Source: an uncultured Desulfurococcales archaeon (GTDB lineage: Archaea > Thermoproteota > Thermoprotei_A > Sulfolobales > WANQ01). From it: 64,000 nt of DNA. This document shows positions 1 to 64,000 of the stretch, one piece after another. Numbering within the stretch: position 1 is the stretch's first letter; every line of letters starts with the position of its first letter. The position numbers and the translations under genes are program-made. The notes under the pieces are model-generated. The model had not been told where the DNA came from. It did no database searches and was given only the letters and a program-made list of their open reading frames with translations. The stretch covers positions 43,052-107,051 of the forward strand of contig CAYXRT010000002.1 of assembly GCA_964467535.1 (NCBI GenBank). The letters run 5' to 3'.

Positions 1-805
1 TTCCATAAGGTGGATCAGTACCTATTGCACATATGGTGTCTGTATAAGGCAGCCTAGCTGCATCGGCTTGAATAATTTCATAGTTATTAAGATTATAATA
101 CTTTAAATTAATTCTCGCTCCCTCAACCATTCTTAGATCTATGTCAGAACCTATACTGTAGTAGCCCATTAAGCATGCTTCTATTAGAAATCCCCCAGTT
201 CCACAAAATGGATCTAGATAAGGACAATTATGTTTAGGTCTACTTAAGTTGACAAAAACTCTACATATGTGAGGAGGTAGAGCTCCTGGATGGAAGTAAG
301 GTCTTTTATCAGGCCTTCTCAACAAGAACTGCTTTGTATTTAGCTTGCCAAGTTCAAGTCCTAAAAATGCTAATCCGTTGGTTAACGTAAGTTTAACCGT
401 ATATTTAGGATTTACAAGGTTTACACGTTGACGTGTATGCTTAATTATAGTGCCTGCAATAATATCTATCAATTCGTTTTCCTTAATGTATTTTCCGTGA
501 CCTCTTAATCTCTTTAATTCAACTTTAAATGTATCATCGATAAAAGACCAATCAATCTCTTTAACTTCTCTGCATATAACGTTAATGTCAGATTCCATAA
601 TTTTAAGTATTAGTCCTACCTCCTTAATCAATCCAGCTCTTTGAAGTATTCTATTTACAGCATTAAGTTTACTTTCAAATAACAATAACTGATCATATAC
701 GTTAATTATTTTATATGCTATACCTTCAGACTCTAGAATACCCTTAAGTTCGGCTATTGGTAGGGAGAGGTGCTCTCCTGATAATAATGCATAAAGTAGA
801 CTCAT
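1..805 (-). CDS. tRNA (guanine-10-N2)-dimethyltransferase, THUMP + SAM methyltransferase (TIGR01177-like); 3' end runs off the window
   Basis: Manual translation from ATG at 805: MSLLYALLSGEHLSLPIAELKGILE..., later RPYFHPGALPP, LDPFCGTGGFL, and TDPPYG at the window edge. Not in the ORF track. Confidence 0.85.
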   Translation of the reverse strand, partial: MSLLYALLSGEHLSLPIAELKGILESEGIAYKIINVYDQLLLFESKLNAVNRILQRAGLIKEVGLILKIMESDINVICREVKEIDWSFIDDTFKVELKRLRGHGKYIKENELIDIIAGTIIKHTRQRVNLVNPKYTVKLTLTNGLAFLGLELGKLNTKQFLLRRPDKRPYFHPGALPPHICRVFVNLSRPKHNCPYLDPFCGTGGFLIEACLMGYYSIGSDIDLRMVEGARINLKYYNLNNYEIIQADAARLPYTDTICAIGTDPPYG

Positions 806-809
806 AGCA

Positions 810-1712
810 CTATAGAACACTAGTTATTGCTCTAGCTAATTCTTTTGATATATCAACTACTTCTACGCCCTTTGGAATAGGTAATGTATTTAAAGCTATG
901 ATGGATTTCACGCCACTCTTCTTTAGTCTACTTAAAGCATCTTTAACAAGTAGTGCATGAGCACATACTGCATAAACTTCTTTAGCACCATACTCATAGG
1001 CATTGCTTGCCGCTAAGGCTACAGTACCTCCAGTGCTAATAATGTCATCAACTATAATTACAACTCGTCCAGAGACATTTAGAGATTTAGGCTTAACCTT
1101 AACCTCGCCGGTAATTCTATCCCTGAACTTCTCAAGATAATCATAATCCGTGTTTAAAATACTAGAGAATTCTTTAGCTCTACCGAGAGCCCCTTTGTCA
1201 GGAGCCAATACTATAATATCCTTAGAGCTAATTCCTTTATTTAGGTATTTAGATTTAAAGTATTCTGCTAGAGGCTTCATAGCATGAACATTGACTGCTT
1301 TTCCAGGGAAGTATTTTAGAGAATCCTCCTTATGAATTTCAACGGTAATTAACGTGTCTACCCCACAATATCTTAAGAGCCTTAAAATAGTCTTAATGCT
1401 TATGGGTTCCCCGGACAGAAATCTCCTATCTTGTCTTGTATAAGCGAGATAAGGTATAACAGCTATTACCTTTTTAGCACCCAAATCTTTAGCCGTTTCA
1501 GCCATCAGGAATAGTTCAATGAGGTGCTTATCTTGTGGATGATAAGCCGATTGAATCAATACCACATCTTCATCCTTAACATTAATAGGATATCTAATAT
1601 ACGATTCCCCATCCGGAAATAGCTTATGCTCTAATTTAACATATTTAGTATTTAGGACATTAGCTATTACCGCTCCTAGACCATTAGATGCTGGTCCATC
1701 AACTACAATCAA
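810..1712 (-). CDS. prs: Ribose-phosphate pyrophosphokinase
   Basis: FPDGE, PYLAYTRQDR and IVDDIISTGGT motifs. Confidence 0.95.
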   Translation of the reverse strand: MIVVDGPASNGLGAVIANVLNTKYVKLEHKLFPDGESYIRYPINVKDEDVVLIQSAYHPQDKHLIELFLMAETAKDLGAKKVIAVIPYLAYTRQDRRFLSGEPISIKTILRLLRYCGVDTLITVEIHKEDSLKYFPGKAVNVHAMKPLAEYFKSKYLNKGISSKDIIVLAPDKGALGRAKEFSSILNTDYDYLEKFRDRITGEVKVKPKSLNVSGRVVIIVDDIISTGGTVALAASNAYEYGAKEVYAVCAHALLVKDALSRLKKSGVKSIIALNTLPIPKGVEVVDISKELARAITSVL

Positions 1713-1800
1713 TTCTAATACCCCAGTTACATAATTAAATATAAATAATTAAAATTTAACTTCAAAAATAGTTACGAAAGGTATACTATTAGCCTCCTTA

Positions 1801-2760
1801 ATGGGTAATGCCATGTATTGTAGTAGGTGTCTCTTTAAATGCGTGTTTGGAAATGAAAGGTGCGGAGTTGTAATAGGTGGAAAAGATAGATACAATTACC
1901 ATGTATTAATGGTAACATGTTCAAAGATAGAACACATATCTATTTATCACTACATAGTCAATGCAACAACACTTAATATATGGATTCCTGGCTCACCATT
2001 TAAGTGTAGATTTTGTCCGTGGAATATGAACATAGACTTAGCGGCTATAGAGCTCAGAAAGGTAAGTATTGATAAAATATTAGACTTCCTTCAAAGAACA
2101 AAAGCTGATGTTGTATCCATTCTAGGTTGTGAACCCTTAATTAATGAATGGACTTTTGAATTAATTCATCAACTTACACGAAGAAATGTAAAAGTATTAA
2201 TTAAAATGACCCCAAGCATACTCTTAAATTATACAGAGAAGATATTGAAAGACATAAACTGTATATTACTCGAGATAAGTGATGCTCATGAACAAATAAA
2301 TTCCCAAGAAATAAGCAATGTAGTATTAAAACTACTATCGTTAGGTAAACACGTGGAAATACATTTGGTTATGAATATAAATGATTATTGGAAGTGTGAG
2401 ACTATACGTAGAGCATTAATTAGGATAGCAAGTGGGAATAGATATGTCCCAATACACTTCATACCTAAGAATATTCATGAAGAAGTTAATATTAACGAGC
2501 TGTTTAAAATATTGGAAAATTTAAAGAATATGGGATATAAATTTGTTTACTCCCCCAAGGACATTACCTACAAATACCTTACAACTATCTGTCCTAAATG
2601 TTATATGCCTCTTATTCTAAGAGATGAATTTGGTGTAAAGAAGCTAGTTTTAAGAAATGAAAAATGTCCTTTCTGCGGCTTCAATTTAAAGATAAAAGCC
2701 CTGAAACCCATAAGTAAGATTAAGGTAGCCAGGTTATTTACTGAGGAGATAGTATGGTGA
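1801..2760 (+). CDS. Degenerate radical SAM (AmmeMemoRadiSam-like) paralog
   Basis: GSPFKCRFC in place of CxxxCxxC, GCEPL, C-terminal CPKC...CPFC; collinear with the downstream radical SAM protein. Confidence 0.7.
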   Translation: MGNAMYCSRCLFKCVFGNERCGVVIGGKDRYNYHVLMVTCSKIEHISIYHYIVNATTLNIWIPGSPFKCRFCPWNMNIDLAAIELRKVSIDKILDFLQRTKADVVSILGCEPLINEWTFELIHQLTRRNVKVLIKMTPSILLNYTEKILKDINCILLEISDAHEQINSQEISNVVLKLLSLGKHVEIHLVMNINDYWKCETIRRALIRIASGNRYVPIHFIPKNIHEEVNINELFKILENLKNMGYKFVYSPKDITYKYLTTICPKCYMPLILRDEFGVKKLVLRNEKCPFCGFNLKIKALKPISKIKVARLFTEEIVW

Positions 2761-3836
2761 ATAAGTTACCTAAAAGAGGTGTAAAAGAGGCATTATTTTG
2801 GGATAAAGTTAAGGATAATATTGTTAAATGCAATCTATGTCACAGGAGATGTACAATAATAGAGGGTAGATACGGTGCATGTGGTGTAAGAAAGAATGTT
2901 GAGGGAAAGTTATATACATTAGTCTATGGCTTACTCACAGCTGCTAACGTTGACCCTATAGAGAAAAAGCCTTTAATGCATTTTGAACCCGGCTCTTCAG
3001 TGTTTTCTATATCAACTGTAGGATGTAACTTCTTCTGTAGATTTTGTTTAAATTGGAACATAAGTCAATTGAGAAAAGATGAAATCTATGGGGAGCCTAT
3101 GACCCCACAGGATGTTATTTACCACGCCAAAAGGCTTGGTGCTGATGGAATAAGTTACACCTATAATGAACCAACAATATTCTATGAGTTCATGTACGAC
3201 ACAGCTAAAGAAGCTAAGAAACAGGAACTATTTAATACTATGGTAACTAATGGGTATATGACCCCTGAGGCAATAGATTACATAGGCAAATATATTGATG
3301 CTGCAACAGTGGACTTCAAGGGTGGAGGAAACAAGGACTTCTATAGAAAGTTTATGGGTGTACCTGATCCCGAACCCATATTTGAATCCATTTTAGCAAT
3401 GAAGGAGAACGGATGGTGGATTGAGATAACGAACCTTGTAGTACCTATTCACGGTGATAAAGAGGAAGATATTAGAAGACTAGCTAAATGGATTGTAGAA
3501 AACCTTGGACCGGAAACTCCATTCCATCTGTTAAGATTTCATCCAGATTATTTAATGATGGATGTACCACCAACACCTGTATCGACGCTAGAGAAGCTGG
3601 CATCTATAGCAGAAGAAGAAGGACTTAAGCATGTCTATATAGGTAATGTTCCAGGGCATCCAAAGGAGGATACTTACTGTCCAAGATGCGGATATAAAGT
3701 AATTGAAAGGGAAGGCTTCTTCATTAAGTCATGGAAGCTTATAAATGATAATAGATGCCCGAAATGCAAGTACAAATTAAACATTAAGGGTAAGTATCAT
3801 ACGAAGCCTTTTAGATGGTTTTCAATATTCCTTTAA
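2754..3836 (+). CDS. amrS: AmmeMemoRadiSam system radical SAM enzyme
   Basis: DPIEKKPLMHF, CNFFCRFC, YTYNEP, RFHPDY, YIGNV, C-terminal CxxC pairs. Confidence 0.9.
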   Translation: MVNKLPKRGVKEALFWDKVKDNIVKCNLCHRRCTIIEGRYGACGVRKNVEGKLYTLVYGLLTAANVDPIEKKPLMHFEPGSSVFSISTVGCNFFCRFCLNWNISQLRKDEIYGEPMTPQDVIYHAKRLGADGISYTYNEPTIFYEFMYDTAKEAKKQELFNTMVTNGYMTPEAIDYIGKYIDAATVDFKGGGNKDFYRKFMGVPDPEPIFESILAMKENGWWIEITNLVVPIHGDKEEDIRRLAKWIVENLGPETPFHLLRFHPDYLMMDVPPTPVSTLEKLASIAEEEGLKHVYIGNVPGHPKEDTYCPRCGYKVIEREGFFIKSWKLINDNRCPKCKYKLNIKGKYHTKPFRWFSIFL

Positions 3837-3848
3837 TCTCGAAATTAG

Positions 3849-3903
3849 AGTCAGTTAACATCTTTCATCATTAATTATCTGAGCCTAGCCTCTTCATCAT
3901 CAA
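3849..3903 (-). ncRNA. Box C/D guide sRNA
   Basis: Minus strand: ATGATGA-agaggctaggct-CAGA-taatta-ATGATGA-aagatgttaa-CTGA. Confidence 0.85.
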
Positions 3904-3994
3904 ATGTCATATAGTTTATCCTAGTAATAAAATTTTAAGATGTATATATCTTAATTAGGTATCTAGGCATTTAGGTTAGAGGACGTAGATCACC

Positions 3995-4786
3995 ATGACA
4001 TATTACATTGTAATAGTGGGACCTGCTGGTTCAGGAAAATCATATCTAACAGCTGCCTTAGCAGATTGGATGGAGGATCAACAATTAGGAGTAGCTACAT
4101 TGAATTTAGATCCAGCTGCCGAGTGGTTACCTTATTCGCCAGACATAGATGTAAGAGAGTACATCAACTCTAGGTACGTAATGCAGAAATATAACTTAGG
4201 CCCTAATGGAGCACTCATAGTATCAGTTGACATGCTCATAAATTATATAGATAAGCTAAAAGACGAAGTTGATAGCATAAAGCCAAATTACTTAATAATC
4301 GATACTCCAGGTCAACTTGAACTTTTTGCATTTAGGAAAAGTGGTCCCTTAGTTCTTGATATGCTCATAGGGGATGCTAAAGTAGTTTCATTATTCCTCA
4401 TAGATGGTACACTAGCTTCATCCCCGTCAACTTATGCATCCCTGCTATTATTATCGGCATCGGTTTACGTTAGACTTAGGAAGCCGCAAATAAATGTAGT
4501 GACAAAAACGGATATGATGTCAAAAGACGTCCTAGACTACATGATTAGGTGGAGTGAAGATCCCTTCGAATTCTCAAGTGCTTTAAGGAGCGAAACAGGC
4601 AATCCTCTATTGATAGAATTTACAGACAGAGTAAGGGAAGGATTATCATCGTTGGAATTATCGTGGATGCCCGTGTTTGTTTCAAGTAAAACCGGTGAAG
4701 GATTAGATGTTTTGTATGGTGAAATACAAAGAATATTATGTGGCGGAGAAGATTTCTTAACAGAAGAGCCTTCACCAAGACTTTAA
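3995..4786 (+). CDS. GPN-loop GTPase
   Basis: GPAGSGKS, NLDPA, LGPNG, DTPGQ. Confidence 0.92.
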   Translation: MTYYIVIVGPAGSGKSYLTAALADWMEDQQLGVATLNLDPAAEWLPYSPDIDVREYINSRYVMQKYNLGPNGALIVSVDMLINYIDKLKDEVDSIKPNYLIIDTPGQLELFAFRKSGPLVLDMLIGDAKVVSLFLIDGTLASSPSTYASLLLLSASVYVRLRKPQINVVTKTDMMSKDVLDYMIRWSEDPFEFSSALRSETGNPLLIEFTDRVREGLSSLELSWMPVFVSSKTGEGLDVLYGEIQRILCGGEDFLTEEPSPRL

Positions 4787-4882
4787 TTCAACTTTAGGAT
4801 TTAAAGAAGGATATACATTAATAAGGAGCTACTCTATTCCTCTAAATGGAATCCCATTAAATAATTAGGGAGGTTATGTGAA

Positions 4883-5605
4883 ATGTCTTCACCAAAGGAA
4901 ATAATATATAAGGCACTAAATGAAGGAAGGAATAAGTTACTTGAACACGAAGCATATGACTTAGTTAAAATCTACGGAATACCAACGCCTAGATATGGTC
5001 TCGCAGTAAATGTTGATGAAGCGGTAGAATTAGCTGAGAAAATAGGTTATCCAATAGTATTGAAAATAGTATCACCTGACGTCATACACAAAAGTGATGT
5101 TGGAGGTGTAATATTAAATTTAAACAGTTCGAAGGAAGTAAGGGAATCATTTAACAAGATATTGTCAAATGTTCGCAAAGCTCTACCCAAGGCACGAGTT
5201 GTTGGAGTACTAGTTCAAGAAATGGTACCACAAGACCTAGAGGTAATAGTAGGAGCTACAAGAGACCCAATATTCGGACCTGTAGTTATGTTTGGATTAG
5301 GTGGAATTTTTGTTGAAGTACTAAAGGATGTATCCTTTAGAGTAGTCCCCCTAACTGAACGTGATGCCGAAGAAATGCTAAAAGAAATCAAAGGTAGACA
5401 ACTACTCGAAGGATACAGACATCTCAAGCCAAGAGATAAAAAGGCCTTAGTAAATATCATACTAGGTGTTGCTAAACTTATGGAGGAGAATGAAGAAGTC
5501 ACAGAACTGGACTTAAATCCAATAATGGTATTCCCTAAAGGAATGGGAGCTAAAGTAGTTGATGTTAGAGTGATTATTAAAAAACCTGAAGGAAGACACC
5601 ACTAG
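4883..5605 (+). CDS. Acetate/acyl-CoA ligase (ADP-forming) beta subunit, ATP-grasp
   Basis: KIVSPDVIHKSDVGGV, FGPVVMFGLGGIFVE, ELDLNP. Confidence 0.92.
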   Translation: MSSPKEIIYKALNEGRNKLLEHEAYDLVKIYGIPTPRYGLAVNVDEAVELAEKIGYPIVLKIVSPDVIHKSDVGGVILNLNSSKEVRESFNKILSNVRKALPKARVVGVLVQEMVPQDLEVIVGATRDPIFGPVVMFGLGGIFVEVLKDVSFRVVPLTERDAEEMLKEIKGRQLLEGYRHLKPRDKKALVNIILGVAKLMEENEEVTELDLNPIMVFPKGMGAKVVDVRVIIKKPEGRHH

Positions 5606-5611
5606 ACAAGG

Positions 5612-6520
5612 ATGTTATCTTTGCAGTCAAACACCAATATCGATAAACTTAATGAACTTGTTAATAACATATTAAAGGACATAGAACAAATAAGAGAGCA
5701 GATAAAAAGGTTAAAGGAAGAAAGGCATTTGTTAATTGAAGAGATTAGAAGAATGAAAGCTAAACGTATGGAATTAATTTCTCGAGTAAGGAATTTAATT
5801 AATGAAATAAGACGATATAGAGAAGAAAAAAGTAAATTAATAAATGAATTAAGGGATCTCAAAAACAAGAGAAATGAACTAAGAAGTACATTTAAAGAGC
5901 TACTTAATAAGATTAATGAAAAGAGAAAGGAATTAGAACACGTAAGGAGTGCATTAAGAATACCATTATCAAGAATACAAAAGAGGATACAGCAACTTGA
6001 ATGGAAGCAGATGACAAGTGTCTTAACACTTGAGGAAGAGAGAGAACTCATAGAACAAATAGCTAGACTCGAAGAACTACTAGACAAAGCTATAACAGCT
6101 AGGAAAGTGAAGTCAGAAATAGTTAATATAAGAGCTGAAATTAGTAGAATCAAAGTGGAATTAAGCGATGTCATGAAACGGATACGTGAAAAATCCGATG
6201 AGATACAAAAAATAAATAGTCGAATTAATAAACTTGCACATCAAATCAACGAGCTAAGGAGAAACATAGATGAAATTTCAGGTAGGATAAATGAGTCTTC
6301 TGATCAAATAAATGAATTATCTACTAAAATTGATGAACTACAAAAAAAGCTTGTTGAAAAAAGAATGGAATATAAGCGGTTAATAGAACAAATTAATGAG
6401 GAAAGAAAGAAAGAAATTCTAGAAAAGAAGAAAAGAGAAATTAAAGAAAAGGTGGTTAAAACTAAAATGCGTAGGTTAAGTCTTGATGAGCTACGAATAC
6501 TTTATGGTGAGGTTGAATAA
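5612..6520 (+). CDS. Archaeal coiled-coil protein (COG1340-like)
   Basis: Continuous heptads, LEWKQMTSVLTLEEERELIEQI, C-terminal LSLDEL. Confidence 0.75.
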   Translation: MLSLQSNTNIDKLNELVNNILKDIEQIREQIKRLKEERHLLIEEIRRMKAKRMELISRVRNLINEIRRYREEKSKLINELRDLKNKRNELRSTFKELLNKINEKRKELEHVRSALRIPLSRIQKRIQQLEWKQMTSVLTLEEERELIEQIARLEELLDKAITARKVKSEIVNIRAEISRIKVELSDVMKRIREKSDEIQKINSRINKLAHQINELRRNIDEISGRINESSDQINELSTKIDELQKKLVEKRMEYKRLIEQINEERKKEILEKKKREIKEKVVKTKMRRLSLDELRILYGEVE

Positions 6521-6534
6521 TGGTGTCTTAGGTT

Positions 6535-7662
6535 ATGATTAAAAACGGTAACCTAAAAAATAAGGAACCTATAATAATGGTGTTAGCTATAGACATAGAT
6601 GACGATGTTGGTAGAATAGGAATTAGAACCCCAATAATAGGTTTTGAGCAAGTTAAATCAGCTGCCATGAAATATGCATTAACTAGGCCTGAAGATCCAG
6701 ACGTAAATGTACTATTCTCAGCACTAAATATAGCTAAGCAATTAAAGGAGAGAGGACAGAACGTCGAAGTTGCCGTAATCTCTGGTGACGCCTATGATTA
6801 TGTAATGGCAGGTATTAAAGTCCGTGAACAACTTGACATGTTAAGTAGGAAGTACAATATTAAAGGTATCGTCATCGTTAGTGATAGCACTGAAGATGAA
6901 CAGGTGATACCGCTAATTCAAGGTTATGCTCCAATAATTTCAGTCAAGAGGGTTGTTATTGAACAATGGAGAGGAGTCGAAGAGACATTTATACTAATAG
7001 GGAGATACCTAAAGAAGGCTGTTGAAGAACCTAGATTTGCACGAATATTTCTTGGTGTTCCAGGACTTGTAATATTCACTATAAGCTTACTTGCCCTCGT
7101 AGGACTTCTCCACTATGCTCTCGTAGTAGCGTTCACTATTGTAGGAGCATACATGTTTTTAAAAGGGTTTGAATTAGACGTAAAGATAATCAATTGGTGG
7201 AAAGAATCCCCAATTACTTCAACAGCATTGATATTATCGTTTATAGCCATAATTGTAGGCATAACGACAACTTATCATACTATTTTAGCATTAATGCCCG
7301 AAACAGAAACTTCAATTATAACTCTCGCAGGTATTATAATTAATGGTATGCTTCCTTATGTAGGTTTTAGCGTATTAGCATTAATGTCAGCTAGGATTGT
7401 AACTAAGGCTCCAGTAAGCGGTCTAAAAGTATGGCATGACGTATCAATATTAGTAATTTCTGCGCTCATAATAGCTGCCCTGTATGAACTGTCTTCAAGA
7501 TTAGCTAGTCTTCCTCCAACAGCCACATCAATGGATATTGTAAGAACCATTATGGAGTCTCAGATACTTCTCTGGCTCTTTGCCATAATAATTATTTCAA
7601 TAATAGTAACTGCCATTCTTGGATACATAGAAGAGAAGGTTGCTCATAAGAAAGAGAAATGA
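6535..7662 (+). CDS. DUF373 family membrane protein
   Basis: LAIDIDDDVG, PEDPDVN, several C-terminal TM helices. Confidence 0.85.
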   Translation: MIKNGNLKNKEPIIMVLAIDIDDDVGRIGIRTPIIGFEQVKSAAMKYALTRPEDPDVNVLFSALNIAKQLKERGQNVEVAVISGDAYDYVMAGIKVREQLDMLSRKYNIKGIVIVSDSTEDEQVIPLIQGYAPIISVKRVVIEQWRGVEETFILIGRYLKKAVEEPRFARIFLGVPGLVIFTISLLALVGLLHYALVVAFTIVGAYMFLKGFELDVKIINWWKESPITSTALILSFIAIIVGITTTYHTILALMPETETSIITLAGIIINGMLPYVGFSVLALMSARIVTKAPVSGLKVWHDVSILVISALIIAALYELSSRLASLPPTATSMDIVRTIMESQILLWLFAIIIISIIVTAILGYIEEKVAHKKEK

Positions 7663-7671
7663 TAATAAATT

Positions 7672-8493
7672 CTATCTTCCAAACCTTCGTTCTCGTCTCT
7701 GATATGACCTTATAGCTCTCCATAGATCTATTCTTCTAAAATCAGGCCAGTATATATCACAGAAATATAGTTCACTATATGCAGATTGCCATAAAAGGAA
7801 GTTACTGATTCTTTCTTCACCTGAAGTCCTAATTATCAGATCAGGATCAGGCGCATGATCTGTATATAGATGTTTTCTAAAGATTTCTTCATCTATATCG
7901 TCGATTTTTAATTTTCCGTGAAGCACCTCTTCTGCGACTTTTTTAACCGCATCTAGTATTTCTTGCCTTCCCCCATAACATAATGCTATATTTAATACGT
8001 GTTTATCATTGAACTTAGTCTTCTCTTCGACTTCCTTGATTAAATTAATGAGATCACGAGGCACTAAATCCAGCCTTCCGATAACTCTAATTCTAACCCC
8101 CCTTCTATTAAAATCCTCAATACGTTGAAGCACCTCATTGAAAGCCTTTCTCGCAAGATTGAACAGTTTTTCACGTTCTTCTTTAGGTCTGTATAGGCAG
8201 TTTTCAGTTGACATTGCATAAATTGTGACGACCTCTATACCTAGATCCCATAGCCAATCTAATACTTCCCTCATTTTCTTGTAACCTTCTTCATGTCCCT
8301 GCCATGGATATAGGTTTCTAAGTCTAGCCCATCTCCTATTACCATCAGGTATGATTGCTACATGCCTTGGAAAGGGGCCATTTTTTATCTCCATCCACAA
8401 CTTCTTTTCATAAACTTTATATATCGGTTTAAGTATCAATGGTGATAACTTGTAAAATAACTCTCTAACCTTTTCTCTAAACTTATTAATCAT
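7672..8493 (-). CDS. uppS: cis-prenyltransferase (polyprenyl diphosphate synthase)
   Basis: IPDGNRRWA, RTSGEERISNFLLWQ, RRFG. Confidence 0.95.
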   Translation of the reverse strand: MINKFREKVRELFYKLSPLILKPIYKVYEKKLWMEIKNGPFPRHVAIIPDGNRRWARLRNLYPWQGHEEGYKKMREVLDWLWDLGIEVVTIYAMSTENCLYRPKEEREKLFNLARKAFNEVLQRIEDFNRRGVRIRVIGRLDLVPRDLINLIKEVEEKTKFNDKHVLNIALCYGGRQEILDAVKKVAEEVLHGKLKIDDIDEEIFRKHLYTDHAPDPDLIIRTSGEERISNFLLWQSAYSELYFCDIYWPDFRRIDLWRAIRSYQRRERRFGR

Positions 8494-8528
8494 TATTCAG
8501 CACTCTCATTAATAGCAGGTGAATATCC

Positions 8529-9047
8529 GTGAGGGTTGCTGTGGGGAGCACTAATCCTTCAAAGGTATTAGCAGTTAAAAAAGCTTGGATTCTCATGGGT
8601 GATGCCGAGGTATTAGGAGTTAAAGTGCCTTCAGGTGTAAGTGAGCAGCCTAGGACTATGAATGAAATAGTCAAGGGTGCATGTAATAGAGCGTTAAATG
8701 CTCTTAAAATCGCTAATGCGGATTATGGGGTAGGCATAGAAGCAGGCTACATTAGTGTACCTCTTTTAAAAGATAAGATACTTGATATACAGGTAGCAGT
8801 TATTGTTGATAAAACAGGTTACGAGACCATAGGTTTCAGTCCAGCATTTGAAGTCCCACCAAGCGCGCTAAGTCATAGAACTCTAGGGGAATACATGGCC
8901 AAGATTAGTGGAAGAAATAAAATAAATGAAGAAATAGGTGCCATAGGCTACTTAAGCATAGGAACAGTTACAAGAATGGAATTAACCTACTATGCTGTTT
9001 TGATGGCACTTATCCCAAGGATAAATAAACACTTATATAGAAGTTAG
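8529..9047 (+). CDS. yjjX: Inosine/xanthosine triphosphatase
   Basis: VGSTNPSK, SGVSEQP, GIEAG, GAIGYLS. Confidence 0.88.
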   Translation: MRVAVGSTNPSKVLAVKKAWILMGDAEVLGVKVPSGVSEQPRTMNEIVKGACNRALNALKIANADYGVGIEAGYISVPLLKDKILDIQVAVIVDKTGYETIGFSPAFEVPPSALSHRTLGEYMAKISGRNKINEEIGAIGYLSIGTVTRMELTYYAVLMALIPRINKHLYRS

Positions 9048-9097
9048 AGATTATGCTTATTAGCTTGCAAGGAATTAAATAGTTAAGGTGTACGTCA

Positions 9098-9481
9098 ATG
9101 TCATACTACCAAGGTAATGACCTTAAAAAGCCTACAGGAGGTAAAAAGGCTCCTCATAGAAAGAAGAGAAAGTTTGAATTAGGTAGACCTCCAACACATA
9201 CTAGACTTTCAGAGCAAGATCAAAGAACCATTATCAGGGTTAAAGGTGGTAACACTAAGGTTAGGTTAAAGAGAGCAGCTTTTGCTAATGTACTTGATCC
9301 AACAACTAATAAGGCTAAAAAAGTTAAAATAATAAGGGTTATTGAAACCCCTGCTCATACTGAATATGCTAGAAGAGGGATCATTGTTAAAGGAGCCATT
9401 ATTGAAACTGAGATAGGAAGAGCAGTCGTCACCTCTAGGCCAGGACAGGATGGTGTAATTAATGCTGTGTTGATTAAGTAG
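9098..9481 (+). CDS. rps8e: 30S ribosomal protein eS8
   Basis: [27 protein letters not shown]. Confidence 0.97.
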
Positions 9482-9495
9482 AGGAAGATCTTTTC

Positions 9496-9795
9496 ATGAG
9501 TAGGGATTATCAAGGAGAGAGAATCACCTTATGGCCTATAAATATAGACTCAACAAGGAGTAGGAAGGAAGGTAGAAAGATAGCTAAAGAGTTCGCTGTT
9601 CCGCAGCCATCTATAGAGGAGATTATTGAAGCAGCAAAAGAATTAGGTCTTGACCCAATTATTGAAGATAAAGCCTATCCTAAGGCTTGGTGGGAGCAAA
9701 AGAAGAGAATTAGCGTTTTAAAAACTAAACCCAAAACACAACTGTTAAGGGATATAGCATTAAAAATTAAAGAAAAACGTATGAAAACTAAATAA
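9496..9795 (+). CDS. srp19: Signal recognition particle protein SRP19
   Basis: LWPINIDSTRSRKEGRKI, KAYPKAWW. Confidence 0.93.
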   Translation: MSRDYQGERITLWPINIDSTRSRKEGRKIAKEFAVPQPSIEEIIEAAKELGLDPIIEDKAYPKAWWEQKKRISVLKTKPKTQLLRDIALKIKEKRMKTK

Positions 9796-9969
9796 TAATA
9801 CAGTAGTGTTACAGTTATACCACCATAAACTACATGAGATCTCCATGTTCTCAGCTATTTAACCACCATTAGTAACTCTATTAAGTGAAGTAATACACTT
9901 ATGAGCCGTCATACTAATATATTAAGAGATATCATAAATGTTATGACAGTGCTTGGGGGGTAGATTTTT

Positions 9970-10254
9970 ATGCGTAAACTAGGTACAGCCTTACACATCT
10001 CCCGTTCAGGTAATATTATTGTGAAAGTTGAAATAGATCATCCTCCGCCATTAGGTTCACGTATATTTGACAAACATTTAAGAAGGCTAGGGGTATTAGC
10101 AGATCTAATAGGCCCTGTTTCATCACCATATGCTATTGTAAAGCCTGAATCATCTGAAGTTAAGGTATTCTTTGAACCTGGGCCCGTCTACTTTACTACT
10201 CCTAAGCAAAAGCCTACTAGGAAGAGACTTAGAAGGAAAAGGGGTAAGAAATAG
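9970..10254 (+). CDS. gar1: H/ACA RNP component Gar1
   Basis: LGVLADLIGPVSSPYAIVK; basic tail; sits directly upstream of TFB. Confidence 0.85.
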   Translation: MRKLGTALHISRSGNIIVKVEIDHPPPLGSRIFDKHLRRLGVLADLIGPVSSPYAIVKPESSEVKVFFEPGPVYFTTPKQKPTRKRLRRKRGKK

Positions 10255-11141
10255 TGGATACGGAAATTAAATGTCCTAAAGAGAGTATTATCTATGATCC
10301 TCTAAGAGGAGAGTATATTTGTGCCGATACTGGTGAGGTCCTAGAAGAACATGTAGTTGATCTAGGGCCTGAATGGAGAATCTTTAGCCCTGAAGATAAG
10401 TATGTAAAAAGTAGAGTAGGCGGACCCGTAACCACTCGAGTCCATGATTGGGGAATTACCACATTTATCGATGTCTATAGAGGTAGGCTATCTATAGCAC
10501 AGCGAAGAAAGGCTAGAAAACTTCAATTAATACAGAGGCGGAATCGAATAGCCCCTGGAGATAAGAAGCTTGTTGAAATACTTACCGAAGTTAATGCTGT
10601 TGCAGCTCGACTAGGTTTACCTGATAGAGTCAAAGAGACTACAGCACACATGATGAGGAAGCTAGTCGAAAAGATCAGTATTAGGAGACCTCAATTGAAG
10701 AACTACCTTGCAGCAGCTCTCTATATAGCGTGTAAAATGTGTAGTATACCTAAGACACCTAATGAAATAATGCATGTCTTAGGAGTTAATAGACGGGAGC
10801 TATGGTATGCATGTAGAAGGATAAAGGAGCTTGTACTTCAAAAGCATGTACCATTAATTAAACCTATAGAGTTGATACCAAAATTAGCATCATCTTTAAA
10901 GCTTCCCGCAGAAGTTCAAACGCAAGCTGCAATAATCCTAAATAAAGCATCAAAATATCATTTAACTGATGGCAAGGGTCCACTAGGCTTAGCCGCCGCA
11001 GCCCTCTATGTAGCTGCAATACTATTAGATCATAAAAAGACGCAAAAAGAGATAGCTGAAGGAGCAAATATAACAGAGGTAACTGTAAGGAATAGATATA
11101 GAGATATAGTTGAAAACTTCGTTATAAATGTATTTTTGTAA
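10254..11141 (+). CDS. tfb: Transcription initiation factor IIB
   Basis: Degenerate Zn ribbon, DLGPEWR B-reader, two cyclin repeats, TEVTVRNRY. Confidence 0.93.
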   Translation: MDTEIKCPKESIIYDPLRGEYICADTGEVLEEHVVDLGPEWRIFSPEDKYVKSRVGGPVTTRVHDWGITTFIDVYRGRLSIAQRRKARKLQLIQRRNRIAPGDKKLVEILTEVNAVAARLGLPDRVKETTAHMMRKLVEKISIRRPQLKNYLAAALYIACKMCSIPKTPNEIMHVLGVNRRELWYACRRIKELVLQKHVPLIKPIELIPKLASSLKLPAEVQTQAAIILNKASKYHLTDGKGPLGLAAAALYVAAILLDHKKTQKEIAEGANITEVTVRNRYRDIVENFVINVFL

Positions 11142-11287
11142 ATTTGCAAAGCCTTCATCATTGTAGCTAGTAGTTTATTTTATTCAGACAATATAAGTAT
11201 AAGAGTCTGGATAGTAATAGAATATCTACGGGACTACTAAAAGACCTAATGATGTAGAAGTCTATAATACACGTAGTGAAATACTAG

Positions 11288-11680
11288 GTGATGATAATGC
11301 CTCATCTATCTGAATTAGAGAGGAAAGCTTTAGAATTAATAGAATCTAAAGGAGATGAAGGCCTCTACCAAAGTGAACTGTGGAAAATATTAGGAATAGA
11401 CAGCCGTGAAGGATCACGTATTGCATTACAACTACTCAAAAAAGGACTTATCCGAAGAGAACCTGTAATAAATAATGGTAGAAGGACATATAAGCTATAT
11501 GTCATTAGAAGAACTAAGCTCAATCTAAGAGTTAACCTAGCAAATGTCATAGACATTCCATGTTTCACATGCTTAAATATTGATAAGTGTTCTAATGGCG
11601 GATTCTTTGATCCTCGTACATGTAGGTTACTTACAGAGTGGCTTATAAATCAAGTCAATACAAGAAATAAAAGAACATAA
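11288..11680 (+). CDS. TFE-beta / archaeal RPC34-like factor (wHTH plus Cys cluster)
   Basis: GLYQSELWK wHTH; PCFTC...C...C cluster motif; position between tfb and trm1. Confidence 0.75.
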   Translation: MMIMPHLSELERKALELIESKGDEGLYQSELWKILGIDSREGSRIALQLLKKGLIRREPVINNGRRTYKLYVIRRTKLNLRVNLANVIDIPCFTCLNIDKCSNGGFFDPRTCRLLTEWLINQVNTRNKRT

Positions 11681-11686
11681 TATTAT

Positions 11687-12898
11687 TTAAGAAACCATCA
11701 TTACACACTCTACTACATCATGATATTCAGCACTTGTTTTAAACCCTCTAGGATCAAAATGAGTTCTTGATGCCTCATAACCTTTATTTCTGAGGCATTC
11801 AAGAACGCTATTTATCTTAGGCATTGATTTCTTTAACTTACTACAAAGCATATCAAGTCTATAATAGTATGGTGTGGTAATCTTCGATTCAGAAATCAAG
11901 ACCTCTATTAACCTAGTGAGTCTATGCATCGTATTCAGCTCTAAATACTGAGCATTTTCATTGATAACTTTAAGCACTTTTTCTTCACATAACTTACCGA
12001 TCCATAACGGCCCTATTAATTCATATTCGTCCTTTATGTTCCTTAGTTCATTAACATCTGGTATAGGAAACCCCTTAATTACGTATTTACGTAAGTTTTT
12101 AGTAACATATACAATAAATCCTAAATTTTCATTTAACATTTCATCTGCTTTTCTAGCTCCCCGCTTAACTACTAAGTATGCTCTGTAATAGTGATCTACA
12201 TAATATGATAGCAATGGCTCTATGTATAAATCTTGAGCTGCTGCCCTTAGCGCTATTGATGCTATTAATATCCTAAGTCCAAGTTCTTTATCAAAGTCTA
12301 CTTTTATTGAACGTGAGAAATACCTTCTTCTACATGCAGTTTCACGAGTGCCTGATAACGGTGCTACATCAGTTGCTGTTACTGCTAAAACTCCACCATT
12401 TTTTATTGTATGTAGTGCAGAATCTATAAACGGTATAGGAGATCCAAAGGGATCAATATCTATAAAGTCGGGTCTCTCACGAATCATCGCTAATAAATAT
12501 AACAGCATATTTGCATCAATATTATAAACCTCAACTCTATCTTCAAGGTTATTAATCTTTGCATTAAACTTCATGAACTCGTATGCTATCGGATTTATAT
12601 CGTTAATAATTACTTTACTGACATTTCCTGATTCATTGATGTATCTTAATCCTCTGATACCAGTACCACTCAATGGGTCAACAACAAGCCTAAAACTAAT
12701 TCCCATCTTCTTTAATGCTGTAAGGAACGCTACAGCAACATCTCTACTAAATTCCATTTTAGGATTATAAAAAACAGGAGCCCATGCAGGTTCTAAGGTA
12801 CCATCTTCTCTTGTATAAAGCTTGGGATTGGGGATGTATATTTTAGTTTTGCCTTCACGTATTTCTATTACTGGAATACCATTAATTTCCCTTATCAT
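11687..12898 (-). CDS. trm1: tRNA (guanine-26-N2)-dimethyltransferase
   Basis: PVFYNP, SGTGIRGLR, DIDPFGSP, VTATD, SRTHF. Confidence 0.95.
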   Translation of the reverse strand: MIREINGIPVIEIREGKTKIYIPNPKLYTREDGTLEPAWAPVFYNPKMEFSRDVAVAFLTALKKMGISFRLVVDPLSGTGIRGLRYINESGNVSKVIINDINPIAYEFMKFNAKINNLEDRVEVYNIDANMLLYLLAMIRERPDFIDIDPFGSPIPFIDSALHTIKNGGVLAVTATDVAPLSGTRETACRRRYFSRSIKVDFDKELGLRILIASIALRAAAQDLYIEPLLSYYVDHYYRAYLVVKRGARKADEMLNENLGFIVYVTKNLRKYVIKGFPIPDVNELRNIKDEYELIGPLWIGKLCEEKVLKVINENAQYLELNTMHRLTRLIEVLISESKITTPYYYRLDMLCSKLKKSMPKINSVLECLRNKGYEASRTHFDPRGFKTSAEYHDVVECVMMVS

Positions 12899-13442
12899 AC
12901 TGTTTCCATAATTTAATTATTTCTATAACCTTATTTCTAATACTGTTCCTAAGTGTGTTTCTGTTGGACTCGGTTACATAGTATTTTTCGGCATTTTTCA
13001 TTAAACTAAGTATGCGTTGATCATTCATTCTCCAATGTACTACTGCTAGTAATGGTTTATTGGACTTAAAGGCCTCTATTATAGCTGATTTAAGTTTAGG
13101 TATTAGTAATTCCATAGGCCCCACCTCATCTATTGCTATAAGATCTGCTCTTTCTATAGCTTTAGCTATTGCCTTAGATCCTAATTCGCCAGCACCTTTA
13201 ACATTTACTATATACCTTCCTATTCGTGGTCCTGACTTGAATAACTTCTTGTGCGCCAACCAATCTCTTGTACTATCCATGAGGTCTATTATGAGAAATC
13301 CTATTCTATAACCTCTTTCGCGTACTTCAGGACAAACTATGCCTCCAACGGTATATCCTTGCTTTTTTACCTCATTTATTACGTATAGGAATATGGTTGT
13401 TTTTCCTACACCAGGCCTTCCCGTTATTATTATCTGATACAA
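12882..13442 (-). CDS. Nucleoside-triphosphatase (THEP1/DUF265 family)
   Basis: TGRPGVGKTT, IDEVGPMEL. Confidence 0.9.
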   Translation of the reverse strand: MYQIIITGRPGVGKTTIFLYVINEVKKQGYTVGGIVCPEVRERGYRIGFLIIDLMDSTRDWLAHKKLFKSGPRIGRYIVNVKGAGELGSKAIAKAIERADLIAIDEVGPMELLIPKLKSAIIEAFKSNKPLLAVVHWRMNDQRILSLMKNAEKYYVTESNRNTLRNSIRNKVIEIIKLWKQYDKGN

Positions 13443-13446
13443 TTCT

Positions 13447-14391
13447 CTATTTAACCTCTGATTGTATTTGTTCTCTTAATTCATCTGGTGATCTTGCAAC
13501 CTCTATTCCAAGATCTTCTAGTTCTCTTAACATACTCCTCCTATTTACTAAGGCGTATCTTTTTACATTCATGACTTCTTCTAGTTTCTCGGATTCTATA
13601 GCTTTAATTAATAAACCATTTCTTCTGTCATGTTCTACTATTATTGCGAGTTTTTGATCCTTCAATTCTTGTTCCTTTAGTGCAGCAAGATCAACTACCG
13701 TTCTTTCCGCATGACATACATCGTATCCTAGGCTTCTTAGATGTCTCATTATAATTCTCTCACTCGATATAACGTGATAATAGGTATGTTCCTTAGCTTT
13801 TGGAGCTTCAAATATATCTACAGGTTCTAGTACATCTTCTCCTAATATTTCTATTACTCTCTCCGCTCTTTCGATACTTATGTCTATTTCTCCTTTTTCG
13901 TATTCATATACGGCTTTCCTTGTAACTCCTAATAGTCTTCCTAATTCTCCAAGGCTCATACCTTTTGCTATTCTTGCTCTCCTGAATTCCCTTGGATTTA
14001 CTTTTACATAGAATCCTCCTCGTGAGTAATATACGTAAATGTTTTCTTTATCCTTTACAATAGACTTGAATGTAGTACTTGTAATTACATACATTCCATA
14101 CTTTTCATAAGCCACATAATCTTCTAGGTCTCTACCTGAAATCTTAGAAGCAATTATTAATGATGAGGTTTTAAGTGTTGAGGACAACGCCTTAAGTTCA
14201 TGAACTTCACTACTTCTTAATTCATTTACGTCCCCTACAATCTTCATTAATACATCCTTTTTACCGTCACTTGCTATAACATCTACGCTTCTTCTCCTTC
14301 TATCATATGGGTAATTAAGTACCTTTACCTTGAACCCCGTAGACTTAAGTACATCTATTACCTCTTGTAACTGTTTTTGTAGATTCTGCAT
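13447..14391 (-). CDS. HTH transcriptional regulator (COG1395-like)
   Basis: Central XRE HTH (SLGELGRLLGVTRKAVYEYE) flanked by nuclease-like folds. Confidence 0.85.
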   Translation of the reverse strand: MQNLQKQLQEVIDVLKSTGFKVKVLNYPYDRRRRSVDVIASDGKKDVLMKIVGDVNELRSSEVHELKALSSTLKTSSLIIASKISGRDLEDYVAYEKYGMYVITSTTFKSIVKDKENIYVYYSRGGFYVKVNPREFRRARIAKGMSLGELGRLLGVTRKAVYEYEKGEIDISIERAERVIEILGEDVLEPVDIFEAPKAKEHTYYHVISSERIIMRHLRSLGYDVCHAERTVVDLAALKEQELKDQKLAIIVEHDRRNGLLIKAIESEKLEEVMNVKRYALVNRRSMLRELEDLGIEVARSPDELREQIQSEVK

Positions 14392-14473
14392 TTCAGTTAC
14401 TCTAAGTATTGAAACTCCTTTATAAGATTAGTTTATTTTAGAGATTTAAAATATCTATTGTTTTTAAGAAAAT

Positions 14474-15181
14474 TTATCTTTTTCTATGAAATCTTGCATA
14501 GACCATTGCGTGATCTTTATCAAAGGGTTCTAAGTGAACGACGTCTACTATTTCGAATCCTCTAGCTTTTAATGTATCTATTTCCTTCTTGTATATTTCA
14601 CTTGGTGCTCTTGTTACATCTATGCTTCTGGCCTTTATTGCTAGTAGAAGCCATCCTCCATCCTTTAGGAAGAAGTCTGCATTATCTGATACCAATCCTG
14701 CTTGCTCAGGTTGCGCTACATCAGCATATATACCGTCAACTTGTTCAACTATGTGTCTATACTTTTGTGGGAATCTAGCATCTGCTAATATTGGTATTAT
14801 GTTAGGTCTTGTCTCAGCTACCACCACGAATTCTCTCATAACTCTTGGAGCAAATTCTACCCCAAATACCTTACCCTTTAACCCTACAATATCAGATACG
14901 TGACTTGCAGTAGTACCTGTAGCTGCTCCTAGATATAGTACTTTATGGCTATTTAGTACAGGTAATTCCTCTAAACCCTTTAGTAATGCTGCCGCGAGCT
15001 TACTTCGATACGGATTCCATTCCCTGAATTCTTTATCCTTCCATTTGAATAATCTTTCACCATAAACTCTTCTTCCTGGTGCTAAGTTTTCTGTAGCTAA
15101 CCTTGCAGAACCATCATTTAATTCAACAACATATACTCTCTTATACTTCTCATGCTCATATATATCTATTACCTCTGACAT
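14474..15181 (-). CDS. flpA: Fibrillarin-like rRNA/tRNA 2'-O-methyltransferase
   Basis: WNPYRSKLAAA, VLYLGAATGTT, LEPFDKDH. Confidence 0.97.
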   Translation of the reverse strand: MSEVIDIYEHEKYKRVYVVELNDGSARLATENLAPGRRVYGERLFKWKDKEFREWNPYRSKLAAALLKGLEELPVLNSHKVLYLGAATGTTASHVSDIVGLKGKVFGVEFAPRVMREFVVVAETRPNIIPILADARFPQKYRHIVEQVDGIYADVAQPEQAGLVSDNADFFLKDGGWLLLAIKARSIDVTRAPSEIYKKEIDTLKARGFEIVDVVHLEPFDKDHAMVYARFHRKR

Positions 15182-15233
15182 CTAATTTCACCCCCTATCA
15201 CGTTCTCCACATTGAAGGCTATAATTCTTACGT

Positions 15234-16469
15234 TTATTTACCTTTTCTTCTTCTCTTTCTTCTAGGTCTTGGAGGTCTCTTTTCAATTCTTTCAGGTTTT
15301 CTAACTGGCGGTTTGGCGTAGAGCTTCTTTATTTCTTCAATCCTCTTTCTTAGAGTTTCCCTTAATTGTTCTCCAATATACCTACCACTAAACGCATCAA
15401 CCTTAGCTGCTATTGCAAGCTTTGCTGCAAGTGCTCTAGCTATCTTACCCCTTTGCCATCTAGGTGATCTATGTATATCAGGGTACTGGAATATAACACC
15501 ATGCTTTGGAGGTTTACCTCCAGTTCTAAGTGCCCTAAAGAGGGCTTTCTCGGCTCCTAACACCTGTATAGTTGAAGCAGGAAGCCTAGCTAATTCCTCC
15601 AGGCTTCCTGCAAGACTTATGAGTCTTGCACCTAATAGTGGACCTACAAGAGCTGTAACATTGGGTGCAACTTCTTTCATTACAGCTGATATGTACTCGG
15701 CTAGCTCGCTTCTTAATCTATATAGTTCTTTAACTATATTTGCTAGTGTTTGAATAGGCCTTACATCAAAATCAGATAAGTCAGCTCCTATACTCTTAGA
15801 AGCTGCCTCAGCTATTTTCTCGGCCTTGCTTTCACTAAATCCTAATTTGACTAGTGCTTCTTTACCAACATTTTCTCGGTGGCCAAGCTCAGCCAATATA
15901 CTTATGTAATCTTCGTGCTCTCTCACTAAATCATCCAGCTCAGGGAAATGCAAACTATACCATTCTCTAAGCCTGGCTACGAATAGATTTATGGTTTTAT
16001 CAATGTCATCTATAGCTCTAATTGCTTGTGCTGCAAGTAGATCTCTCTTCTCTGCAGCTCTCCTAAGCTTACGTCTAGTCATTTCAAGCCCTAATTGATG
16101 CATAAACTTATCGAACTCGTCCTTACTGGACACATATTCATATTTTACAGCATAATCAGCTACTTTCTCTCTGAACTTCACTGCAAACTCATGTCCTGGT
16201 ACTATTTCAGCCTTTAGACCAACTGAATTAACGTATTTTGCTGTAGGTTCTTCCTCGACAATTATTTCTTCTATATCTCCTCTATTCTTTAATTCCTCTA
16301 AGACCTTTTTTGTCGATGGAATTACTTCTCCCTGTTCAAGCTTAAGAGCTACTTCAACGGCTTCATCCAAGGATTTCGGTCCCAGAGCGTAGGCTACTAC
16401 ATCACCCTTTTCATCGAAAGCGAATGTGCCTATTACATGCTCAACTAAGTAAACTTTCACTTTCATCAC
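15234..16469 (-). CDS. nop5: Box C/D RNP protein Nop5 (Nop56/58)
   Basis: REWYSLHFPEL, PASTIQVLGAEKALF, PKHGVIF. Confidence 0.97.
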   Translation of the reverse strand: MMKVKVYLVEHVIGTFAFDEKGDVVAYALGPKSLDEAVEVALKLEQGEVIPSTKKVLEELKNRGDIEEIIVEEEPTAKYVNSVGLKAEIVPGHEFAVKFREKVADYAVKYEYVSSKDEFDKFMHQLGLEMTRRKLRRAAEKRDLLAAQAIRAIDDIDKTINLFVARLREWYSLHFPELDDLVREHEDYISILAELGHRENVGKEALVKLGFSESKAEKIAEAASKSIGADLSDFDVRPIQTLANIVKELYRLRSELAEYISAVMKEVAPNVTALVGPLLGARLISLAGSLEELARLPASTIQVLGAEKALFRALRTGGKPPKHGVIFQYPDIHRSPRWQRGKIARALAAKLAIAAKVDAFSGRYIGEQLRETLRKRIEEIKKLYAKPPVRKPERIEKRPPRPRRKRRRKGK

Positions 16470-16601
16470 CTTGATACAAGCCTATATGTTAAGTCTCAAC
16501 AACTGTATATAAACCATAAATATAATTACACTTGATTACTACTAAATCAGGTAGTTAACCTTAAAAAGCGGATAACTATATAGGGTATGATGGGGTAGGA
16601 T

Positions 16602-16778
16602 ATGCCTTCACATGGTTCACTTACCAAAGCCGGAAAAGTTAGAAGTCAGACACCAAAGATACCTCCAAAGCCTAAGAAAAACCTAGCTCCACGAGTAAGG
16701 AATAGAAAGGAGTATTTAAGGTTCCTAAGGAAAATGCAAGAGCAACAAGCAGTAGCTGTAGGCATTAGACGTAGGTAA
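16602..16778 (+). CDS. rps30e: 30S ribosomal protein eS30
   Basis: Manual translation [27 protein letters not shown]..., 58 aa; below the ORF-track cutoff. Confidence 0.95.
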
Positions 16779-16995
16779 ACTTAGTCTTTATCATCTTAAC
16801 CTTTTAAGCATGATATTCAGTCAAACTTAACTCTAAAACCATGTACTTTAGAATCCTTAAAGACTTACAAATAATTCCTTATCAAACGATAACCGACATT
16901 ATTGGTATTTGAAGGCCATTAATAATGTAGGTTATTTTAGGTATTTAATACATTTTAACATAGTCAGGTGTAGAGTAATTCGCGAGGTATAGACA

Positions 16996-18351
16996 TTGCC
17001 TGATCCTCTACCTGGATATATAGGCAAGTTAAGGGATGTACTTCAATCTCTAGAAGCATCTGTTGGTGATAGAATCAGAGTTAGGAAGAATGATGGATTT
17101 GTTATTGAAGGAATTTTGATGCCTAGGGAGAGACTTTACGCTAAAGAGATTATAGTCATTAAGCTTGATAACGGATACAATATAGGTGTAAAATTTGACT
17201 CTAATACCATTATAGAGAAACTTGGCAGCAGAGTTGAAATTAAAGGTATTGAAAAAGTCAAACCTTTGAGAAAACCAGAGCTTCCCAACTTAATGATAAT
17301 GAGTACAGGTGGTACTATTGCCAGTAGAGTTGATTATGAGACAGGTGCTGTAAAACCTGCATTAACTAGCGAGGACTTAGCATCGCTCATTCCAGAAATA
17401 TTTGATGTAGCCAATATAGATACTGATATATTATTCAATATCTTTAGTGAAGACTTAACGCCTAAGCATTGGGAGAAGATAGCTGAAAGAACCGCTAAAA
17501 TAATTAATGAAGGATTTAATGGAGTTATAGTAACTCATGGTACTGATACAATGGCTTGGACGGCTGCAGCACTTTCCTTTGCTTTTAGGAAACTTCCTGT
17601 TCCCATAGTACTTGTTGGAGCTCAAAGAAGTAGTGATAGACCTAGCAGCGACTCAGCATTTAATCTCCTTGCAGCTGTAGTTACTGCAGCTAAAGCACCC
17701 TTTGCTGAAGTTGTAGTGGTAATGCATGGAGAAACTGGTGATAGTTATGCTTTAGCTCATAGAGGTACTAAGGTTAGAAAAATGCACACAAGTCGTAGAG
17801 ATGCATTTCAAACCATAAATGATCTACCGTTAGCGAAAATATATCCATATGCTAAAAAAGTTGAAATCATAAATAATAGGTTTAGAAAGAGAGGCGAAGA
17901 CAAGGAAGTTGCGATTGAGGCTAAATTTGATGAAAAAGTAGCATTAGTAAAATTCTATTCATCTATAGACCCAGAAGTTATAGACTTCTTTGTTGATAAA
18001 GGATATCATGGAATAGTTCTTGAGGGTACAGGTCTAGGACACTTCCCTCAGAGATTGATTAATGCCATTAAGAGAGCAGTTGAAGAAAATGTAGCCGTCG
18101 TTATGACCAGTCAATGTCTCTTTGGTAGAGTAAATATGTATGTCTATAGCACTGGTCGATTATATCTTGAGGCAGGGGTTATACCTGGCGAGGACATGTT
18201 ACCCGAAGTAGCATATGTTAAGCTTAGCTGGATATTAGCCAAGACTAGAGACTTAAACGAAGTTAGAAGACTCATGTTAACAAACATAGCTGGTGAAATT
18301 AATCCAAGACATAGTGTAAACCTTTATCCGAGGTGGCCTCATGAACCCTAA
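16996..18351 (+). CDS. gatD: Glu-tRNA(Gln) amidotransferase subunit D
   Basis: STGGTIAS, HGTDT, QRSSDRPSSD, KMHTSRRDAF. Confidence 0.97.
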   Translation: MPDPLPGYIGKLRDVLQSLEASVGDRIRVRKNDGFVIEGILMPRERLYAKEIIVIKLDNGYNIGVKFDSNTIIEKLGSRVEIKGIEKVKPLRKPELPNLMIMSTGGTIASRVDYETGAVKPALTSEDLASLIPEIFDVANIDTDILFNIFSEDLTPKHWEKIAERTAKIINEGFNGVIVTHGTDTMAWTAAALSFAFRKLPVPIVLVGAQRSSDRPSSDSAFNLLAAVVTAAKAPFAEVVVVMHGETGDSYALAHRGTKVRKMHTSRRDAFQTINDLPLAKIYPYAKKVEIINNRFRKRGEDKEVAIEAKFDEKVALVKFYSSIDPEVIDFFVDKGYHGIVLEGTGLGHFPQRLINAIKRAVEENVAVVMTSQCLFGRVNMYVYSTGRLYLEAGVIPGEDMLPEVAYVKLSWILAKTRDLNEVRRLMLTNIAGEINPRHSVNLYPRWPHEP

Positions 18352-20281
18352 ATTATCGCCTAAAATAGAAATAGACTATAAAGCCCTAGACCTTAAGGTA
18401 GGCCTAGAAATTCATCAGCAACTTAATACAAAGCATAAATTATTCTGTAATTGTCCAACACTTCTTGTAGAAAAAGAAGCTATAGATTTATTTGAAAGAA
18501 GACTTAGACCAACACAAAGTGAATTAGGCGAAGTAGATATAGCAGCTTATTTTGAATGGAAGAGAGGAAGGGTTTATGATTATGAAGCGCCTAGAAATGC
18601 TTCATGTCTAGTAGAAACAGATGAAGAACCACCACATATGCTAAATCAAGAAGCATTGGAAATAGCATTAGCTATTGCTATGGCACTTCACTCTAGAATA
18701 GTAGATGAAGTTCATGTCATGAGAAAGGTGGTAATAGATGGTTCAAATACAACAGGTTTTCAAAGAACAGCGGTAATAGCACTTGGAGGATATGTTGATA
18801 TCGATGGCAAAAGAGTAAGTATACAGACAATTTGTTTGGAAGAAGATGCTGCAAGAAAGGTTTGGGAAAAAGGCCGTCATGTTGGATATAGACTCGATAG
18901 ATTAGGAATACCATTAATAGAAATTGCTACAGGACCTGATATGCATACACCAGAGGAAGTAGAGAAAGTAGCATTAACTATAGGTCAAATGCTGAGACTT
19001 ACAGGCAAAGTTAAAAGAGGTATTGGTACAATAAGGCAAGATTTAAATATTTCAATAAAGGGTGGTACAAAAACAGAAATTAAGGGTGTTCAAAGATTAG
19101 ACTTACTACCTAAAGTTGTTGAATATGAGGTCCTAAGACAGTTAAGGCTGCTTGAGATTAAAAATGAACTATTAAGGAGAGGTGTAAAGGAAGAAGACAT
19201 AAGGTTCAATCCCATAGATGTAACACAGGTATTTAAGAAAACGAAGAGCAAGGTAATATTAAGAGCTATTCGAAGTAGAGGTAAGGTTCTTGCGCTAATA
19301 TTGCCTAAATTTAAGGGTCTTTTAGGGGTAGAGCTACAGCCAAAAAGAAGGTTTGGAACTGAATTAGCGGAATATGCTAGGTTCTGGGGTGGTGTTGGAG
19401 GAATATTTCATACAGATGAACTACCAGCATATGGCATAACTAAGGAGGAGGTTAACAAGCTATATGAAGTTACTAAAGCAAACCCGGAAACAGATGCTAT
19501 AGTCTTAGTAGCAGATGAGGAGGAAAAAGCTTTAGAGGCATTAAAAGCTGTATGGGAAAGAGCAAAATATGCACTAAGAGGTATACCTAAGGAGACTAGA
19601 GCAGCAAATCCCGATGGAACTACAAGGTATATGAGACCTCAACCAGGAGCTGCAAGAATGTATCCTGAAACTGATATACCGCCAATAGAGATAACACCTG
19701 AAATAATTGAAAGAGCTAAAAAACTTATACCTGAGCATCCTAGAGTTAAAATACGCAAATATGTTAGCGAATTCAAGTTAAGTCCTGAACTAGCCCAACA
19801 ATTACTAAGAACTGTTTTCATAGACTTATTTGAAGAATTAGCAATTAAGTATAAGGACAAAATACCTGCAACAGTAATAGCGCATACATTGACAAGTACG
19901 TTAAAGTCTCTTAAGAGTGATGGAGTGCCTATAGAAAACTTAAGCGAAGAAGACATAAGTGAAGTGATTAGACTTGTTGCTGAAGGCAAGATGTCCAAGG
20001 AGGCTATACCGGAAGTTCTTTCATATAAGGCTAAGAACCCTAAACTGAAAATGGAGGAAATAATTGAAGAATTAGGGCTAAGAACTATTCCTATGGAAAA
20101 GGTAGAAGAAATAATTAGTAAAACAGTTGAGGATTTGAGAAAGGTAATCTTAGAAAGAGGTGAAAGAGCTATGGGTATTGTTATGGGAAGAGTAATGTCA
20201 ATATTGAGAGGAAGAGTTGATGGAAAAGTAGTTGCGGACATAGTTAGGAAGAAGATAAAAGAGATAATAAGCAAAGGTTAA
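18341..20281 (+). CDS. gatE: Glu-tRNA(Gln) amidotransferase subunit E
   Basis: GLEIHQQL, IDGSNTTGFQRT, RMYPETD. Confidence 0.97.
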   Translation: MNPKLSPKIEIDYKALDLKVGLEIHQQLNTKHKLFCNCPTLLVEKEAIDLFERRLRPTQSELGEVDIAAYFEWKRGRVYDYEAPRNASCLVETDEEPPHMLNQEALEIALAIAMALHSRIVDEVHVMRKVVIDGSNTTGFQRTAVIALGGYVDIDGKRVSIQTICLEEDAARKVWEKGRHVGYRLDRLGIPLIEIATGPDMHTPEEVEKVALTIGQMLRLTGKVKRGIGTIRQDLNISIKGGTKTEIKGVQRLDLLPKVVEYEVLRQLRLLEIKNELLRRGVKEEDIRFNPIDVTQVFKKTKSKVILRAIRSRGKVLALILPKFKGLLGVELQPKRRFGTELAEYARFWGGVGGIFHTDELPAYGITKEEVNKLYEVTKANPETDAIVLVADEEEKALEALKAVWERAKYALRGIPKETRAANPDGTTRYMRPQPGAARMYPETDIPPIEITPEIIERAKKLIPEHPRVKIRKYVSEFKLSPELAQQLLRTVFIDLFEELAIKYKDKIPATVIAHTLTSTLKSLKSDGVPIENLSEEDISEVIRLVAEGKMSKEAIPEVLSYKAKNPKLKMEEIIEELGLRTIPMEKVEEIISKTVEDLRKVILERGERAMGIVMGRVMSILRGRVDGKVVADIVRKKIKEIISKG

Positions 20282-20312
20282 CACATTTTAACTCTAAAAT
20301 CTATATGTGAAT

Positions 20313-20366
20313 GTGATGATGAATACTCCCGACACAGAAGAATGAAGAAAAGGCATTTGGCTGAAC
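20313..20366 (+). ncRNA. Box C/D guide sRNA
   Basis: ATGATGA-atactcccgaca-CAGA-aga-ATGAAGA-aaaggcatttgg-CTGA; the D guide is complementary to CCAAAUGCCUU, a conserved archaeal 23S helix-71 segment as recalled. Confidence 0.88.
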
Positions 20367-20391
20367 TCGCTAAAAAGTCCTAGGTGATATA

Positions 20392-20745
20392 TTGAAAAAA
20401 TTCAAAATAGACTATTATGATTTCGGTGAAATAGTAATTAATGGTAAAGTGTATCGACAAGACGTTATAATAACTCCTAAAGAAATTATTTCTGATTGGT
20501 GGAGAATCGAAGGTCATAGGCTTCAACTAGCCGACTTGCAGCAGGTACTTAACATTAACTTTGACGTTCTCATAGTAGGCACAGGTTATAATGGACTAAT
20601 GAAGGTCGATCCCGAAGTTATAGAGGAATTTAAGAGAAGAGGTATTGAGGTAATTATTCATACCACAAAGAAAGCTGTAGAGAAGTATAATGAAATGGTC
20701 GATAAGGGTAAGAAAGTTGTTGGAGCATTCCATCTAACATGTTAA
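20392..20745 (+). CDS. Mth938-like (DUF498) protein
   Basis: FGEIVINGKVY, LIVGTGYNG, GAFHLTC. Confidence 0.88.
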   Translation: MKKFKIDYYDFGEIVINGKVYRQDVIITPKEIISDWWRIEGHRLQLADLQQVLNINFDVLIVGTGYNGLMKVDPEVIEEFKRRGIEVIIHTTKKAVEKYNEMVDKGKKVVGAFHLTC

Positions 20746-20787
20746 TGTTCCATCAATGTTCTAGTAATCTTGGCCCTACAGAGCTCT

Positions 20788-21321
20788 CTATGACTTTTTA
20801 ATTTTCTCAGATTCTATTTCCTTAACCACTGCTCTAAATATTGCATGTGCTGTTACAATTCCCTTCGCAGTACCTTTCTTATCTACTACTATTAAGTGAT
20901 GAATATGATACTTCTCCATCATATCTATAGCCTCCTCTACTGTATCTTCAAGTCCTATGTGATGGGGAGTCCTTTCCATTATTCGCTTAACTAGTACCTT
21001 TGGCAAAACTTCAGAAGATAACTTAACTTTCCTTAATGCTGAAGCTATACTCGAAAACGGTAAGAAGGCTGCTGTAGGTTTAGGACCACCTAATGCTAGT
21101 AATATGTCAAGGTATGTTACTATACCTCTTAATTTACCATGCTTGTCTACAACTATTATATAATGCTTATTTTCCCTTACTAGTTCAAGGACTTTTTCTA
21201 TACTATCATCTTCTGTAACTACACCATACGAAGGAAGCAAATCTTTATACTTGTCGATAAATTCTTTTATACTCATTGATAGGATATCCCTTGTTATTTT
21301 GGAGAAAACTTTAGCTGTCAT
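20788..21321 (-). CDS. CBS-pair protein
   Basis: Two CBS repeats (IIVVDKHGKLRGIVT; LIVVDKKGTAKGIVT). Confidence 0.88.
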   Translation of the reverse strand: MTAKVFSKITRDILSMSIKEFIDKYKDLLPSYGVVTEDDSIEKVLELVRENKHYIIVVDKHGKLRGIVTYLDILLALGGPKPTAAFLPFSSIASALRKVKLSSEVLPKVLVKRIMERTPHHIGLEDTVEEAIDMMEKYHIHHLIVVDKKGTAKGIVTAHAIFRAVVKEIESEKIKKS

Positions 21322-21346
21322 GCTCTCTACCTAGTCTGTTCCATTA

Positions 21347-22582
21347 CTATCTATGTACTGGAGATTTAATGTTCTTCCTAAATTTCCATCGTGGCTTTAT
21401 GCTTGTAACTTCTGGTCCTCTTAGATAAACGGCTTTCAATATAGGTGGTGTTAGAAAGTTAGTTACAAGTACTATCATTAATGCCGCTAAATATGCTTCA
21501 TAACTCAGTATACCTTTAGTAACTGCTAAGTATGCAGCAATTATACAGAACTCTGCACGTGGGAATAATCCTACAGCTACCCTTAAAGCAGACCATAAGG
21601 GATAACCCATAATATATGATGCTAAACCTCCACCTAGAATTTTACCTGCAAAGGCTGTAGCTACCATAACTATGTAGAAGGGCACATAGTTGGGGTTCAT
21701 GACAATTCTTATATCAATGGTAGCGGCTGTCATCATGAAGAATAATGTTGAGAAGGGAATTGATAAGGCCCTTACACTTTCAGCAACCCTCCTAACACCT
21801 CGTACTTCAGAAAATGCTAGTCCTACAGCATAAGCCATTACTAAATACGAAATACCTATATATTTTGCTAGATAGGCTAATAGAGCGAATATTCCAAAGA
21901 TTATTGCAAATAAGGACTCCTCTACATGCAATTTTATGGCGTATCTAGCTAAACGACTACTTAATCTATGAAGTGAGAATACTATTAAAAACCAAGCTGT
22001 AAACGCCGTAATGGCAATGCGCAGTAACTCAATTATATTAAAGGAACCCATAGTCGCTAATGAAGTACCGGCAACAATAATTATAAGCGCAGCTAAATCA
22101 TCTAATACAGCAATGCCTAATACTGTCCTACCTTCAATGGTAGTTAGCTTATCTATTTCTATTAAAGTCCTAACAGATAAGCTAACGCTTGTAGCTACGA
22201 GTATAGTTCCAATAAAATATGCTTTTAGGGGAGTATATCCAAAACATACTCCAATAATATATCCTAAGAGAAATGCACTAAATACTTCACCAACTGTTAT
22301 CAATCCATATGTAGGAACATGTTTCATAAACTCCCTATATCTAGTTTCTAGTCCTGCATAGAACAGAAGTAAAGTTATTCCAAACCATGAAAATACATTG
22401 ACAACATCAGTAACCGGATATACTCCTAACAGAGTTTTACCTAAGATTAAACCAGCTACTAGATCTCCTATAACTGGAGGAGCACCAAGTCTTACAAAGA
22501 CTTCCTCAAAAAGTTTCCCGAGAATTAGAGCTAACCCTAATGCTAGAAACACTTCATATATTAGCTCTTCAACCCCAGGCAT
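21347..22582 (-). CDS. Cation:proton antiporter (CPA2)
   Basis: About 12 TM segments; AGLE, ATSV, AVLDD, PRAEF. Confidence 0.9.
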   Translation of the reverse strand: MPGVEELIYEVFLALGLALILGKLFEEVFVRLGAPPVIGDLVAGLILGKTLLGVYPVTDVVNVFSWFGITLLLFYAGLETRYREFMKHVPTYGLITVGEVFSAFLLGYIIGVCFGYTPLKAYFIGTILVATSVSLSVRTLIEIDKLTTIEGRTVLGIAVLDDLAALIIIVAGTSLATMGSFNIIELLRIAITAFTAWFLIVFSLHRLSSRLARYAIKLHVEESLFAIIFGIFALLAYLAKYIGISYLVMAYAVGLAFSEVRGVRRVAESVRALSIPFSTLFFMMTAATIDIRIVMNPNYVPFYIVMVATAFAGKILGGGLASYIMGYPLWSALRVAVGLFPRAEFCIIAAYLAVTKGILSYEAYLAALMIVLVTNFLTPPILKAVYLRGPEVTSIKPRWKFRKNIKSPVHR

Positions 22583-22915
22583 AGTAGCCCCCCTTCTGAG
22601 AAGAAACTAGTGAACATTCATATAGGACGAGTATTAATGTTTACTCTCAATAGTTTTACATCCATGCACATAGATGTGATATATAAGCTTTACAGATGAC
22701 ATCTATTCATTAAATGTGTAATGATACCTCACCACCCTAACAATTTTCATTTCCTCACTTAATGTACTAACGCTTCATAAAATAAAAGTAATGCTGGATT
22801 AAACTATTACTAAATGATGAATTTTCTCTTACCCCAAGTATAAGAATCAGTAATTTAATGAAAGTCATTAATTATTAAAGCTTATAGGCCATACAAAACC
22901 TAAGAATGATTTATA

Positions 22916-23329
22916 TTATTTTAATGAACGAATCCCTAAAGCCACTAGTACTAGTATTATACCTATGATAATAAGTAAGATACCCACTCCTACCTTAATG
23001 AAGCTCCAGATAAAACTCCATAGTTTGAATATTAAGCTCCAATTCCATATAGGCGTTAACATTAAGCCTATAACAATTAGCAGTACTCCTAGAAGTAGTA
23101 GGGTATACTTTCTAGGAGGTATAGTAGATATTCTCATGCACTCTTCTCCATTTTCAGGCAATATTATACAAGCTGAAAAGTATAGTATAATAGCCGCTAT
23201 AGGGTTTAAGATGAAAAATACTACATATCCAAGTCTGATAATTGATGGGTCTATGTTAAGGTATTTAGCTAGGCCACTGCAAATACCACAAACCAAGGCG
23301 TCTTTTTTGCTTCTGCATAGCCTTTTCAC
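22916..23329 (-). CDS. PspC-domain membrane protein
   Basis: KRLCRSKKDALVCGICSGLAKYLNIDP followed by TM helices. Confidence 0.85.
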   Translation of the reverse strand: MKRLCRSKKDALVCGICSGLAKYLNIDPSIIRLGYVVFFILNPIAAIILYFSACIILPENGEECMRISTIPPRKYTLLLLGVLLIVIGLMLTPIWNWSLIFKLWSFIWSFIKVGVGILLIIIGIILVLVALGIRSLK

Positions 23330-23397
23330 TTATATTCACCTATAATTGTAATTTAGCCTAGTCATGTTAATAAGCTCGGTATAACTATATTAATCTA

Positions 23398-23455
23398 TAG
23401 ATGATGAGAAGGGCCCTTAATTGATTAAATGATAAGTGGTTTCGCGCACTGATAT
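23398..23455 (+). ncRNA. Box C/D guide sRNA
   Basis: ATGATGA-gaagggcccttaa-TTGA-ttaa-ATGATAA-gtggtttcgcgca-CTGA. Confidence 0.82.
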
Positions 23456-23517
23456 GCATTGATTTAATGATTAATACTTAAATAGTATAGCTAAACTCCT
23501 TTCAAATAAGGATTTAT

Positions 23518-24072
23518 ATGTGGTGGATTAACGATCTAGGATTTGCGGCATTAATGATATTCATGGCTGAATTTGCAGACAAGACTATGCTCGCTACGGT
23601 ATCACTAGCTATTACGTCAAGGAGGGTTTTAGCTATAATCCTTATATCTACATTTGCATTCATATTAGCTAATCTAATAGCTCTAGCAACAGCATTAATA
23701 TTAAAGTATATGATTTCTTATGAAATTCTCAGGGTAATTTCATCTATACTCTTCGTATCCTTCGGACTTGTTTTTATATTTAAGAAGGGTGAACATCGAG
23801 AAATGGCATATAAGGGCTTATGGGCTACCTTAATATTAGTGTTTACCTCAGAGCTTGGTGATAAGACTCAGTTATCTCTCATCGCGATAGCTCTTAGATC
23901 AAAATGCTTAATAGCAGTACTCTTCGGGTCTGCCTTAGGTTATTTAACATTAAATCTTCTTGCAGTAGCCTTTCTCTCAAAGATAATTAAGGTAGAAGCT
24001 TCCAAGGCAATGAAGGTTATTGGAGCGTTATTTATTGTACTTGGCATATTGGTGTTCTTTAACATTATATGA
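23518..24072 (+). CDS. TMEM165/GDT1 (UPF0016) family transporter
   Basis: Two E-x-G/A-D-K-T motifs (AEFADKT, SELGDKT). Confidence 0.9.
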   Translation: MWWINDLGFAALMIFMAEFADKTMLATVSLAITSRRVLAIILISTFAFILANLIALATALILKYMISYEILRVISSILFVSFGLVFIFKKGEHREMAYKGLWATLILVFTSELGDKTQLSLIAIALRSKCLIAVLFGSALGYLTLNLLAVAFLSKIIKVEASKAMKVIGALFIVLGILVFFNII

Positions 24073-24085
24073 TTGTTATAGAATA

Positions 24086-24142
24086 CTTCGGTTCAGCGAA
24101 GAGATCATCACTCATCAGCTCCGCTGGAAGACCACATCCTAT
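24086..24142 (-). ncRNA. Probable box C/D sRNA with a degenerate C box
   Basis: Minus strand: AGGATGT-ggtcttccagcggag-CTGA-tga-GTGATGA-tctcttcgctgaa-CCGA. Confidence 0.5.
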
Positions 24143-24192
24143 TTAGATATCATTAAATATTAGTTTATAAACTACGTTCTCCCAAGAACATA

Positions 24193-26086
24193 ATGTATAT
24201 TTCAGTTAAGCGTGTATTGAGAGAAGCATTAATAAATAGATTTGACCAATGTAGTGTATGTTCTTAGGGATATGGGAGCCTTGAGTCTATCAAAAATTAT
24301 TCCTCCAGTTGAAGAGATGGCTATTGAAGGATTTAAGCAGGCTTTCAGAAGAATATTGGAGATCAAAAGAAGGGCTGGTATACCTCTTCTTCTTGATAAC
24401 CCGCCTGACCTATTTGAGAGGGCTAAACTATACGGTGTACAGTATAAGAATGGTTCATGGAATTGGGCTTCAAACATATGGCATCGTTCTGCAGCTAATA
24501 CTATTGTTATAGAAAGTGATGATCAGCTTAGGTATGAACATAAATTATTGATGGTTAGAGTTTTGGAGCATTCACTTGCTCAAGGACCATTAATTAAAGT
24601 TGATGGTTATGTAGGTAAACCTGGTACTAAAGCACAGATGCACGCAACGGTTTATGCAGACCCTCAATTCCCTGATATAGCATATAGATGGAAGTAACTT
24701 GTCTTTCCGGCACCTCCGGACGAACCACCTGATGTGGAGTTAATCGACATACCTCATTATCTGAGGAATCCAATGATTCCCGGAACTAATAAATTGCTAA
24801 TGGTAATGAGGTTTCCGCACCATAACCTCACAATAATTACTACAACTTCATATCAAGGCGAGGTTAAAATAGCTGTCCTAACACATTGGATATATCATGT
24901 ATATAAACGTGGCAGTACAGGTGAGCATGCTGCCCTTAGAGAGTTCACAGTTAAGAGAATTGATGGTACTTGGAAAAGAATTGTTCTCTGTATTTGGGGT
25001 CTTACTGGTGCGGGTAAATCAACTCATGGACTATACGTATGGACTCCGAGAAATGCAAAGAAGTACATAGAACAATTTGGTATTAATCCATTAGATTACG
25101 TTAAGGACCAGGTAATTAAGAATGATGATATAGTTGCGTTTTTCGAAGATCGTGTTATAGGTTCAGAAAGAGGTGCATGGACGAAAACTGAAGATCTTAC
25201 ACTAGAACAAGAGGCTATGTGGAGAGCCGCTAATAGCCCTAGAGCTTTACATGAAAATACGGAATTTGATGAGAATGATTATCCTTGATTTGAAGGGAAA
25301 CTGTTCCAGTATTTTGATGCACCAAATAGAAATGCTAGGAGCGTTATATTCCTAGAGGATATAGGGTATTTTGATGGCGATGTAGAATCAAGCGGTCCCC
25401 TAACAACAGCTGTCTTCCTCGCACCAGGATACTTTACTGACTATGCATGGGTTAAAATAACGGATCCTGCCTTTGCAGCAAAGGTATTAGCTAATGGTAG
25501 AACCATAGGCCATCCAGCACAGGCTAAAGAAGTTAATGGAAGAGTTAGGTATGTGGCTATGGCTAGATATGCTCAACCCTTTACAATGGGTATACCGAAT
25601 ACGGCTCATGTAGTAAGGTTTTATGAGTATTTAAAGAAAAGACAGGAAAAAGGTGATCCTATCGAAGTGTATCAATTCAATATTACTGGGAGAATTATTG
25701 CAAAATATAAGTGGGTTGAGAAAAAACTTGGAGATAAGACTATAATGGCTCCTGGGTCTAAACTTATGGAAGTTAATGGAATACCAAGACCTGTAGACGG
25801 AACTCAACCAACAATTGAAGAAACAGAGCTATTCCTATTACAGACGGTTCGTGGAGCAGTTAAATACAAACCCCACCCAGTATGGGGTGGGAAAGTTCTA
25901 GTACCTGTAGAGATGCCAGGTATATCTCAAGAGAGATTAAAGCAATTAGATCCAACATCATATGTGTCTATGGAGGGGTTCAAAGCATTACTTAAGGCAC
26001 AAATAGAAGAAAGTAAATACTGGTTAGATAAAAATTGTCCAGGTCTACCCAAGGAGATGTATCATGCAATGGATTTCGATGATTAA
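24193..26086 (+). pseudogene. Phosphoenolpyruvate carboxykinase (ATP-type fold) pseudogene
   Basis: The ORFs at 24242, 24734 and 25553 share one frame, broken by TAA (24695-24697) and TGA (25286-25288). Motifs WGLTGAGKSTHG, NDD, GSERGAWTKT, RNARSVI. Possible extra frameshift near 24240. Confidence 0.8.
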
Positions 26087-26151
26087 AATACGTACTTAAC
26101 ACTTATCTATACCAGGTGATGGTACTAAGTAAAAGATGTTGTTTTAAATGG

Positions 26152-27039
26152 TTAAACAGTTCTTTCTTCCCTGTAATATGGTTTAGCAAGTGCACTGGGA
26201 GCTTTAAGCCTCTTCCTAAGAGGAGTTGACATAAAAGCTGATAGTACTCCTAGCGCTACTATATATGGTAGCATGTTCAATAGGCTTGCATGTACACCGT
26301 ATGTTAATTGAAAGCTCCATACATTTACTTCGACATATGCAAATAACATACTGACAAGTAGTAGTAATATGGGATTCCATCCAGAAACTATAACTGCAGC
26401 TAATGCTATCCAACCTCTTCCTACACCTAAACCCTCGGTCCAGAAACCCATGTATTCTAAAAGAAATAATGCACCTCCAATAGATATTAATGCTGAACCT
26501 GTAACTGTACATATATATCGTACAAGATATACATTTACTCCTAATGCCTCTGCTGCATGTGGATTCTCTCCTACAGCACGAATCATAGAACCTATTTTTA
26601 ACTTGAACAAAATAATCCATGTTATAACCGATAACAAAATACATGCACTAAGACCTATTGATTCAGGTAAAATAAGTTTACTAGGCAGAGGTTTACCTAA
26701 TTGAAGTTTACCTACTATGCTTGCTAAGCCATAGCCTACCATTGTTAATGCCAATCCATTAACTACCTGATTTCCCATTAAAGTTATTGATATGAAGCCA
26801 TGTACGAGGCCTATAAGGGCCCCAAATAGAGCTGGAGCAATTAATGCAATGAACAAGTTATTCGTCATGACAACTAACGTAAATGCTAGTGCTGATCCAA
26901 GTACAAATATTCCATCAATACCTAAGTTTAATATCCCGCTTCTCTCAGTTATTAACTCACCTAACGAAGCAATAAATATTGGTATCATTGCAGGTATGAA
27001 AACCTTTATTGAGTTGATAATGATGGCTAGCGGCTCCAC
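26152..27039 (-). CDS. Nucleoside-type ABC transporter permease
   Basis: ERSGILNLGIDG, IRAVGENP, GRGWIALAAV. Confidence 0.9.
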   Translation of the reverse strand: MEPLAIIINSIKVFIPAMIPIFIASLGELITERSGILNLGIDGIFVLGSALAFTLVVMTNNLFIALIAPALFGALIGLVHGFISITLMGNQVVNGLALTMVGYGLASIVGKLQLGKPLPSKLILPESIGLSACILLSVITWIILFKLKIGSMIRAVGENPHAAEALGVNVYLVRYICTVTGSALISIGGALFLLEYMGFWTEGLGVGRGWIALAAVIVSGWNPILLLLVSMLFAYVEVNVWSFQLTYGVHASLLNMLPYIVALGVLSAFMSTPLRKRLKAPSALAKPYYREERTV

Positions 27040-28091
27040 TTTATTATCACCTTGAATTTAGTTAGTACTTCAAGTGCTATTAAAAACACTAATATTGAAC
27101 CTATGAATACAAATGAAGTCCCCATACCTGTTTGGAATTCTATTTGGAGAGTATCTGCTGCAATTCTTAGCCCTGCAATGAATATCCCGGTAATAATCGT
27201 TACTAGCGGATTAAGTCTTGCAAGCCATGCAACAATTATTGCAGTATATCCAAGACCCGCACCTACTCTTACTCCAGGTAGTAATCGGTAATGGACGCCA
27301 GCGACTTCAAATACTCCTGCAATTCCAGCTACACCACCACTAAGAATCATTGCTAATGTGACTACCTTTAGCGGGTCGATTCCGGCAATGAATGCAGCCT
27401 CTGGATTTGCACCGTACATGCGTATTTCGTATCCTATTTTAGTGTACTTAATAATAAGGTACAACAACGTAGCTGCAATAATCGATATAGTAAGAGCTTC
27501 AGGAGATATAGTTGTTCTAGGTATATGCATAAGCCATGCTGTCTTAGGGAATGTATCTGATCTCGGATAACCATACTCATGTACGCCTTTCCAAGGCCCA
27601 TAAACTAGGTAATCGGCAAAGTAATATGCTACATAGTTCAACATTAACGTTGATAACACCTCATTGACTTCCAAACGTAATCGCAAGATACCAGCTACTA
27701 ATGCCCATAGAGCACCCGCTATAAACCCCATAAATATCATTACTATTATTGCGATTATAGGGATTCTACCCATAGGAGTATATAATGCGATCCAGGTTGC
27801 AGCTATAGCTCCTATAACTAACTGTCCCTCGGCTCCTATATTCCATATATTAGCTCTGAATGCTATACATAGGCCAGCGCCACATAGTATTAATGGTATA
27901 GCAAATCTTAGAATGTTTATCCAGGTAAATGAAGTTAAAACGACTCGTAATGTGTAAAGAGGACTTATACCATAAACGATACCAAGTATAATTGATGCTA
28001 CAAGAATTCCCAGTAAGCAAGACGTTACGGGAATGAGAATTTCTGAATAAGGTAGAGGTTTCTTTCTTAATTTAAGTTCAAATCTTAGCAG
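27027..28091 (-). CDS. Nucleoside-type ABC transporter permease (probable CTG start, ~354 aa)
   Basis: The frame stays open for 106 codons upstream of the track ATG at 27773 and includes the family motif WNIGAEGQ. CTG at 28091-28089 follows a GGTGA SD. Confidence 0.85.
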   Translation of the reverse strand: MLRFELKLRKKPLPYSEILIPVTSCLLGILVASIILGIVYGISPLYTLRVVLTSFTWINILRFAIPLILCGAGLCIAFRANIWNIGAEGQLVIGAIAATWIALYTPMGRIPIIAIIVMIFMGFIAGALWALVAGILRLRLEVNEVLSTLMLNYVAYYFADYLVYGPWKGVHEYGYPRSDTFPKTAWLMHIPRTTISPEALTISIIAATLLYLIIKYTKIGYEIRMYGANPEAAFIAGIDPLKVVTLAMILSGGVAGIAGVFEVAGVHYRLLPGVRVGAGLGYTAIIVAWLARLNPLVTIITGIFIAGLRIAADTLQIEFQTGMGTSFVFIGSILVFLIALEVLTKFKVIIKWSR

Positions 28092-29622
28092 TACCCATCA
28101 CCATCATAAGTTCTATAGTTCTCAACGGGGTATTTCTAGGATTTACAACTCCGACTATTTCACCATTATACATTACCATAACCCTATCACTTAGGCTTAT
28201 TACTTCTTCAAGATCTTCAGATACTAGGAGAATTCCTACACCATGATTACGGTAGTTTATGAAGAGGTTACGAATTCTCATTGCTGAGTATTCGTCGAGA
28301 TTTCTTGTTGGATTTACTGCTATTACTATGCGAGGATTTAGTGTGAATTCACGGGCAATGACAAGTTTTTGAATATTGCCTCCTGATAGATGTTTAGCAT
28401 ATTCTTTAATACCAGGCGTGACTATGTTGAAATATTTAACTATTTTCTTAGACCACTCCTCTATTACTTCAAAATTTAATACGAGTCCTTTAGAGAAGGG
28501 CTCTTTATAATAGCTTTTAAGGATAAGGTTTTCTGCTATATTTGCATCAAGAATCACTCCCTGCTTTAACGCATTTTCAGGTATAAAGGCTACGCCAAGC
28601 TTTAACCTAATTCTTGGAGGCTTCCTAGTAACATCCTCGCCCAATATCTCTACTCTTCCTTGCTCGATTTTTCTTAATCCCATGAGAGCTTCAATTAATT
28701 CCTTTTGACCATTACCTGTAATTCCTGCAATTCCTAATATTTCTCCTTTAAATAGATTAAATGACACATTTCTAACAGCCAATCCGCCATGGTCTCCTCT
28801 AACATACACGCCTTCAACCTTCATTACAATGTCTTTTCTTCCTTGAATTACTCTTTTCACCATGCTGTTGTTTGTATAAGTTACTGATCCATTAAACATT
28901 AGCTTTGAGAGCATCTCTATATTTACTTCACTAGGTTTAACTACCGCTACTACTCGTCCTCTCCTCATTACAGTAATCCTATCAGCTAAATGTAAAGCTT
29001 CCTTTAACTTATGGGTTATTAGGATAATTCCTTTACCTTCTCGTGCCATTTTCTTCATGAACTTATATAACTTGTCTTTATCTTGTGAAGGCAGTAATGT
29101 CGTTGCTTCATCAAAGATTATGACTTGTGCATTGATGATTAATGCTTTGAGTATTTCAACTAATTGTTTTTGAGTATAACTTAGCTGCCATGTAGGTTTA
29201 TTGGGATCTATCTTAATGTCGTACTTTCTGCTTAATTCTTTAATGCAATTCGATATTTTTCTTATGGATGATATGGGCTTTAAATCCCTAATGCTTAAGG
29301 CGATATTCTCTGCTACTGTAAGATCATCAATTAATTGGGGATATTGATGAACCATTACTATGCCTAACTTAAGTGCATCTCTAGGGTTCTTTATGTGTAC
29401 TTTCCTTCCTTTAAAATATATTTCTCCTTTATCAGGACTATAGACGCCATATAGTATCTTAACTAATGTTGATTTTCCTGCCCCATTTTCTCCTAATAGG
29501 ACATGTATTTCTCCAGGTCGTAGATTAAAATAGACGTTATCGTTAGCAATTACATTGGGTGGAAAGGTCTTTACTATACCTTTCATTTCTATAAGATACT
29601 CAAGGCGTTTCAAGACTATCAC
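28078..29622 (-). CDS. ABC transporter ATP-binding protein (two NBDs, CUT2 type)
   Basis: GENGAGKST, LSGGNIQK, ITHKL. Confidence 0.93.
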   Translation of the reverse strand: MIVLKRLEYLIEMKGIVKTFPPNVIANDNVYFNLRPGEIHVLLGENGAGKSTLVKILYGVYSPDKGEIYFKGRKVHIKNPRDALKLGIVMVHQYPQLIDDLTVAENIALSIRDLKPISSIRKISNCIKELSRKYDIKIDPNKPTWQLSYTQKQLVEILKALIINAQVIIFDEATTLLPSQDKDKLYKFMKKMAREGKGIILITHKLKEALHLADRITVMRRGRVVAVVKPSEVNIEMLSKLMFNGSVTYTNNSMVKRVIQGRKDIVMKVEGVYVRGDHGGLAVRNVSFNLFKGEILGIAGITGNGQKELIEALMGLRKIEQGRVEILGEDVTRKPPRIRLKLGVAFIPENALKQGVILDANIAENLILKSYYKEPFSKGLVLNFEVIEEWSKKIVKYFNIVTPGIKEYAKHLSGGNIQKLVIAREFTLNPRIVIAVNPTRNLDEYSAMRIRNLFINYRNHGVGILLVSEDLEEVISLSDRVMVMYNGEIVGVVNPRNTPLRTIELMMVMGTAKI

Positions 29623-29662
29623 CCTTAATTATTAAAAAACATTTAATATTTAATTAAAAGGT

Positions 29663-31003
29663 TTATTTACCTAGCTTGCCTTTGTATATAACCCAATCAA
29701 CGAACCAATCCATATTCCATAACTCGTCGTGTCCTAATCTTACGCCACTAGGAATACTTACTTTCTCCTTAGGATTATCCTTCTTGTAACCTGTTAATGG
29801 TCCAGTAAATGGATCAAATATGGGTGCATAGCCAGGCATAGATTCGTATTTGTGCGTTACTGCTGTTCCTTGAAGTGCCGCTAATAGAGGAGCCTCTTTC
29901 ATTTGCATGTATCTTAACATTATTAAGTCGTAAACTGAGAGCTTTCTACCCGTTAGCTTATCTTTAACTATAATGTTCTTTAACATTGGTATAAACTTCG
30001 GATTAATAACCATAACAGAACCGTTTGGGTATATCTCGCAACCTAACTCTACGGCTCCTGTATTTAGTAGATACCAATAATCAACATTTTCAAGTACGCC
30101 TGGCCTATATATTCCGGCTTTTATCTTTGCTAAAATGTCTATGTATATTACTTCCCATCGCACCAGTTGACCGCTGACGACTACGTCAGGTCCAAATTTG
30201 TACATAGGACTATAATGGCTAAATACGTATACGGGCTTTCCTTGCTTGTAGTAACTCTCTGCCAACTCTATTATTGCTGGAGAATCTTCTGTAAATGCTA
30301 TCACATCACATCCATAATGGTCTATGAGTGTACGTGCTGCCTCTCTTGCTTTTTCTGGCGCATACCATGCACCGATCTCTATTACATATACTTCTATCTT
30401 TTTACCTAATTGTTCTCCTACCTCCTTAGCTCCAATAGCAAATGCATTTATATGCCTCACGACCTCTGGTATGGTGTGAGCAGCGACATAACCTATTTTA
30501 CCTGTTTTCGTGAGTGCTCCAGCCATTAGTCCATTAAGATAATATATTTGATATAAGTCTGCGAAATATGTTGCCATGTTTGGTGCTCTCTTATAACCTG
30601 AGCAATGGAAAAACATGATATCAGGGTGCTTAAGCGCTTCCTCGTATGTTGCATCCATGTGGTCGAAGCTTGTAGTGAATATTACTGTGAATCCTTCACC
30701 TATTAACCTTTCTATTACCTCCTTGGCTTTTTCCTCACTAACTCCCTCAACACATTTAGTTATTAACCATTCCTTGAATACTTCCTCAGCCTTTCTCCTT
30801 CCTACATCATGCATGTAGGTCCATCCGTAGTCTCCTATTGGTCCCACGTAAACCCAAGCTACCTTAATCTTTTCGGGAGGCTTGTATGTAGGTGTAGCCT
30901 CCTCTACATGACCCAGACCCGCCATGTACCCCGCTATGCCTGAGATAACTCCCACTACTATTATCAACACTATGGTTATTATAGGCCATCCTATTTTTAA
31001 CAT
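29663..31003 (-). CDS. BMP family ABC substrate-binding protein
   Basis: N-terminal TM; YVGPIGDYGWTY, IPEVVRHINAF, MDWFV. Confidence 0.9.
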   Translation of the reverse strand: MLKIGWPIITIVLIIVVGVISGIAGYMAGLGHVEEATPTYKPPEKIKVAWVYVGPIGDYGWTYMHDVGRRKAEEVFKEWLITKCVEGVSEEKAKEVIERLIGEGFTVIFTTSFDHMDATYEEALKHPDIMFFHCSGYKRAPNMATYFADLYQIYYLNGLMAGALTKTGKIGYVAAHTIPEVVRHINAFAIGAKEVGEQLGKKIEVYVIEIGAWYAPEKAREAARTLIDHYGCDVIAFTEDSPAIIELAESYYKQGKPVYVFSHYSPMYKFGPDVVVSGQLVRWEVIYIDILAKIKAGIYRPGVLENVDYWYLLNTGAVELGCEIYPNGSVMVINPKFIPMLKNIIVKDKLTGRKLSVYDLIMLRYMQMKEAPLLAALQGTAVTHKYESMPGYAPIFDPFTGPLTGYKKDNPKEKVSIPSGVRLGHDELWNMDWFVDWVIYKGKLGK

Positions 31004-31345
31004 AATTGTGTAACCCCTGATTCAGGGTGATAAGATTATCAATATTAAACCTTTCTCACATAATTATGTTAAGAACCGCCTTGGCAATTAATGGTGTTCA
31101 GCAGTATTACTATACTTGTAAACGATCCTTTTTACTCCTTGACCATAATATTTATATTTTTATCAACACTATATAACCATCAACATACGAGTTAAACAAT
31201 CCTATTGTGGTGGGAAATCTTGGCTAGGACCAGGTAATAAGTAGGTTAAATAAGCATCTTAAGAGCATTTATCTTTATCAATTGCTTGTAATGAAGAATA
31301 TAATACTATGGAATGGTTATGCATTTTAATACATCTAATGAAGAT

Positions 31346-31449
31346 TGGTGGGCCCGCGGGGATTTGAACCCCGGACCTCCGCCTATCTTAGGATGATATA
31401 TTGCCTGCCTCGTAAGGGCGGCGTCCTAACCGGGCTAGACGACGGGCCC
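31346..31449 (-). tRNA. tRNA-Val(TAC) with a 26-nt canonical 37/38 intron (31385-31410); CCA encoded
   Basis: GGGCCCG acceptor stem; anticodon arm CCGCC-CTTACG^A-GGCGG; BHB central helix CTTA/TAAG; TTCAAAT T-loop. Confidence 0.95.
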
Positions 31450-31573
31450 TGTCTTCCAGTTCCATCTCTTCTTTGCAGTGGCTTAATAGTTTTATCCTCT
31501 TTAAGATTATAATGACGTTTATGCTATGTACTTATAAACTTGTTCTAGTTTAGGCTCTAGAGGGTTAAGCAAT

Positions 31574-31777
31574 ATGCCCGTTGAAATCTACGATAAGAAT
31601 GAATTTATAGCTATTACTGAAAGAGCTATTGAATGCCGAGTAAAGAGGTTACCAAAGGAGGGTATTGCTAAAGTTAAAGCCAGGACTAAAAGTAAGTTAT
31701 ATACAATTAAGATCAAGTTAGATGAACTTGATGATTTCCTAAAGAAGCTAAAGTGCAAGGAAATAGTTGAAGTTTAG
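31574..31777 (+). CDS. rpl38e: 50S ribosomal protein eL38
   Basis: MPVEI...AKVKARTKSKLYT. Confidence 0.85.
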   Translation: MPVEIYDKNEFIAITERAIECRVKRLPKEGIAKVKARTKSKLYTIKIKLDELDDFLKKLKCKEIVEV

Positions 31778-33039
31778 ATCTTTATTTCTTCACCATTACT
31801 AGGTACTATGGTCTCTACTCCTAATTCTTTTCTAATGTTTTCAGCATATTCTCTTGCTGTATCAATATCGCTATGTACTATTATTACTTTTTCTATTGAT
31901 TTAGCTGCTTTAATTATTTGCATTAAACCTGATTTCCCTGCATGACTTGAAAAGTCAAACCATTCTATTCTTGCCTTTATTTTTCCTCCTCCTTCAAATG
32001 GTCTTCCTAGCTCTAATAGACTTCTTCCAGGTGTCGAAGATGCTTGAAAGCTTACTAAGAATATGGCGTTTCTTGAACTTCCTCCTAGCTTTCTGAGATA
32101 ATATAGTGATGGTCCACCCTTAAGCATTCCTGCTGAAGCAACTATTACCCCTGGCTGCTTAATTGCCTTTCTCCTATCTTCCCATCCTCTTATTCTATAG
32201 AATTCCCTACTTGCTTTTTCTAGTAAATGAGGCATATTTAAGTACTTTTTATCTATGGATCTTAACATTAAGTCTATAACTGTTCTTACCATTCCATCAT
32301 AGAATACATTTATATGTGGTAACTTTTGAGCTAGCAGCATTAATATTTCCTGGCTTCTTCCAACGCTAAATGCGGGGACGAGTACAGTTCCTCCTTCATC
32401 AACTACTTCGCGTACTGATTCTATAAAGAGCTTTTCTATGAAAGATCTCGGAGGATGATCGACATTTCCGTAGGTTGCTTCAGTAATTACTATGTTCACA
32501 TCGTTTAAGCTGGTTAATTCGGCAGGTGATACTAATTTTGTTTCTATAGTATTTACATCACCTGTGTAGAGAAGGGTCTTATTACGTAGATATACTTTAA
32601 TCATAGCTGAGCCAGGTATATGTCCTGCGCTTACAAGCTCTATAATGAATTTACCGGCTTCAACTAATGAGTGGTAGTCTACCTCCTTCATGCAATACAA
32701 TGTGTTTAGTACTTCAGTGTATTCAAACGGTAAGTAATGTCCTGATATTTTTAAGAAATCCTCCCACATTAGTCTTGATAAAATCCTGGTAGGCTGTGTT
32801 AGAATTAATGGTGTTTTACCTGTAATATATAACATTGGTATGGCTCCTATATGGTCTAAATGAACATGTGAAGCCACGATTCCGTCTATCTTCTTTGGAG
32901 GAATATGTAATGGAAGTAATGGGATATCCTCTTCACTGAAATTTATTCCGTAGTCTAGTAGCAGGGATCTGCCATTATATTCTAGTTCTATGGCAGCTCT
33001 CCCCACTTCTCCTCCACTGCCAAGTATTCGTATTTTCAA
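31774..33039 (-). CDS. Beta-CASP metallo-beta-lactamase ribonuclease (aCPSF2-like)
   Basis: SHVHLDHIG, AGHIPGS, GD, EATYG, FSSHAG; no KH domains. Confidence 0.88.
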   Translation of the reverse strand: MKIRILGSGGEVGRAAIELEYNGRSLLLDYGINFSEEDIPLLPLHIPPKKIDGIVASHVHLDHIGAIPMLYITGKTPLILTQPTRILSRLMWEDFLKISGHYLPFEYTEVLNTLYCMKEVDYHSLVEAGKFIIELVSAGHIPGSAMIKVYLRNKTLLYTGDVNTIETKLVSPAELTSLNDVNIVITEATYGNVDHPPRSFIEKLFIESVREVVDEGGTVLVPAFSVGRSQEILMLLAQKLPHINVFYDGMVRTVIDLMLRSIDKKYLNMPHLLEKASREFYRIRGWEDRRKAIKQPGVIVASAGMLKGGPSLYYLRKLGGSSRNAIFLVSFQASSTPGRSLLELGRPFEGGGKIKARIEWFDFSSHAGKSGLMQIIKAAKSIEKVIIVHSDIDTAREYAENIRKELGVETIVPSNGEEIKI

Positions 33040-33125
33040 ATTACAGCACCTTTACCTTAGCTTGGTATAATATACTGTGTATTTTATAAGTCTTTACTAC
33101 ACCTATAGTTAATGGTGTCAGGAGA

Positions 33126-33506
33126 ATGTTTAAGTTATCTCCTCGCGAGCTTAGAAGGTTAATGAAGAGATTTGGTATGGAGGTTGAAGAAATAAGTGAT
33201 GTTAAGGAGGTTATCATTGAGACTAGTGATCGAAAATATGTTGTGGAGAACCCAACAGTTTACTTGATCAAGTCTAAGGAATTTACTATGTTTCAAGTAA
33301 TGGGCTCTTACCGTGAAGAAAAAGCTAAGCCTATTATACCTGAAAGCATTGGTGAAGCCCTTGAAATTCGTGAGGAAGATGTTGCACTTGTTGCATCGCA
33401 AACGGGGGTATCCCACGAAGAGGCTAGAGAGGCTTTAATTGAGGCAGCAGGCGATATTGCTAAAGCAATATTGTTAATAGAATCTAGAAGAAAAGGTTCT
33501 ACTTAA
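33126..33506 (+). CDS. nac: Nascent polypeptide-associated complex protein
   Basis: LMKRFGM, EEDVALVASQTGVS, GDIAKAIL (UBA). Confidence 0.93.
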   Translation: MFKLSPRELRRLMKRFGMEVEEISDVKEVIIETSDRKYVVENPTVYLIKSKEFTMFQVMGSYREEKAKPIIPESIGEALEIREEDVALVASQTGVSHEEAREALIEAAGDIAKAILLIESRRKGST

Positions 33507-34214
33507 TTTCCTAAGTGCCAATTTTTGTAGAGAAGATACTAGCTCATCTATTGTTTTATGTAGAGATAATATTAGTGGTATTCCTTCACTATCAGCAAGT
33601 CTTACTGCTAGGTAGTCTACTTTCTTAGTTCCATGAATTACTACAACTAATGGCTTTAACGGTGATATTCTAACAGCTACGAGAGGTGAACGACCACGCG
33701 ATACCTTGGTGAAGATTAATGCTCTTTCAGTAGTTAAACCCATAATCCTAAAGAAATCATTGCCACTTAAAGTCTCTATAGCTTTAAGGCTATCTAGTAT
33801 TGTATAGCCATATATTCTTCTTTCAGTACAATGCGAAGATATTATTGTTCCGTTGACAGCTACTACAAGTTCATCTAATGTCACGGGTATTTCGAATTCT
33901 CTTATGTCAAGAATAGCTTCTTCAAGTACGTTAAGCGTCTTTGCAAGATGCATTACTATTCTCCATCCCCTTCTAGCGTCTATAGTTAATAGGCTTTCAA
34001 CAAATTTCTTTACAAACCTTGCTCCAGGTACTCTTCTACCTTTCTCATAATCACTAATAACACTTGGTGAAACATTCATTTCCTTAGCTACATCAACTTG
34101 GAGAACGCCAAATATTTCTCTCCATTTCCTTAAAGCTGCACCTATATTTTCACTCCAAATAATATCACCAGCAATATATCTAGCTACAGCGTCTCTAACA
34201 GATTTTGAGACCAT
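33474..34214 (-). CDS. XRE-HTH transcriptional regulator (COG1709-like)
   Basis: IAGDII, RKWREIF, SPSVISDYEKGRR, GRSPLVAVR. Confidence 0.85.
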   Translation of the reverse strand: MVSKSVRDAVARYIAGDIIWSENIGAALRKWREIFGVLQVDVAKEMNVSPSVISDYEKGRRVPGARFVKKFVESLLTIDARRGWRIVMHLAKTLNVLEEAILDIREFEIPVTLDELVVAVNGTIISSHCTERRIYGYTILDSLKAIETLSGNDFFRIMGLTTERALIFTKVSRGRSPLVAVRISPLKPLVVVIHGTKKVDYLAVRLADSEGIPLILSLHKTIDELVSSLQKLALRKLSRTFSSRFY

Positions 34215-34292
34215 GTACTTAACACCACTATTGCGCTACGAATTAATTTGGCTTTAAACGCTTATTAAATTCCTTACCATATGCGTTATAAG

Positions 34293-34414
34293 GGGCCCGT
34301 CGTCTAGCTTGGTAGGATGCGGGGTATGCTGAGTATTTATGAGGCACCCGACTCGGGACCTACCATAGGCGATAATCCCCGTGGTCCGGGGTTCAAATCC
34401 CCGCGGGCCCACCA
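34293..34414 (+). tRNA. tRNA-Pro(CGG) with two introns: 32/33 (34326-34352) and 37/38 (34358-34375); CCA encoded
   Basis: Removing both introns gives a 77-nt tRNA with anticodon arm CGGGG-TTCGGGT-CCCCG; BHB-like helices CGGG/CCCG + TGC/GCA and TCG/CGA + CCTA/TAGG. Confidence 0.9.
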
Positions 34415-34446
34415 TTAGCTACTTCATGAGCAATATTTAGACATTT

Positions 34447-35487
34447 TTAACTTATCATTTTACTTAAGCTCTCTTTATAAGGTGGTCGTGCTATACCTTT
34501 TTCGGTTATTATTGCTGTTACCAATTCAGGAGGCGTTATATCAAAAGCGGGATTTAGTACTTCGACATCTGGTAGTGTAATTAGTAATCTTCCTAGAATC
34601 GACCTTACTTCATTGGGATCTCTTTCCTCTATTACTACTTTATCTACCGTGCTTTTAGGATCTATTGTTGATGTAGGTGCTGCTACATAGAATGGTATAT
34701 TATGTCTTGATGCTAGTACCGCTATGGTATATGTTCCTATTTTATTAATTACGTGACCATCTAATAGAATTCTGTCTGCTCCTACTATTACTTTATTAAC
34801 TAATCCCTTAGACATTACGTAGCCTACCATATTATCTGTTATCAACTTTACTGGTATTCCTTCTTTCTTTAACTCCCATACGGTAAGTCTTGCTCCTTGG
34901 AGTATGGGTCTTGTTTCAGTAGCTATAACTTTTATCTTTTTACCACTATACCATGCAGCTCTTATAATACCTAATGCAGTTCCGTATCCTGCAGTAGCTA
35001 GGGCTCCTGCATTACAATGAGTGAGAATAGTATCACCATCATCTACTAGTTGTGAGCCATGGTATCCTATTTTTCGGTTTAATTCTATATCTTCCTCACA
35101 TATCCTAAGTGCTTCCTGCAATAATTGTTCTTTTATTTTATTAACTTCGTTTATGGTTTTTAAAAGTAGTTTAAGCTTATTATTCATTCTATTTAATGCC
35201 CAGAATAAGTTATATGCCGTAGGACGAGTCCTCTTTAACCTACTTAATGCTTTTTCAAACTCTAATACCAATTCATTTATGGATTTTACTTTAACATTAT
35301 ATACATGTGCTGCTAACGCTAATGCTGCAAATGCTCCTATAGCTGGTGCTCCTCTTACTTCCATCCTCTCAATAGCTTGTGCTAAGCGTTCTAGATCCGA
35401 GGACTCATGATATACTTCTTCCCAAGGTAATTTAGAGGTATCTATCCATGCTATCTTACCCTTTCTCCATTCAAAGGGTCTAATCAT
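34447..35487 (-). CDS. mtnA: Methylthioribose-1-phosphate isomerase
   Basis: VRGAPAIG, RPTA, THCNAGALAT, ETRPILQGARLT, NPAFDITP. Confidence 0.93.
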   Translation of the reverse strand: MIRPFEWRKGKIAWIDTSKLPWEEVYHESSDLERLAQAIERMEVRGAPAIGAFAALALAAHVYNVKVKSINELVLEFEKALSRLKRTRPTAYNLFWALNRMNNKLKLLLKTINEVNKIKEQLLQEALRICEEDIELNRKIGYHGSQLVDDGDTILTHCNAGALATAGYGTALGIIRAAWYSGKKIKVIATETRPILQGARLTVWELKKEGIPVKLITDNMVGYVMSKGLVNKVIVGADRILLDGHVINKIGTYTIAVLASRHNIPFYVAAPTSTIDPKSTVDKVVIEERDPNEVRSILGRLLITLPDVEVLNPAFDITPPELVTAIITEKGIARPPYKESLSKMIS

Positions 35488-35544
35488 GTTCCTCCCATAA
35501 ACTTTATTACTCTTCTGCGGGATTGTAGCTAAGTGATATAATAA

Positions 35545-36102
35545 ATGTTAGGGTATAAATATATGCCTAAGAGAATAGTTATAGAAAAGAAAGATAACTT
35601 ATTTGCATTAATTAATCCTTCAATTAATGAGCTTAGAAAGAGCTTAGGTAAAGAGTTTGGAGTAGAATTTGATGGTAAAGCTTATTTAGCGCCTGTTGAG
35701 GTGTTGTACCTAATTTATTTAGGCTATGAAGTCATCTTGGGAAGAAACAATAAACCTCTTGATTTTAATAAGGTCATTAATTTAACTAATGATAAAGAGT
35801 TATGGGTTAAGTTCGTTGTATACTATGATCTAAGAAATAGAGGTAGAAGAGTTAAGGTTAGAAGCGATAAAGGATTTACATTTAGTGATCCTCAATCTAA
35901 TAGAGATGTCGAAGTAGTCGTCATGGAGGAATCACGTAAATTAAAAGCATATGAACTTATTGAAATTATTGATAAATATACAAAGATGAATAAAGACGTC
36001 CTATTAGCTATAGCTGATAGGCATGGCGATGTAACATATTACCAGCTATCTAGAATTCATCCAATGAGATCAGGTAAAAGTGTTGAAGAGAATATGCTAT
36101 AG
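35545..36102 (+). CDS. tRNA splicing endonuclease, probable structural (beta) subunit
   Basis: LAPVEVLYL, VYYDLRNRG, AIADRHGDVTYY; no recognisable catalytic motif. Confidence 0.75.
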   Translation: MLGYKYMPKRIVIEKKDNLFALINPSINELRKSLGKEFGVEFDGKAYLAPVEVLYLIYLGYEVILGRNNKPLDFNKVINLTNDKELWVKFVVYYDLRNRGRRVKVRSDKGFTFSDPQSNRDVEVVVMEESRKLKAYELIEIIDKYTKMNKDVLLAIADRHGDVTYYQLSRIHPMRSGKSVEENML

Positions 36103-37709
36103 AATTTATAGACAAGCATGTTAAGGAGTAGTACTACTCCTGCTCTATGTGTTAATAGTATTGTATTATCTATAGCTTTCGCTACTACTAGTGTTAAGCT
36201 AATGGATAGTATTGAAAACACCGATAGTAACGTTAATGAAAGTTCATGTACATTTAATTGATATGCTGTAACTAATGTTAATGAACCAATACTGTATGTA
36301 GTTAATGTTTCAAAAAAGTTTGAAAGAGCACTAGTTAATATCAACGAAAGCAAGAAAAATAATGGGGGAAAAGCTATCGAAAGTATCTCATAAAGCTTTA
36401 GATTTGATAATGTTTCTTTCTTAATTTTCTTTATCTCTATTAAATAATCTATCACTTTCTCTATTATACCCGTCATTAAACTCCCTGATAATACTACTAT
36501 GTCAAGTAGGAGTATGAGGTATTTTAGCCTGAAATTCTTAAGTGATTTAGCATAAGTGTATAGCCTTCCTCCATGCCTTAATCTAGCAATTATCTCATTT
36601 AAGGTTCTTGTAAGTACTTTACTATTCGTTTGAAGCGGATTATTTAATAACATTATATCTATTGCATGTCCTATTTTGCTGTGATCTAGTAATTTTCTTA
36701 AAATACTTATTACGTGTTCATCAACATCTTTATATGGTTTATGAATTACTATATAGTTTATTATACCAAACGTTAATAGCCCTATTGACATAGTCAGCAT
36801 ATATAGTTCGCTCAGTTTTAATATATAGTAGCCCTTGAGTATAAAGAAAAATACTGAAGCCATTAGAGTAGTAATTAATATGTTTTTTATTATAGCTTTT
36901 ACTTCAGGTACCGATAGGAATTCACTACTGGGCTTTAATGTATGTATCAATACTATGGATGTAATGGTCATTAATGGTATGAATAAATATGCCTGCATAT
37001 ATAATATCTCAATAACTGTGAACCCCATTAACCACGCTATAGCGACTATTATTGTTGTAGAAAAGCCTATTATCAGGAAGGCTTCAACTATTATAGCTAC
37101 CAATTTGCTCCACTGACTATATTTTCTTGTTAAGTCGTGATATGCTTCACTTATTTGTATATCATAGAATAGCTTGATGTCTCCTCCTTCACTTAAGACT
37201 CTGATGTAACCTTTGGTAAATTTTGAAAAATTTTTTGATGGAGTAAAGTTGCTCAGCGTAGCTAAAGCCTCTATGGGATTTGGATTTATATTTAGTAGTT
37301 CTTTAAGCTTTTTAGATTCTACACCAATTCCTTTGAAACATGTTAGTATTTGTTCAGAAATTAAATAGTCGTAAAGAGGAATCCCTACGCTATCAGCTAT
37401 GCTGGCAAGTACTAGGAAGTATGGTAGTTCACTGTCTATTCTTTGTCTAAGTCCAAGAATTCTAAACTTTATGTATAAATGATATAATGGTAATATACAT
37501 GAAAGGATAGACGCTATGGTTAATGATATGAAGTTCACTAACGTGATCGGCTGAGAATGCATGTATTTGTAAAAGGTATCTATCAATATTATAATTAACG
37601 AGGTAGATCCTATAATATTTACGAGGAATAATAGTTTTAGCTTGGTAATTGTTGTTTCAATACCTGCTACTTTCGATTCATGAATTAAATTTAAGAATAC
37701 GTGTTTCAA
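36057..37709 (-). CDS. Type IV pilus membrane platform protein (TadC/ArlJ-like)
   Basis: IDSELPYF, TPSKNFSKF, two T2SS-F-like halves with many TMs; directly downstream of the pilus ATPase. Confidence 0.8.
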   Translation of the reverse strand: MKHVFLNLIHESKVAGIETTITKLKLLFLVNIIGSTSLIIILIDTFYKYMHSQPITLVNFISLTIASILSCILPLYHLYIKFRILGLRQRIDSELPYFLVLASIADSVGIPLYDYLISEQILTCFKGIGVESKKLKELLNINPNPIEALATLSNFTPSKNFSKFTKGYIRVLSEGGDIKLFYDIQISEAYHDLTRKYSQWSKLVAIIVEAFLIIGFSTTIIVAIAWLMGFTVIEILYMQAYLFIPLMTITSIVLIHTLKPSSEFLSVPEVKAIIKNILITTLMASVFFFILKGYYILKLSELYMLTMSIGLLTFGIINYIVIHKPYKDVDEHVISILRKLLDHSKIGHAIDIMLLNNPLQTNSKVLTRTLNEIIARLRHGGRLYTYAKSLKNFRLKYLILLLDIVVLSGSLMTGIIEKVIDYLIEIKKIKKETLSNLKLYEILSIAFPPLFFLLSLILTSALSNFFETLTTYSIGSLTLVTAYQLNVHELSLTLLSVFSILSISLTLVVAKAIDNTILLTHRAGVVLLLNMLVYKFYSIFSSTLLPDLIG

Positions 37710-40700
37710 GTTAAAACCTCCTTAGATGCTCTCATATAGAATTCCATTATTGCATTAAATACTTCTTCAAGAGATCTTGTCCCTTTGTTCATGAGATTTA
37801 TTATGAATCTCTCTTTCGCTTTTAGCTCATTTTCGAGTTCGCTTAAGTCTATTCCTTTTAGGCTTGCTATTTGCTTTAATCTATAGCTCTTATCTATAAC
37901 TTCGTTTATCGTTAGCGGTATATGTTTATCTCCACGGGGATCCCATGTAAATATCACCTTCTTTGATGGTCCCTGAGGTGTAGGTATTAATTCTACTATT
38001 TCGGTAACTCTTCTGGTATAGCCTCCTTGTTTGAGCTTAACCCTCTTCATAATTACAAAACACCATATGAGGTTTAAGAATCCCTCACTAAGCTCGATGG
38101 GAGGTGATCTTAGTCTAATGAGAGCTGATTCTACACTATCTGCGTGAAATGTACAATTATGGGTTATTACGGATGTACTATGTATGAATGTATGTGTATC
38201 CTTAACTTCAATGTCGTAAGCCCATTCAGGCGTATTTAACTTTACTTCTGAGATTGCAATGACTTCATCTGTAGCTATTCTTACATCATGTAAGCTTGTG
38301 TCATCTGAAACATCCTTATTTAATGTGAGAAGTTTATCACCGGCTCTTATAGACTTCGCCTTTTTAGTTGTTAATCTACCTTCAGAGATTATGGGTAAAG
38401 GATGATTGGGAGTATACTTTAGCTTCCTTCCTTCATTAGTCTCAATTAAAATCCATGATGTGGTTAATGTCTTGTATACTCTCATTATTGGCTTCCATGT
38501 AGGCTTAAGTCCCTTTAGATCAAATGATAACACTCTTATGGGATTATGTATTTCTGTGTAAATGAGTTCATGTACTAGTTCACCGATTTTATGAACTTTG
38601 ATGGTGTTAGTGTTATCCTTTATAAGGATTTTATCTGAATATTCAAGGCACATCGATCCTTGGCCTGTTGCTGCTGCTTGAGCTAAAACTCTTGCCTCCT
38701 CTCCCCTGACTTCACCTATGACTATATATTCTGCTCTTCTTCTTAGGGCAAACTTCGCTAGATCGAATAGTGTAACTTCTAGTCCCTTTGGTGCTATTGA
38801 ATACGTATGCCTGGTTATGAGGGAATCCCAATGTGGATGCATAAGTCTAAGTTCAGGTGTATCTTCTATTGTAACTATTCTGCTGTTTATTGGTATTAAG
38901 TTCAGTAATGCCTGAAGCATAGTTGTATTATGAACAAATATGCCATTGACTTCGAAGTTCTCGGTCTCCGGAATCTCTATGTCGTAGACGTAGCCCTCGT
39001 ATTCCTCTTCTTTAACCCTCACAATCTCGTCGAAGCCCACACCCCTAGGTATGAACTCGTAGAGCTTCTCACCCAGCAACTCTTCGACCCTGTAGAACGA
39101 GGGGTTCTCGCCCTTGTACTTGTAGGAGCGTAGCTCGAAGCTTAGCCTAGTATCTCTTCTATGCTCTTTCCTCTTGAGCATAGACCCTATGGCGTATGCA
39201 ATCTCTGCTGGGATAATGTCGATATCGCTATGATGATTCGTAGACTTCTCTATAGCCTCCTCAATCATCTGCCTCTTCTCTTCGCTAAGCCACTTCATAA
39301 TCTTCCTAAGAGGCTCCTTGTTGATGCTAACCGGTATGAATATACGGTAGTAAACATGGTCAGGGTGCTTCTTTACCCTCTTAGTTCTCAGATATACATG
39401 AACGCCAACACTGGCAAACGCATAGAGAAGGCCATAGGCAAGCTCCACACTCGCAGTAGCAATCACGATAATATACTTTCCAGTATGGATACTGCCGCCC
39501 CCATCAATTATGCCTGCAAGGAACGCTAAACGCCATTCCTCATCCATGTTCCAGAAGATATCGGGAACACGTTTAGTCCTAGCCTTGGGACCAACCTTAT
39601 TTAGTGTGATTTCTCTCTTGTACTCGCCATCATAAATGGCTATGTATCTCATATGTGGCTTACGCTTCTCCGGTGATATACGGTACTGGAAGCCGAGTTC
39701 ATTCATATACTTGATTACATGGTCTAAAATAGGCCCTGTGCTTTGATATAGCCTAGGAGTACTCCCATTAAAGTATCCTTCTGCAACAAAGAACCCGACG
39801 AGATATCCAAATCTTGGGTCAGTTGACTTTCCACTACCTTGGCTATGATTGTGAAGCTCTAGTAGTCTCAAATACGGTAAATAGGTCTTTCGACCTATAC
39901 TGCCGGGATTTACGGATTCAAATGTTATTTTGAACTTATCCTTCTCCGTACCAACTTTCCATACTACAAGGCTGTGGTCGGGGGTTACTTCGATCATTCT
40001 ACCCGTTTTCGTTCTTATATGGTATATTTTGCCTACGTATCTATGTCTTATCAAGTACTTTGGTTTATGCCATTCAATGCCCTTCTCTGTAACTGTTAGT
40101 ATTTCTATGTCGGGATTTTCTATTACCTCCATATTCCCGAGTTTCTTTGCTTCGTATCCTCGTGCAACTAGATTGTTCCACAAACCTTCTATCGTAACTA
40201 AACGTATATTGCCTCCTTGACGTATTAGCATGTGGGATAGTTTTCCCACCGACTTCCCCGATGCTATTCCACCTATTATCATTATGAATGCTTGGTTTTC
40301 TATTAGTGTCCATAGATACGCAGCTTCGAGAGGAGATAAGGTGTTACTATTTACTAGGTCTATTATTGTTAAGGGTATTTGTGGAAACTTTCTAATGACA
40401 AAGCTACTTCCATGAGGTGAAACTTCTCTTAAATATGTTATAGCTATTCTATGCCCTTCCTCTGTTAATCCCTCAGCATAGGGGAAGGCCGTACTAACAT
40501 GAACTCTTGCTTTTCTAGCTAAAGTTAACACAAGGCTATTTAACTCATTTTCAGATAGTGAAATATTCGTATCAAGCCATAAATAATCGGGATAAAGTCT
40601 ATGAAATACTGCTACATTACAATATGGTCTTTCGCACGCTATTTCCTCCACATAAGGATCATTAATTATGGGGTAGAGTATGCCATAGCCACTTAGTACT

Positions 40701-41089
40701 CTATCTATATAGTAATCTATAATCCCTAGCTTTTTCTCCATAAGATCTTGAATGTTTAACTCATAAGCTGCCTTTGTAATTACTTTAGCTCTACTTTTGG
40801 GGTTAAGTAGACTATTGACTCCTCTTGTTGTATAAATATACTCTATTAACTTAACTATTTGATGCTGTACTTCAGGTTCTATTGGAGGTTCTTCAATTAT
40901 ATATCTTACTCCTCCTCTTTCCTTAACTATATATATTTTTGCGAGTTTAACTCCATAAGTGGTTAGAATTTCACCTGTAAGATCTTCAGGTTTAGGTCTT
41001 ATAGGCTTTAATTCATGGTCTTGTATTATGTATGATCTCTCATCTCTACGAGTAATTGATGAGAAAAAATATTTGTTCTTGTTTATCAT
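37706..41089 (-). CDS. Type IV pilus / type II-IV secretion ATPase (VirB11/ArlI family) containing two inteins; ~520 aa after splicing
   Basis: GGIASGK^TT Walker A, TIEDTPEL, IGEVRGEE, TGQG..^CTFHA; two Hint-domain inserts. Confidence 0.92.
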   Translation of the reverse strand: MINKNKYFFSSITRRDERSYIIQDHELKPIRPKPEDLTGEILTTYGVKLAKIYIVKERGGVRYIIEEPPIEPEVQHQIVKLIEYIYTTRGVNSLLNPKSRAKVITKAAYELNIQDLMEKKLGIIDYYIDRVLSGYGILYPIINDPYVEEIACERPYCNVAVFHRLYPDYLWLDTNISLSENELNSLVLTLARKARVHVSTAFPYAEGLTEEGHRIAITYLREVSPHGSSFVIRKFPQIPLTIIDLVNSNTLSPLEAAYLWTLIENQAFIMIIGGIASGKSVGKLSHMLIRQGGNIRLVTIEGLWNNLVARGYEAKKLGNMEVIENPDIEILTVTEKGIEWHKPKYLIRHRYVGKIYHIRTKTGRMIEVTPDHSLVVWKVGTEKDKFKITFESVNPGSIGRKTYLPYLRLLELHNHSQGSGKSTDPRFGYLVGFFVAEGYFNGSTPRLYQSTGPILDHVIKYMNELGFQYRISPEKRKPHMRYIAIYDGEYKREITLNKVGPKARTKRVPDIFWNMDEEWRLAFLAGIIDGGGSIHTGKYIIVIATASVELAYGLLYAFASVGVHVYLRTKRVKKHPDHVYYRIFIPVSINKEPLRKIMKWLSEEKRQMIEEAIEKSTNHHSDIDIIPAEIAYAIGSMLKRKEHRRDTRLSFELRSYKYKGENPSFYRVEELLGEKLYEFIPRGVGFDEIVRVKEEEYEGYVYDIEIPETENFEVNGIFVHNTTMLQALLNLIPINSRIVTIEDTPELRLMHPHWDSLITRHTYSIAPKGLEVTLFDLAKFALRRRAEYIVIGEVRGEEARVLAQAAATGQGSMCLEYSDKILIKDNTNTIKVHKIGELVHELIYTEIHNPIRVLSFDLKGLKPTWKPIMRVYKTLTTSWILIETNEGRKLKYTPNHPLPIISEGRLTTKKAKSIRAGDKLLTLNKDVSDDTSLHDVRIATDEVIAISEVKLNTPEWAYDIEVKDTHTFIHSTSVITHNCTFHADSVESALIRLRSPPIELSEGFLNLIWCFVIMKRVKLKQGGYTRRVTEIVELIPTPQGPSKKVIFTWDPRGDKHIPLTINEVIDKSYRLKQIASLKGIDLSELENELKAKERFIINLMNKGTRSLEEVFNAIMEFYMRASKEVLT
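38156..38650 (-). mobile_element. Mini-intein (165 aa, no homing endonuclease) in the ATPase His-box region
   Basis: Starts CLEYSD, block B TPNHP, ends YDIEV..THN followed by Cys+1. Confidence 0.9.
38927..40252 (-). mobile_element. Intein (442 aa) with a LAGLIDADG homing endonuclease domain, inserted in Walker A
   Basis: Ser1 (SVGK), block B TPDHS, LVGFFVAEG and LAGIIDGGG blocks, YDIEI..VHN followed by Thr+1; visibly higher GC than the host gene. Confidence 0.92.
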
Positions 41090-41109
41090 AATTATTCACG
41101 TCTTAACCA

Positions 41110-41538
41110 CTATTGCACAGTTACCTTTAATGGTTCACTAGTATACGTTCTTCCATTAGCTTGATATGTTACATATAGGACGTGTTGACTCCCTGGTGTA
41201 AGACCAGGGAAAGTTCCTATCAATACAACGTCCTCAATAATGTCGCCGGGGGCTATAGGTCCTAGATTCAAGGATGAAACACTCGTTCCATCGATATAGA
41301 GTCCCGTAACTGTTATTGGCCTTGAGCCCAAGTTCACGATTCTTAGATGAACTATTGACGTTGTGTCATTTACATATACTATTTGTGCCCATAGTCCTAT
41401 TCCTTCACTTCTACTGACTTTATTTACCATTTGACCAAAGTATTGATATATTAGTAGACCGCCTAGGACAGCTATTACTATTAACAGGGTCGTTGCTATC
41501 AATGGTGATAATGCTCTCTTCATTTTATGTGTATTCAT
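41110..41538 (-). CDS. Archaeal type IV pilin
   Basis: Class III signal peptide KRA^LSPLIATTLLIVIAV; first gene of the pilin-ATPase-TadC operon. Confidence 0.88.
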   Translation of the reverse strand: MNTHKMKRALSPLIATTLLIVIAVLGGLLIYQYFGQMVNKVSRSEGIGLWAQIVYVNDTTSIVHLRIVNLGSRPITVTGLYIDGTSVSSLNLGPIAPGDIIEDVVLIGTFPGLTPGSQHVLYVTYQANGRTYTSEPLKVTVQ

Positions 41539-41732
41539 ATTTATCCCTATAAATTAAGGAGGCAAAGGGAGTAGACAAGCATTTTATTTAGGAAAAATTT
41601 ATATATGGGAATGGTGGTGGGCAAGCTACTTATTAGTTGTACCACACATAGATTTTTATCCCTTCAATGGATATAGTACTTGTTTTGGAAGGTATTATCA
41701 TGGCTGGTAAAAGTAGGGCATGGTGATACTAT

Positions 41733-43334
41733 ATGGCTATAGACTTCGAATACGTAGAGGAATTCAAAAGTCTTAGTCCAGCAGAGTTCTTTTATAGAAA
41801 TAAAGAGATAACGGGATTTTCTAACCCTGTACGTGCTATGTATCAGACGGTTAGAGAACTTGTTGAAAATGCTCTAGACGCTACAGACGTTTATGGTATT
41901 CTTCCATCAATTAAGGTTATTATTAATAGATGCAAAGATCAACCAATACATTACACCATAACTGTTGAAGATAATGGTATAGGTGTTCCACCTCAATATG
42001 CACCACAAGCGTTTGGGCAAGTCCTATTTAGTTCAAAATACAAACTACGACAATCTAGAGGAATGTTTGGTCTTGGAGCTAAAATGGCCATCCTCTATGG
42101 CCAGTTAACTACGGGTAAGCCTGTAGAAGTAATAACTTCAACCATGACCTCAAAATATGTTTATTACTTCAAGATAATGATAGATATAGTATCCAATACT
42201 CCGATAATTATGGAGAGAGCCTCATGGCTTAAGAAATGGAATTGGCATGGTACCATAATTTCAGTTACTATTGAAGGTGATTGGGGAAGAGCACGGTCAA
42301 GAATTATAGAGTATATTAAGAGAACCTCGATAGTAACCCCATATGCCGAAATAGTATTCATAGATCCAGATGGAAAATATTATTACTTCCCTCGAAGTAC
42401 CGAAAAAATGCCTAATCCACCCAAGGAGGTACTTCCTCATCCTCAAGGCATAGATGTGGAGTATATGAAGATATTGATAAAATCATCTACGGCTAAGACA
42501 TTACAAGAATTTTTGATAAATACGTTCCAGGGTGTAGGTAAAGCAACAGCTGAACAATTCTTCAAAGAAACGGGAATAGACCCTAATAAAGATCCTAAAG
42601 ACCTATCCTTATCTGAGATAGAGAATTTAGTTAGCAAGCTTAAATCATTTAAGGGATTCAAGTCTCCTAGATCAGATGCGCTATCACCTATAGGTGAGGA
42701 GCTTATTGAGATAGGATTGAAGACTATATATAATCCCGAATTCGTAACTGCCGTCACGCGTAAACCTTCAGTCTATGAAGGCCATCCATTTATCGTAGAA
42801 GTTGGTATAGCATACGGCGGATCAATACAATCGTCACCTATGCCTATCTTACTAAGATATGCAAATAAAATACCATTATTATATGACGAAAAAGCTGATG
42901 TTACATGGAAGATCGTGGAGAAATTTGACTGGAAATACTATGGAGTAGATTTTCCAGCACCACTAGTAGTATTAATACATATTTGTAGTACTAAAGTACC
43001 TTACAAGGGTGTAGGCAAAGAGAGTATAGCAGAAGTACCAGAAATTGAACGTGAAGTAGTAAATGGGTTGAGAGAAGCAGCTAGGAGGTTAAAGCTCTAC
43101 TTAGCTAAGAAGAGAAAAGAAGAAGAGGCAAGAAGAAAACTAATAACATTCATTAAGTACTTACCAGAAATCTCTAGGTGTTTAACAACATTATCAATAA
43201 ATCCAGAAACAAAGGAAAAGATGCTCTCAGAATCGCTATTAATGGCTAAATTGTTGAAAATACTAAGAGAAAAGGTAGGATTCATTGAGGTAAATGAAGA
43301 AATAGTTAAAAAAGTCGTAATAAGCATAGAGTAA
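41733..43334 (+). CDS. top6B: DNA topoisomerase VI subunit B
   Basis: RELVENALDA, EDNGIG, QSRGMFGLG, RYANKIPLL. Confidence 0.97.
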   Translation: MAIDFEYVEEFKSLSPAEFFYRNKEITGFSNPVRAMYQTVRELVENALDATDVYGILPSIKVIINRCKDQPIHYTITVEDNGIGVPPQYAPQAFGQVLFSSKYKLRQSRGMFGLGAKMAILYGQLTTGKPVEVITSTMTSKYVYYFKIMIDIVSNTPIIMERASWLKKWNWHGTIISVTIEGDWGRARSRIIEYIKRTSIVTPYAEIVFIDPDGKYYYFPRSTEKMPNPPKEVLPHPQGIDVEYMKILIKSSTAKTLQEFLINTFQGVGKATAEQFFKETGIDPNKDPKDLSLSEIENLVSKLKSFKGFKSPRSDALSPIGEELIEIGLKTIYNPEFVTAVTRKPSVYEGHPFIVEVGIAYGGSIQSSPMPILLRYANKIPLLYDEKADVTWKIVEKFDWKYYGVDFPAPLVVLIHICSTKVPYKGVGKESIAEVPEIEREVVNGLREAARRLKLYLAKKRKEEEARRKLITFIKYLPEISRCLTTLSINPETKEKMLSESLLMAKLLKILREKVGFIEVNEEIVKKVVISIE

Positions 43335-43354
43335 TTACATCAGAGGTGATTTAA

Positions 43355-44518
43355 ATGTTTAAGCACACTAAGGTAGACCTGACAGCTAGACAAAGAGCAT
43401 TAAAAAACATGTGGTCAAAATTCATGGATTTAATAAAGAAAATAAGTGATGGTAAAGAACCATTCCTTGAAATACCTAAAAGAACTCTTTCAAACACAAT
43501 ATATGATGAGCAGCGAAAGCTGCTTCTTTTAGGACCTGAAAAGCTCGTACGAAAGCTATTTGATTTACACGAAGCTAGAAAGTTCATGCAAACAATGCTC
43601 ATGGCAAGTATAATATATGAAGCATTACTAAATAATGAGTATCCGACGATAAGAGACTTATACTATAGAGGAAAGCATACCATTGTTTATAGAGATCATA
43701 GGGGAAGGTTAAGAGAAGAAAATACGTGGGATGAACAAAGGGAATCAGATGCAGTAATTAGAGATCTGGAAGTCTTCTTAGGGGTCTTAAGGGAGGAGAT
43801 GTTAATATTAAGTAAAGAGAAGGGCAAGGTTGTAGGTTATATGAAGATTAGAAGCGGTGATGATGTCGTTGATTTAAGTAGGATGGGTCATGGTGCATAT
43901 GCTATAGAGCCTACTCCTGATCTCATAGAATTTCTGGATGTTGATGCAGAATATGTTCTCGTTGTTGAGAAAGACGCCGTATTTCAACAATTACATAGAA
44001 TAGGGTTCTGGAAAACCCATAAGGTAATATTAGTAACAAGTGCTGGTCAGCCAGATAGAGCTACCCGTAGATTTATTAGAAGGCTTAATGAAGAACTGAA
44101 GTTACCGGTTTACATCTTGACAGATGCAGACCCTTATGGATGGTATATATACTCGGTCTTCAAGATCGGGTCGATTACATTATCATACGAAAGTGAGAGA
44201 TTAGCGACCCCTAATGCTAAGTTCTTGGGGGTCAGCATGACTGATATATTTGGAGATAGAAAGAAGGGTAAGAAGCCATATCTTACAGAGTCTGAAAGAA
44301 GAAACTTCATAATTAAGGCTAAGAAAGCTGATATAAAGAGAGCCAAGGAGCTCTTAAACTATAGATGGTTCCAAACGCCTAGATGGATTGAAGAGATAAA
44401 TATATTCTTATCAAAGAAGGCGAAGCTAGAAATAGAAGCCCTAGCAAGTAAAGGGTTACGATTCCTTGCATTTCACTATATTCCTGAAAAGTTACAGGTA
44501 AATGATGTAATAGATTAA
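43355..44518 (+). CDS. top6A: DNA topoisomerase VI subunit A
   Basis: TIRDLYY, VVEKDAVF, TDADPYG, KLEIEAL. Confidence 0.97.
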   Translation: MFKHTKVDLTARQRALKNMWSKFMDLIKKISDGKEPFLEIPKRTLSNTIYDEQRKLLLLGPEKLVRKLFDLHEARKFMQTMLMASIIYEALLNNEYPTIRDLYYRGKHTIVYRDHRGRLREENTWDEQRESDAVIRDLEVFLGVLREEMLILSKEKGKVVGYMKIRSGDDVVDLSRMGHGAYAIEPTPDLIEFLDVDAEYVLVVEKDAVFQQLHRIGFWKTHKVILVTSAGQPDRATRRFIRRLNEELKLPVYILTDADPYGWYIYSVFKIGSITLSYESERLATPNAKFLGVSMTDIFGDRKKGKKPYLTESERRNFIIKAKKADIKRAKELLNYRWFQTPRWIEEINIFLSKKAKLEIEALASKGLRFLAFHYIPEKLQVNDVID

Positions 44519-44554
44519 GCCAATTTATTCGTTAATGAATTCATGTTAATGCAT

Positions 44555-45574
44555 TTAAGTAGAGCTCTTCTTTAGCTCGATTATTAACTTACCTGATATG
44601 TTCTTTATACTTATATAGCCTAATTTTTCAAGTTTCTTTATACGTCTCCAGAGAGTTGATTTTGGGATATCGGTTTCTTTAGATAATTCAGAAAGAGCTA
44701 GAGAACCTTTGGTTTTTAAAACTGATAGTATTTGTTTATCTCTTTCATCAAGCATACTAGTGACAACTTTTACGCTAACGCTCATTGATCTTTTAATAAT
44801 AGCTATTGCTATGATAATGATTACTGCGGCTATTATAGCTGCTATATATTCCATGGGAAGCGTTATACCTGGAGCTGGTGTAACTGGGGTAGTTATTAGA
44901 GTAGAAGTTGTAGGAGTCGTTGTAGGTGTAGTAGGCGTTGTTATAGGAGTTGTAGTTGGGGTGGTTAGTGGTGAGGTGGGCGTTGCTGGTGAAGGACTAG
45001 TTGGAGTTGTAGTGGGTGTGGTGGGTGTTGAAGTTGGTGTAGTTGTCGTCGGAGTAGTAAGTGTAGGCATAGGGGTTATTGGCGTAGGTGAAAGGGGAAC
45101 TGCTATTACCCTTATCGTAAATTTAATGGAATATTGCCCCGGTTCATCATATTTTATTACTAGTTTATTATCTTCAGCATAAATCATTGCTTTACCTGTT
45201 AAGCTTAATATTGAAGAGTTTTCAGGCAATATAATAGTTGATGGTAAGAATGGTGATACGTTTAAATGCCAAATTCTTCTACTTACGTTTAATAGATTCA
45301 GTGACATATAAAGGACTGTTGTCTTAGAGGCATTTAGCGCATATACCGTTATGTGTGTTCCATTGAAATTGTATGGTATAGGTCTACCCTGATCATCAAA
45401 TACTAAGATGCTTTCCTCAACAACTTCTCCATCAACCGGGATATCTATTGATAGCTTACCTTCGGTATTGATAGTTGTTGTCACCAATACTGTTCCATCA
45501 GTGTAAACTCTGTATATCATGCTACCATTAACCATTGAAAGTGCAATTAACATTAGGAGTAATAATGGCTTCAT
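44555..45574 (-). CDS. Membrane-anchored winged-HTH regulator (signal peptide, extracellular beta domain, Thr/Pro stalk, TM, cytoplasmic wHTH; COG2512-like)
   Basis: MKPLLLLMLIALSMVNG signal; TTPT repeats; TM IAAIIAAVIIIIAIAII; LSELSKETDIPKSTLWRRIKKLEKLGYI. Confidence 0.8.
   Translation of the reverse strand: MKPLLLLMLIALSMVNGSMIYRVYTDGTVLVTTTINTEGKLSIDIPVDGEVVEESILVFDDQGRPIPYNFNGTHITVYALNASKTTVLYMSLNLLNVSRRIWHLNVSPFLPSTIILPENSSILSLTGKAMIYAEDNKLVIKYDEPGQYSIKFTIRVIAVPLSPTPITPMPTLTTPTTTTPTSTPTTPTTTPTSPSPATPTSPLTTPTTTPITTPTTPTTTPTTSTLITTPVTPAPGITLPMEYIAAIIAAVIIIIAIAIIKRSMSVSVKVVTSMLDERDKQILSVLKTKGSLALSELSKETDIPKSTLWRRIKKLEKLGYISIKNISGKLIIELKKSST
44860..45100 (-). repeat. Low-complexity (T)TPT coding repeat, probable O-glycosylated stalk
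   Basis: Degenerate Thr/Pro codon repeats encoding TPTTTTPTSTPTTPTTTP. Confidence 0.8.
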
Positions 45575-45626
45575 AGTCCCACGACTAAAATAGGCACTAA
45601 ATTATTTATTCTTTTACCCAATCACG

Positions 45627-45657
45627 GGAATGAAACAAGGCGTTTCATAGGCATTCC
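45627..45657. promoter_or_regulatory. Palindromic candidate operator between the divergent genes
   Basis: ATGAAAC-N5-GTTTCAT (45630-45648), overlapping an outer GGAATG...CATTCC inverted repeat. Confidence 0.55.
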
Positions 45658-45731
45658 AAGATTATTCCTAGTACATTTTGTCGAATATCTTATACGAAAT
45701 AAAGCTCAAAGCACAAGTAGAGGTGAAATCA

Positions 45732-48700
45732 GTGAGAAAAATCCTAATATTAATGCTAATTGCCCTGCTCATGATACCTAAAGCCATAGTCCTAGAGTCA
45801 CAAATGCAGCCAACAAATGCTATATCACTAGAAACTGATGTAAAGGTACTTACGGAAATTTTATTAAAGAATGCTGAAGACCTTTCACTATACATAAGAC
45901 ATGAATTAAGTGTTCTAAAATCATATGGTATTGAAGTATCTAAGGAAGTATTAAAGCTAATAGAACATTTTGAAGCAGTAGTCAAGGAAGCTAGAGAACT
46001 ATACGATAAGGGAGAATACGATAAAGCATTAAGTGTAGTTAAAAAGGCCTTAAACATAGCCGGTGAAGTACTTGAATCTCTGCCAGAACATCCAGCAATG
46101 ACTATTCCTAAGCTGGAAGTAAAGCTTGAATCAAAGATTGAAAGATTACAGAAAACATTAACTATTAATTTAGAAGCTATCAAGAAAGCTGCGGAGTATA
46201 CAGGAAAAGTAAAGGTACTTGAAGAGGTAAAAGGACTTCGTGAAAAGGTACAGGAGTTATTAAGTAAGGCAAGAGAGCTTAAGGCTCAAGGCGCACTTGA
46301 GGAAGCAGAGAAATTCATTAAACAAGCTGAAGATCTTATCAAAAAAATACATAAGGTAACAGTTAAAGCATCTGAGGAAGTTGGAGTAAAGAAAATTAAG
46401 AATATAAGTGAACTTGTAGAAAAAAGATTATCTAAAGTACTTAAACATATAGAAAAAGTTAAGGAGAAATTCGCGGAAGCAAGGAAATGGATAAACGTAT
46501 CTAAAATACTTATGAAATTTAATGAAATAGAAAAACTAATAAAGAATATACATGAAGATGTAAAGAACCTAGCTAAAGTAGAAAAATTCATTGAAGCTAT
46601 TACAAAGGTTGAAATAAGTATTACAAAGGTAGAGTACGTTGCTAACGTAGCAGTGAAAAGTGTTGAAGAAGTAGAGGAAAGAGTTGAAACATTAGAAAAG
46701 GCAAACATTACGGGATTAGCAAGAGCTGTTTATGAAAAAGCGGATAAACTAAAAGAAATTCTTGGAGGACTAAAAACAGCATTAGAGGCTGTACCCGTCA
46801 TTCCTGCCGAAGTAAAGGAAAAGGTAAGTGAATGTATAAAGCTAGTAGAGGATCTAGCTGAAGAAGTAAAAGAAATCGTTGGAATGATAATTGCTGGTGA
46901 AGTTGAAAAAGCAATAGAAGAGGTAAGTGAAGTTGAAGAGAAAAGCGATAAACTATTAGATACCATTGCAACAATAATCTCAGAGACATCAAAATATCCA
47001 GGACCACATATAGGTATATTAAAGGTACTTGAAAAAGAGACTAAGAACTTACTTGGACTCGTTGAAAAGCTCTTAGAGAAATCATTGAACGTAACTAGTA
47101 AGCTAAAGGAGAAGATAGCAGAAGAAAAGAAAGAACTTATAGAGGGAGCTAAAGAATCAATAGAAAAAGCTAAAGAACTGATAAGCGAGCTATACGACTT
47201 TATAGATGAAATCAAAAATTTAGCTACTAAAATAATCGAAGAGCTCAATATAACTGATAAAATAGCCGATATGATCAAGGAGTATGAATTAGCACTGACA
47301 AAACTTGAGGATGTAAGTGAAGAATTAGATAATATCAGTAAAGGAGTTGAAGAGGGAGTAATAGATCCTATAGACGCTATAGCTAATGTTTCAACGATCA
47401 TAGACTACGTAAAGGAGCTAAAGCTTAGAGTTGAAAATAGAACTCGCGAATCTATAGTGGAGATAACCAACGTAATCAAAGTTAATATCAATACAACAAT
47501 CTCATGGATATCAAGTAATATTGAATACTTTAAACAAGCACCAGAATTAAAAGAAGTTACTGAAAAGCTAAAGCACTATGTAAAAGAATTAACTAGCCTC
47601 CTCGAGAAGGTATACGAGCTACCTAGAAATATAATAAGAGCTCTAGAATACCTACTAGAAGTAATTGAAGACTACAAAGAAATTAGCGGGGAAAGCGAGA
47701 AAATAGTAAAGGAAACCATAGAAGAAATATATGAAAAAGTCAAAGAAATAGCAAAGGAGTTACTTGATAAAATAGAAGAATACTTAGAAGAGACTAGTGA
47801 AATTCTGACACTTGTAGAAAAACCCGCGGAATTACTTAACATCACAAAAGATGTTGAAGAATATCTTGGGTTCTACAAGGATGCCCTGGAAATACTAAAT
47901 ACAACAAAAGAAAACATAAGTGAAATACTTGAGAAAGCAAAGGAAGACCCCATAGGAGCTCTTAATGAAGTTAAGAAAGCTAGCAAATACGTCGAAGAAC
48001 AGTACTCAAAGGTTAAGGAGAAAACTGATGAAGCTATAACTGTAATAAAAGAGAGCTTCGTTACTTACGTAAATAAATCAGTAAGTATACTAACTGATGT
48101 TGAAAAAGACCTACTAAAACTACCAGAAGATAAAGTATCCAAGATAATAGCAAAAATCGATGAAACAATAAGTGAATTACGAGAAGAAATTAAGAAAGTA
48201 AAAGAACTACCCGAAGACCATGTAAAGGCATTAGAGAAGTTATCAATAGCTGTAGAGAAAGGCGTTGAACTTTACAGGGAAACCGAAGGATGCATCAAAT
48301 CCCACGTACATGAACTCTATGTATGGATTAAAGCTGAAATTGAACATTACAGAGAATACTACGAAGAGGGCTATAAAGTTCTTGAAAACGTTACTAGCGA
48401 AGTACATGTAAAAGAGAAGGTTAAAGAGGAGCTTAAGAAGCTTGCTGAACACCTCAAACATTTAGACGAGCTCAAGGAGATGATACCAGAAGAAGTCCCA
48501 GAGAACATAACGATAGCCGTTGACATACTCGTTGAAGTATATGTAGAAACCAATGTAACAATCTCCGAATGCGAACATACAGCCAAGACTGTTGTCAACA
48601 TTACAGTAGAACACGTAGTAAGCATTATGACTAACGCTGAAGTTAATGTTACAAAGACCATGGAGCTGGCATGCAATATTTCGAAGGTAATAGATGCTGA

Positions 48701-49877
48701 AGAAGACATTAAAGAACACATAGAGAAAATTAAACAAGCACTAGAACACATAACAAAGCTCAAAGAGAAAGTAGCTAAAGAATTACCAGATGAAATAATT
48801 AAAGCGGCAACCATGATACATGAAGTATACGTTAGCTTTACTAAAACCATGACTGAAGCAGACGAAGAATTTAACACCACTGTTAGAATAATGGAGCACA
48901 AAGTTGTAGTATGCATAGAACATGAAATTGAGAGAATTACCACATTTAGCAATAACCTTGTAAATGTATCAGTAATGGTGGATATAGACATATCAGTAGA
49001 AATAGAACATGTTATTGCATGTAGGAAGGGATTGGAAGACCTAAAGAAGATATTAGAAGAAGCTAAAGGAACAATAATTGAAAGACTTAACAAGTTAAAT
49101 GAGATATACTTCAAATATAAAGAGCTAGGAAGAGAAGCTGAAGAATATGGTTGGAGTTGTATAGAAAAAGTAACAGACTGTATGTGCAAGAACATTACTG
49201 ATTATGAGAAGTGTGCTGAAGAAGCTAAGAAATGCGTTGAAGAGTTAAAGGATATAGCTCATATAGATAAAGCTATAGAGAAAATTGAAAAGGTTATGAA
49301 GCTTGCTAAAGAAGTAGAAGAAGAACTGAATACTACATTAAAGGAGAAAGATCTAGTCAAAGCTTCATGCTTACTCGTAGAAGCAGCGAAAGACTATGTT
49401 GAACTAAGGAAATGTGCTGAAGAAGCCAAAGAAATAAAGCGTAGAGCTGAGAAATGCCATGAACTAAACATTAAGGAACAGTTTAAGATGCTACTAACAC
49501 TATGTAACGAAACTAAGGAAGTAATGAAAGAGATACGTAGATGTCTTGAAGAGAATATCACACACATACCCGAGGAAATTAAGAAACGAATACTCGAAAG
49601 GATTAAAGCCATAGAGAATTTAATAAATGAATTACCTAAGCTAATCAAAGAATACATCGGAGCAATAATATCAACAGACGAACAACAAGAACAAGAGGTG
49701 CACAAGGCCATTGAGGAACTTAAGAAGAAGGTTGATGAGCTAACACAAAGGGTATGTGATGATCTCAGCAAGTATATGGGAGAACTTGCAAAGAGGTTCA
49801 AAGAATCAATAACGAAACTACTTGAAAAGCTTACAGAAATAGAGAACAAGATGAAAAAAGTAAAAGGAGAAGAATAA
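45732..49877 (+). CDS. Giant secreted alpha-helical tandem-repeat protein (~1380 aa), function unknown
   Basis: GAGGTG SD then GTG at 45732 gives the signal peptide MRKILILMLIALLMIPKA; E/K-rich helices, ~25 N-x-S/T sequons, no C-terminal TM. Confidence 0.8.
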   Translation: MRKILILMLIALLMIPKAIVLESQMQPTNAISLETDVKVLTEILLKNAEDLSLYIRHELSVLKSYGIEVSKEVLKLIEHFEAVVKEARELYDKGEYDKALSVVKKALNIAGEVLESLPEHPAMTIPKLEVKLESKIERLQKTLTINLEAIKKAAEYTGKVKVLEEVKGLREKVQELLSKARELKAQGALEEAEKFIKQAEDLIKKIHKVTVKASEEVGVKKIKNISELVEKRLSKVLKHIEKVKEKFAEARKWINVSKILMKFNEIEKLIKNIHEDVKNLAKVEKFIEAITKVEISITKVEYVANVAVKSVEEVEERVETLEKANITGLARAVYEKADKLKEILGGLKTALEAVPVIPAEVKEKVSECIKLVEDLAEEVKEIVGMIIAGEVEKAIEEVSEVEEKSDKLLDTIATIISETSKYPGPHIGILKVLEKETKNLLGLVEKLLEKSLNVTSKLKEKIAEEKKELIEGAKESIEKAKELISELYDFIDEIKNLATKIIEELNITDKIADMIKEYELALTKLEDVSEELDNISKGVEEGVIDPIDAIANVSTIIDYVKELKLRVENRTRESIVEITNVIKVNINTTISWISSNIEYFKQAPELKEVTEKLKHYVKELTSLLEKVYELPRNIIRALEYLLEVIEDYKEISGESEKIVKETIEEIYEKVKEIAKELLDKIEEYLEETSEILTLVEKPAELLNITKDVEEYLGFYKDALEILNTTKENISEILEKAKEDPIGALNEVKKASKYVEEQYSKVKEKTDEAITVIKESFVTYVNKSVSILTDVEKDLLKLPEDKVSKIIAKIDETISELREEIKKVKELPEDHVKALEKLSIAVEKGVELYRETEGCIKSHVHELYVWIKAEIEHYREYYEEGYKVLENVTSEVHVKEKVKEELKKLAEHLKHLDELKEMIPEEVPENITIAVDILVEVYVETNVTISECEHTAKTVVNITVEHVVSIMTNAEVNVTKTMELACNISKVIDAEEDIKEHIEKIKQALEHITKLKEKVAKELPDEIIKAATMIHEVYVSFTKTMTEADEEFNTTVRIMEHKVVVCIEHEIERITTFSNNLVNVSVMVDIDISVEIEHVIACRKGLEDLKKILEEAKGTIIERLNKLNEIYFKYKELGREAEEYGWSCIEKVTDCMCKNITDYEKCAEEAKKCVEELKDIAHIDKAIEKIEKVMKLAKEVEEELNTTLKEKDLVKASCLLVEAAKDYVELRKCAEEAKEIKRRAEKCHELNIKEQFKMLLTLCNETKEVMKEIRRCLEENITHIPEEIKKRILERIKAIENLINELPKLIKEYIGAIISTDEQQEQEVHKAIEELKKKVDELTQRVCDDLSKYMGELAKRFKESITKLLEKLTEIENKMKKVKGEE

Positions 49878-50065
49878 AGTAAATTTTTAATATTTTTCTC
49901 AATTTACCGTTAGCATTATATGCGGTTTATAAGTAAGGATGCTCTTATATTGCAATTATTCACTAGATTCTATTGAAATAAAGGCAAATGGTACCACCTT
50001 TATTAAACAGCACCGTTACTTAAACTTCAAAGAATGCTATAAATTCATGATAACAGAAGTGATGG

Positions 50066-50602
50066 TTGAAGATCATGAATCCTCGTTTGATTGAGAAAAC
50101 TATAGCTTCTTGTAAGAAATGTATATTTATTGACAAACCTCCTTGCATTTATCATGTGTATAAAAGATTTCTACCAGGTATAGTTAAAGTATTAGTAGTT
50201 AGCGAATCTCCCCCTCCAGGAAATAAATCTGATTACTTATATAACCTAGATCATAGTGATAGATTAAGAAAGGTATTAGCTAGAATTTTTAACATTCCAA
50301 GCACTGAAGTAATTAATTATCTTGTCAAGAATAATATATTTTGGACTACAGCTGTAAAATGTAGACCTATTTCAAAGAAATACATAGAAATTATGAGAAG
50401 GAATTGTCTTTACATATTGGACTTAGAGATTAAGGAACTTAAACCCAGGAAAATAATCGCATTAGGAACTATAGCTAGAAAATCAGTTAATGAACTAAGG
50501 ATAGAGAATATACCTATAGAAAAACACTACCATCCACTCTATTTAGCTAGATTTCACAAAAATAATCTTCAGAGTCTAAGAAGCTTAATTTTAGGTGATT
50601 AA
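50066..50602 (+). CDS. Uracil-DNA glycosylase superfamily protein
   Basis: CKKC, VVSESPP, TAVKCRP, IIALG, HYHPLY. Confidence 0.75.
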   Translation: MKIMNPRLIEKTIASCKKCIFIDKPPCIYHVYKRFLPGIVKVLVVSESPPPGNKSDYLYNLDHSDRLRKVLARIFNIPSTEVINYLVKNNIFWTTAVKCRPISKKYIEIMRRNCLYILDLEIKELKPRKIIALGTIARKSVNELRIENIPIEKHYHPLYLARFHKNNLQSLRSLILGD

Positions 50603-50637
50603 TGCTGGGATCAATTTCATGATAATTAATTATGAAA

Positions 50638-50694
50638 AATCAGCTGAGACAGGTGCAGTCATTTCTTTATCCTTTCTCCCGTGTTCATCATCCA
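50638..50694 (-). ncRNA. Probable box C/D guide sRNA
   Basis: Minus strand: ATGATGA-acacgggagaaa-(degenerate D'/C')-gcacctgtctcag-CTGA; terminal boxes perfect and ~52 nt apart. Confidence 0.7.
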
Positions 50695-50873
50695 TAATGT
50701 TTTTGGCGTTCTAGCTTATTTATACTTTATCTATCATTTCTAATATGTCATGAAATGTATTTTTTCTACAATATTTACAATAGACATATATTTGTTTAAA
50801 GTCCTTAATATTGTAGCTAACATACAACACCATTACATTACCACATTCTCTACACCTTATTTTCCAAGGCATG

Positions 50874-51470
50874 TTATCTATTCCTCGAAGTAGTTAGTAT
50901 TCCCCTCTTCTTTAATATCTCAATAACTTTTCGTAAAACTCTTCTTATTCTATCCCTCTTCTCTATAGTTTTATAGAGTTCTATTGCAGCACCTCTAATA
51001 CTACCCGTTCTTGTAAGAGCTGTGAGGATTTTTCTTTCATCTTCACTAAGCTCTTTACCAAGGTATCTCAACGCTATTCTAGCTATATCTACGGGTCTTA
51101 GACCCATATATGGATCTTCAACTGGGAGGTTATCTAGTCTTTGAATGACCTTGAATTCTATTATTGTAACCCAGTCATCATCTTTAATTCTTCCATATAC
51201 TTTCCTTAAGTGCTTCATTAATTCATCTAAATTGTTAAAACCATCTTTTTTAGCGTCTTCATCTGTTAATTCACGAACTTTCTTATAAACTACATTAATG
51301 ACTTCGATCTTAGCTAAGGGCTTACCTCCTCCATGTACTATCATTTCTTTATATCTAGGTCTAACTTTACCAAGCCTTATGGTAGCTACCTTCCTTCCCT
51401 CAAGAATCAGCTTACCGTATTCTCCTTTGACCATTATATGTCTTCCAAGGAATTTCATCTTCAGCCTCAA
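50874..51470 (-). CDS. ASCH-domain protein with a C-terminal HTH-like extension
   Basis: ILEGRKVATIRLG, LTDEDAKKDGF, VTIIEF. Confidence 0.85.
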   Translation of the reverse strand: MRLKMKFLGRHIMVKGEYGKLILEGRKVATIRLGKVRPRYKEMIVHGGGKPLAKIEVINVVYKKVRELTDEDAKKDGFNNLDELMKHLRKVYGRIKDDDWVTIIEFKVIQRLDNLPVEDPYMGLRPVDIARIALRYLGKELSEDERKILTALTRTGSIRGAAIELYKTIEKRDRIRRVLRKVIEILKKRGILTTSRNR

Positions 51471-51509
51471 TAAGTTTATTTACTACAATGTTTTAAATCT
51501 AACTATGGA

Positions 51510-51562
51510 AGAATGATGAGCAGCTAGATATGATTGATGAATGGGGGCCAAAGCGCTGATAT
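51510..51562 (+). ncRNA. Box C/D guide sRNA (first of a tandem pair)
   Basis: ATGATGA-gcagctagat-ATGA-TTGATGA-atgggggccaaagcg-CTGA. Confidence 0.82.
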
Positions 51563-51570
51563 CCTCTATA

Positions 51571-51627
51571 CCGATGATTAATGAACCCCTGAGCCGATAG
51601 ATGAGGACCCTTCAGCGGCAATGAGGT
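51571..51627 (+). ncRNA. Box C/D guide sRNA (second of a tandem pair)
   Basis: ATGATTA-atgaacccctgag-CCGA-tag-ATGAGGA-cccttcagcggca-ATGA. Confidence 0.7.
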
Positions 51628-51744
51628 AGTATTACCTTTAGTTTCGCTCACACTCACTGGTATTACTTTTATTTTCGGCTAAGTACGTAATGCGGGATTA
51701 AAGACTTAAAACCTAGTAAACGGATATTGATATATGGAAAGAGC

Positions 51745-52710
51745 ATGCCAGAGGAAAGAAGAGTTAGAGCTAAAAGTATAACTGATTTGCCAGGTGTAGG
51801 TCCAAGTACTGCATCTAAGTTAATCGATGCTGGATATAGTACTTTAGAAGCATTAGCTGTAGCATCACCTCAAGAGCTTAGTGCTGCTGCAGGTATTCCG
51901 TTAAGTACGGCTCAAAGAATAATTAAAGCTGCTAGAGAAGCACTTGATATAAGATTTAAGACCGCACTAGAAGTTAAGAAAGAAAGACTGTCTGTTAGAA
52001 AAGTAACAACTGGAAGCAGAAATCTAGATGCATTATTAGGTGGAGGAATCGAGACTAAGACTATAACAGAATTCTTTGGAGAATTTGGTACTGGTAAAAC
52101 CCAGCTATGTCATCAGTTAGTAGTTAACGTTCAATTACCAATAGAGAAAGGCGGATTAGAGGGTAAAGCTGTATACATTGATACCGAAGGTACATTTAGA
52201 TGGGAGCGTATAGAAGCTATGGCTAAGAGATGGGGTCTAGACCCCGATAAAGTTATGGAAAACATTCTATACATTAGAGCTGTTAATAGCGACCATCAAA
52301 TGGCCGTCGTAGATGAATTATTTAGCCTAGTACCAGCCGAGAACATAAAGCTCGTAGCAATAGACTCTATAACAGGCCACTTCAGGGCTGAATATCCAGG
52401 TAGAGAGAACCTTGCAGTAAGACAACAAAAGCTCAATAGGCATCTACATCAATTAATGAGATTAGCTGAAATATATAACATAGCTATTGTAGTAACGAAC
52501 CAAGTCATGGCGAGACCCGACGTCTTCTATGGAGATCCAACGCAACCCGTAGGAGGACACGTACTATATCATGCTCCCGGCGTTAGAGTACAATTAAGGA
52601 AGAGTAGAGGTAATAAGAGAATCGCTAGAGTAGTAGATGCTCCACATCTTCCAGAAGGAGAAGCAATATTTGTAATAACAGAAGAGGGCATTAAAGATCC
52701 TGAAGACTAA
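51745..52710 (+). CDS. radA: DNA repair and recombination protein RadA
   Basis: HhH N-domain, [24 protein letters not shown]; ATG at 51745 preferred as start. Confidence 0.97.
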
Positions 52711-53099
52711 ATATTAGAACAATAATATATTGAAAGATCTTTGGTAAAACGAACCTCAAAGAACGTTCCCTTCCATATAGTAAACCATACCAAACATTCA
52801 TCAACATATCCTTCAGGAAATTTAAGTGTTAATCTTAATCCGCTGAGGAGATCATACACACTTCTCTGCTTGAATTTAACACTAAATCCTTCACCTAGCT
52901 TATAAAGAACTTTTTGGACACCTCTATCAATTATAAACCAAGCATAGATCTTCTTGGATCTAGTATGGGATATTATGAAAGGTTTCATTAACTTAACAAT
53001 CCTATTAACATCTCTTGATTTAAAAGGAAATCTTAAAGGATTTTCAAACTTACATATTTCACTAAGCACTTCCTCAAACATTTTATATACTTTCACCAT
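52707..53099 (-). CDS. Hypothetical protein
   Basis: 130-aa ORF filling the gap; no recognised motif. Confidence 0.5.
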
Positions 53100-53129
53100 A
53101 TACTTTACTTAAATGAGGGTTTATTAACT

Positions 53130-53912
53130 ATGAACGATATCGTAGCCATGTGTTCATACATTAAGATAACAATTATATTAATAGTATTAACATATGCTAC
53201 GGTCCTTGATATAAAATATAGAGAGACACCATTAAAGATATGGTTATCTTCAATACCCATAATTACGCTATTAACCATTTTTGAGTACATTGAAGGTATT
53301 GAATACAATTTAATTATAACTCTATACTCTTGTATTATATCGATAGCTATTCCATGGATTATTTACCTCTCCGGATTGTTAGGCGGAGCAGATGCTCTCG
53401 CATACACATTAGTTACCCTAGGTGCACCTTTTAGGCCTCTTCCCATGATGACCAATGTAGTTCCGTTTCCTTTTCTAGTGTTAGTATATTCAAATATTCT
53501 ACCTGCAATAATGGCTATAATACTATTAGTTTACAATTTGATTCTGAATAGGCATTTTATACCCAAAGGAGTATCGTTAAAAACAAAGATGCTCTTACTA
53601 GTAAACGGCATACCTATTAAAGTAAGTAGATATTTAAGACAAAAATACACCTATCCTCTCCAAATATTTGAAGAAGATCATGAACTAGTAGTTAAGTATA
53701 GATCTGCATTTAATATTGATGAAGATCCTGAAGAACATAGAGCTAAGATAAGGAAATTACTTGAGAGAGGATTAATAAGTTCAGACAGCTATATATGGGT
53801 AGCTTACGGTTTACCATACATACTATTTATACTAATAGGCTACATAACCTCATTGATAATTGCTGATTATCCTATATTAGCCATAATTACAAAGTTCTTA
53901 AGAGAAAGCTAG
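53130..53912 (+). CDS. Prepilin/prearchaellin peptidase (A24, PibD/FlaK-like)
   Basis: LDIKYRE, GLLGGAD, C-terminal WVAYGLPYI. Confidence 0.85.
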   Translation: MNDIVAMCSYIKITIILIVLTYATVLDIKYRETPLKIWLSSIPIITLLTIFEYIEGIEYNLIITLYSCIISIAIPWIIYLSGLLGGADALAYTLVTLGAPFRPLPMMTNVVPFPFLVLVYSNILPAIMAIILLVYNLILNRHFIPKGVSLKTKMLLLVNGIPIKVSRYLRQKYTYPLQIFEEDHELVVKYRSAFNIDEDPEEHRAKIRKLLERGLISSDSYIWVAYGLPYILFILIGYITSLIIADYPILAIITKFLRES

Positions 53913-54419
53913 GTGATAAGGTTGAAGGACATATTATATGCGCCATGGAGGTTTAAATATATTACATCAACTCTCAAGAAGAAGGATAGATGCATATTCT
54001 GTGAAATGCTATCTATGAAGGATGAGGAAGCTTATATTATTTATAGAGGACGCTATTCCTTTATAGTATTAAACATTTATCCATATAATACAGGTCATCT
54101 CATGATAGCACCTTACAGACATGTGCCAAGTATTGAAAATTTATCAGATGACGAACTTCTTGAAATAATTAAATTACTCAAGTTATCAATTAAGTTGTTA
54201 AGGGAGGCATATAATCCGCACGGTTTCAATATAGGATTGAACATAGGAAGAGTTGCAGGTGCTGGCATAGAAGACCATGTACATATACATATTGTTCCTA
54301 GATGGATAGGTGATGTTAACTTCATGCCATCAATATGTGAGGTAAAGGTTTTCTCTCAAGCAATTGAAGAATCCTATAAATTACTTAGAGATAAGTTACG
54401 TGAGCTAAAAACTATTTAA
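53913..54419 (+). CDS. HIT family hydrolase
   Basis: LYAPWR, CIFC, YPYNTGH, HVHIHIVPRW. Confidence 0.92.
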   Translation: MIRLKDILYAPWRFKYITSTLKKKDRCIFCEMLSMKDEEAYIIYRGRYSFIVLNIYPYNTGHLMIAPYRHVPSIENLSDDELLEIIKLLKLSIKLLREAYNPHGFNIGLNIGRVAGAGIEDHVHIHIVPRWIGDVNFMPSICEVKVFSQAIEESYKLLRDKLRELKTI

Positions 54420-54442
54420 CCTTATAATAAAATAAGGAATTT

Positions 54443-54498
54443 TTGATGCTGAAGCCCTCGATCACTGATTGGTGAGGAGGACGGGGTTTACCTGAGCT
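54443..54498 (+). ncRNA. Box C/D guide sRNA overlapping the 3' end of the convergent aminotransferase gene
   Basis: ATGCTGA-agccctcgatca-CTGA-ttg-GTGAGGA-ggacggggtttac-CTGA. Confidence 0.8.
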
Positions 54499-55855
54499 TA
54501 CCCGTTTTAGACTCCTTTTCGACTTCTTTGAGGATTTCCTCTAATATATCAACGGCCTTTGAAGCTAATTCTAACGGTATATTTAGTGGTGGAGCTATCC
54601 TTATTACCGAAAGACCAGCGCCTATTACTATCACTCCTCTTTTAAATGCCTTATTAAGTACTATTGCTAGCTCCTTTCTTGCGGGTTCCTTGGTCTTACG
54701 ATCCTTCACAAGCTCTATACCTATCATTAGTCCTTTACCTCTAACATCACCTATTAGTTCTATATTACCCATCATCTCTTTGAATCTCTTCATAATAAAC
54801 TCTCCAACTCTTGTAGCGTTCTCAAGTAATTTTTCATTTTCTATGACGTCGATTACAGCTAAAGCTGCAGCGCAAGCAACAGGGTTACCTCCAAAAGTTG
54901 TTGCGTGTGCTCCTCTAGGCAAGGTCATTACATCTGATCTTCCTATTATAGCGCTTAACGGTAAACCTGATGCTATAGCCTTAGCCGAAGTAATTATATC
55001 GGGGATAACGTTCCAATGTTCTATAGCCCACCATTTACCACTCCTACCAAAACCCGATTGAACTTCATCAGCGATAAGCAATATGCCGTACTTATCACAT
55101 AAAGTTCTTAGCTTAGGTAGGAAATTATCTGGTGGAACAACATAGCCTCCCTCTCCTTGAATAGGTTCAATAAATATTGCTGAGACTTCATTCGGGTCTA
55201 CGTATTTAGAGAATATATAATCTTCTATAAATCCAAGACATAATTCACCACACTCCTTAGGATCATCTGTTTTAAATGGACACCGGTAGGTATATGGATA
55301 AGGAGCATGAATAACTGCCGGTAGCAATGGAGCAAACCATTTATGTTGTATTGATTTACTAGCTGTTAAGGTATTAGCGCCCATAGTTCTACCGTGGAAT
55401 GCTCCATAGAATGCTATAATCCAAGGTCTAGATCCTTTAAAGAAACCTCTAGCAATTTTTATGGCACCTTCAATTGCCTCTGCACCGCTATTACCAAAGA
55501 ACACTTTAGCGCTAGGCTTTATCGGGGTGATAGATATGAGTTTTTCTGCAAGGTTTACAGCTTCTTCATAATAAAAGTCCGTTAAACTATAATGTAGTAA
55601 TTTCTCAGCTTGTCTCTTGATGGCCTCTACAATTCTTGGATGAAGATGTCCCACATTCAGCACTGCTATACCTGAGTTTAAATCTATGTATTTATTACCA
55701 TCAACATCTTCTACTACAGCTCCGTGACCAGTTTTGATCACTAAAGGATACCATCTAACGAACGACTGCATTAACACCTTTTCATCTCTCTCAAGTATTT
55801 TCTTGGCTTTTGGACCTGGAGGTTCAATAACTATATGTGGAGCTTCTAAAACCAT
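54488..55855 (-). CDS. Class III PLP aminotransferase (GABA/acetylornithine type)
   Basis: NSGAEA, FHGRT, EPIQGEGGY, DEVQSGFGR, SAKAIASG, TFGGNP. Confidence 0.92.
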   Translation of the reverse strand: MVLEAPHIVIEPPGPKAKKILERDEKVLMQSFVRWYPLVIKTGHGAVVEDVDGNKYIDLNSGIAVLNVGHLHPRIVEAIKRQAEKLLHYSLTDFYYEEAVNLAEKLISITPIKPSAKVFFGNSGAEAIEGAIKIARGFFKGSRPWIIAFYGAFHGRTMGANTLTASKSIQHKWFAPLLPAVIHAPYPYTYRCPFKTDDPKECGELCLGFIEDYIFSKYVDPNEVSAIFIEPIQGEGGYVVPPDNFLPKLRTLCDKYGILLIADEVQSGFGRSGKWWAIEHWNVIPDIITSAKAIASGLPLSAIIGRSDVMTLPRGAHATTFGGNPVACAAALAVIDVIENEKLLENATRVGEFIMKRFKEMMGNIELIGDVRGKGLMIGIELVKDRKTKEPARKELAIVLNKAFKRGVIVIGAGLSVIRIAPPLNIPLELASKAVDILEEILKEVEKESKTGKLR

Positions 55856-55909
55856 ATAAATGCACCCTGAATATTATCAGTAGAGAAAATTTAAAACTTA
55901 ACCATAACG

Positions 55910-56113
55910 TTGGTGGCCTATATGCCATTATCTGAAGAATTGGAGTTCATAGAGGAATATATGATAGAGGGTAGGAAAAGATTTAGATTTAAAGTAAAGA
56001 ATACTAATGTAGTAATAAATGTCTCGGCAAAAACCATTGAAGAAGCTAAACAGAAAGCACAAAATATGCTAAAAATATTAAAGATTAAGGAAGCATTTAA
56101 GGGACAAATATAA
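55910..56113 (+). CDS. Small hypothetical protein
   Basis: 67-aa ORF (possible ATG start at 55922) with coding-like composition. Confidence 0.6.
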   Translation: MVAYMPLSEELEFIEEYMIEGRKRFRFKVKNTNVVINVSAKTIEEAKQKAQNMLKILKIKEAFKGQI

Positions 56114-56141
56114 TTATAAACATAAGTTACATCTACTAAAC

Positions 56142-56199
56142 CAGATGATGAATGTGGCGGTCTCAGAAATCAAATGAAGAATTAGGAGCCCACTGATAT
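56142..56199 (+). ncRNA. Box C/D guide sRNA
   Basis: ATGATGA-atgtggcggtct-CAGA-aatcaa-ATGAAGA-attaggagccca-CTGA. Confidence 0.87.
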
Positions 56200-56210
56200 C
56201 TTACATCAAA

Positions 56211-56483
56211 CTATATTTTCTTGGCCTTTAACTTCTCAAGTTCTCTTTGTTCTTGCTCTATAGTCTTTAAGAGCTTGTTTAAGGCGCTAATAACCTTTGT
56301 TCTATCTTCAACGATTAATTGTTCTATGAGTCTATTAAAGAATTTCAGAGCACATTTCTTACTATGGAATGTTAATTCTCTTTCATCTATCCTTAATGTT
56401 ATTCCCTGACCTCTAGGAAATATCCTTCCACAAATCAGGCACTTGACTCTAGGCTTTCTCGACACGTTAATTAACCCCGACAT
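56211..56483 (-). CDS. TRASH/eL24-like small zinc-binding protein
   Basis: CLICGRIFPRGQG...FHSKKC. Confidence 0.65.
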   Translation of the reverse strand: MSGLINVSRKPRVKCLICGRIFPRGQGITLRIDERELTFHSKKCALKFFNRLIEQLIVEDRTKVISALNKLLKTIEQEQRELEKLKAKKI

Positions 56484-56586
56484 GTTATTACTATAGAGGT
56501 TTTTAAATTAGTACGTATAAGAAGATCAAATACAGTATTAACATATCAAGGGAGTAAGAAGCGCTGAAAACGGTAAAGGTGATGAC

Positions 56587-59466
56587 ATGAATGATGAATC
56601 GATAAGTGAGGGTTCATTAGGATATAGATGCAATGAAAATTATTGTAAGGAAAGTGTAATGAATATATTACGTAAAGAAATAAGGTTATTACTAAAGGAA
56701 CTAGGTTGGAATGACTTAACTGAACCACAATTAAAGGCTATACCATTAATAAGTAAGGGCTATAATGTATTAATTATTGCTCCAACAGGTTTGGGAAAAA
56801 CCGAGGCAGCATTATTACCTGTATTTAACATGATTCTTTCATCAAAACCTCCTCCTATCAATGTACTATATATAACTCCTCTAAAAGCATTAATAAATGA
56901 CTTATATAAGAGGATTTCATGGTGGGCTTCAAGGCTAAGACTTAATGTTTCAAGGAAACATAGTGAAGTTTCTCGGTATGAGAAATCCATTAGGCTTAAA
57001 AAAGTCCCTGATATTCTCATAACGACACCGGAAGGACTAGAAATAGACCTTGATTGGGCAACAAAATTTAGGCAATATTACAAGAATATAAAATGGGTAA
57101 TAGTAGACGAAGTTCATGAACTAATTAATTCTAAGAGAGGTATACAATTATCAATTTTATTAGAGAGACTAAGATCATTTATAAACTATGACTTCCAAGT
57201 TATAGGTCTTTCGGCAACTATAGGAAATCCCTTACAAGCAGCTAGATTAATATTTGGAAGTTCAAGAAGGAAGGGATGCATTTTAGAGTCATCCATGAAT
57301 AAAAGTTTATCATTAATAATAGATTCTAAAACAAAAGGTGATTCTTGGAATTCAATTGCAGAATGTATAGAAAAACATCTTAAACCACCTACATTAATTT
57401 TTGTAAATTCACGCTTTGCTGCCGAAAGAATTCATGAAGTTTTAGAGAGCAAAAAATTAAAAGATATTTACGTTCATCATTCATCAATTTCACGGGGGAT
57501 GAAGACCTGTGTAGAAGACCTATTAAAGAATGGTAAAGTTAAAGGGGTTATCTGTACAAAGACGTTGGAGCTAGGTATAGATATAGCTGACGTAGACCTA
57601 GTTATACAAGTAAATCCACCAGGTTCCGTAACTACGTTAATACAAAGAGTAGGGCGTAGCGGCCATGATATTAATAGGACTGCCCAAGGAGTTCTAATAT
57701 GTGATGACCCCGTCGATGTACTTGAATGCATTGCTACATCCAGGCTAGCATTGAAGGGTGAACTTGAAAAGCCAAAGATATTAGAAAAACCATTAGATGT
57801 ATTATCACGAGAAATTTTAGGTATATGTCTTGAGAGAGGAGAAGTACATGAAGATGAAATATTCAAGATAATTAAGAAAAGTTATCCCTATAGGAATATG
57901 TCCAGGGAAGAGTTTGATGTATTAATAAAATATTTAATTAGGAATAACATGCTATTAAGGACGTCTAATAATAAAGTGAAACTAGGGCCTGCATTTTTCA
58001 GAATATGGAGATTTAATGAAAGTTCAGCTCCATGGTCAAGAAGTTTTTCGGAGTTCTTCTCACTAATTAATGAAAGGCCTTCATTTATAGTTAAATGTAA
58101 TAATAATGTAATAGGAGAAGTAGATGCTCATTTCGTATACAAGCATCTAAGAGTAGGTGATGTATTTAGACTATCTGGTAAAACATGGATTGTTACATCA
58201 ATAGATGAATTTAACATGAAAGTAGAAGTATCACCCGTGAGTAAGGGTGAAGCTGAAATACCTCTATGGAGAGGAGAGACCCAACCCAGGGACTACATAA
58301 TTTCAAGAGAAATGATGAATATCATAAGAGAAATACTTATAGGAGGACAATTAAAGAAACTTGAGAACTTGACTATTACAAAAGAAGCATTAATTAAGTT
58401 AAAACAGCTTGTTCAGAATATTAAGACTATATATGAAAATATCATACCTGAAGCACTATACATAGAACGTAGTAATAATGAAACTTTCTTCATAACATTT
58501 ATGGGTGAAAAAGTATCAGCAACGTTAGCACATATTCTACTATATAAGATTTCAACAGATATAACACTTAATGTACAAGCTAGAATATCGCCTATAGGCT
58601 TCTCGATAAGAGTCAAAGGTGTAGACCCCTTAAAAATACTCCTTGACATAAAACCAAAGGAAATATTAACCTTAGCAGTCAATGCTGCAAGACGATCACC
58701 TCTTCTAAACCTCTACTTAAAGAATATACAGCATAGTTTTGGGAAAATAGGTAAGTTAAATGATGTAGATGATGAAATAATAATAAATGAGGCATGTAAA
58801 CAGCTTATCCAGGAATACTTTGACATACCGTTAACAGTCAATTACCTGAGCAAGGTAATAGGAGAGGGAAGAATAATTAAAATAGAGAGTAGAGAGCCCT
58901 CCCTATTAGCTAGGTATATATCTAAGTTTCCACCAATAAAGCCATGGATTAGAGACATAACCTTAATAATAATTAATACTCTAGAGGGCTCTGCATTCAC
59001 TGTTGAGGAATTATCTATAATGCTCAATTTGCCCGAGAAAAGCATAGAGAACAAGTTAAAAGACCTGAGAAGAAGCGCTGGACAATATAAAGTATTTCAA
59101 TTCATAGATGTAGATATAGGTGAATGGCGTTGGGCACTAGAAAAGGATCTGAAAAGCATCGTGAATAGCGAATTATATAAATCATCATTCACCCCCTTAG
59201 ACTACGATGAGAGATTCATAGTGGTAATAAAGTTATTTGAGGAAGATCACGGCCACGTGATATATGTAACTGCACGTGAAATATTAAATAGATTGAGTAA
59301 AATTATGGCAATGATTAATGACGTAGCATACGAAGTAAGAATAGAACCCTTGTTATCTTTAATACCCAAGCTATATGTACGATACTACCATGTAAGTAAA
59401 GAAACCTTACCATATATTATGTTAAATGGGATAACATTTCTACAAAAAGTTAAAAGTAATTTATAA
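56587..59466 (+). CDS. Lhr-like SF2 DEAH helicase (true start possibly ATG 56659)
   Basis: APTGLGKT, TPLKALIND, DEVH, SAT, HHSS, LELGID, QRVGRSGH. Confidence 0.9.
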   Translation: MNDESISEGSLGYRCNENYCKESVMNILRKEIRLLLKELGWNDLTEPQLKAIPLISKGYNVLIIAPTGLGKTEAALLPVFNMILSSKPPPINVLYITPLKALINDLYKRISWWASRLRLNVSRKHSEVSRYEKSIRLKKVPDILITTPEGLEIDLDWATKFRQYYKNIKWVIVDEVHELINSKRGIQLSILLERLRSFINYDFQVIGLSATIGNPLQAARLIFGSSRRKGCILESSMNKSLSLIIDSKTKGDSWNSIAECIEKHLKPPTLIFVNSRFAAERIHEVLESKKLKDIYVHHSSISRGMKTCVEDLLKNGKVKGVICTKTLELGIDIADVDLVIQVNPPGSVTTLIQRVGRSGHDINRTAQGVLICDDPVDVLECIATSRLALKGELEKPKILEKPLDVLSREILGICLERGEVHEDEIFKIIKKSYPYRNMSREEFDVLIKYLIRNNMLLRTSNNKVKLGPAFFRIWRFNESSAPWSRSFSEFFSLINERPSFIVKCNNNVIGEVDAHFVYKHLRVGDVFRLSGKTWIVTSIDEFNMKVEVSPVSKGEAEIPLWRGETQPRDYIISREMMNIIREILIGGQLKKLENLTITKEALIKLKQLVQNIKTIYENIIPEALYIERSNNETFFITFMGEKVSATLAHILLYKISTDITLNVQARISPIGFSIRVKGVDPLKILLDIKPKEILTLAVNAARRSPLLNLYLKNIQHSFGKIGKLNDVDDEIIINEACKQLIQEYFDIPLTVNYLSKVIGEGRIIKIESREPSLLARYISKFPPIKPWIRDITLIIINTLEGSAFTVEELSIMLNLPEKSIENKLKDLRRSAGQYKVFQFIDVDIGEWRWALEKDLKSIVNSELYKSSFTPLDYDERFIVVIKLFEEDHGHVIYVTAREILNRLSKIMAMINDVAYEVRIEPLLSLIPKLYVRYYHVSKETLPYIMLNGITFLQKVKSNL

Positions 59467-59480
59467 CACATACTATACAG

Positions 59481-59538
59481 CAGATGATGAACGCCACGCC
59501 TCTAGAATACAAATGAAGAAGGCTCGTGATACTGATAG
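59481..59538 (+). ncRNA. Box C/D guide sRNA (first of a tandem pair)
   Basis: ATGATGA-acgccacgcctc-TAGA-atacaa-ATGAAGA-aggctcgtgata-CTGA. Confidence 0.85.
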
Positions 59539-59564
59539 CCATTTATGGAATATAAAATAAGTAA

Positions 59565-59619
59565 CCTGTGATGAAATCGAGGTAAGGTGATCGATGATCG
59601 AGTTATCCCCAACTGATAG
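59565..59619 (+). ncRNA. Box C/D guide sRNA predicted to target the 23S peptidyl-transferase centre
   Basis: GTGATGA-aatcgaggtaag-GTGA-tcg-ATGATCG-agttatccccaa-CTGA; guides complementary to ACCUCGAU and GGGGAUAAC. Confidence 0.85.
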
Positions 59620-60108
59620 CATTTTAGGTAGTTAAAGTAATCTCTTCCAATTCCCTCTAAGACGCATTTTGAGTCTCTTAAGGTAGAAACAGGTTGTTGT
59701 ATTTGATGGTATACTACATGATTCGTGAGTAACGGTAGCTCACTTATTATAGATTATTTAAAGCCAAGGTCTATGACCGCTACTTAATATAACTAACTTG
59801 CTGTTATGACATAGAGTGGAGAGAAATCATATTATGGTTAGCTAAGGTCTCTAGCCCTAACTCAGTCTCTTAATCATCTAGTAATTTTACGAATTGAATT
59901 CCGAGGCTATGTTGCAGGAATTTTTGAAAGGTACTTATATTTAGTCAGTTTAAGTACATTTATCCAGTAACAAAAAGCAAAATTTTCATATAATCAATGG
60001 GGTTTATGAATATACCCAGTATCCTGTGGAGGGAGTATCTAAATACTATGTAGAGTATAATTATGATTGATATAAGAAGCAAAGTTTACGTTCTCCTATA
60101 CTGCTTGA

Positions 60109-60637
60109 TTAGAGTTTGGGAAGGATTAAGGTGGCAATGAAGGGGATAAAACAAGCTGTGAGTATTTCTGTTGCTAATGTTATTGGCGAATATACTATTG
60201 ATTTCACGTATGGATTATGCTTAATTTCGACTCTTAGCTTTTAAAGTTCCCCAGGTGATCTTTTTTCTACGATGATGTATAATTTATATGGTGTTAAACC
60301 TCTTATCTTATCTGCATCGATTGCTACATAGTCTGTAGCTACCTTAACCGCTTTCTCCACATTATTTATATACTTCATTAATCCATAGAATGCTATTAGC
60401 ACTGTGCATACTTGCTCCCTGCCATCAAGGGGTTAGGTTTCACAAGTACTTCGTAGGAGATGAGAATAGTACCATTGTTTGGCAGATGAAAACTTACGTA
60501 AACGCTATTGAATCCTTCATCATTGCCAGCAACCGTACTAATGAGCCTATATAATGTGTAATTGCAGCAACATCCCAAATACCAATGATAAATAACATCA
60601 ACATTACTACAAATAGAATTTTTGCATCACCCCCCAT
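60109..60637 (-). pseudogene. Fragmented gene for a small exported/membrane-anchored protein
   Basis: Signal-like MGGDAKILFVVMLMLFIIG, then two frame changes and one in-frame TAA, ending in a hydrophobic tail (ILTACFIPFIATLILPKL). Confidence 0.5.
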
Positions 60638-61175
60638 TAACTTACACCATCATTTGAACTTATTTTGTTTTTACATCTACGCTATTATATATCTAACAAT
60701 CTATGCATTCATAGCACATTTCTAAGCCTATGTAATGGCCTTTCTCTTGGCTTTTCTGCATTATTCATTGGCTTAGGGACTTTTTCATTTAAGGTTCCAC
60801 TTAATTCTTATGCTGATTCTCCGGTTAAGACGTAAAACTTTTTCATATCTTAATGTCATAATATTCCGTGACTCCTTGAATTCATGAATATGCTCCTGCT
60901 CTGAGCACATCATCAATATTTGTTTTTCAGGTAGTTCATTCTACCTGATGATAATTTTTCTTTAAGTGATTAATTTATATCTTCGCCTTAGCATATTAAG
61001 GATAACACCTTTTCTTACATCGTTTCTGCCTTGTTCCCTGACCTTGTAAAGAGTATGTAAGTCCATTCATTTATCTATGGCTAGAGCAGGATATTCTTAA
61101 TGAATAAGTTAATGAGATAACACATAATAATGGACTTGTATTTATTGTTTCATGAATAGTGAGGAGCGGTAGAGA

Positions 61176-61808
61176 GTGATGAAGAAAAGTCATAGTCTAT
61201 TACAAAACCATTTACATAATGTGAATAATATATCTTCATTTAATTCGACTAAAATTAATTATCAACCTAAGGTACTATGTATAATACGAGTAAAAGATGA
61301 AAAATCATTACCTAGATTCCTAAAAATTCTCAAGAGCTTCAATATAGACATTATCGATGTGGATGAAGAAAACAGAAGAGTGGTTTTTGATACTAATATA
61401 GCTGATTTTATTAAAGTCTTGTCCATAGTTAAAGACTATTCCTTAACCGCAACTATTCAATTATCATCAGCCTATAAATGTAAACTACGGAGGAAATACG
61501 AGGTAATAAATATTTTAAAATCGAAGACACCTGCGATGCTAATAACGCAAAGAAACGTATATGCTATCGTAACAGTAAATGATACTAAAAGGATATTAAT
61601 TGAGGTAATGTATAAAGGTGAAGGATATGGAGTAATCAGGTTAAGACCATTTAAGGCTCTCTCAATTCCATATGTTATCACATACCCTATACCTGAATCA
61701 TTAACTACGTATGATCTTTTTCAAGTCTCAGAGAAGGATATAGTTTATATAGGTAGTAAGATGAATAATACGTTAAAAATATTAAGGAGCGAGCTATGTA
61801 GGGATTAA
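61176..61808 (+). CDS. Hypothetical protein (possible ACT/ferredoxin-like N-terminal part)
   Basis: 210-aa ORF with a GGAG SD; no diagnostic motif. Confidence 0.55.
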   Translation: MMKKSHSLLQNHLHNVNNISSFNSTKINYQPKVLCIIRVKDEKSLPRFLKILKSFNIDIIDVDEENRRVVFDTNIADFIKVLSIVKDYSLTATIQLSSAYKCKLRRKYEVINILKSKTPAMLITQRNVYAIVTVNDTKRILIEVMYKGEGYGVIRLRPFKALSIPYVITYPIPESLTTYDLFQVSEKDIVYIGSKMNNTLKILRSELCRD

Positions 61809-61865
61809 TGATGATGAACGCTCTATCCTCAGATTTAATGAAGAACCTTGAACCCCGACTGATGA
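61808..61865 (+). ncRNA. Box C/D guide sRNA with tRNA-directed guides
   Basis: ATGATGA-acgctctatcct-CAGA-ttta-ATGAAGA-accttgaaccccga-CTGA; the D guide pairs with CGGGGTTCAA, present in both tRNAs in this window. Confidence 0.88.
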
Positions 61866-61914
61866 TTTAAAAATTCATAACAAAATATATTTTTAATCCC
61901 TCTTATCTAGCAGT

Positions 61915-62202
61915 ATGGATGGAGGTGCAAAAATGTTAAGTGGAGAATTAAACACTATTATCATCGGCAAAAAGCCTATATCAACGTACGTGTTATCAGC
62001 CATAATAATGTTTAATCAAGGTGCTGAAGAAATAATCCTTAAAGCTAGAGGTGATGTTATTAGTAAAGCTGTTGATGTATTTAATGCGTTAAGAGATAGA
62101 CTAGGAGATAGTATAGAACTTGCAGGAATAGAGATAGGTAGCGAAAACGTAGGATCTAAACGAACATCATATATAAAGATAAAGGTTAAGCGTACATTTT
62201 AG
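61915..62202 (+). CDS. Alba family chromatin protein (Alba2-like)
   Basis: IIIGKKP, ILKARGDVISKAVDV, IEIGSE. Confidence 0.9.
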   Translation: MDGGAKMLSGELNTIIIGKKPISTYVLSAIIMFNQGAEEIILKARGDVISKAVDVFNALRDRLGDSIELAGIEIGSENVGSKRTSYIKIKVKRTF

Positions 62203-64000
62203 CAGTAATTTCAGGATACGATTTAGTAATCTCTCTACGAATTACATCTAAATCCTGCTTAATGACATCTAATGCTTCATGGTAACTAACCTTACCTTCT
62301 CCCACTAGATCCATTAATTGTTCTAGGCTCCTAGTTTTAACCTCACTTACTAGATCTCTAAAGTTATCCATTAGATAATTGAAGACTGTTATGCCCAGTT
62401 TTGTTGGTATTAAGAATTTTTTCTTTTTAGATTCAACTATGTATCCATGACCTAGTAGCTTTTCTATTATCTTTGAATACGTACTTGGTCTTCCTATACC
62501 CTTATTTCTCATTTCTGCAACTATGCTTCCATGATCATAGAGTAATACTAATGAAGTCTTCTTGGTAAGTACCTTCCGGGGCTTTATTACATCACCTTCA
62601 TGTAGATTCCTCACATTATCCCATATCGTCACAGGTTCTACAAGGTCAAAGCCATGGGTAATTATTTTAATAGGTACATCGATATTAAGCTCTATTTTGC
62701 CACCTATACTGAAGGTTAAATTAGCTTTTAGTATCTTGGATTCACCCATTTGACTAGCGATAAATCTCTTGAATATTAGGTCATAGAGCTTCAAGTGGGC
62801 ATTTGTTAATGGTACTACAATAGGCAATGAACCTTCTATCACCATGTTCTCTATTTGATCTCTATCCAGAGGCTTTGTAGGACGAATACATTCGTGAGCT
62901 CCAGGTTTTGACCAGTGTCTAGCAGTAAAGTATTGTTCTATGCCTTTGGAACGTAGATATTCTCTTGCTATCGATATCCCCTTGGTTGAGGTGAATATAC
63001 TATCTGTTCTATGGTATGTAATTAATCCTGCTTCAAATAAGTCTTGAGCCAATTTCATTACCTTGGACGCCGTGAAGCCTAGCTTTTTAGATGCTTCATA
63101 TATTAGTGCATCTGTTGTGAAAGGAGGTTTGGGAGATAGGGTATCGACTCCATATTTTATATCTTCAACAACTAGGCCTTTCTCATGAATCAACTCGGTT
63201 ATTTCCTCGGCTTCATTTTTATTCTTTACATGTAGTGCTAATTTCCTTATCTTATCAATATAAATTGTTATTTTGTATACCTTCTTATTTTTCCATTCAT
63301 TATATCTATTTATAATCCAGCCAAGTACAGGTGTCTGTACTCTACCTGCACCTAGCCATCTTAATCCTAGTTTTATTTGTAGCAACTTGCTTAAACCAAA
63401 TCCTATCCATCGATCATCAATACGCCTAATAATTTGTGCAGCAACTAATTTATTATTAATATCTTTAGGGTTTCTTAATGCTTTCATTACTTCATGCAAT
63501 GTTATTTCATGCATTTCTATTCTTCTTATATTTTTATTAAAGGGCCGGATAATGTTAGCTATATCCCATGCTATTTTTTCTCCTTCAATATCTGGATCTG
63601 TGGCTATGAAGACCTCGTCTACTTCTTGAGCAAGTTTTTGAAGACCTCTGACAATGTCTATGGAGTCGCTAATTAATGTTGAACCGCATCTTGGACATTT
63701 AGTTATATTCTCTGTGAACTGGCTTTTACAATGAAGGCATCTCCTTATGGTGCTATAAATAGGTATAACGTCGTTGTTCTCGATAATTACACCATAAATT
63801 CCTACATCCCTTGTAGTTAGATCGAATAAATGACCCCTTGTTGCAGTTATTGATAGTACATATACGTTTCGTCCTATACGTGCAGGGACTTCATAAATGA
63901 TCATTCTTCCTAGTCTTCTTTTGCTAGGTCTGCCAAGCATTCTTGCAATACTCTTTGCCTTAGTAGGTGATTCTACTACAAGTAAAGCAGTTTTTATGTT
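62186..64000 (-). CDS. rgy: Reverse gyrase, C-terminal type IA topoisomerase part (5' end outside the window)
   Basis: LLVVESPTKA at the window edge, ATRGHLFDL, Zn finger CLHC...CPRC, ATDPDIEGE, DRWIGF, AGRVQTP, ITYHRTD, GIGRPSTY. Confidence 0.93.
   Translation of the reverse strand, partial: NIKTALLVVESPTKAKSIARMLGRPSKRRLGRMIIYEVPARIGRNVYVLSITATRGHLFDLTTRDVGIYGVIIENNDVIPIYSTIRRCLHCKSQFTENITKCPRCGSTLISDSIDIVRGLQKLAQEVDEVFIATDPDIEGEKIAWDIANIIRPFNKNIRRIEMHEITLHEVMKALRNPKDINNKLVAAQIIRRIDDRWIGFGLSKLLQIKLGLRWLGAGRVQTPVLGWIINRYNEWKNKKVYKITIYIDKIRKLALHVKNKNEAEEITELIHEKGLVVEDIKYGVDTLSPKPPFTTDALIYEASKKLGFTASKVMKLAQDLFEAGLITYHRTDSIFTSTKGISIAREYLRSKGIEQYFTARHWSKPGAHECIRPTKPLDRDQIENMVIEGSLPIVVPLTNAHLKLYDLIFKRFIASQMGESKILKANLTFSIGGKIELNIDVPIKIITHGFDLVEPVTIWDNVRNLHEGDVIKPRKVLTKKTSLVLLYDHGSIVAEMRNKGIGRPSTYSKIIEKLLGHGYIVESKKKKFLIPTKLGITVFNYLMDNFRDLVSEVKTRSLEQLMDLVGEGKVSYHEALDVIKQDLDVIRREITKSYPEITAKMYA

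Follow-up and report, generated by a model that had tools for sequence, protein, structure and literature searches.

Do two head-to-head genes, one for a membrane protein with a DNA-binding domain and the other for a giant helical protein predicted to be secreted, form a sensory unit, and what would such a unit regulate? The question arises at a locus of an uncultured Desulfurococcales archaeon (WANQ01), on contig CAYXRT010000002.1, within a 64-kb stretch at positions 43,052-107,051 of the forward strand, referred to below as the window. To our knowledge, archaeal sensing and adjustment of the cell surface are largely unknown, and membrane-bound one-component regulators in archaea are known mainly from ArnR.

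The two open reading frames and the signal that places the second of them are as follows.
44555-45574, minus strand: gene 1, 339 aa (open reading frame, Pfam, hydropathy, AlphaFold2 model).
45720-45726, plus strand: GAGGTGA, Shine-Dalgarno-like, 6 nt before the GTG at 45732 (from the sequence).
45732-49877, plus strand: gene 2, 1381 aa (open reading frame, hydropathy, sequons, model, homologues).

The open frame containing gene 2 spans 45678-49877 (plus strand). Its probable start was placed at the GTG at 45732, giving a gap of 157 bp to gene 1, because the GAGGTGA motif lies 6 nt upstream, the N-terminus is hydrophobic immediately thereafter, and full-length homologues align from that residue. 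Both frames and the GTG start thus support the head-to-head arrangement and the gap put forward in the original prediction. The neighbouring genes, identified by Pfam, encode topo VI B and A, a UDG-superfamily protein, an ASCH protein and RadA. The junctions from top6A through gene 1 and the intergenic region to gene 2, and from gene 2 to the UDG gene, are bridged by contigs of two public sequencing runs, one of which may be the source sample, and the gene arrangement is therefore not an assembly artefact. The pair occupies an insertion of ~6 kb, a segment absent at this site in two related genera (G002 and G003). In a strain variant, 14 of the 16 differences within the beta domain of gene 1, counted from the listed positions, fall on third codon positions, a bias that suggests selection in nature; the 157-bp intergenic region carries none.

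The anatomy of gene 1 agrees with what had been predicted for it, namely an N-terminal hydrophobic segment, a beta domain, a Thr/Pro stalk, one TM helix and a C-terminal winged HTH. Its parts map as follows.
45110-45526, minus strand: extracellular beta-sandwich domain, residues 17-155 (block pLDDT 95-98 over residues 21-150).
44870-45097, minus strand: Thr/Pro-rich stalk, predicted disordered, residues ~160-235 (composition; block pLDDT 45-62).
44783-44854, minus strand: TM helix, residues 241-264 (hydropathy windows up to 2.91; helix in the model).
44570-44761, minus strand: winged HTH, predicted cytoplasmic, residues 272-335 (Pfam; MarR/ArsR-like fold).
Within 44570-44761, minus strand: recognition helix PKSTLWRRIKKLE.

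The AlphaFold2 model, built on 28 sequences (mean pLDDT 81.5), places a beta sandwich (residues 17-154), an unstructured stretch (about 155-240), a TM helix (241-264) and a winged HTH (277-334) in this order. Hydrophobic segments are confined to residues 2-23 and about 234-271, the first of which, like its counterpart in gene 2, is the basis on which a signal peptide, in gene 1 one that looks cleavable, is proposed, and the protein is modelled as a type-I single-pass membrane protein, N-out/C-in. Thr makes up 16.5% and Pro 9.4% of its residues. Contigs of three runs show a form consistent with an allele in which the stalk is longer by 66 nt. The HTH is matched by Pfam HTH_24 over residues 275-321 (E 2.4e-12), and structure comparison gives a MarR/ArsR-like fold with Z 10-12. 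The linker between the TM helix and the HTH comprises about 8-12 residues; with so short a linker, DNA binding would have to take place at the membrane surface, unless the HTH were released, a step that the original prediction ascribes to proteolysis. The HTH motif P[KR][ST]T.WR is near-invariant among the 39 family members printed, and such a recognition helix would fit a conserved half-site, as described below.

Gene 2 likewise has the predicted N-terminal hydrophobic segment and a helical body in its model, and by hydropathy it has no membrane anchor, since 19-residue hydrophobic windows above 1.6 start at residues 1-7 only and none occurs after residue 25. It is rich in Glu (17.5%) and Lys (14%) and carries 25 N-x-S/T sequons against an expected 4.5 +/- 2.0, a number reached in 0 of 2000 shuffles. 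AlphaFold2 models residues 1-1200 as helical throughout, at low confidence (mean pLDDT 60.5), with helices of up to 81 residues interrupted by loops. Two parts and one motif can be delimited.
45807-47411, plus strand: N-terminal part common to ordinary partners, ~535 residues (26-560).
46998-47024, plus strand: PGPHIGILK motif, residues 423-431, in invariant alignment columns.
47412-49874, plus strand: C-terminal extension of ~820 residues with ~97/194-residue helical repeats.

Collinear short homologues of the N-terminal part were found (P0027, 557 aa, E 6e-21; P0028; P0029). The extension contains internal repeats (best E 2.6e-10), long and short helices alternate in its model, and 16 of the 17 cysteines lie within it, C1242 being the only one conserved. 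Full-length homologues, at 25% identity, are present in two genomes of another order and as one database protein; in 7 other genomes of the family, the giant form was not detected. From these comparisons, the giant size is best taken as a rare expansion of an ordinary partner of ~310-690 aa and not as the defining feature. Among known long helical proteins, tetrabrachion combines a continuous stalk of four strands with a membrane anchor at its C-terminus, and spectrin rods consist of tandem three-helix bundles of ~106 residues. Gene 2 resembles both in encoding a very long all-helical repeat protein, and its genome is of hyperthermophile type. A tetrabrachion-like stalk was rejected, as gene 2 lacks an anchor and its helices of at most 81 residues are broken by loops in the low-confidence model. 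The ~97/194-residue repeats and alternating helices would fit spectrin, but gene 2 has no Pfam Spectrin match and no match to a solved structure at E<=1e-3.

Is this pair peculiar to the window, or does it recur? Of 401 genomes sampled from the phylum, 197 gave a beta-domain hit in a profile search, among them only 1 of the 15 sampled from family f13. The family profile includes the window sequence, so that the match of gene 1 itself (E 5.1e-50) is circular; independent support for its membership comes from identities of 25-47% to 27 aligned relatives and of 20% to another. No Pfam family matches any of the 21 beta-domain sequences searched. The neighbourhood of the domain was followed in 36 loci selected by the beta domain alone, and in 24 of them the gene beside the regulator encodes a helical protein of 309-691 aa that is rich in sequons and predicted to be secreted, loci of related genomes being partly non-independent. 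These comprise 9 of the 16 loci from a search of relatives with gene 1, and 15 of the 20 that represent the best beta-domain match of 20 different families; in the other 12 of the 36 loci, no partner adjoins the regulator. All four relative orientations of regulator and partner are seen, and the linkage is therefore not merely one of shared operon transcription.

Homology of the partner proteins to gene 2 covers its first ~550 residues. A jackhmmer search with residues 1-560 recruits 12 of the 282 open reading frames of the loci, and all 12 neighbour a beta-domain gene (11 directly, one with an intervening gene); phmmer bridges lead from gene 2 through P0027 (3.4e-12) and P0028 (8.6e-12) to the partners L040, L046, L048 and L034. 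In 28 partners, 393 sequons were observed against 106.5 expected (23 of 28 at p<0.01), and their density of 2.5 per 100 aa compares with 0.48 in other open reading frames of the same loci, an excess that marks the partners as predicted exported surface glycoproteins. In two genomes of another order (G041 and G042), a full-length giant is flanked by two members of the beta-domain family, the HTH-bearing copy being convergent and the HTH-less copy divergent. The five beta domains of the three giant loci form one clade (support 91/84), and giant and cognate membrane protein apparently moved, or persisted, together as a cassette. Some beta-domain proteins lack the HTH (L025, L026, L034), and the outside part therefore has a role independent of the HTH; in the tree, gene 1 of the window clusters with the HTH-less copies of G041, G042 and L034 (support 90/84). 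With its beta-domain profile, an adjacent sequon-rich helical partner and upstream half-sites, the window pair is, as judged from the homologous loci, the local form of a phylum-wide two-gene module, and since 24 of 36 loci link a regulator homologue to a secreted helical protein, the earlier proposal that the two genes form a functional unit is supported.

The predicted regulatory sites of the window pair lie in the intergenic region.
45630-45648, no strand assigned: candidate operator ATGAAAC-N5-GTTTCAT, an inverted repeat in the divergent intergenic region.
45654-45666, plus strand: TTCCAAGATTATT, possible BRE/TATA-like box of gene 2, 5 nt past the operator (predicted).

The candidate operator is the single TGAAAC-N3-9-GTTTCA site across the 2.32-Mb genome and the sole TGAAAC pair within 40 bp in the window, which holds 37 single half-sites; the giant genes of G041 and G042 are preceded, at a distance of 64-92 bp, by half-site pairs. 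For 24 partner genes, a set that excludes the three giant loci (window, G041, G042), GTTTCA/TGAAAC is the most enriched of 2080 hexamers in the upstream regions and occurs before 15 of the 24, as compared with 46 of 430 other regions (Fisher p 8e-9), and the palindrome of the original prediction belongs to a cis-element conserved before partner genes. Of 71 upstream regions of module genes, 13 contain two half-sites within 30 bp of each other, as against 1 of 417 other regions; the spacing is mostly 10-12 or 19-22 bp. The single control region with such a pair shares the L057 intergenic region. A TTCCTTA/TATA-like box adjoins the element, and the arrangement is repeated in other partner promoters, where the operator is followed after about 5 nt by TTCCTTAAC or TTCCTTATT; TTCCTT and TCCTTA are likewise enriched upstream of partner genes. 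The exact half-site is absent from 9 of 27 partner promoters, and some of the genes without it are probably internal to operons. In the upstream regions of the regulators themselves, the element is found in 4 of 38, which is background level, and autoregulation is therefore not a general feature. By this distribution, the element is a mark of the partner promoter and not of the regulators' own.

We consider it rather more probable than otherwise that gene 1 is a transmembrane one-component regulator, which controls the transcription of its secreted partner and whose outside domain reports on the surface. The stalk would hold the outside beta sandwich off the membrane, with the HTH about ten residues inside, where it would bind the phased TGAAAC/GTTTCA half-sites directly upstream of the partner promoter box, here at 45630-45648, and thereby set partner transcription. 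The outside domain would report on the state of the surface. In the simplest case it would do so through contact with the partner, and this binding would provide both a feedback loop and a tether for the anchorless partner. As the genes are divergent in the window, the same operator may also affect gene 1. A conserved element before the partner gene is what the earlier claim that the HTH controls the giant protein would lead one to expect; that the HTH binds it, as opposed to another factor, is what we infer, together with the sign of regulation, the contact of the beta domain with the partner and the signal, which may be envelope stress as the original prediction suggests. A search for RNA data found none. 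Single half-sites are common (37 in the window; 46 of 430 controls), and the element could belong to another factor.

How does such a protein compare with known regulators? ToxR and CadC have an N-terminal OmpR-type winged HTH inside, a TM segment and a C-terminal sensor outside. Gene 1 was rejected as a protein of this type, its HTH matching HTH_24/MarR/ArsR-type and not OmpR-type models and its order being reversed, with the HTH C-terminal, as the original prediction had it. ArnR combines an N-terminal HTH with C-terminal TM helices, lacks a large extracellular domain and targets archaellum and pilus genes. An assignment to ArnR/ArnR1, membrane-bound one-component regulators of surface structures in Sulfolobus acidocaldarius (PMC6396743), was also rejected, as gene 1 carries its HTH at the C-terminus, behind one TM helix. 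The TTR class (ToxR, CadC, TcpP) of transmembrane transcription regulators is wider: in a survey that counts 1,384 archaeal TTRs, enriched in Thermoproteota, its members are characterized by a DNA-binding domain and a TM segment in one protein and are proposed to exert their effect on DNA while membrane-bound (PMC10269533). Gene 1 combines the two features (HTH_24, E 2.4e-12; TM helix 241-264), whereas its family and the linked secreted partner gene are not described in the passages of the survey consulted (PMC10269533). Pfam DUF7343 (PF24034), a winged HTH with no assigned function, matches the HTH of 12 of 20 sampled relatives at E<=1e-4, 7 of the 20 above the gathering cut-off (27.6 bits). 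Gene 1 has no DUF7343 match at E<=0.1 and matches HTH_24 and related models instead, and is therefore a diverged relative of the proteins that carry it. The DUF7343 model covers the HTH only; Pfam has no model for the outside domain or for the partner, and no description of either family was found in the open-access papers and preprints searched.

The same evidence can be read in other ways. That unrelated genes were joined by insertion would agree with the ~6-kb segment missing at the site in G002 and G003 and with the failure to find the giant in 7 other genomes of the family; the recurrence of the linkage in 24 of 36 independently chosen loci and at two other giant loci, and the promoter element common to partner genes, point the other way, and with the neighbourhood counts contradicting it, chance is hardly credible. 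A structural role is a tentative possibility: beta domain, stalk and TM helix would be a pedestal for a helical glycoprotein, the HTH being secondary, and the partner, just as tentatively, a surface fibre, spacer or sheath component, while the HTH might be dispensable, or might serve to hold the locus or chromosome at the membrane. An anchorless gene 2 beside a gene 1 with a long Thr/Pro stalk and a TM helix suits this role, as do the HTH-less copies divergent to the G041 and G042 giants and beside the L034 partner, the grouping of gene 1 with such copies (90/84) and the sequon excess of predicted surface glycoproteins, but the conserved DNA element in partner promoters and the near-invariance of the recognition helix are left unexplained. 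Anchoring and regulation are compatible, and both may hold. CpxP is a secreted helical protein encoded beside a membrane sensor and itself a regulated target, small and unglycosylated. We think it unlikely that the partner is, in a comparable stress module, a pseudoperiplasmic chaperone or inhibitor that silences the sensor until damage titrates it and the regulator induces more. The adjacent or divergent sensor and secreted helical protein, a control site in the partner promoter and a weak YfdX similarity (L034 27.2 bits against a cut-off of 26.6; other partners 16.9-23.5) are in its favour. Cpx, however, is a two-component system that shows no homology to the window pair, gene 2 has no YfdX, CpxP or Spy match, and a heavily sequon-bearing 1381-aa repeat rod would be an odd chaperone. 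Gene 2 was rejected as a YfdX/CpxP-type protein, having no YfdX match.

The fold of the beta domain suggests a further role. Its best non-HTH matches are human ribophorin I (6s7o_E, Z 12.0, rmsd 2.5 over 142 residues) and yeast Ost1 (6c26_1, Z 11.9), with Foldseek E values of 4.5e-5 to 2.3e-4. That the beta domain is related to the luminal domain of this oligosaccharyltransferase subunit and assists translocation or N-glycosylation of the partner, the HTH bringing the partner gene to the membrane site, is in our view quite unlikely. It would accord with these matches (Z about 12), with a type-I topology and membrane-proximal sandwich common to both, with the extremely sequon-rich partners, with a Ribophorin_I cluster at Atlas rank 15 (score 0.77, a lead only) and with the reported presence of OST1 in TACK and Asgard archaea (PMC11417166). 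Against this, Pfam Ribophorin_I (PF04597) matches 0 of 21 beta domains and has no above-cut-off hit in 41 genomes of the order; gene 1 has one sandwich, corresponding to one of the two luminal subdomains of Ost1; and its cytosolic part is a winged HTH, whereas that of ribophorin I is a ribosome-binding four-helix bundle (PMC11417166). Moreover, the N-domains of M1/M61 aminopeptidases score almost equally (Z 10.8-10.9), and the fold may therefore be just a common sandwich. More doubtful still is the bolder version, in which the beta-domain proteins are the phylum's counterparts of Ost1/ribophorin I, each a membrane dock whose wHTH binds the promoter of a single hyper-glycosylated secreted client, so that its transcription, translation, export and N-glycosylation are coupled at one membrane site. 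If it were true, the client would have been enlarged to a ~1400-residue rod in this lineage, archaea would possess a mechanism of gene-specific membrane recruitment, and the module might represent an early stage of the ribophorin-ribosome link of Asgard archaea and eukaryotes.

Gene 1, read as a transmembrane regulator of its secreted partner, belongs to a beta-domain family that extends across the phylum and is represented in about half of the genomes sampled. The 1381-aa form in the window would represent a surface protein enlarged about 2.5-fold via internal repeats, and with a fixed partner gene and a predicted 19-bp operator, the family is open to direct experiment.

The original prediction had read two genes of the window as an envelope-sensing pair, and its positions for both reading frames agree exactly with the open reading frames found. 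The pair, a membrane-tethered winged helix-turn-helix (HTH) regulator (gene 1) and a secreted helical giant (gene 2), has the following coordinates:

44555-45574, minus strand: gene 1, an open reading frame of 339 aa
45732-49877, plus strand: gene 2, counted from the start chosen below
44519-50873, about 6.3 kb: the interval between top6A and the ASCH gene, holding gene 1, gene 2 and a UDG-like gene

The frame of gene 2 is open from a TTG at 45678. Its start is placed at the GTG at 45732, which would yield 1381 aa, because GAGGTGA lies 6 nt upstream, the hydrophobic leader begins there and homologues align from that residue; the predicted intergenic gap of 157 bp agrees with this start.

Gene 1 is rich in threonine (16.5%) and proline (9.4%), and hydropathy reveals two hydrophobic segments, one at the N-terminus and a strong one spanning roughly residues 234-271, followed by a C-terminal winged HTH (Pfam HTH_24, residues 275-321, E 2.4e-12). 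In an AlphaFold2 model built from a 28-sequence alignment (mean pLDDT 81.5), residues 17-154 are predicted to form a beta sandwich (block pLDDT 95-98 over 21-150), after which the chain is disordered to about residue 240 and continues into a transmembrane helix (241-264), a linker of about 8-12 residues and the winged HTH (277-334). The recognition helix, P[KR][ST]T.WR and then basic residues, is near-invariant among the 39 family members printed, and in many relatives the HTH corresponds to the Pfam family DUF7343. In the Thr/Pro stalk, contigs of three runs (X1-X3) reach window position 45046, insert 19 other letters and restart at 45000, which fits an allele with a stalk 66 nt longer (22 codons, in frame). 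The same genome carries a second family member (locus L033, G000:C1:184000-197000, 6213-7176, minus strand), in which a TAA stop follows the beta domain, stalk and transmembrane helix, and the winged HTH lies just downstream in another frame. This split, which has no adjoining partner gene, may reflect a frameshift or a sequencing error, or may be genuine.

Neither gene 1 nor gene 2 has an NCBIfam match over the cut-off or an ESM Atlas match at or above 0.9, gene 2 likewise reaches the cut-off with no Pfam model, and the beta domain is without a Pfam model of its own; its profile retrieves nothing below E 0.69 from the PDB sequences, and thus no relative of solved structure by sequence. By fold, the beta domain resembles the ribophorin I/Ost1 sandwich next to the membrane (Z 12.0 and 11.9) and, slightly less closely, aminopeptidase N-domains (Z 10.8-10.9). 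The ESM Atlas gives a weak lead in the same direction, and Ost1 and gene 1 have a type-I topology in common; since the Pfam Ribophorin_I profiles do not match, the link is a lead and not membership. Gene 1 falls under the broad class of transmembrane transcription regulators as defined in PMC10269533, and is of neither the ToxR/CadC nor the ArnR architecture, because its domain order is reversed. For gene 2, a tetrabrachion-like protein is ruled out by the lack of an anchor and by helices broken by loops. The colossal S-layer proteins described in a preprint (10.64898/2026.08.21.746120) are Ig-domain proteins unrelated to the pair.

Gene 2 has no hydrophobic segment beyond its leader and is rich in glutamate (17.5%) and lysine (14%). 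Its N-x-S/T sequons number 25, a count that none of 2000 shuffles reached (4.5 +/- 2.0 expected), and its internal repeats are displaced by about 97 and 194 residues (best E 2.6e-10). An AlphaFold2 model of residues 1-1200, built from only three sequences and of low confidence (mean pLDDT 60.5; between residues 330 and 770 the blocks average 62-89, most of them above 70), consists of helices throughout, long ones (55-81 residues) in alternation with short ones (23-32). The protein may be spectrin-like in plan; a Foldseek search with this model retrieved no solved structure at E<=1e-3, the weak top rows being vinculin, talin and catenin. Sixteen of its 17 cysteines lie in the C-terminal third (residues 854-1342; window 48291-49757), and C1242 alone is conserved in both database homologues (P0001 and P0002). 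These cysteines may provide lineage-specific disulfide stapling of added repeats.

The pair is flanked by the genes of topoisomerase VI subunits B and A, a member of the UDG superfamily, an ASCH protein and RadA. In two public runs, one of which may be the source sample of the window assembly, contigs span all junctions from top6A through gene 1, the intergenic region and gene 2 to the UDG gene. Of the 16 differences that a strain variant shows in the gene 1 beta domain, 14 fall on third codon positions, and none of the listed differences lies within the 157-bp intergenic region. In two related genera (genomes G002 and G003), the ASCH gene and RadA come directly after top6A, with an interval of about 0.2-0.6 kb from top6A to the ASCH gene and in one case a 118-aa reading frame between. 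Gene 1, gene 2 and the UDG-like gene therefore form a segment of about 6 kb that is absent there, which places the predicted pair in an insertion; in G001, of the same genus as the window genome, the contig ends inside top6A. No att-like pair of direct repeats flanks the insertion, and the Rfam matches over 44400-51000 were limited to two CRISPR-repeat rows below threshold (E 0.41 and 0.68). A scan for sigma-70 promoters and terminators, a bacterial model not applicable to archaea, gave nothing above shuffles.

Two further observations concern the surroundings. A stretch of about 60 nt (approximately 50640-50700, minus strand), single-copy in its own genome, is covered on its own by short contigs in all four runs, whose depth reaches about 230 where the surroundings have about 20; the minus-strand sequence of the stretch, with ATGATGA at its start and CTGA at its end, resembles a C/D-box small RNA and has no Rfam match. 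At 37706-41538, a secretion or pilus-type ATPase (Pfam T2SSE) is split by intein sequence that includes a LAGLIDADG domain and two intein-splicing stretches; an adjoining 142-aa protein has a hydrophobic N-terminus like that of pilins and matches CARDB weakly.

The linkage of such regulators to secreted helical proteins extends far beyond this locus. Among 16 loci chosen solely as good gene 1 matches in relatives, nine have a partner beside the regulator, of 444-691 aa with a hydrophobic leader, no other transmembrane segment and many sequons (at one, L049, a single gene separates the two), and seven have no adjoining partner (L035, L037, L038, L039, L042, L043 and L047). A profile of the beta domain alone matched mostly reading frames of 270-460 aa and was found in 197 of 401 sampled genomes of the phylum, many single-contig genomes among them; for high-quality genomes the count is 174 of 335, and for genera 88 of 162. 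When the best match was taken from each of 20 further families, context unseen, 15 loci had an immediately adjacent leader-bearing gene of 309-678 aa matching a partner profile (E 2e-8 to 8e-32), and five had none (L051, L053, L054, L059 and L061). Drift is possible with an iterated profile of such a Glu/Lys-rich helical protein, and in this set it also matched four non-partner frames weakly (E 4e-11 to 2e-6). All four relative orientations of regulator and partner occur. With a partner beside the regulator at 24 of the 36 loci, the neighbourhood check proposed at the outset came out in favour of the linkage.

At three loci a protein of about 140 aa stands beside the module (L034 8181-8603, minus; L037 6619-7056, plus; L045 5692-6129, minus), whose N-terminal part is a winged HTH (Pfam HTH_5/IclR/LexA-type) and whose C-terminal part has two hydrophobic segments; this protein may represent another class of membrane-bound HTH tied to the module. 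At two loci of one family (L051 and L053, family f58), the helical partner is absent, and the regulator sits between a leaderless protein of about 656 aa and one of about 670 aa with a leader and a C-terminal transmembrane segment, adjoined by a multi-transmembrane protein of about 1030 aa.

Ordinary partners are homologous to the N-terminal 550 or so residues of gene 2. The database protein P0027 (557 aa) is collinear with residues 39-544 (E 6e-21), and in phmmer searches P0027 and P0028 connect the three genome-encoded giants to the partners of L040, L046, L048 and L034. A jackhmmer search with residues 1-560 recruited 12 of 282 locus reading frames, all neighbours of beta-domain genes; it missed the L044 partner, which phmmer ties to those of L041 and L050. 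Gene 2 is thus an ordinary partner to which about 820 residues of internal repeats are added. An excess of sequons is a family trait of the partners: 28 of them hold 393 against 106.5 expected, 23 individually at p<0.01, and their density is 2.5 per 100 aa versus 0.48 in other frames of the same loci.

The giant form itself is rare. Two homologues, P0001 (1366 aa) and P0002 (1365 aa), came out of a word-indexed search of 5.8 billion proteins, at 25% identity and 96-97% coverage, and a full HMMER scan of 1.84 billion representatives gave a single full-length cluster, followed by two fragments and by proteins of shorter length. Across 351 genomes of the class, a full-length giant occurs only in the window genome and in G041 and G042, two genomes of one genus in another order; it was not found in seven other genomes of the window's own family. 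On either side of the G041 and G042 giants stands a relative of gene 1: downstream and convergent, a protein of 339/336 aa that shares the gene 1 architecture with its HTH; upstream, in divergent orientation and about 150 bp off, a beta domain with stalk and transmembrane helix (220/228 aa) without the HTH. These four are the closest relatives of the gene 1 beta domain (41, 40, 47 and 37% identity in whole-protein alignment) and form one clade with it, at a support (91/84) below the tree tool's 'starred' level; the regulators of L039 and L040, from the window's own family, are placed elsewhere. Searched with the family-level L040 partner, the window genome yielded no second ordinary partner (best match 16 bits). 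The original prediction is corrected here in one respect: what is widespread is the module, of which the giant is a rare, expanded form.

A shared promoter element connects the two genes further. Between them lies the inverted repeat ATGAAAC-N5-GTTTCAT (45630-45648), the sole pair of half-sites within 40 bp of each other among 37 single TGAAAC sites in the 64-kb window. It is also the only TGAAAC-N3-9-GTTTCA site in the 2.32-Mb genome (reversed control pattern, 0); about one is expected by chance, an estimate by which its location is the informative part. The upstream regions of the G041 and G042 giants hold half-site pairs, one direct and one inverted. With these three discovery loci left out, the 160-bp regions preceding 24 other partner genes were compared with 430 other upstream regions, and GTTTCA/TGAAAC was the most enriched of 2080 strand-collapsed hexamers (15/24 versus 46/430; Fisher p 8.3e-9, holding after correction for 2080 tests). 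In a separate count, pairs within 30 bp occurred in 13 of 71 module-gene upstream regions (10 distinct loci) versus 1 of 417 others (p 6e-11). Both p-values are indicative only, because related genomes are not independent samples. The single control pair lies in an intergenic region common with a partner, and the next-ranked hexamers either overlap the element or are TTCCTT/TCCTTA.

Half-sites are mostly spaced 10-12 or 19-22 bp apart, inverted or direct, and a TTCCTTAA/TATA-like box follows them after a few bases. At two distant loci the sequence is TGAAAC-GCGGC-GTTTCA-N5-TTCCTTA, and in the window it is TGAAAC-AAGGC-GTTTCA-TAGGCA-TTCCAAGATTATT. The element also occurs in partner promoters with a same-strand regulator upstream, within the gap of 80-200 bp between both genes. 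Upstream of the regulators, an initial scan found no half-site at 16 other loci, and their own upstream regions carry the element in 4 of 38 cases, the background level. The predicted control of the giant by the HTH is consistent with the presence of this element, which belongs to the partner promoter.

The central idea of a sensor-regulator with a secreted target has strong comparative support from linkage, homology and the promoter element, and the pair is very probably a functionally linked module. Archaeal activators usually sit directly upstream of BRE/TATA. In the proposed mechanism, the tethered winged HTH would bind phased half-sites just upstream of the partner promoter and set partner transcription; that the gene 1 HTH acts on the TGAAAC/GTTTCA element is reasonably likely. 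Given the short linker of about 8-12 residues, either the promoter would be held at the membrane face, as has been proposed for bacterial ToxR-type proteins, or the HTH would be cut free. The outside domain would supply the input, and the HTH-less copies beside the giants of G041 and G042 argue for a role of its own for this outside part. Contact between the two proteins is put forward tentatively: as the simplest guess, the outside beta domain would bind the anchorless partner, which would provide both feedback and tethering.
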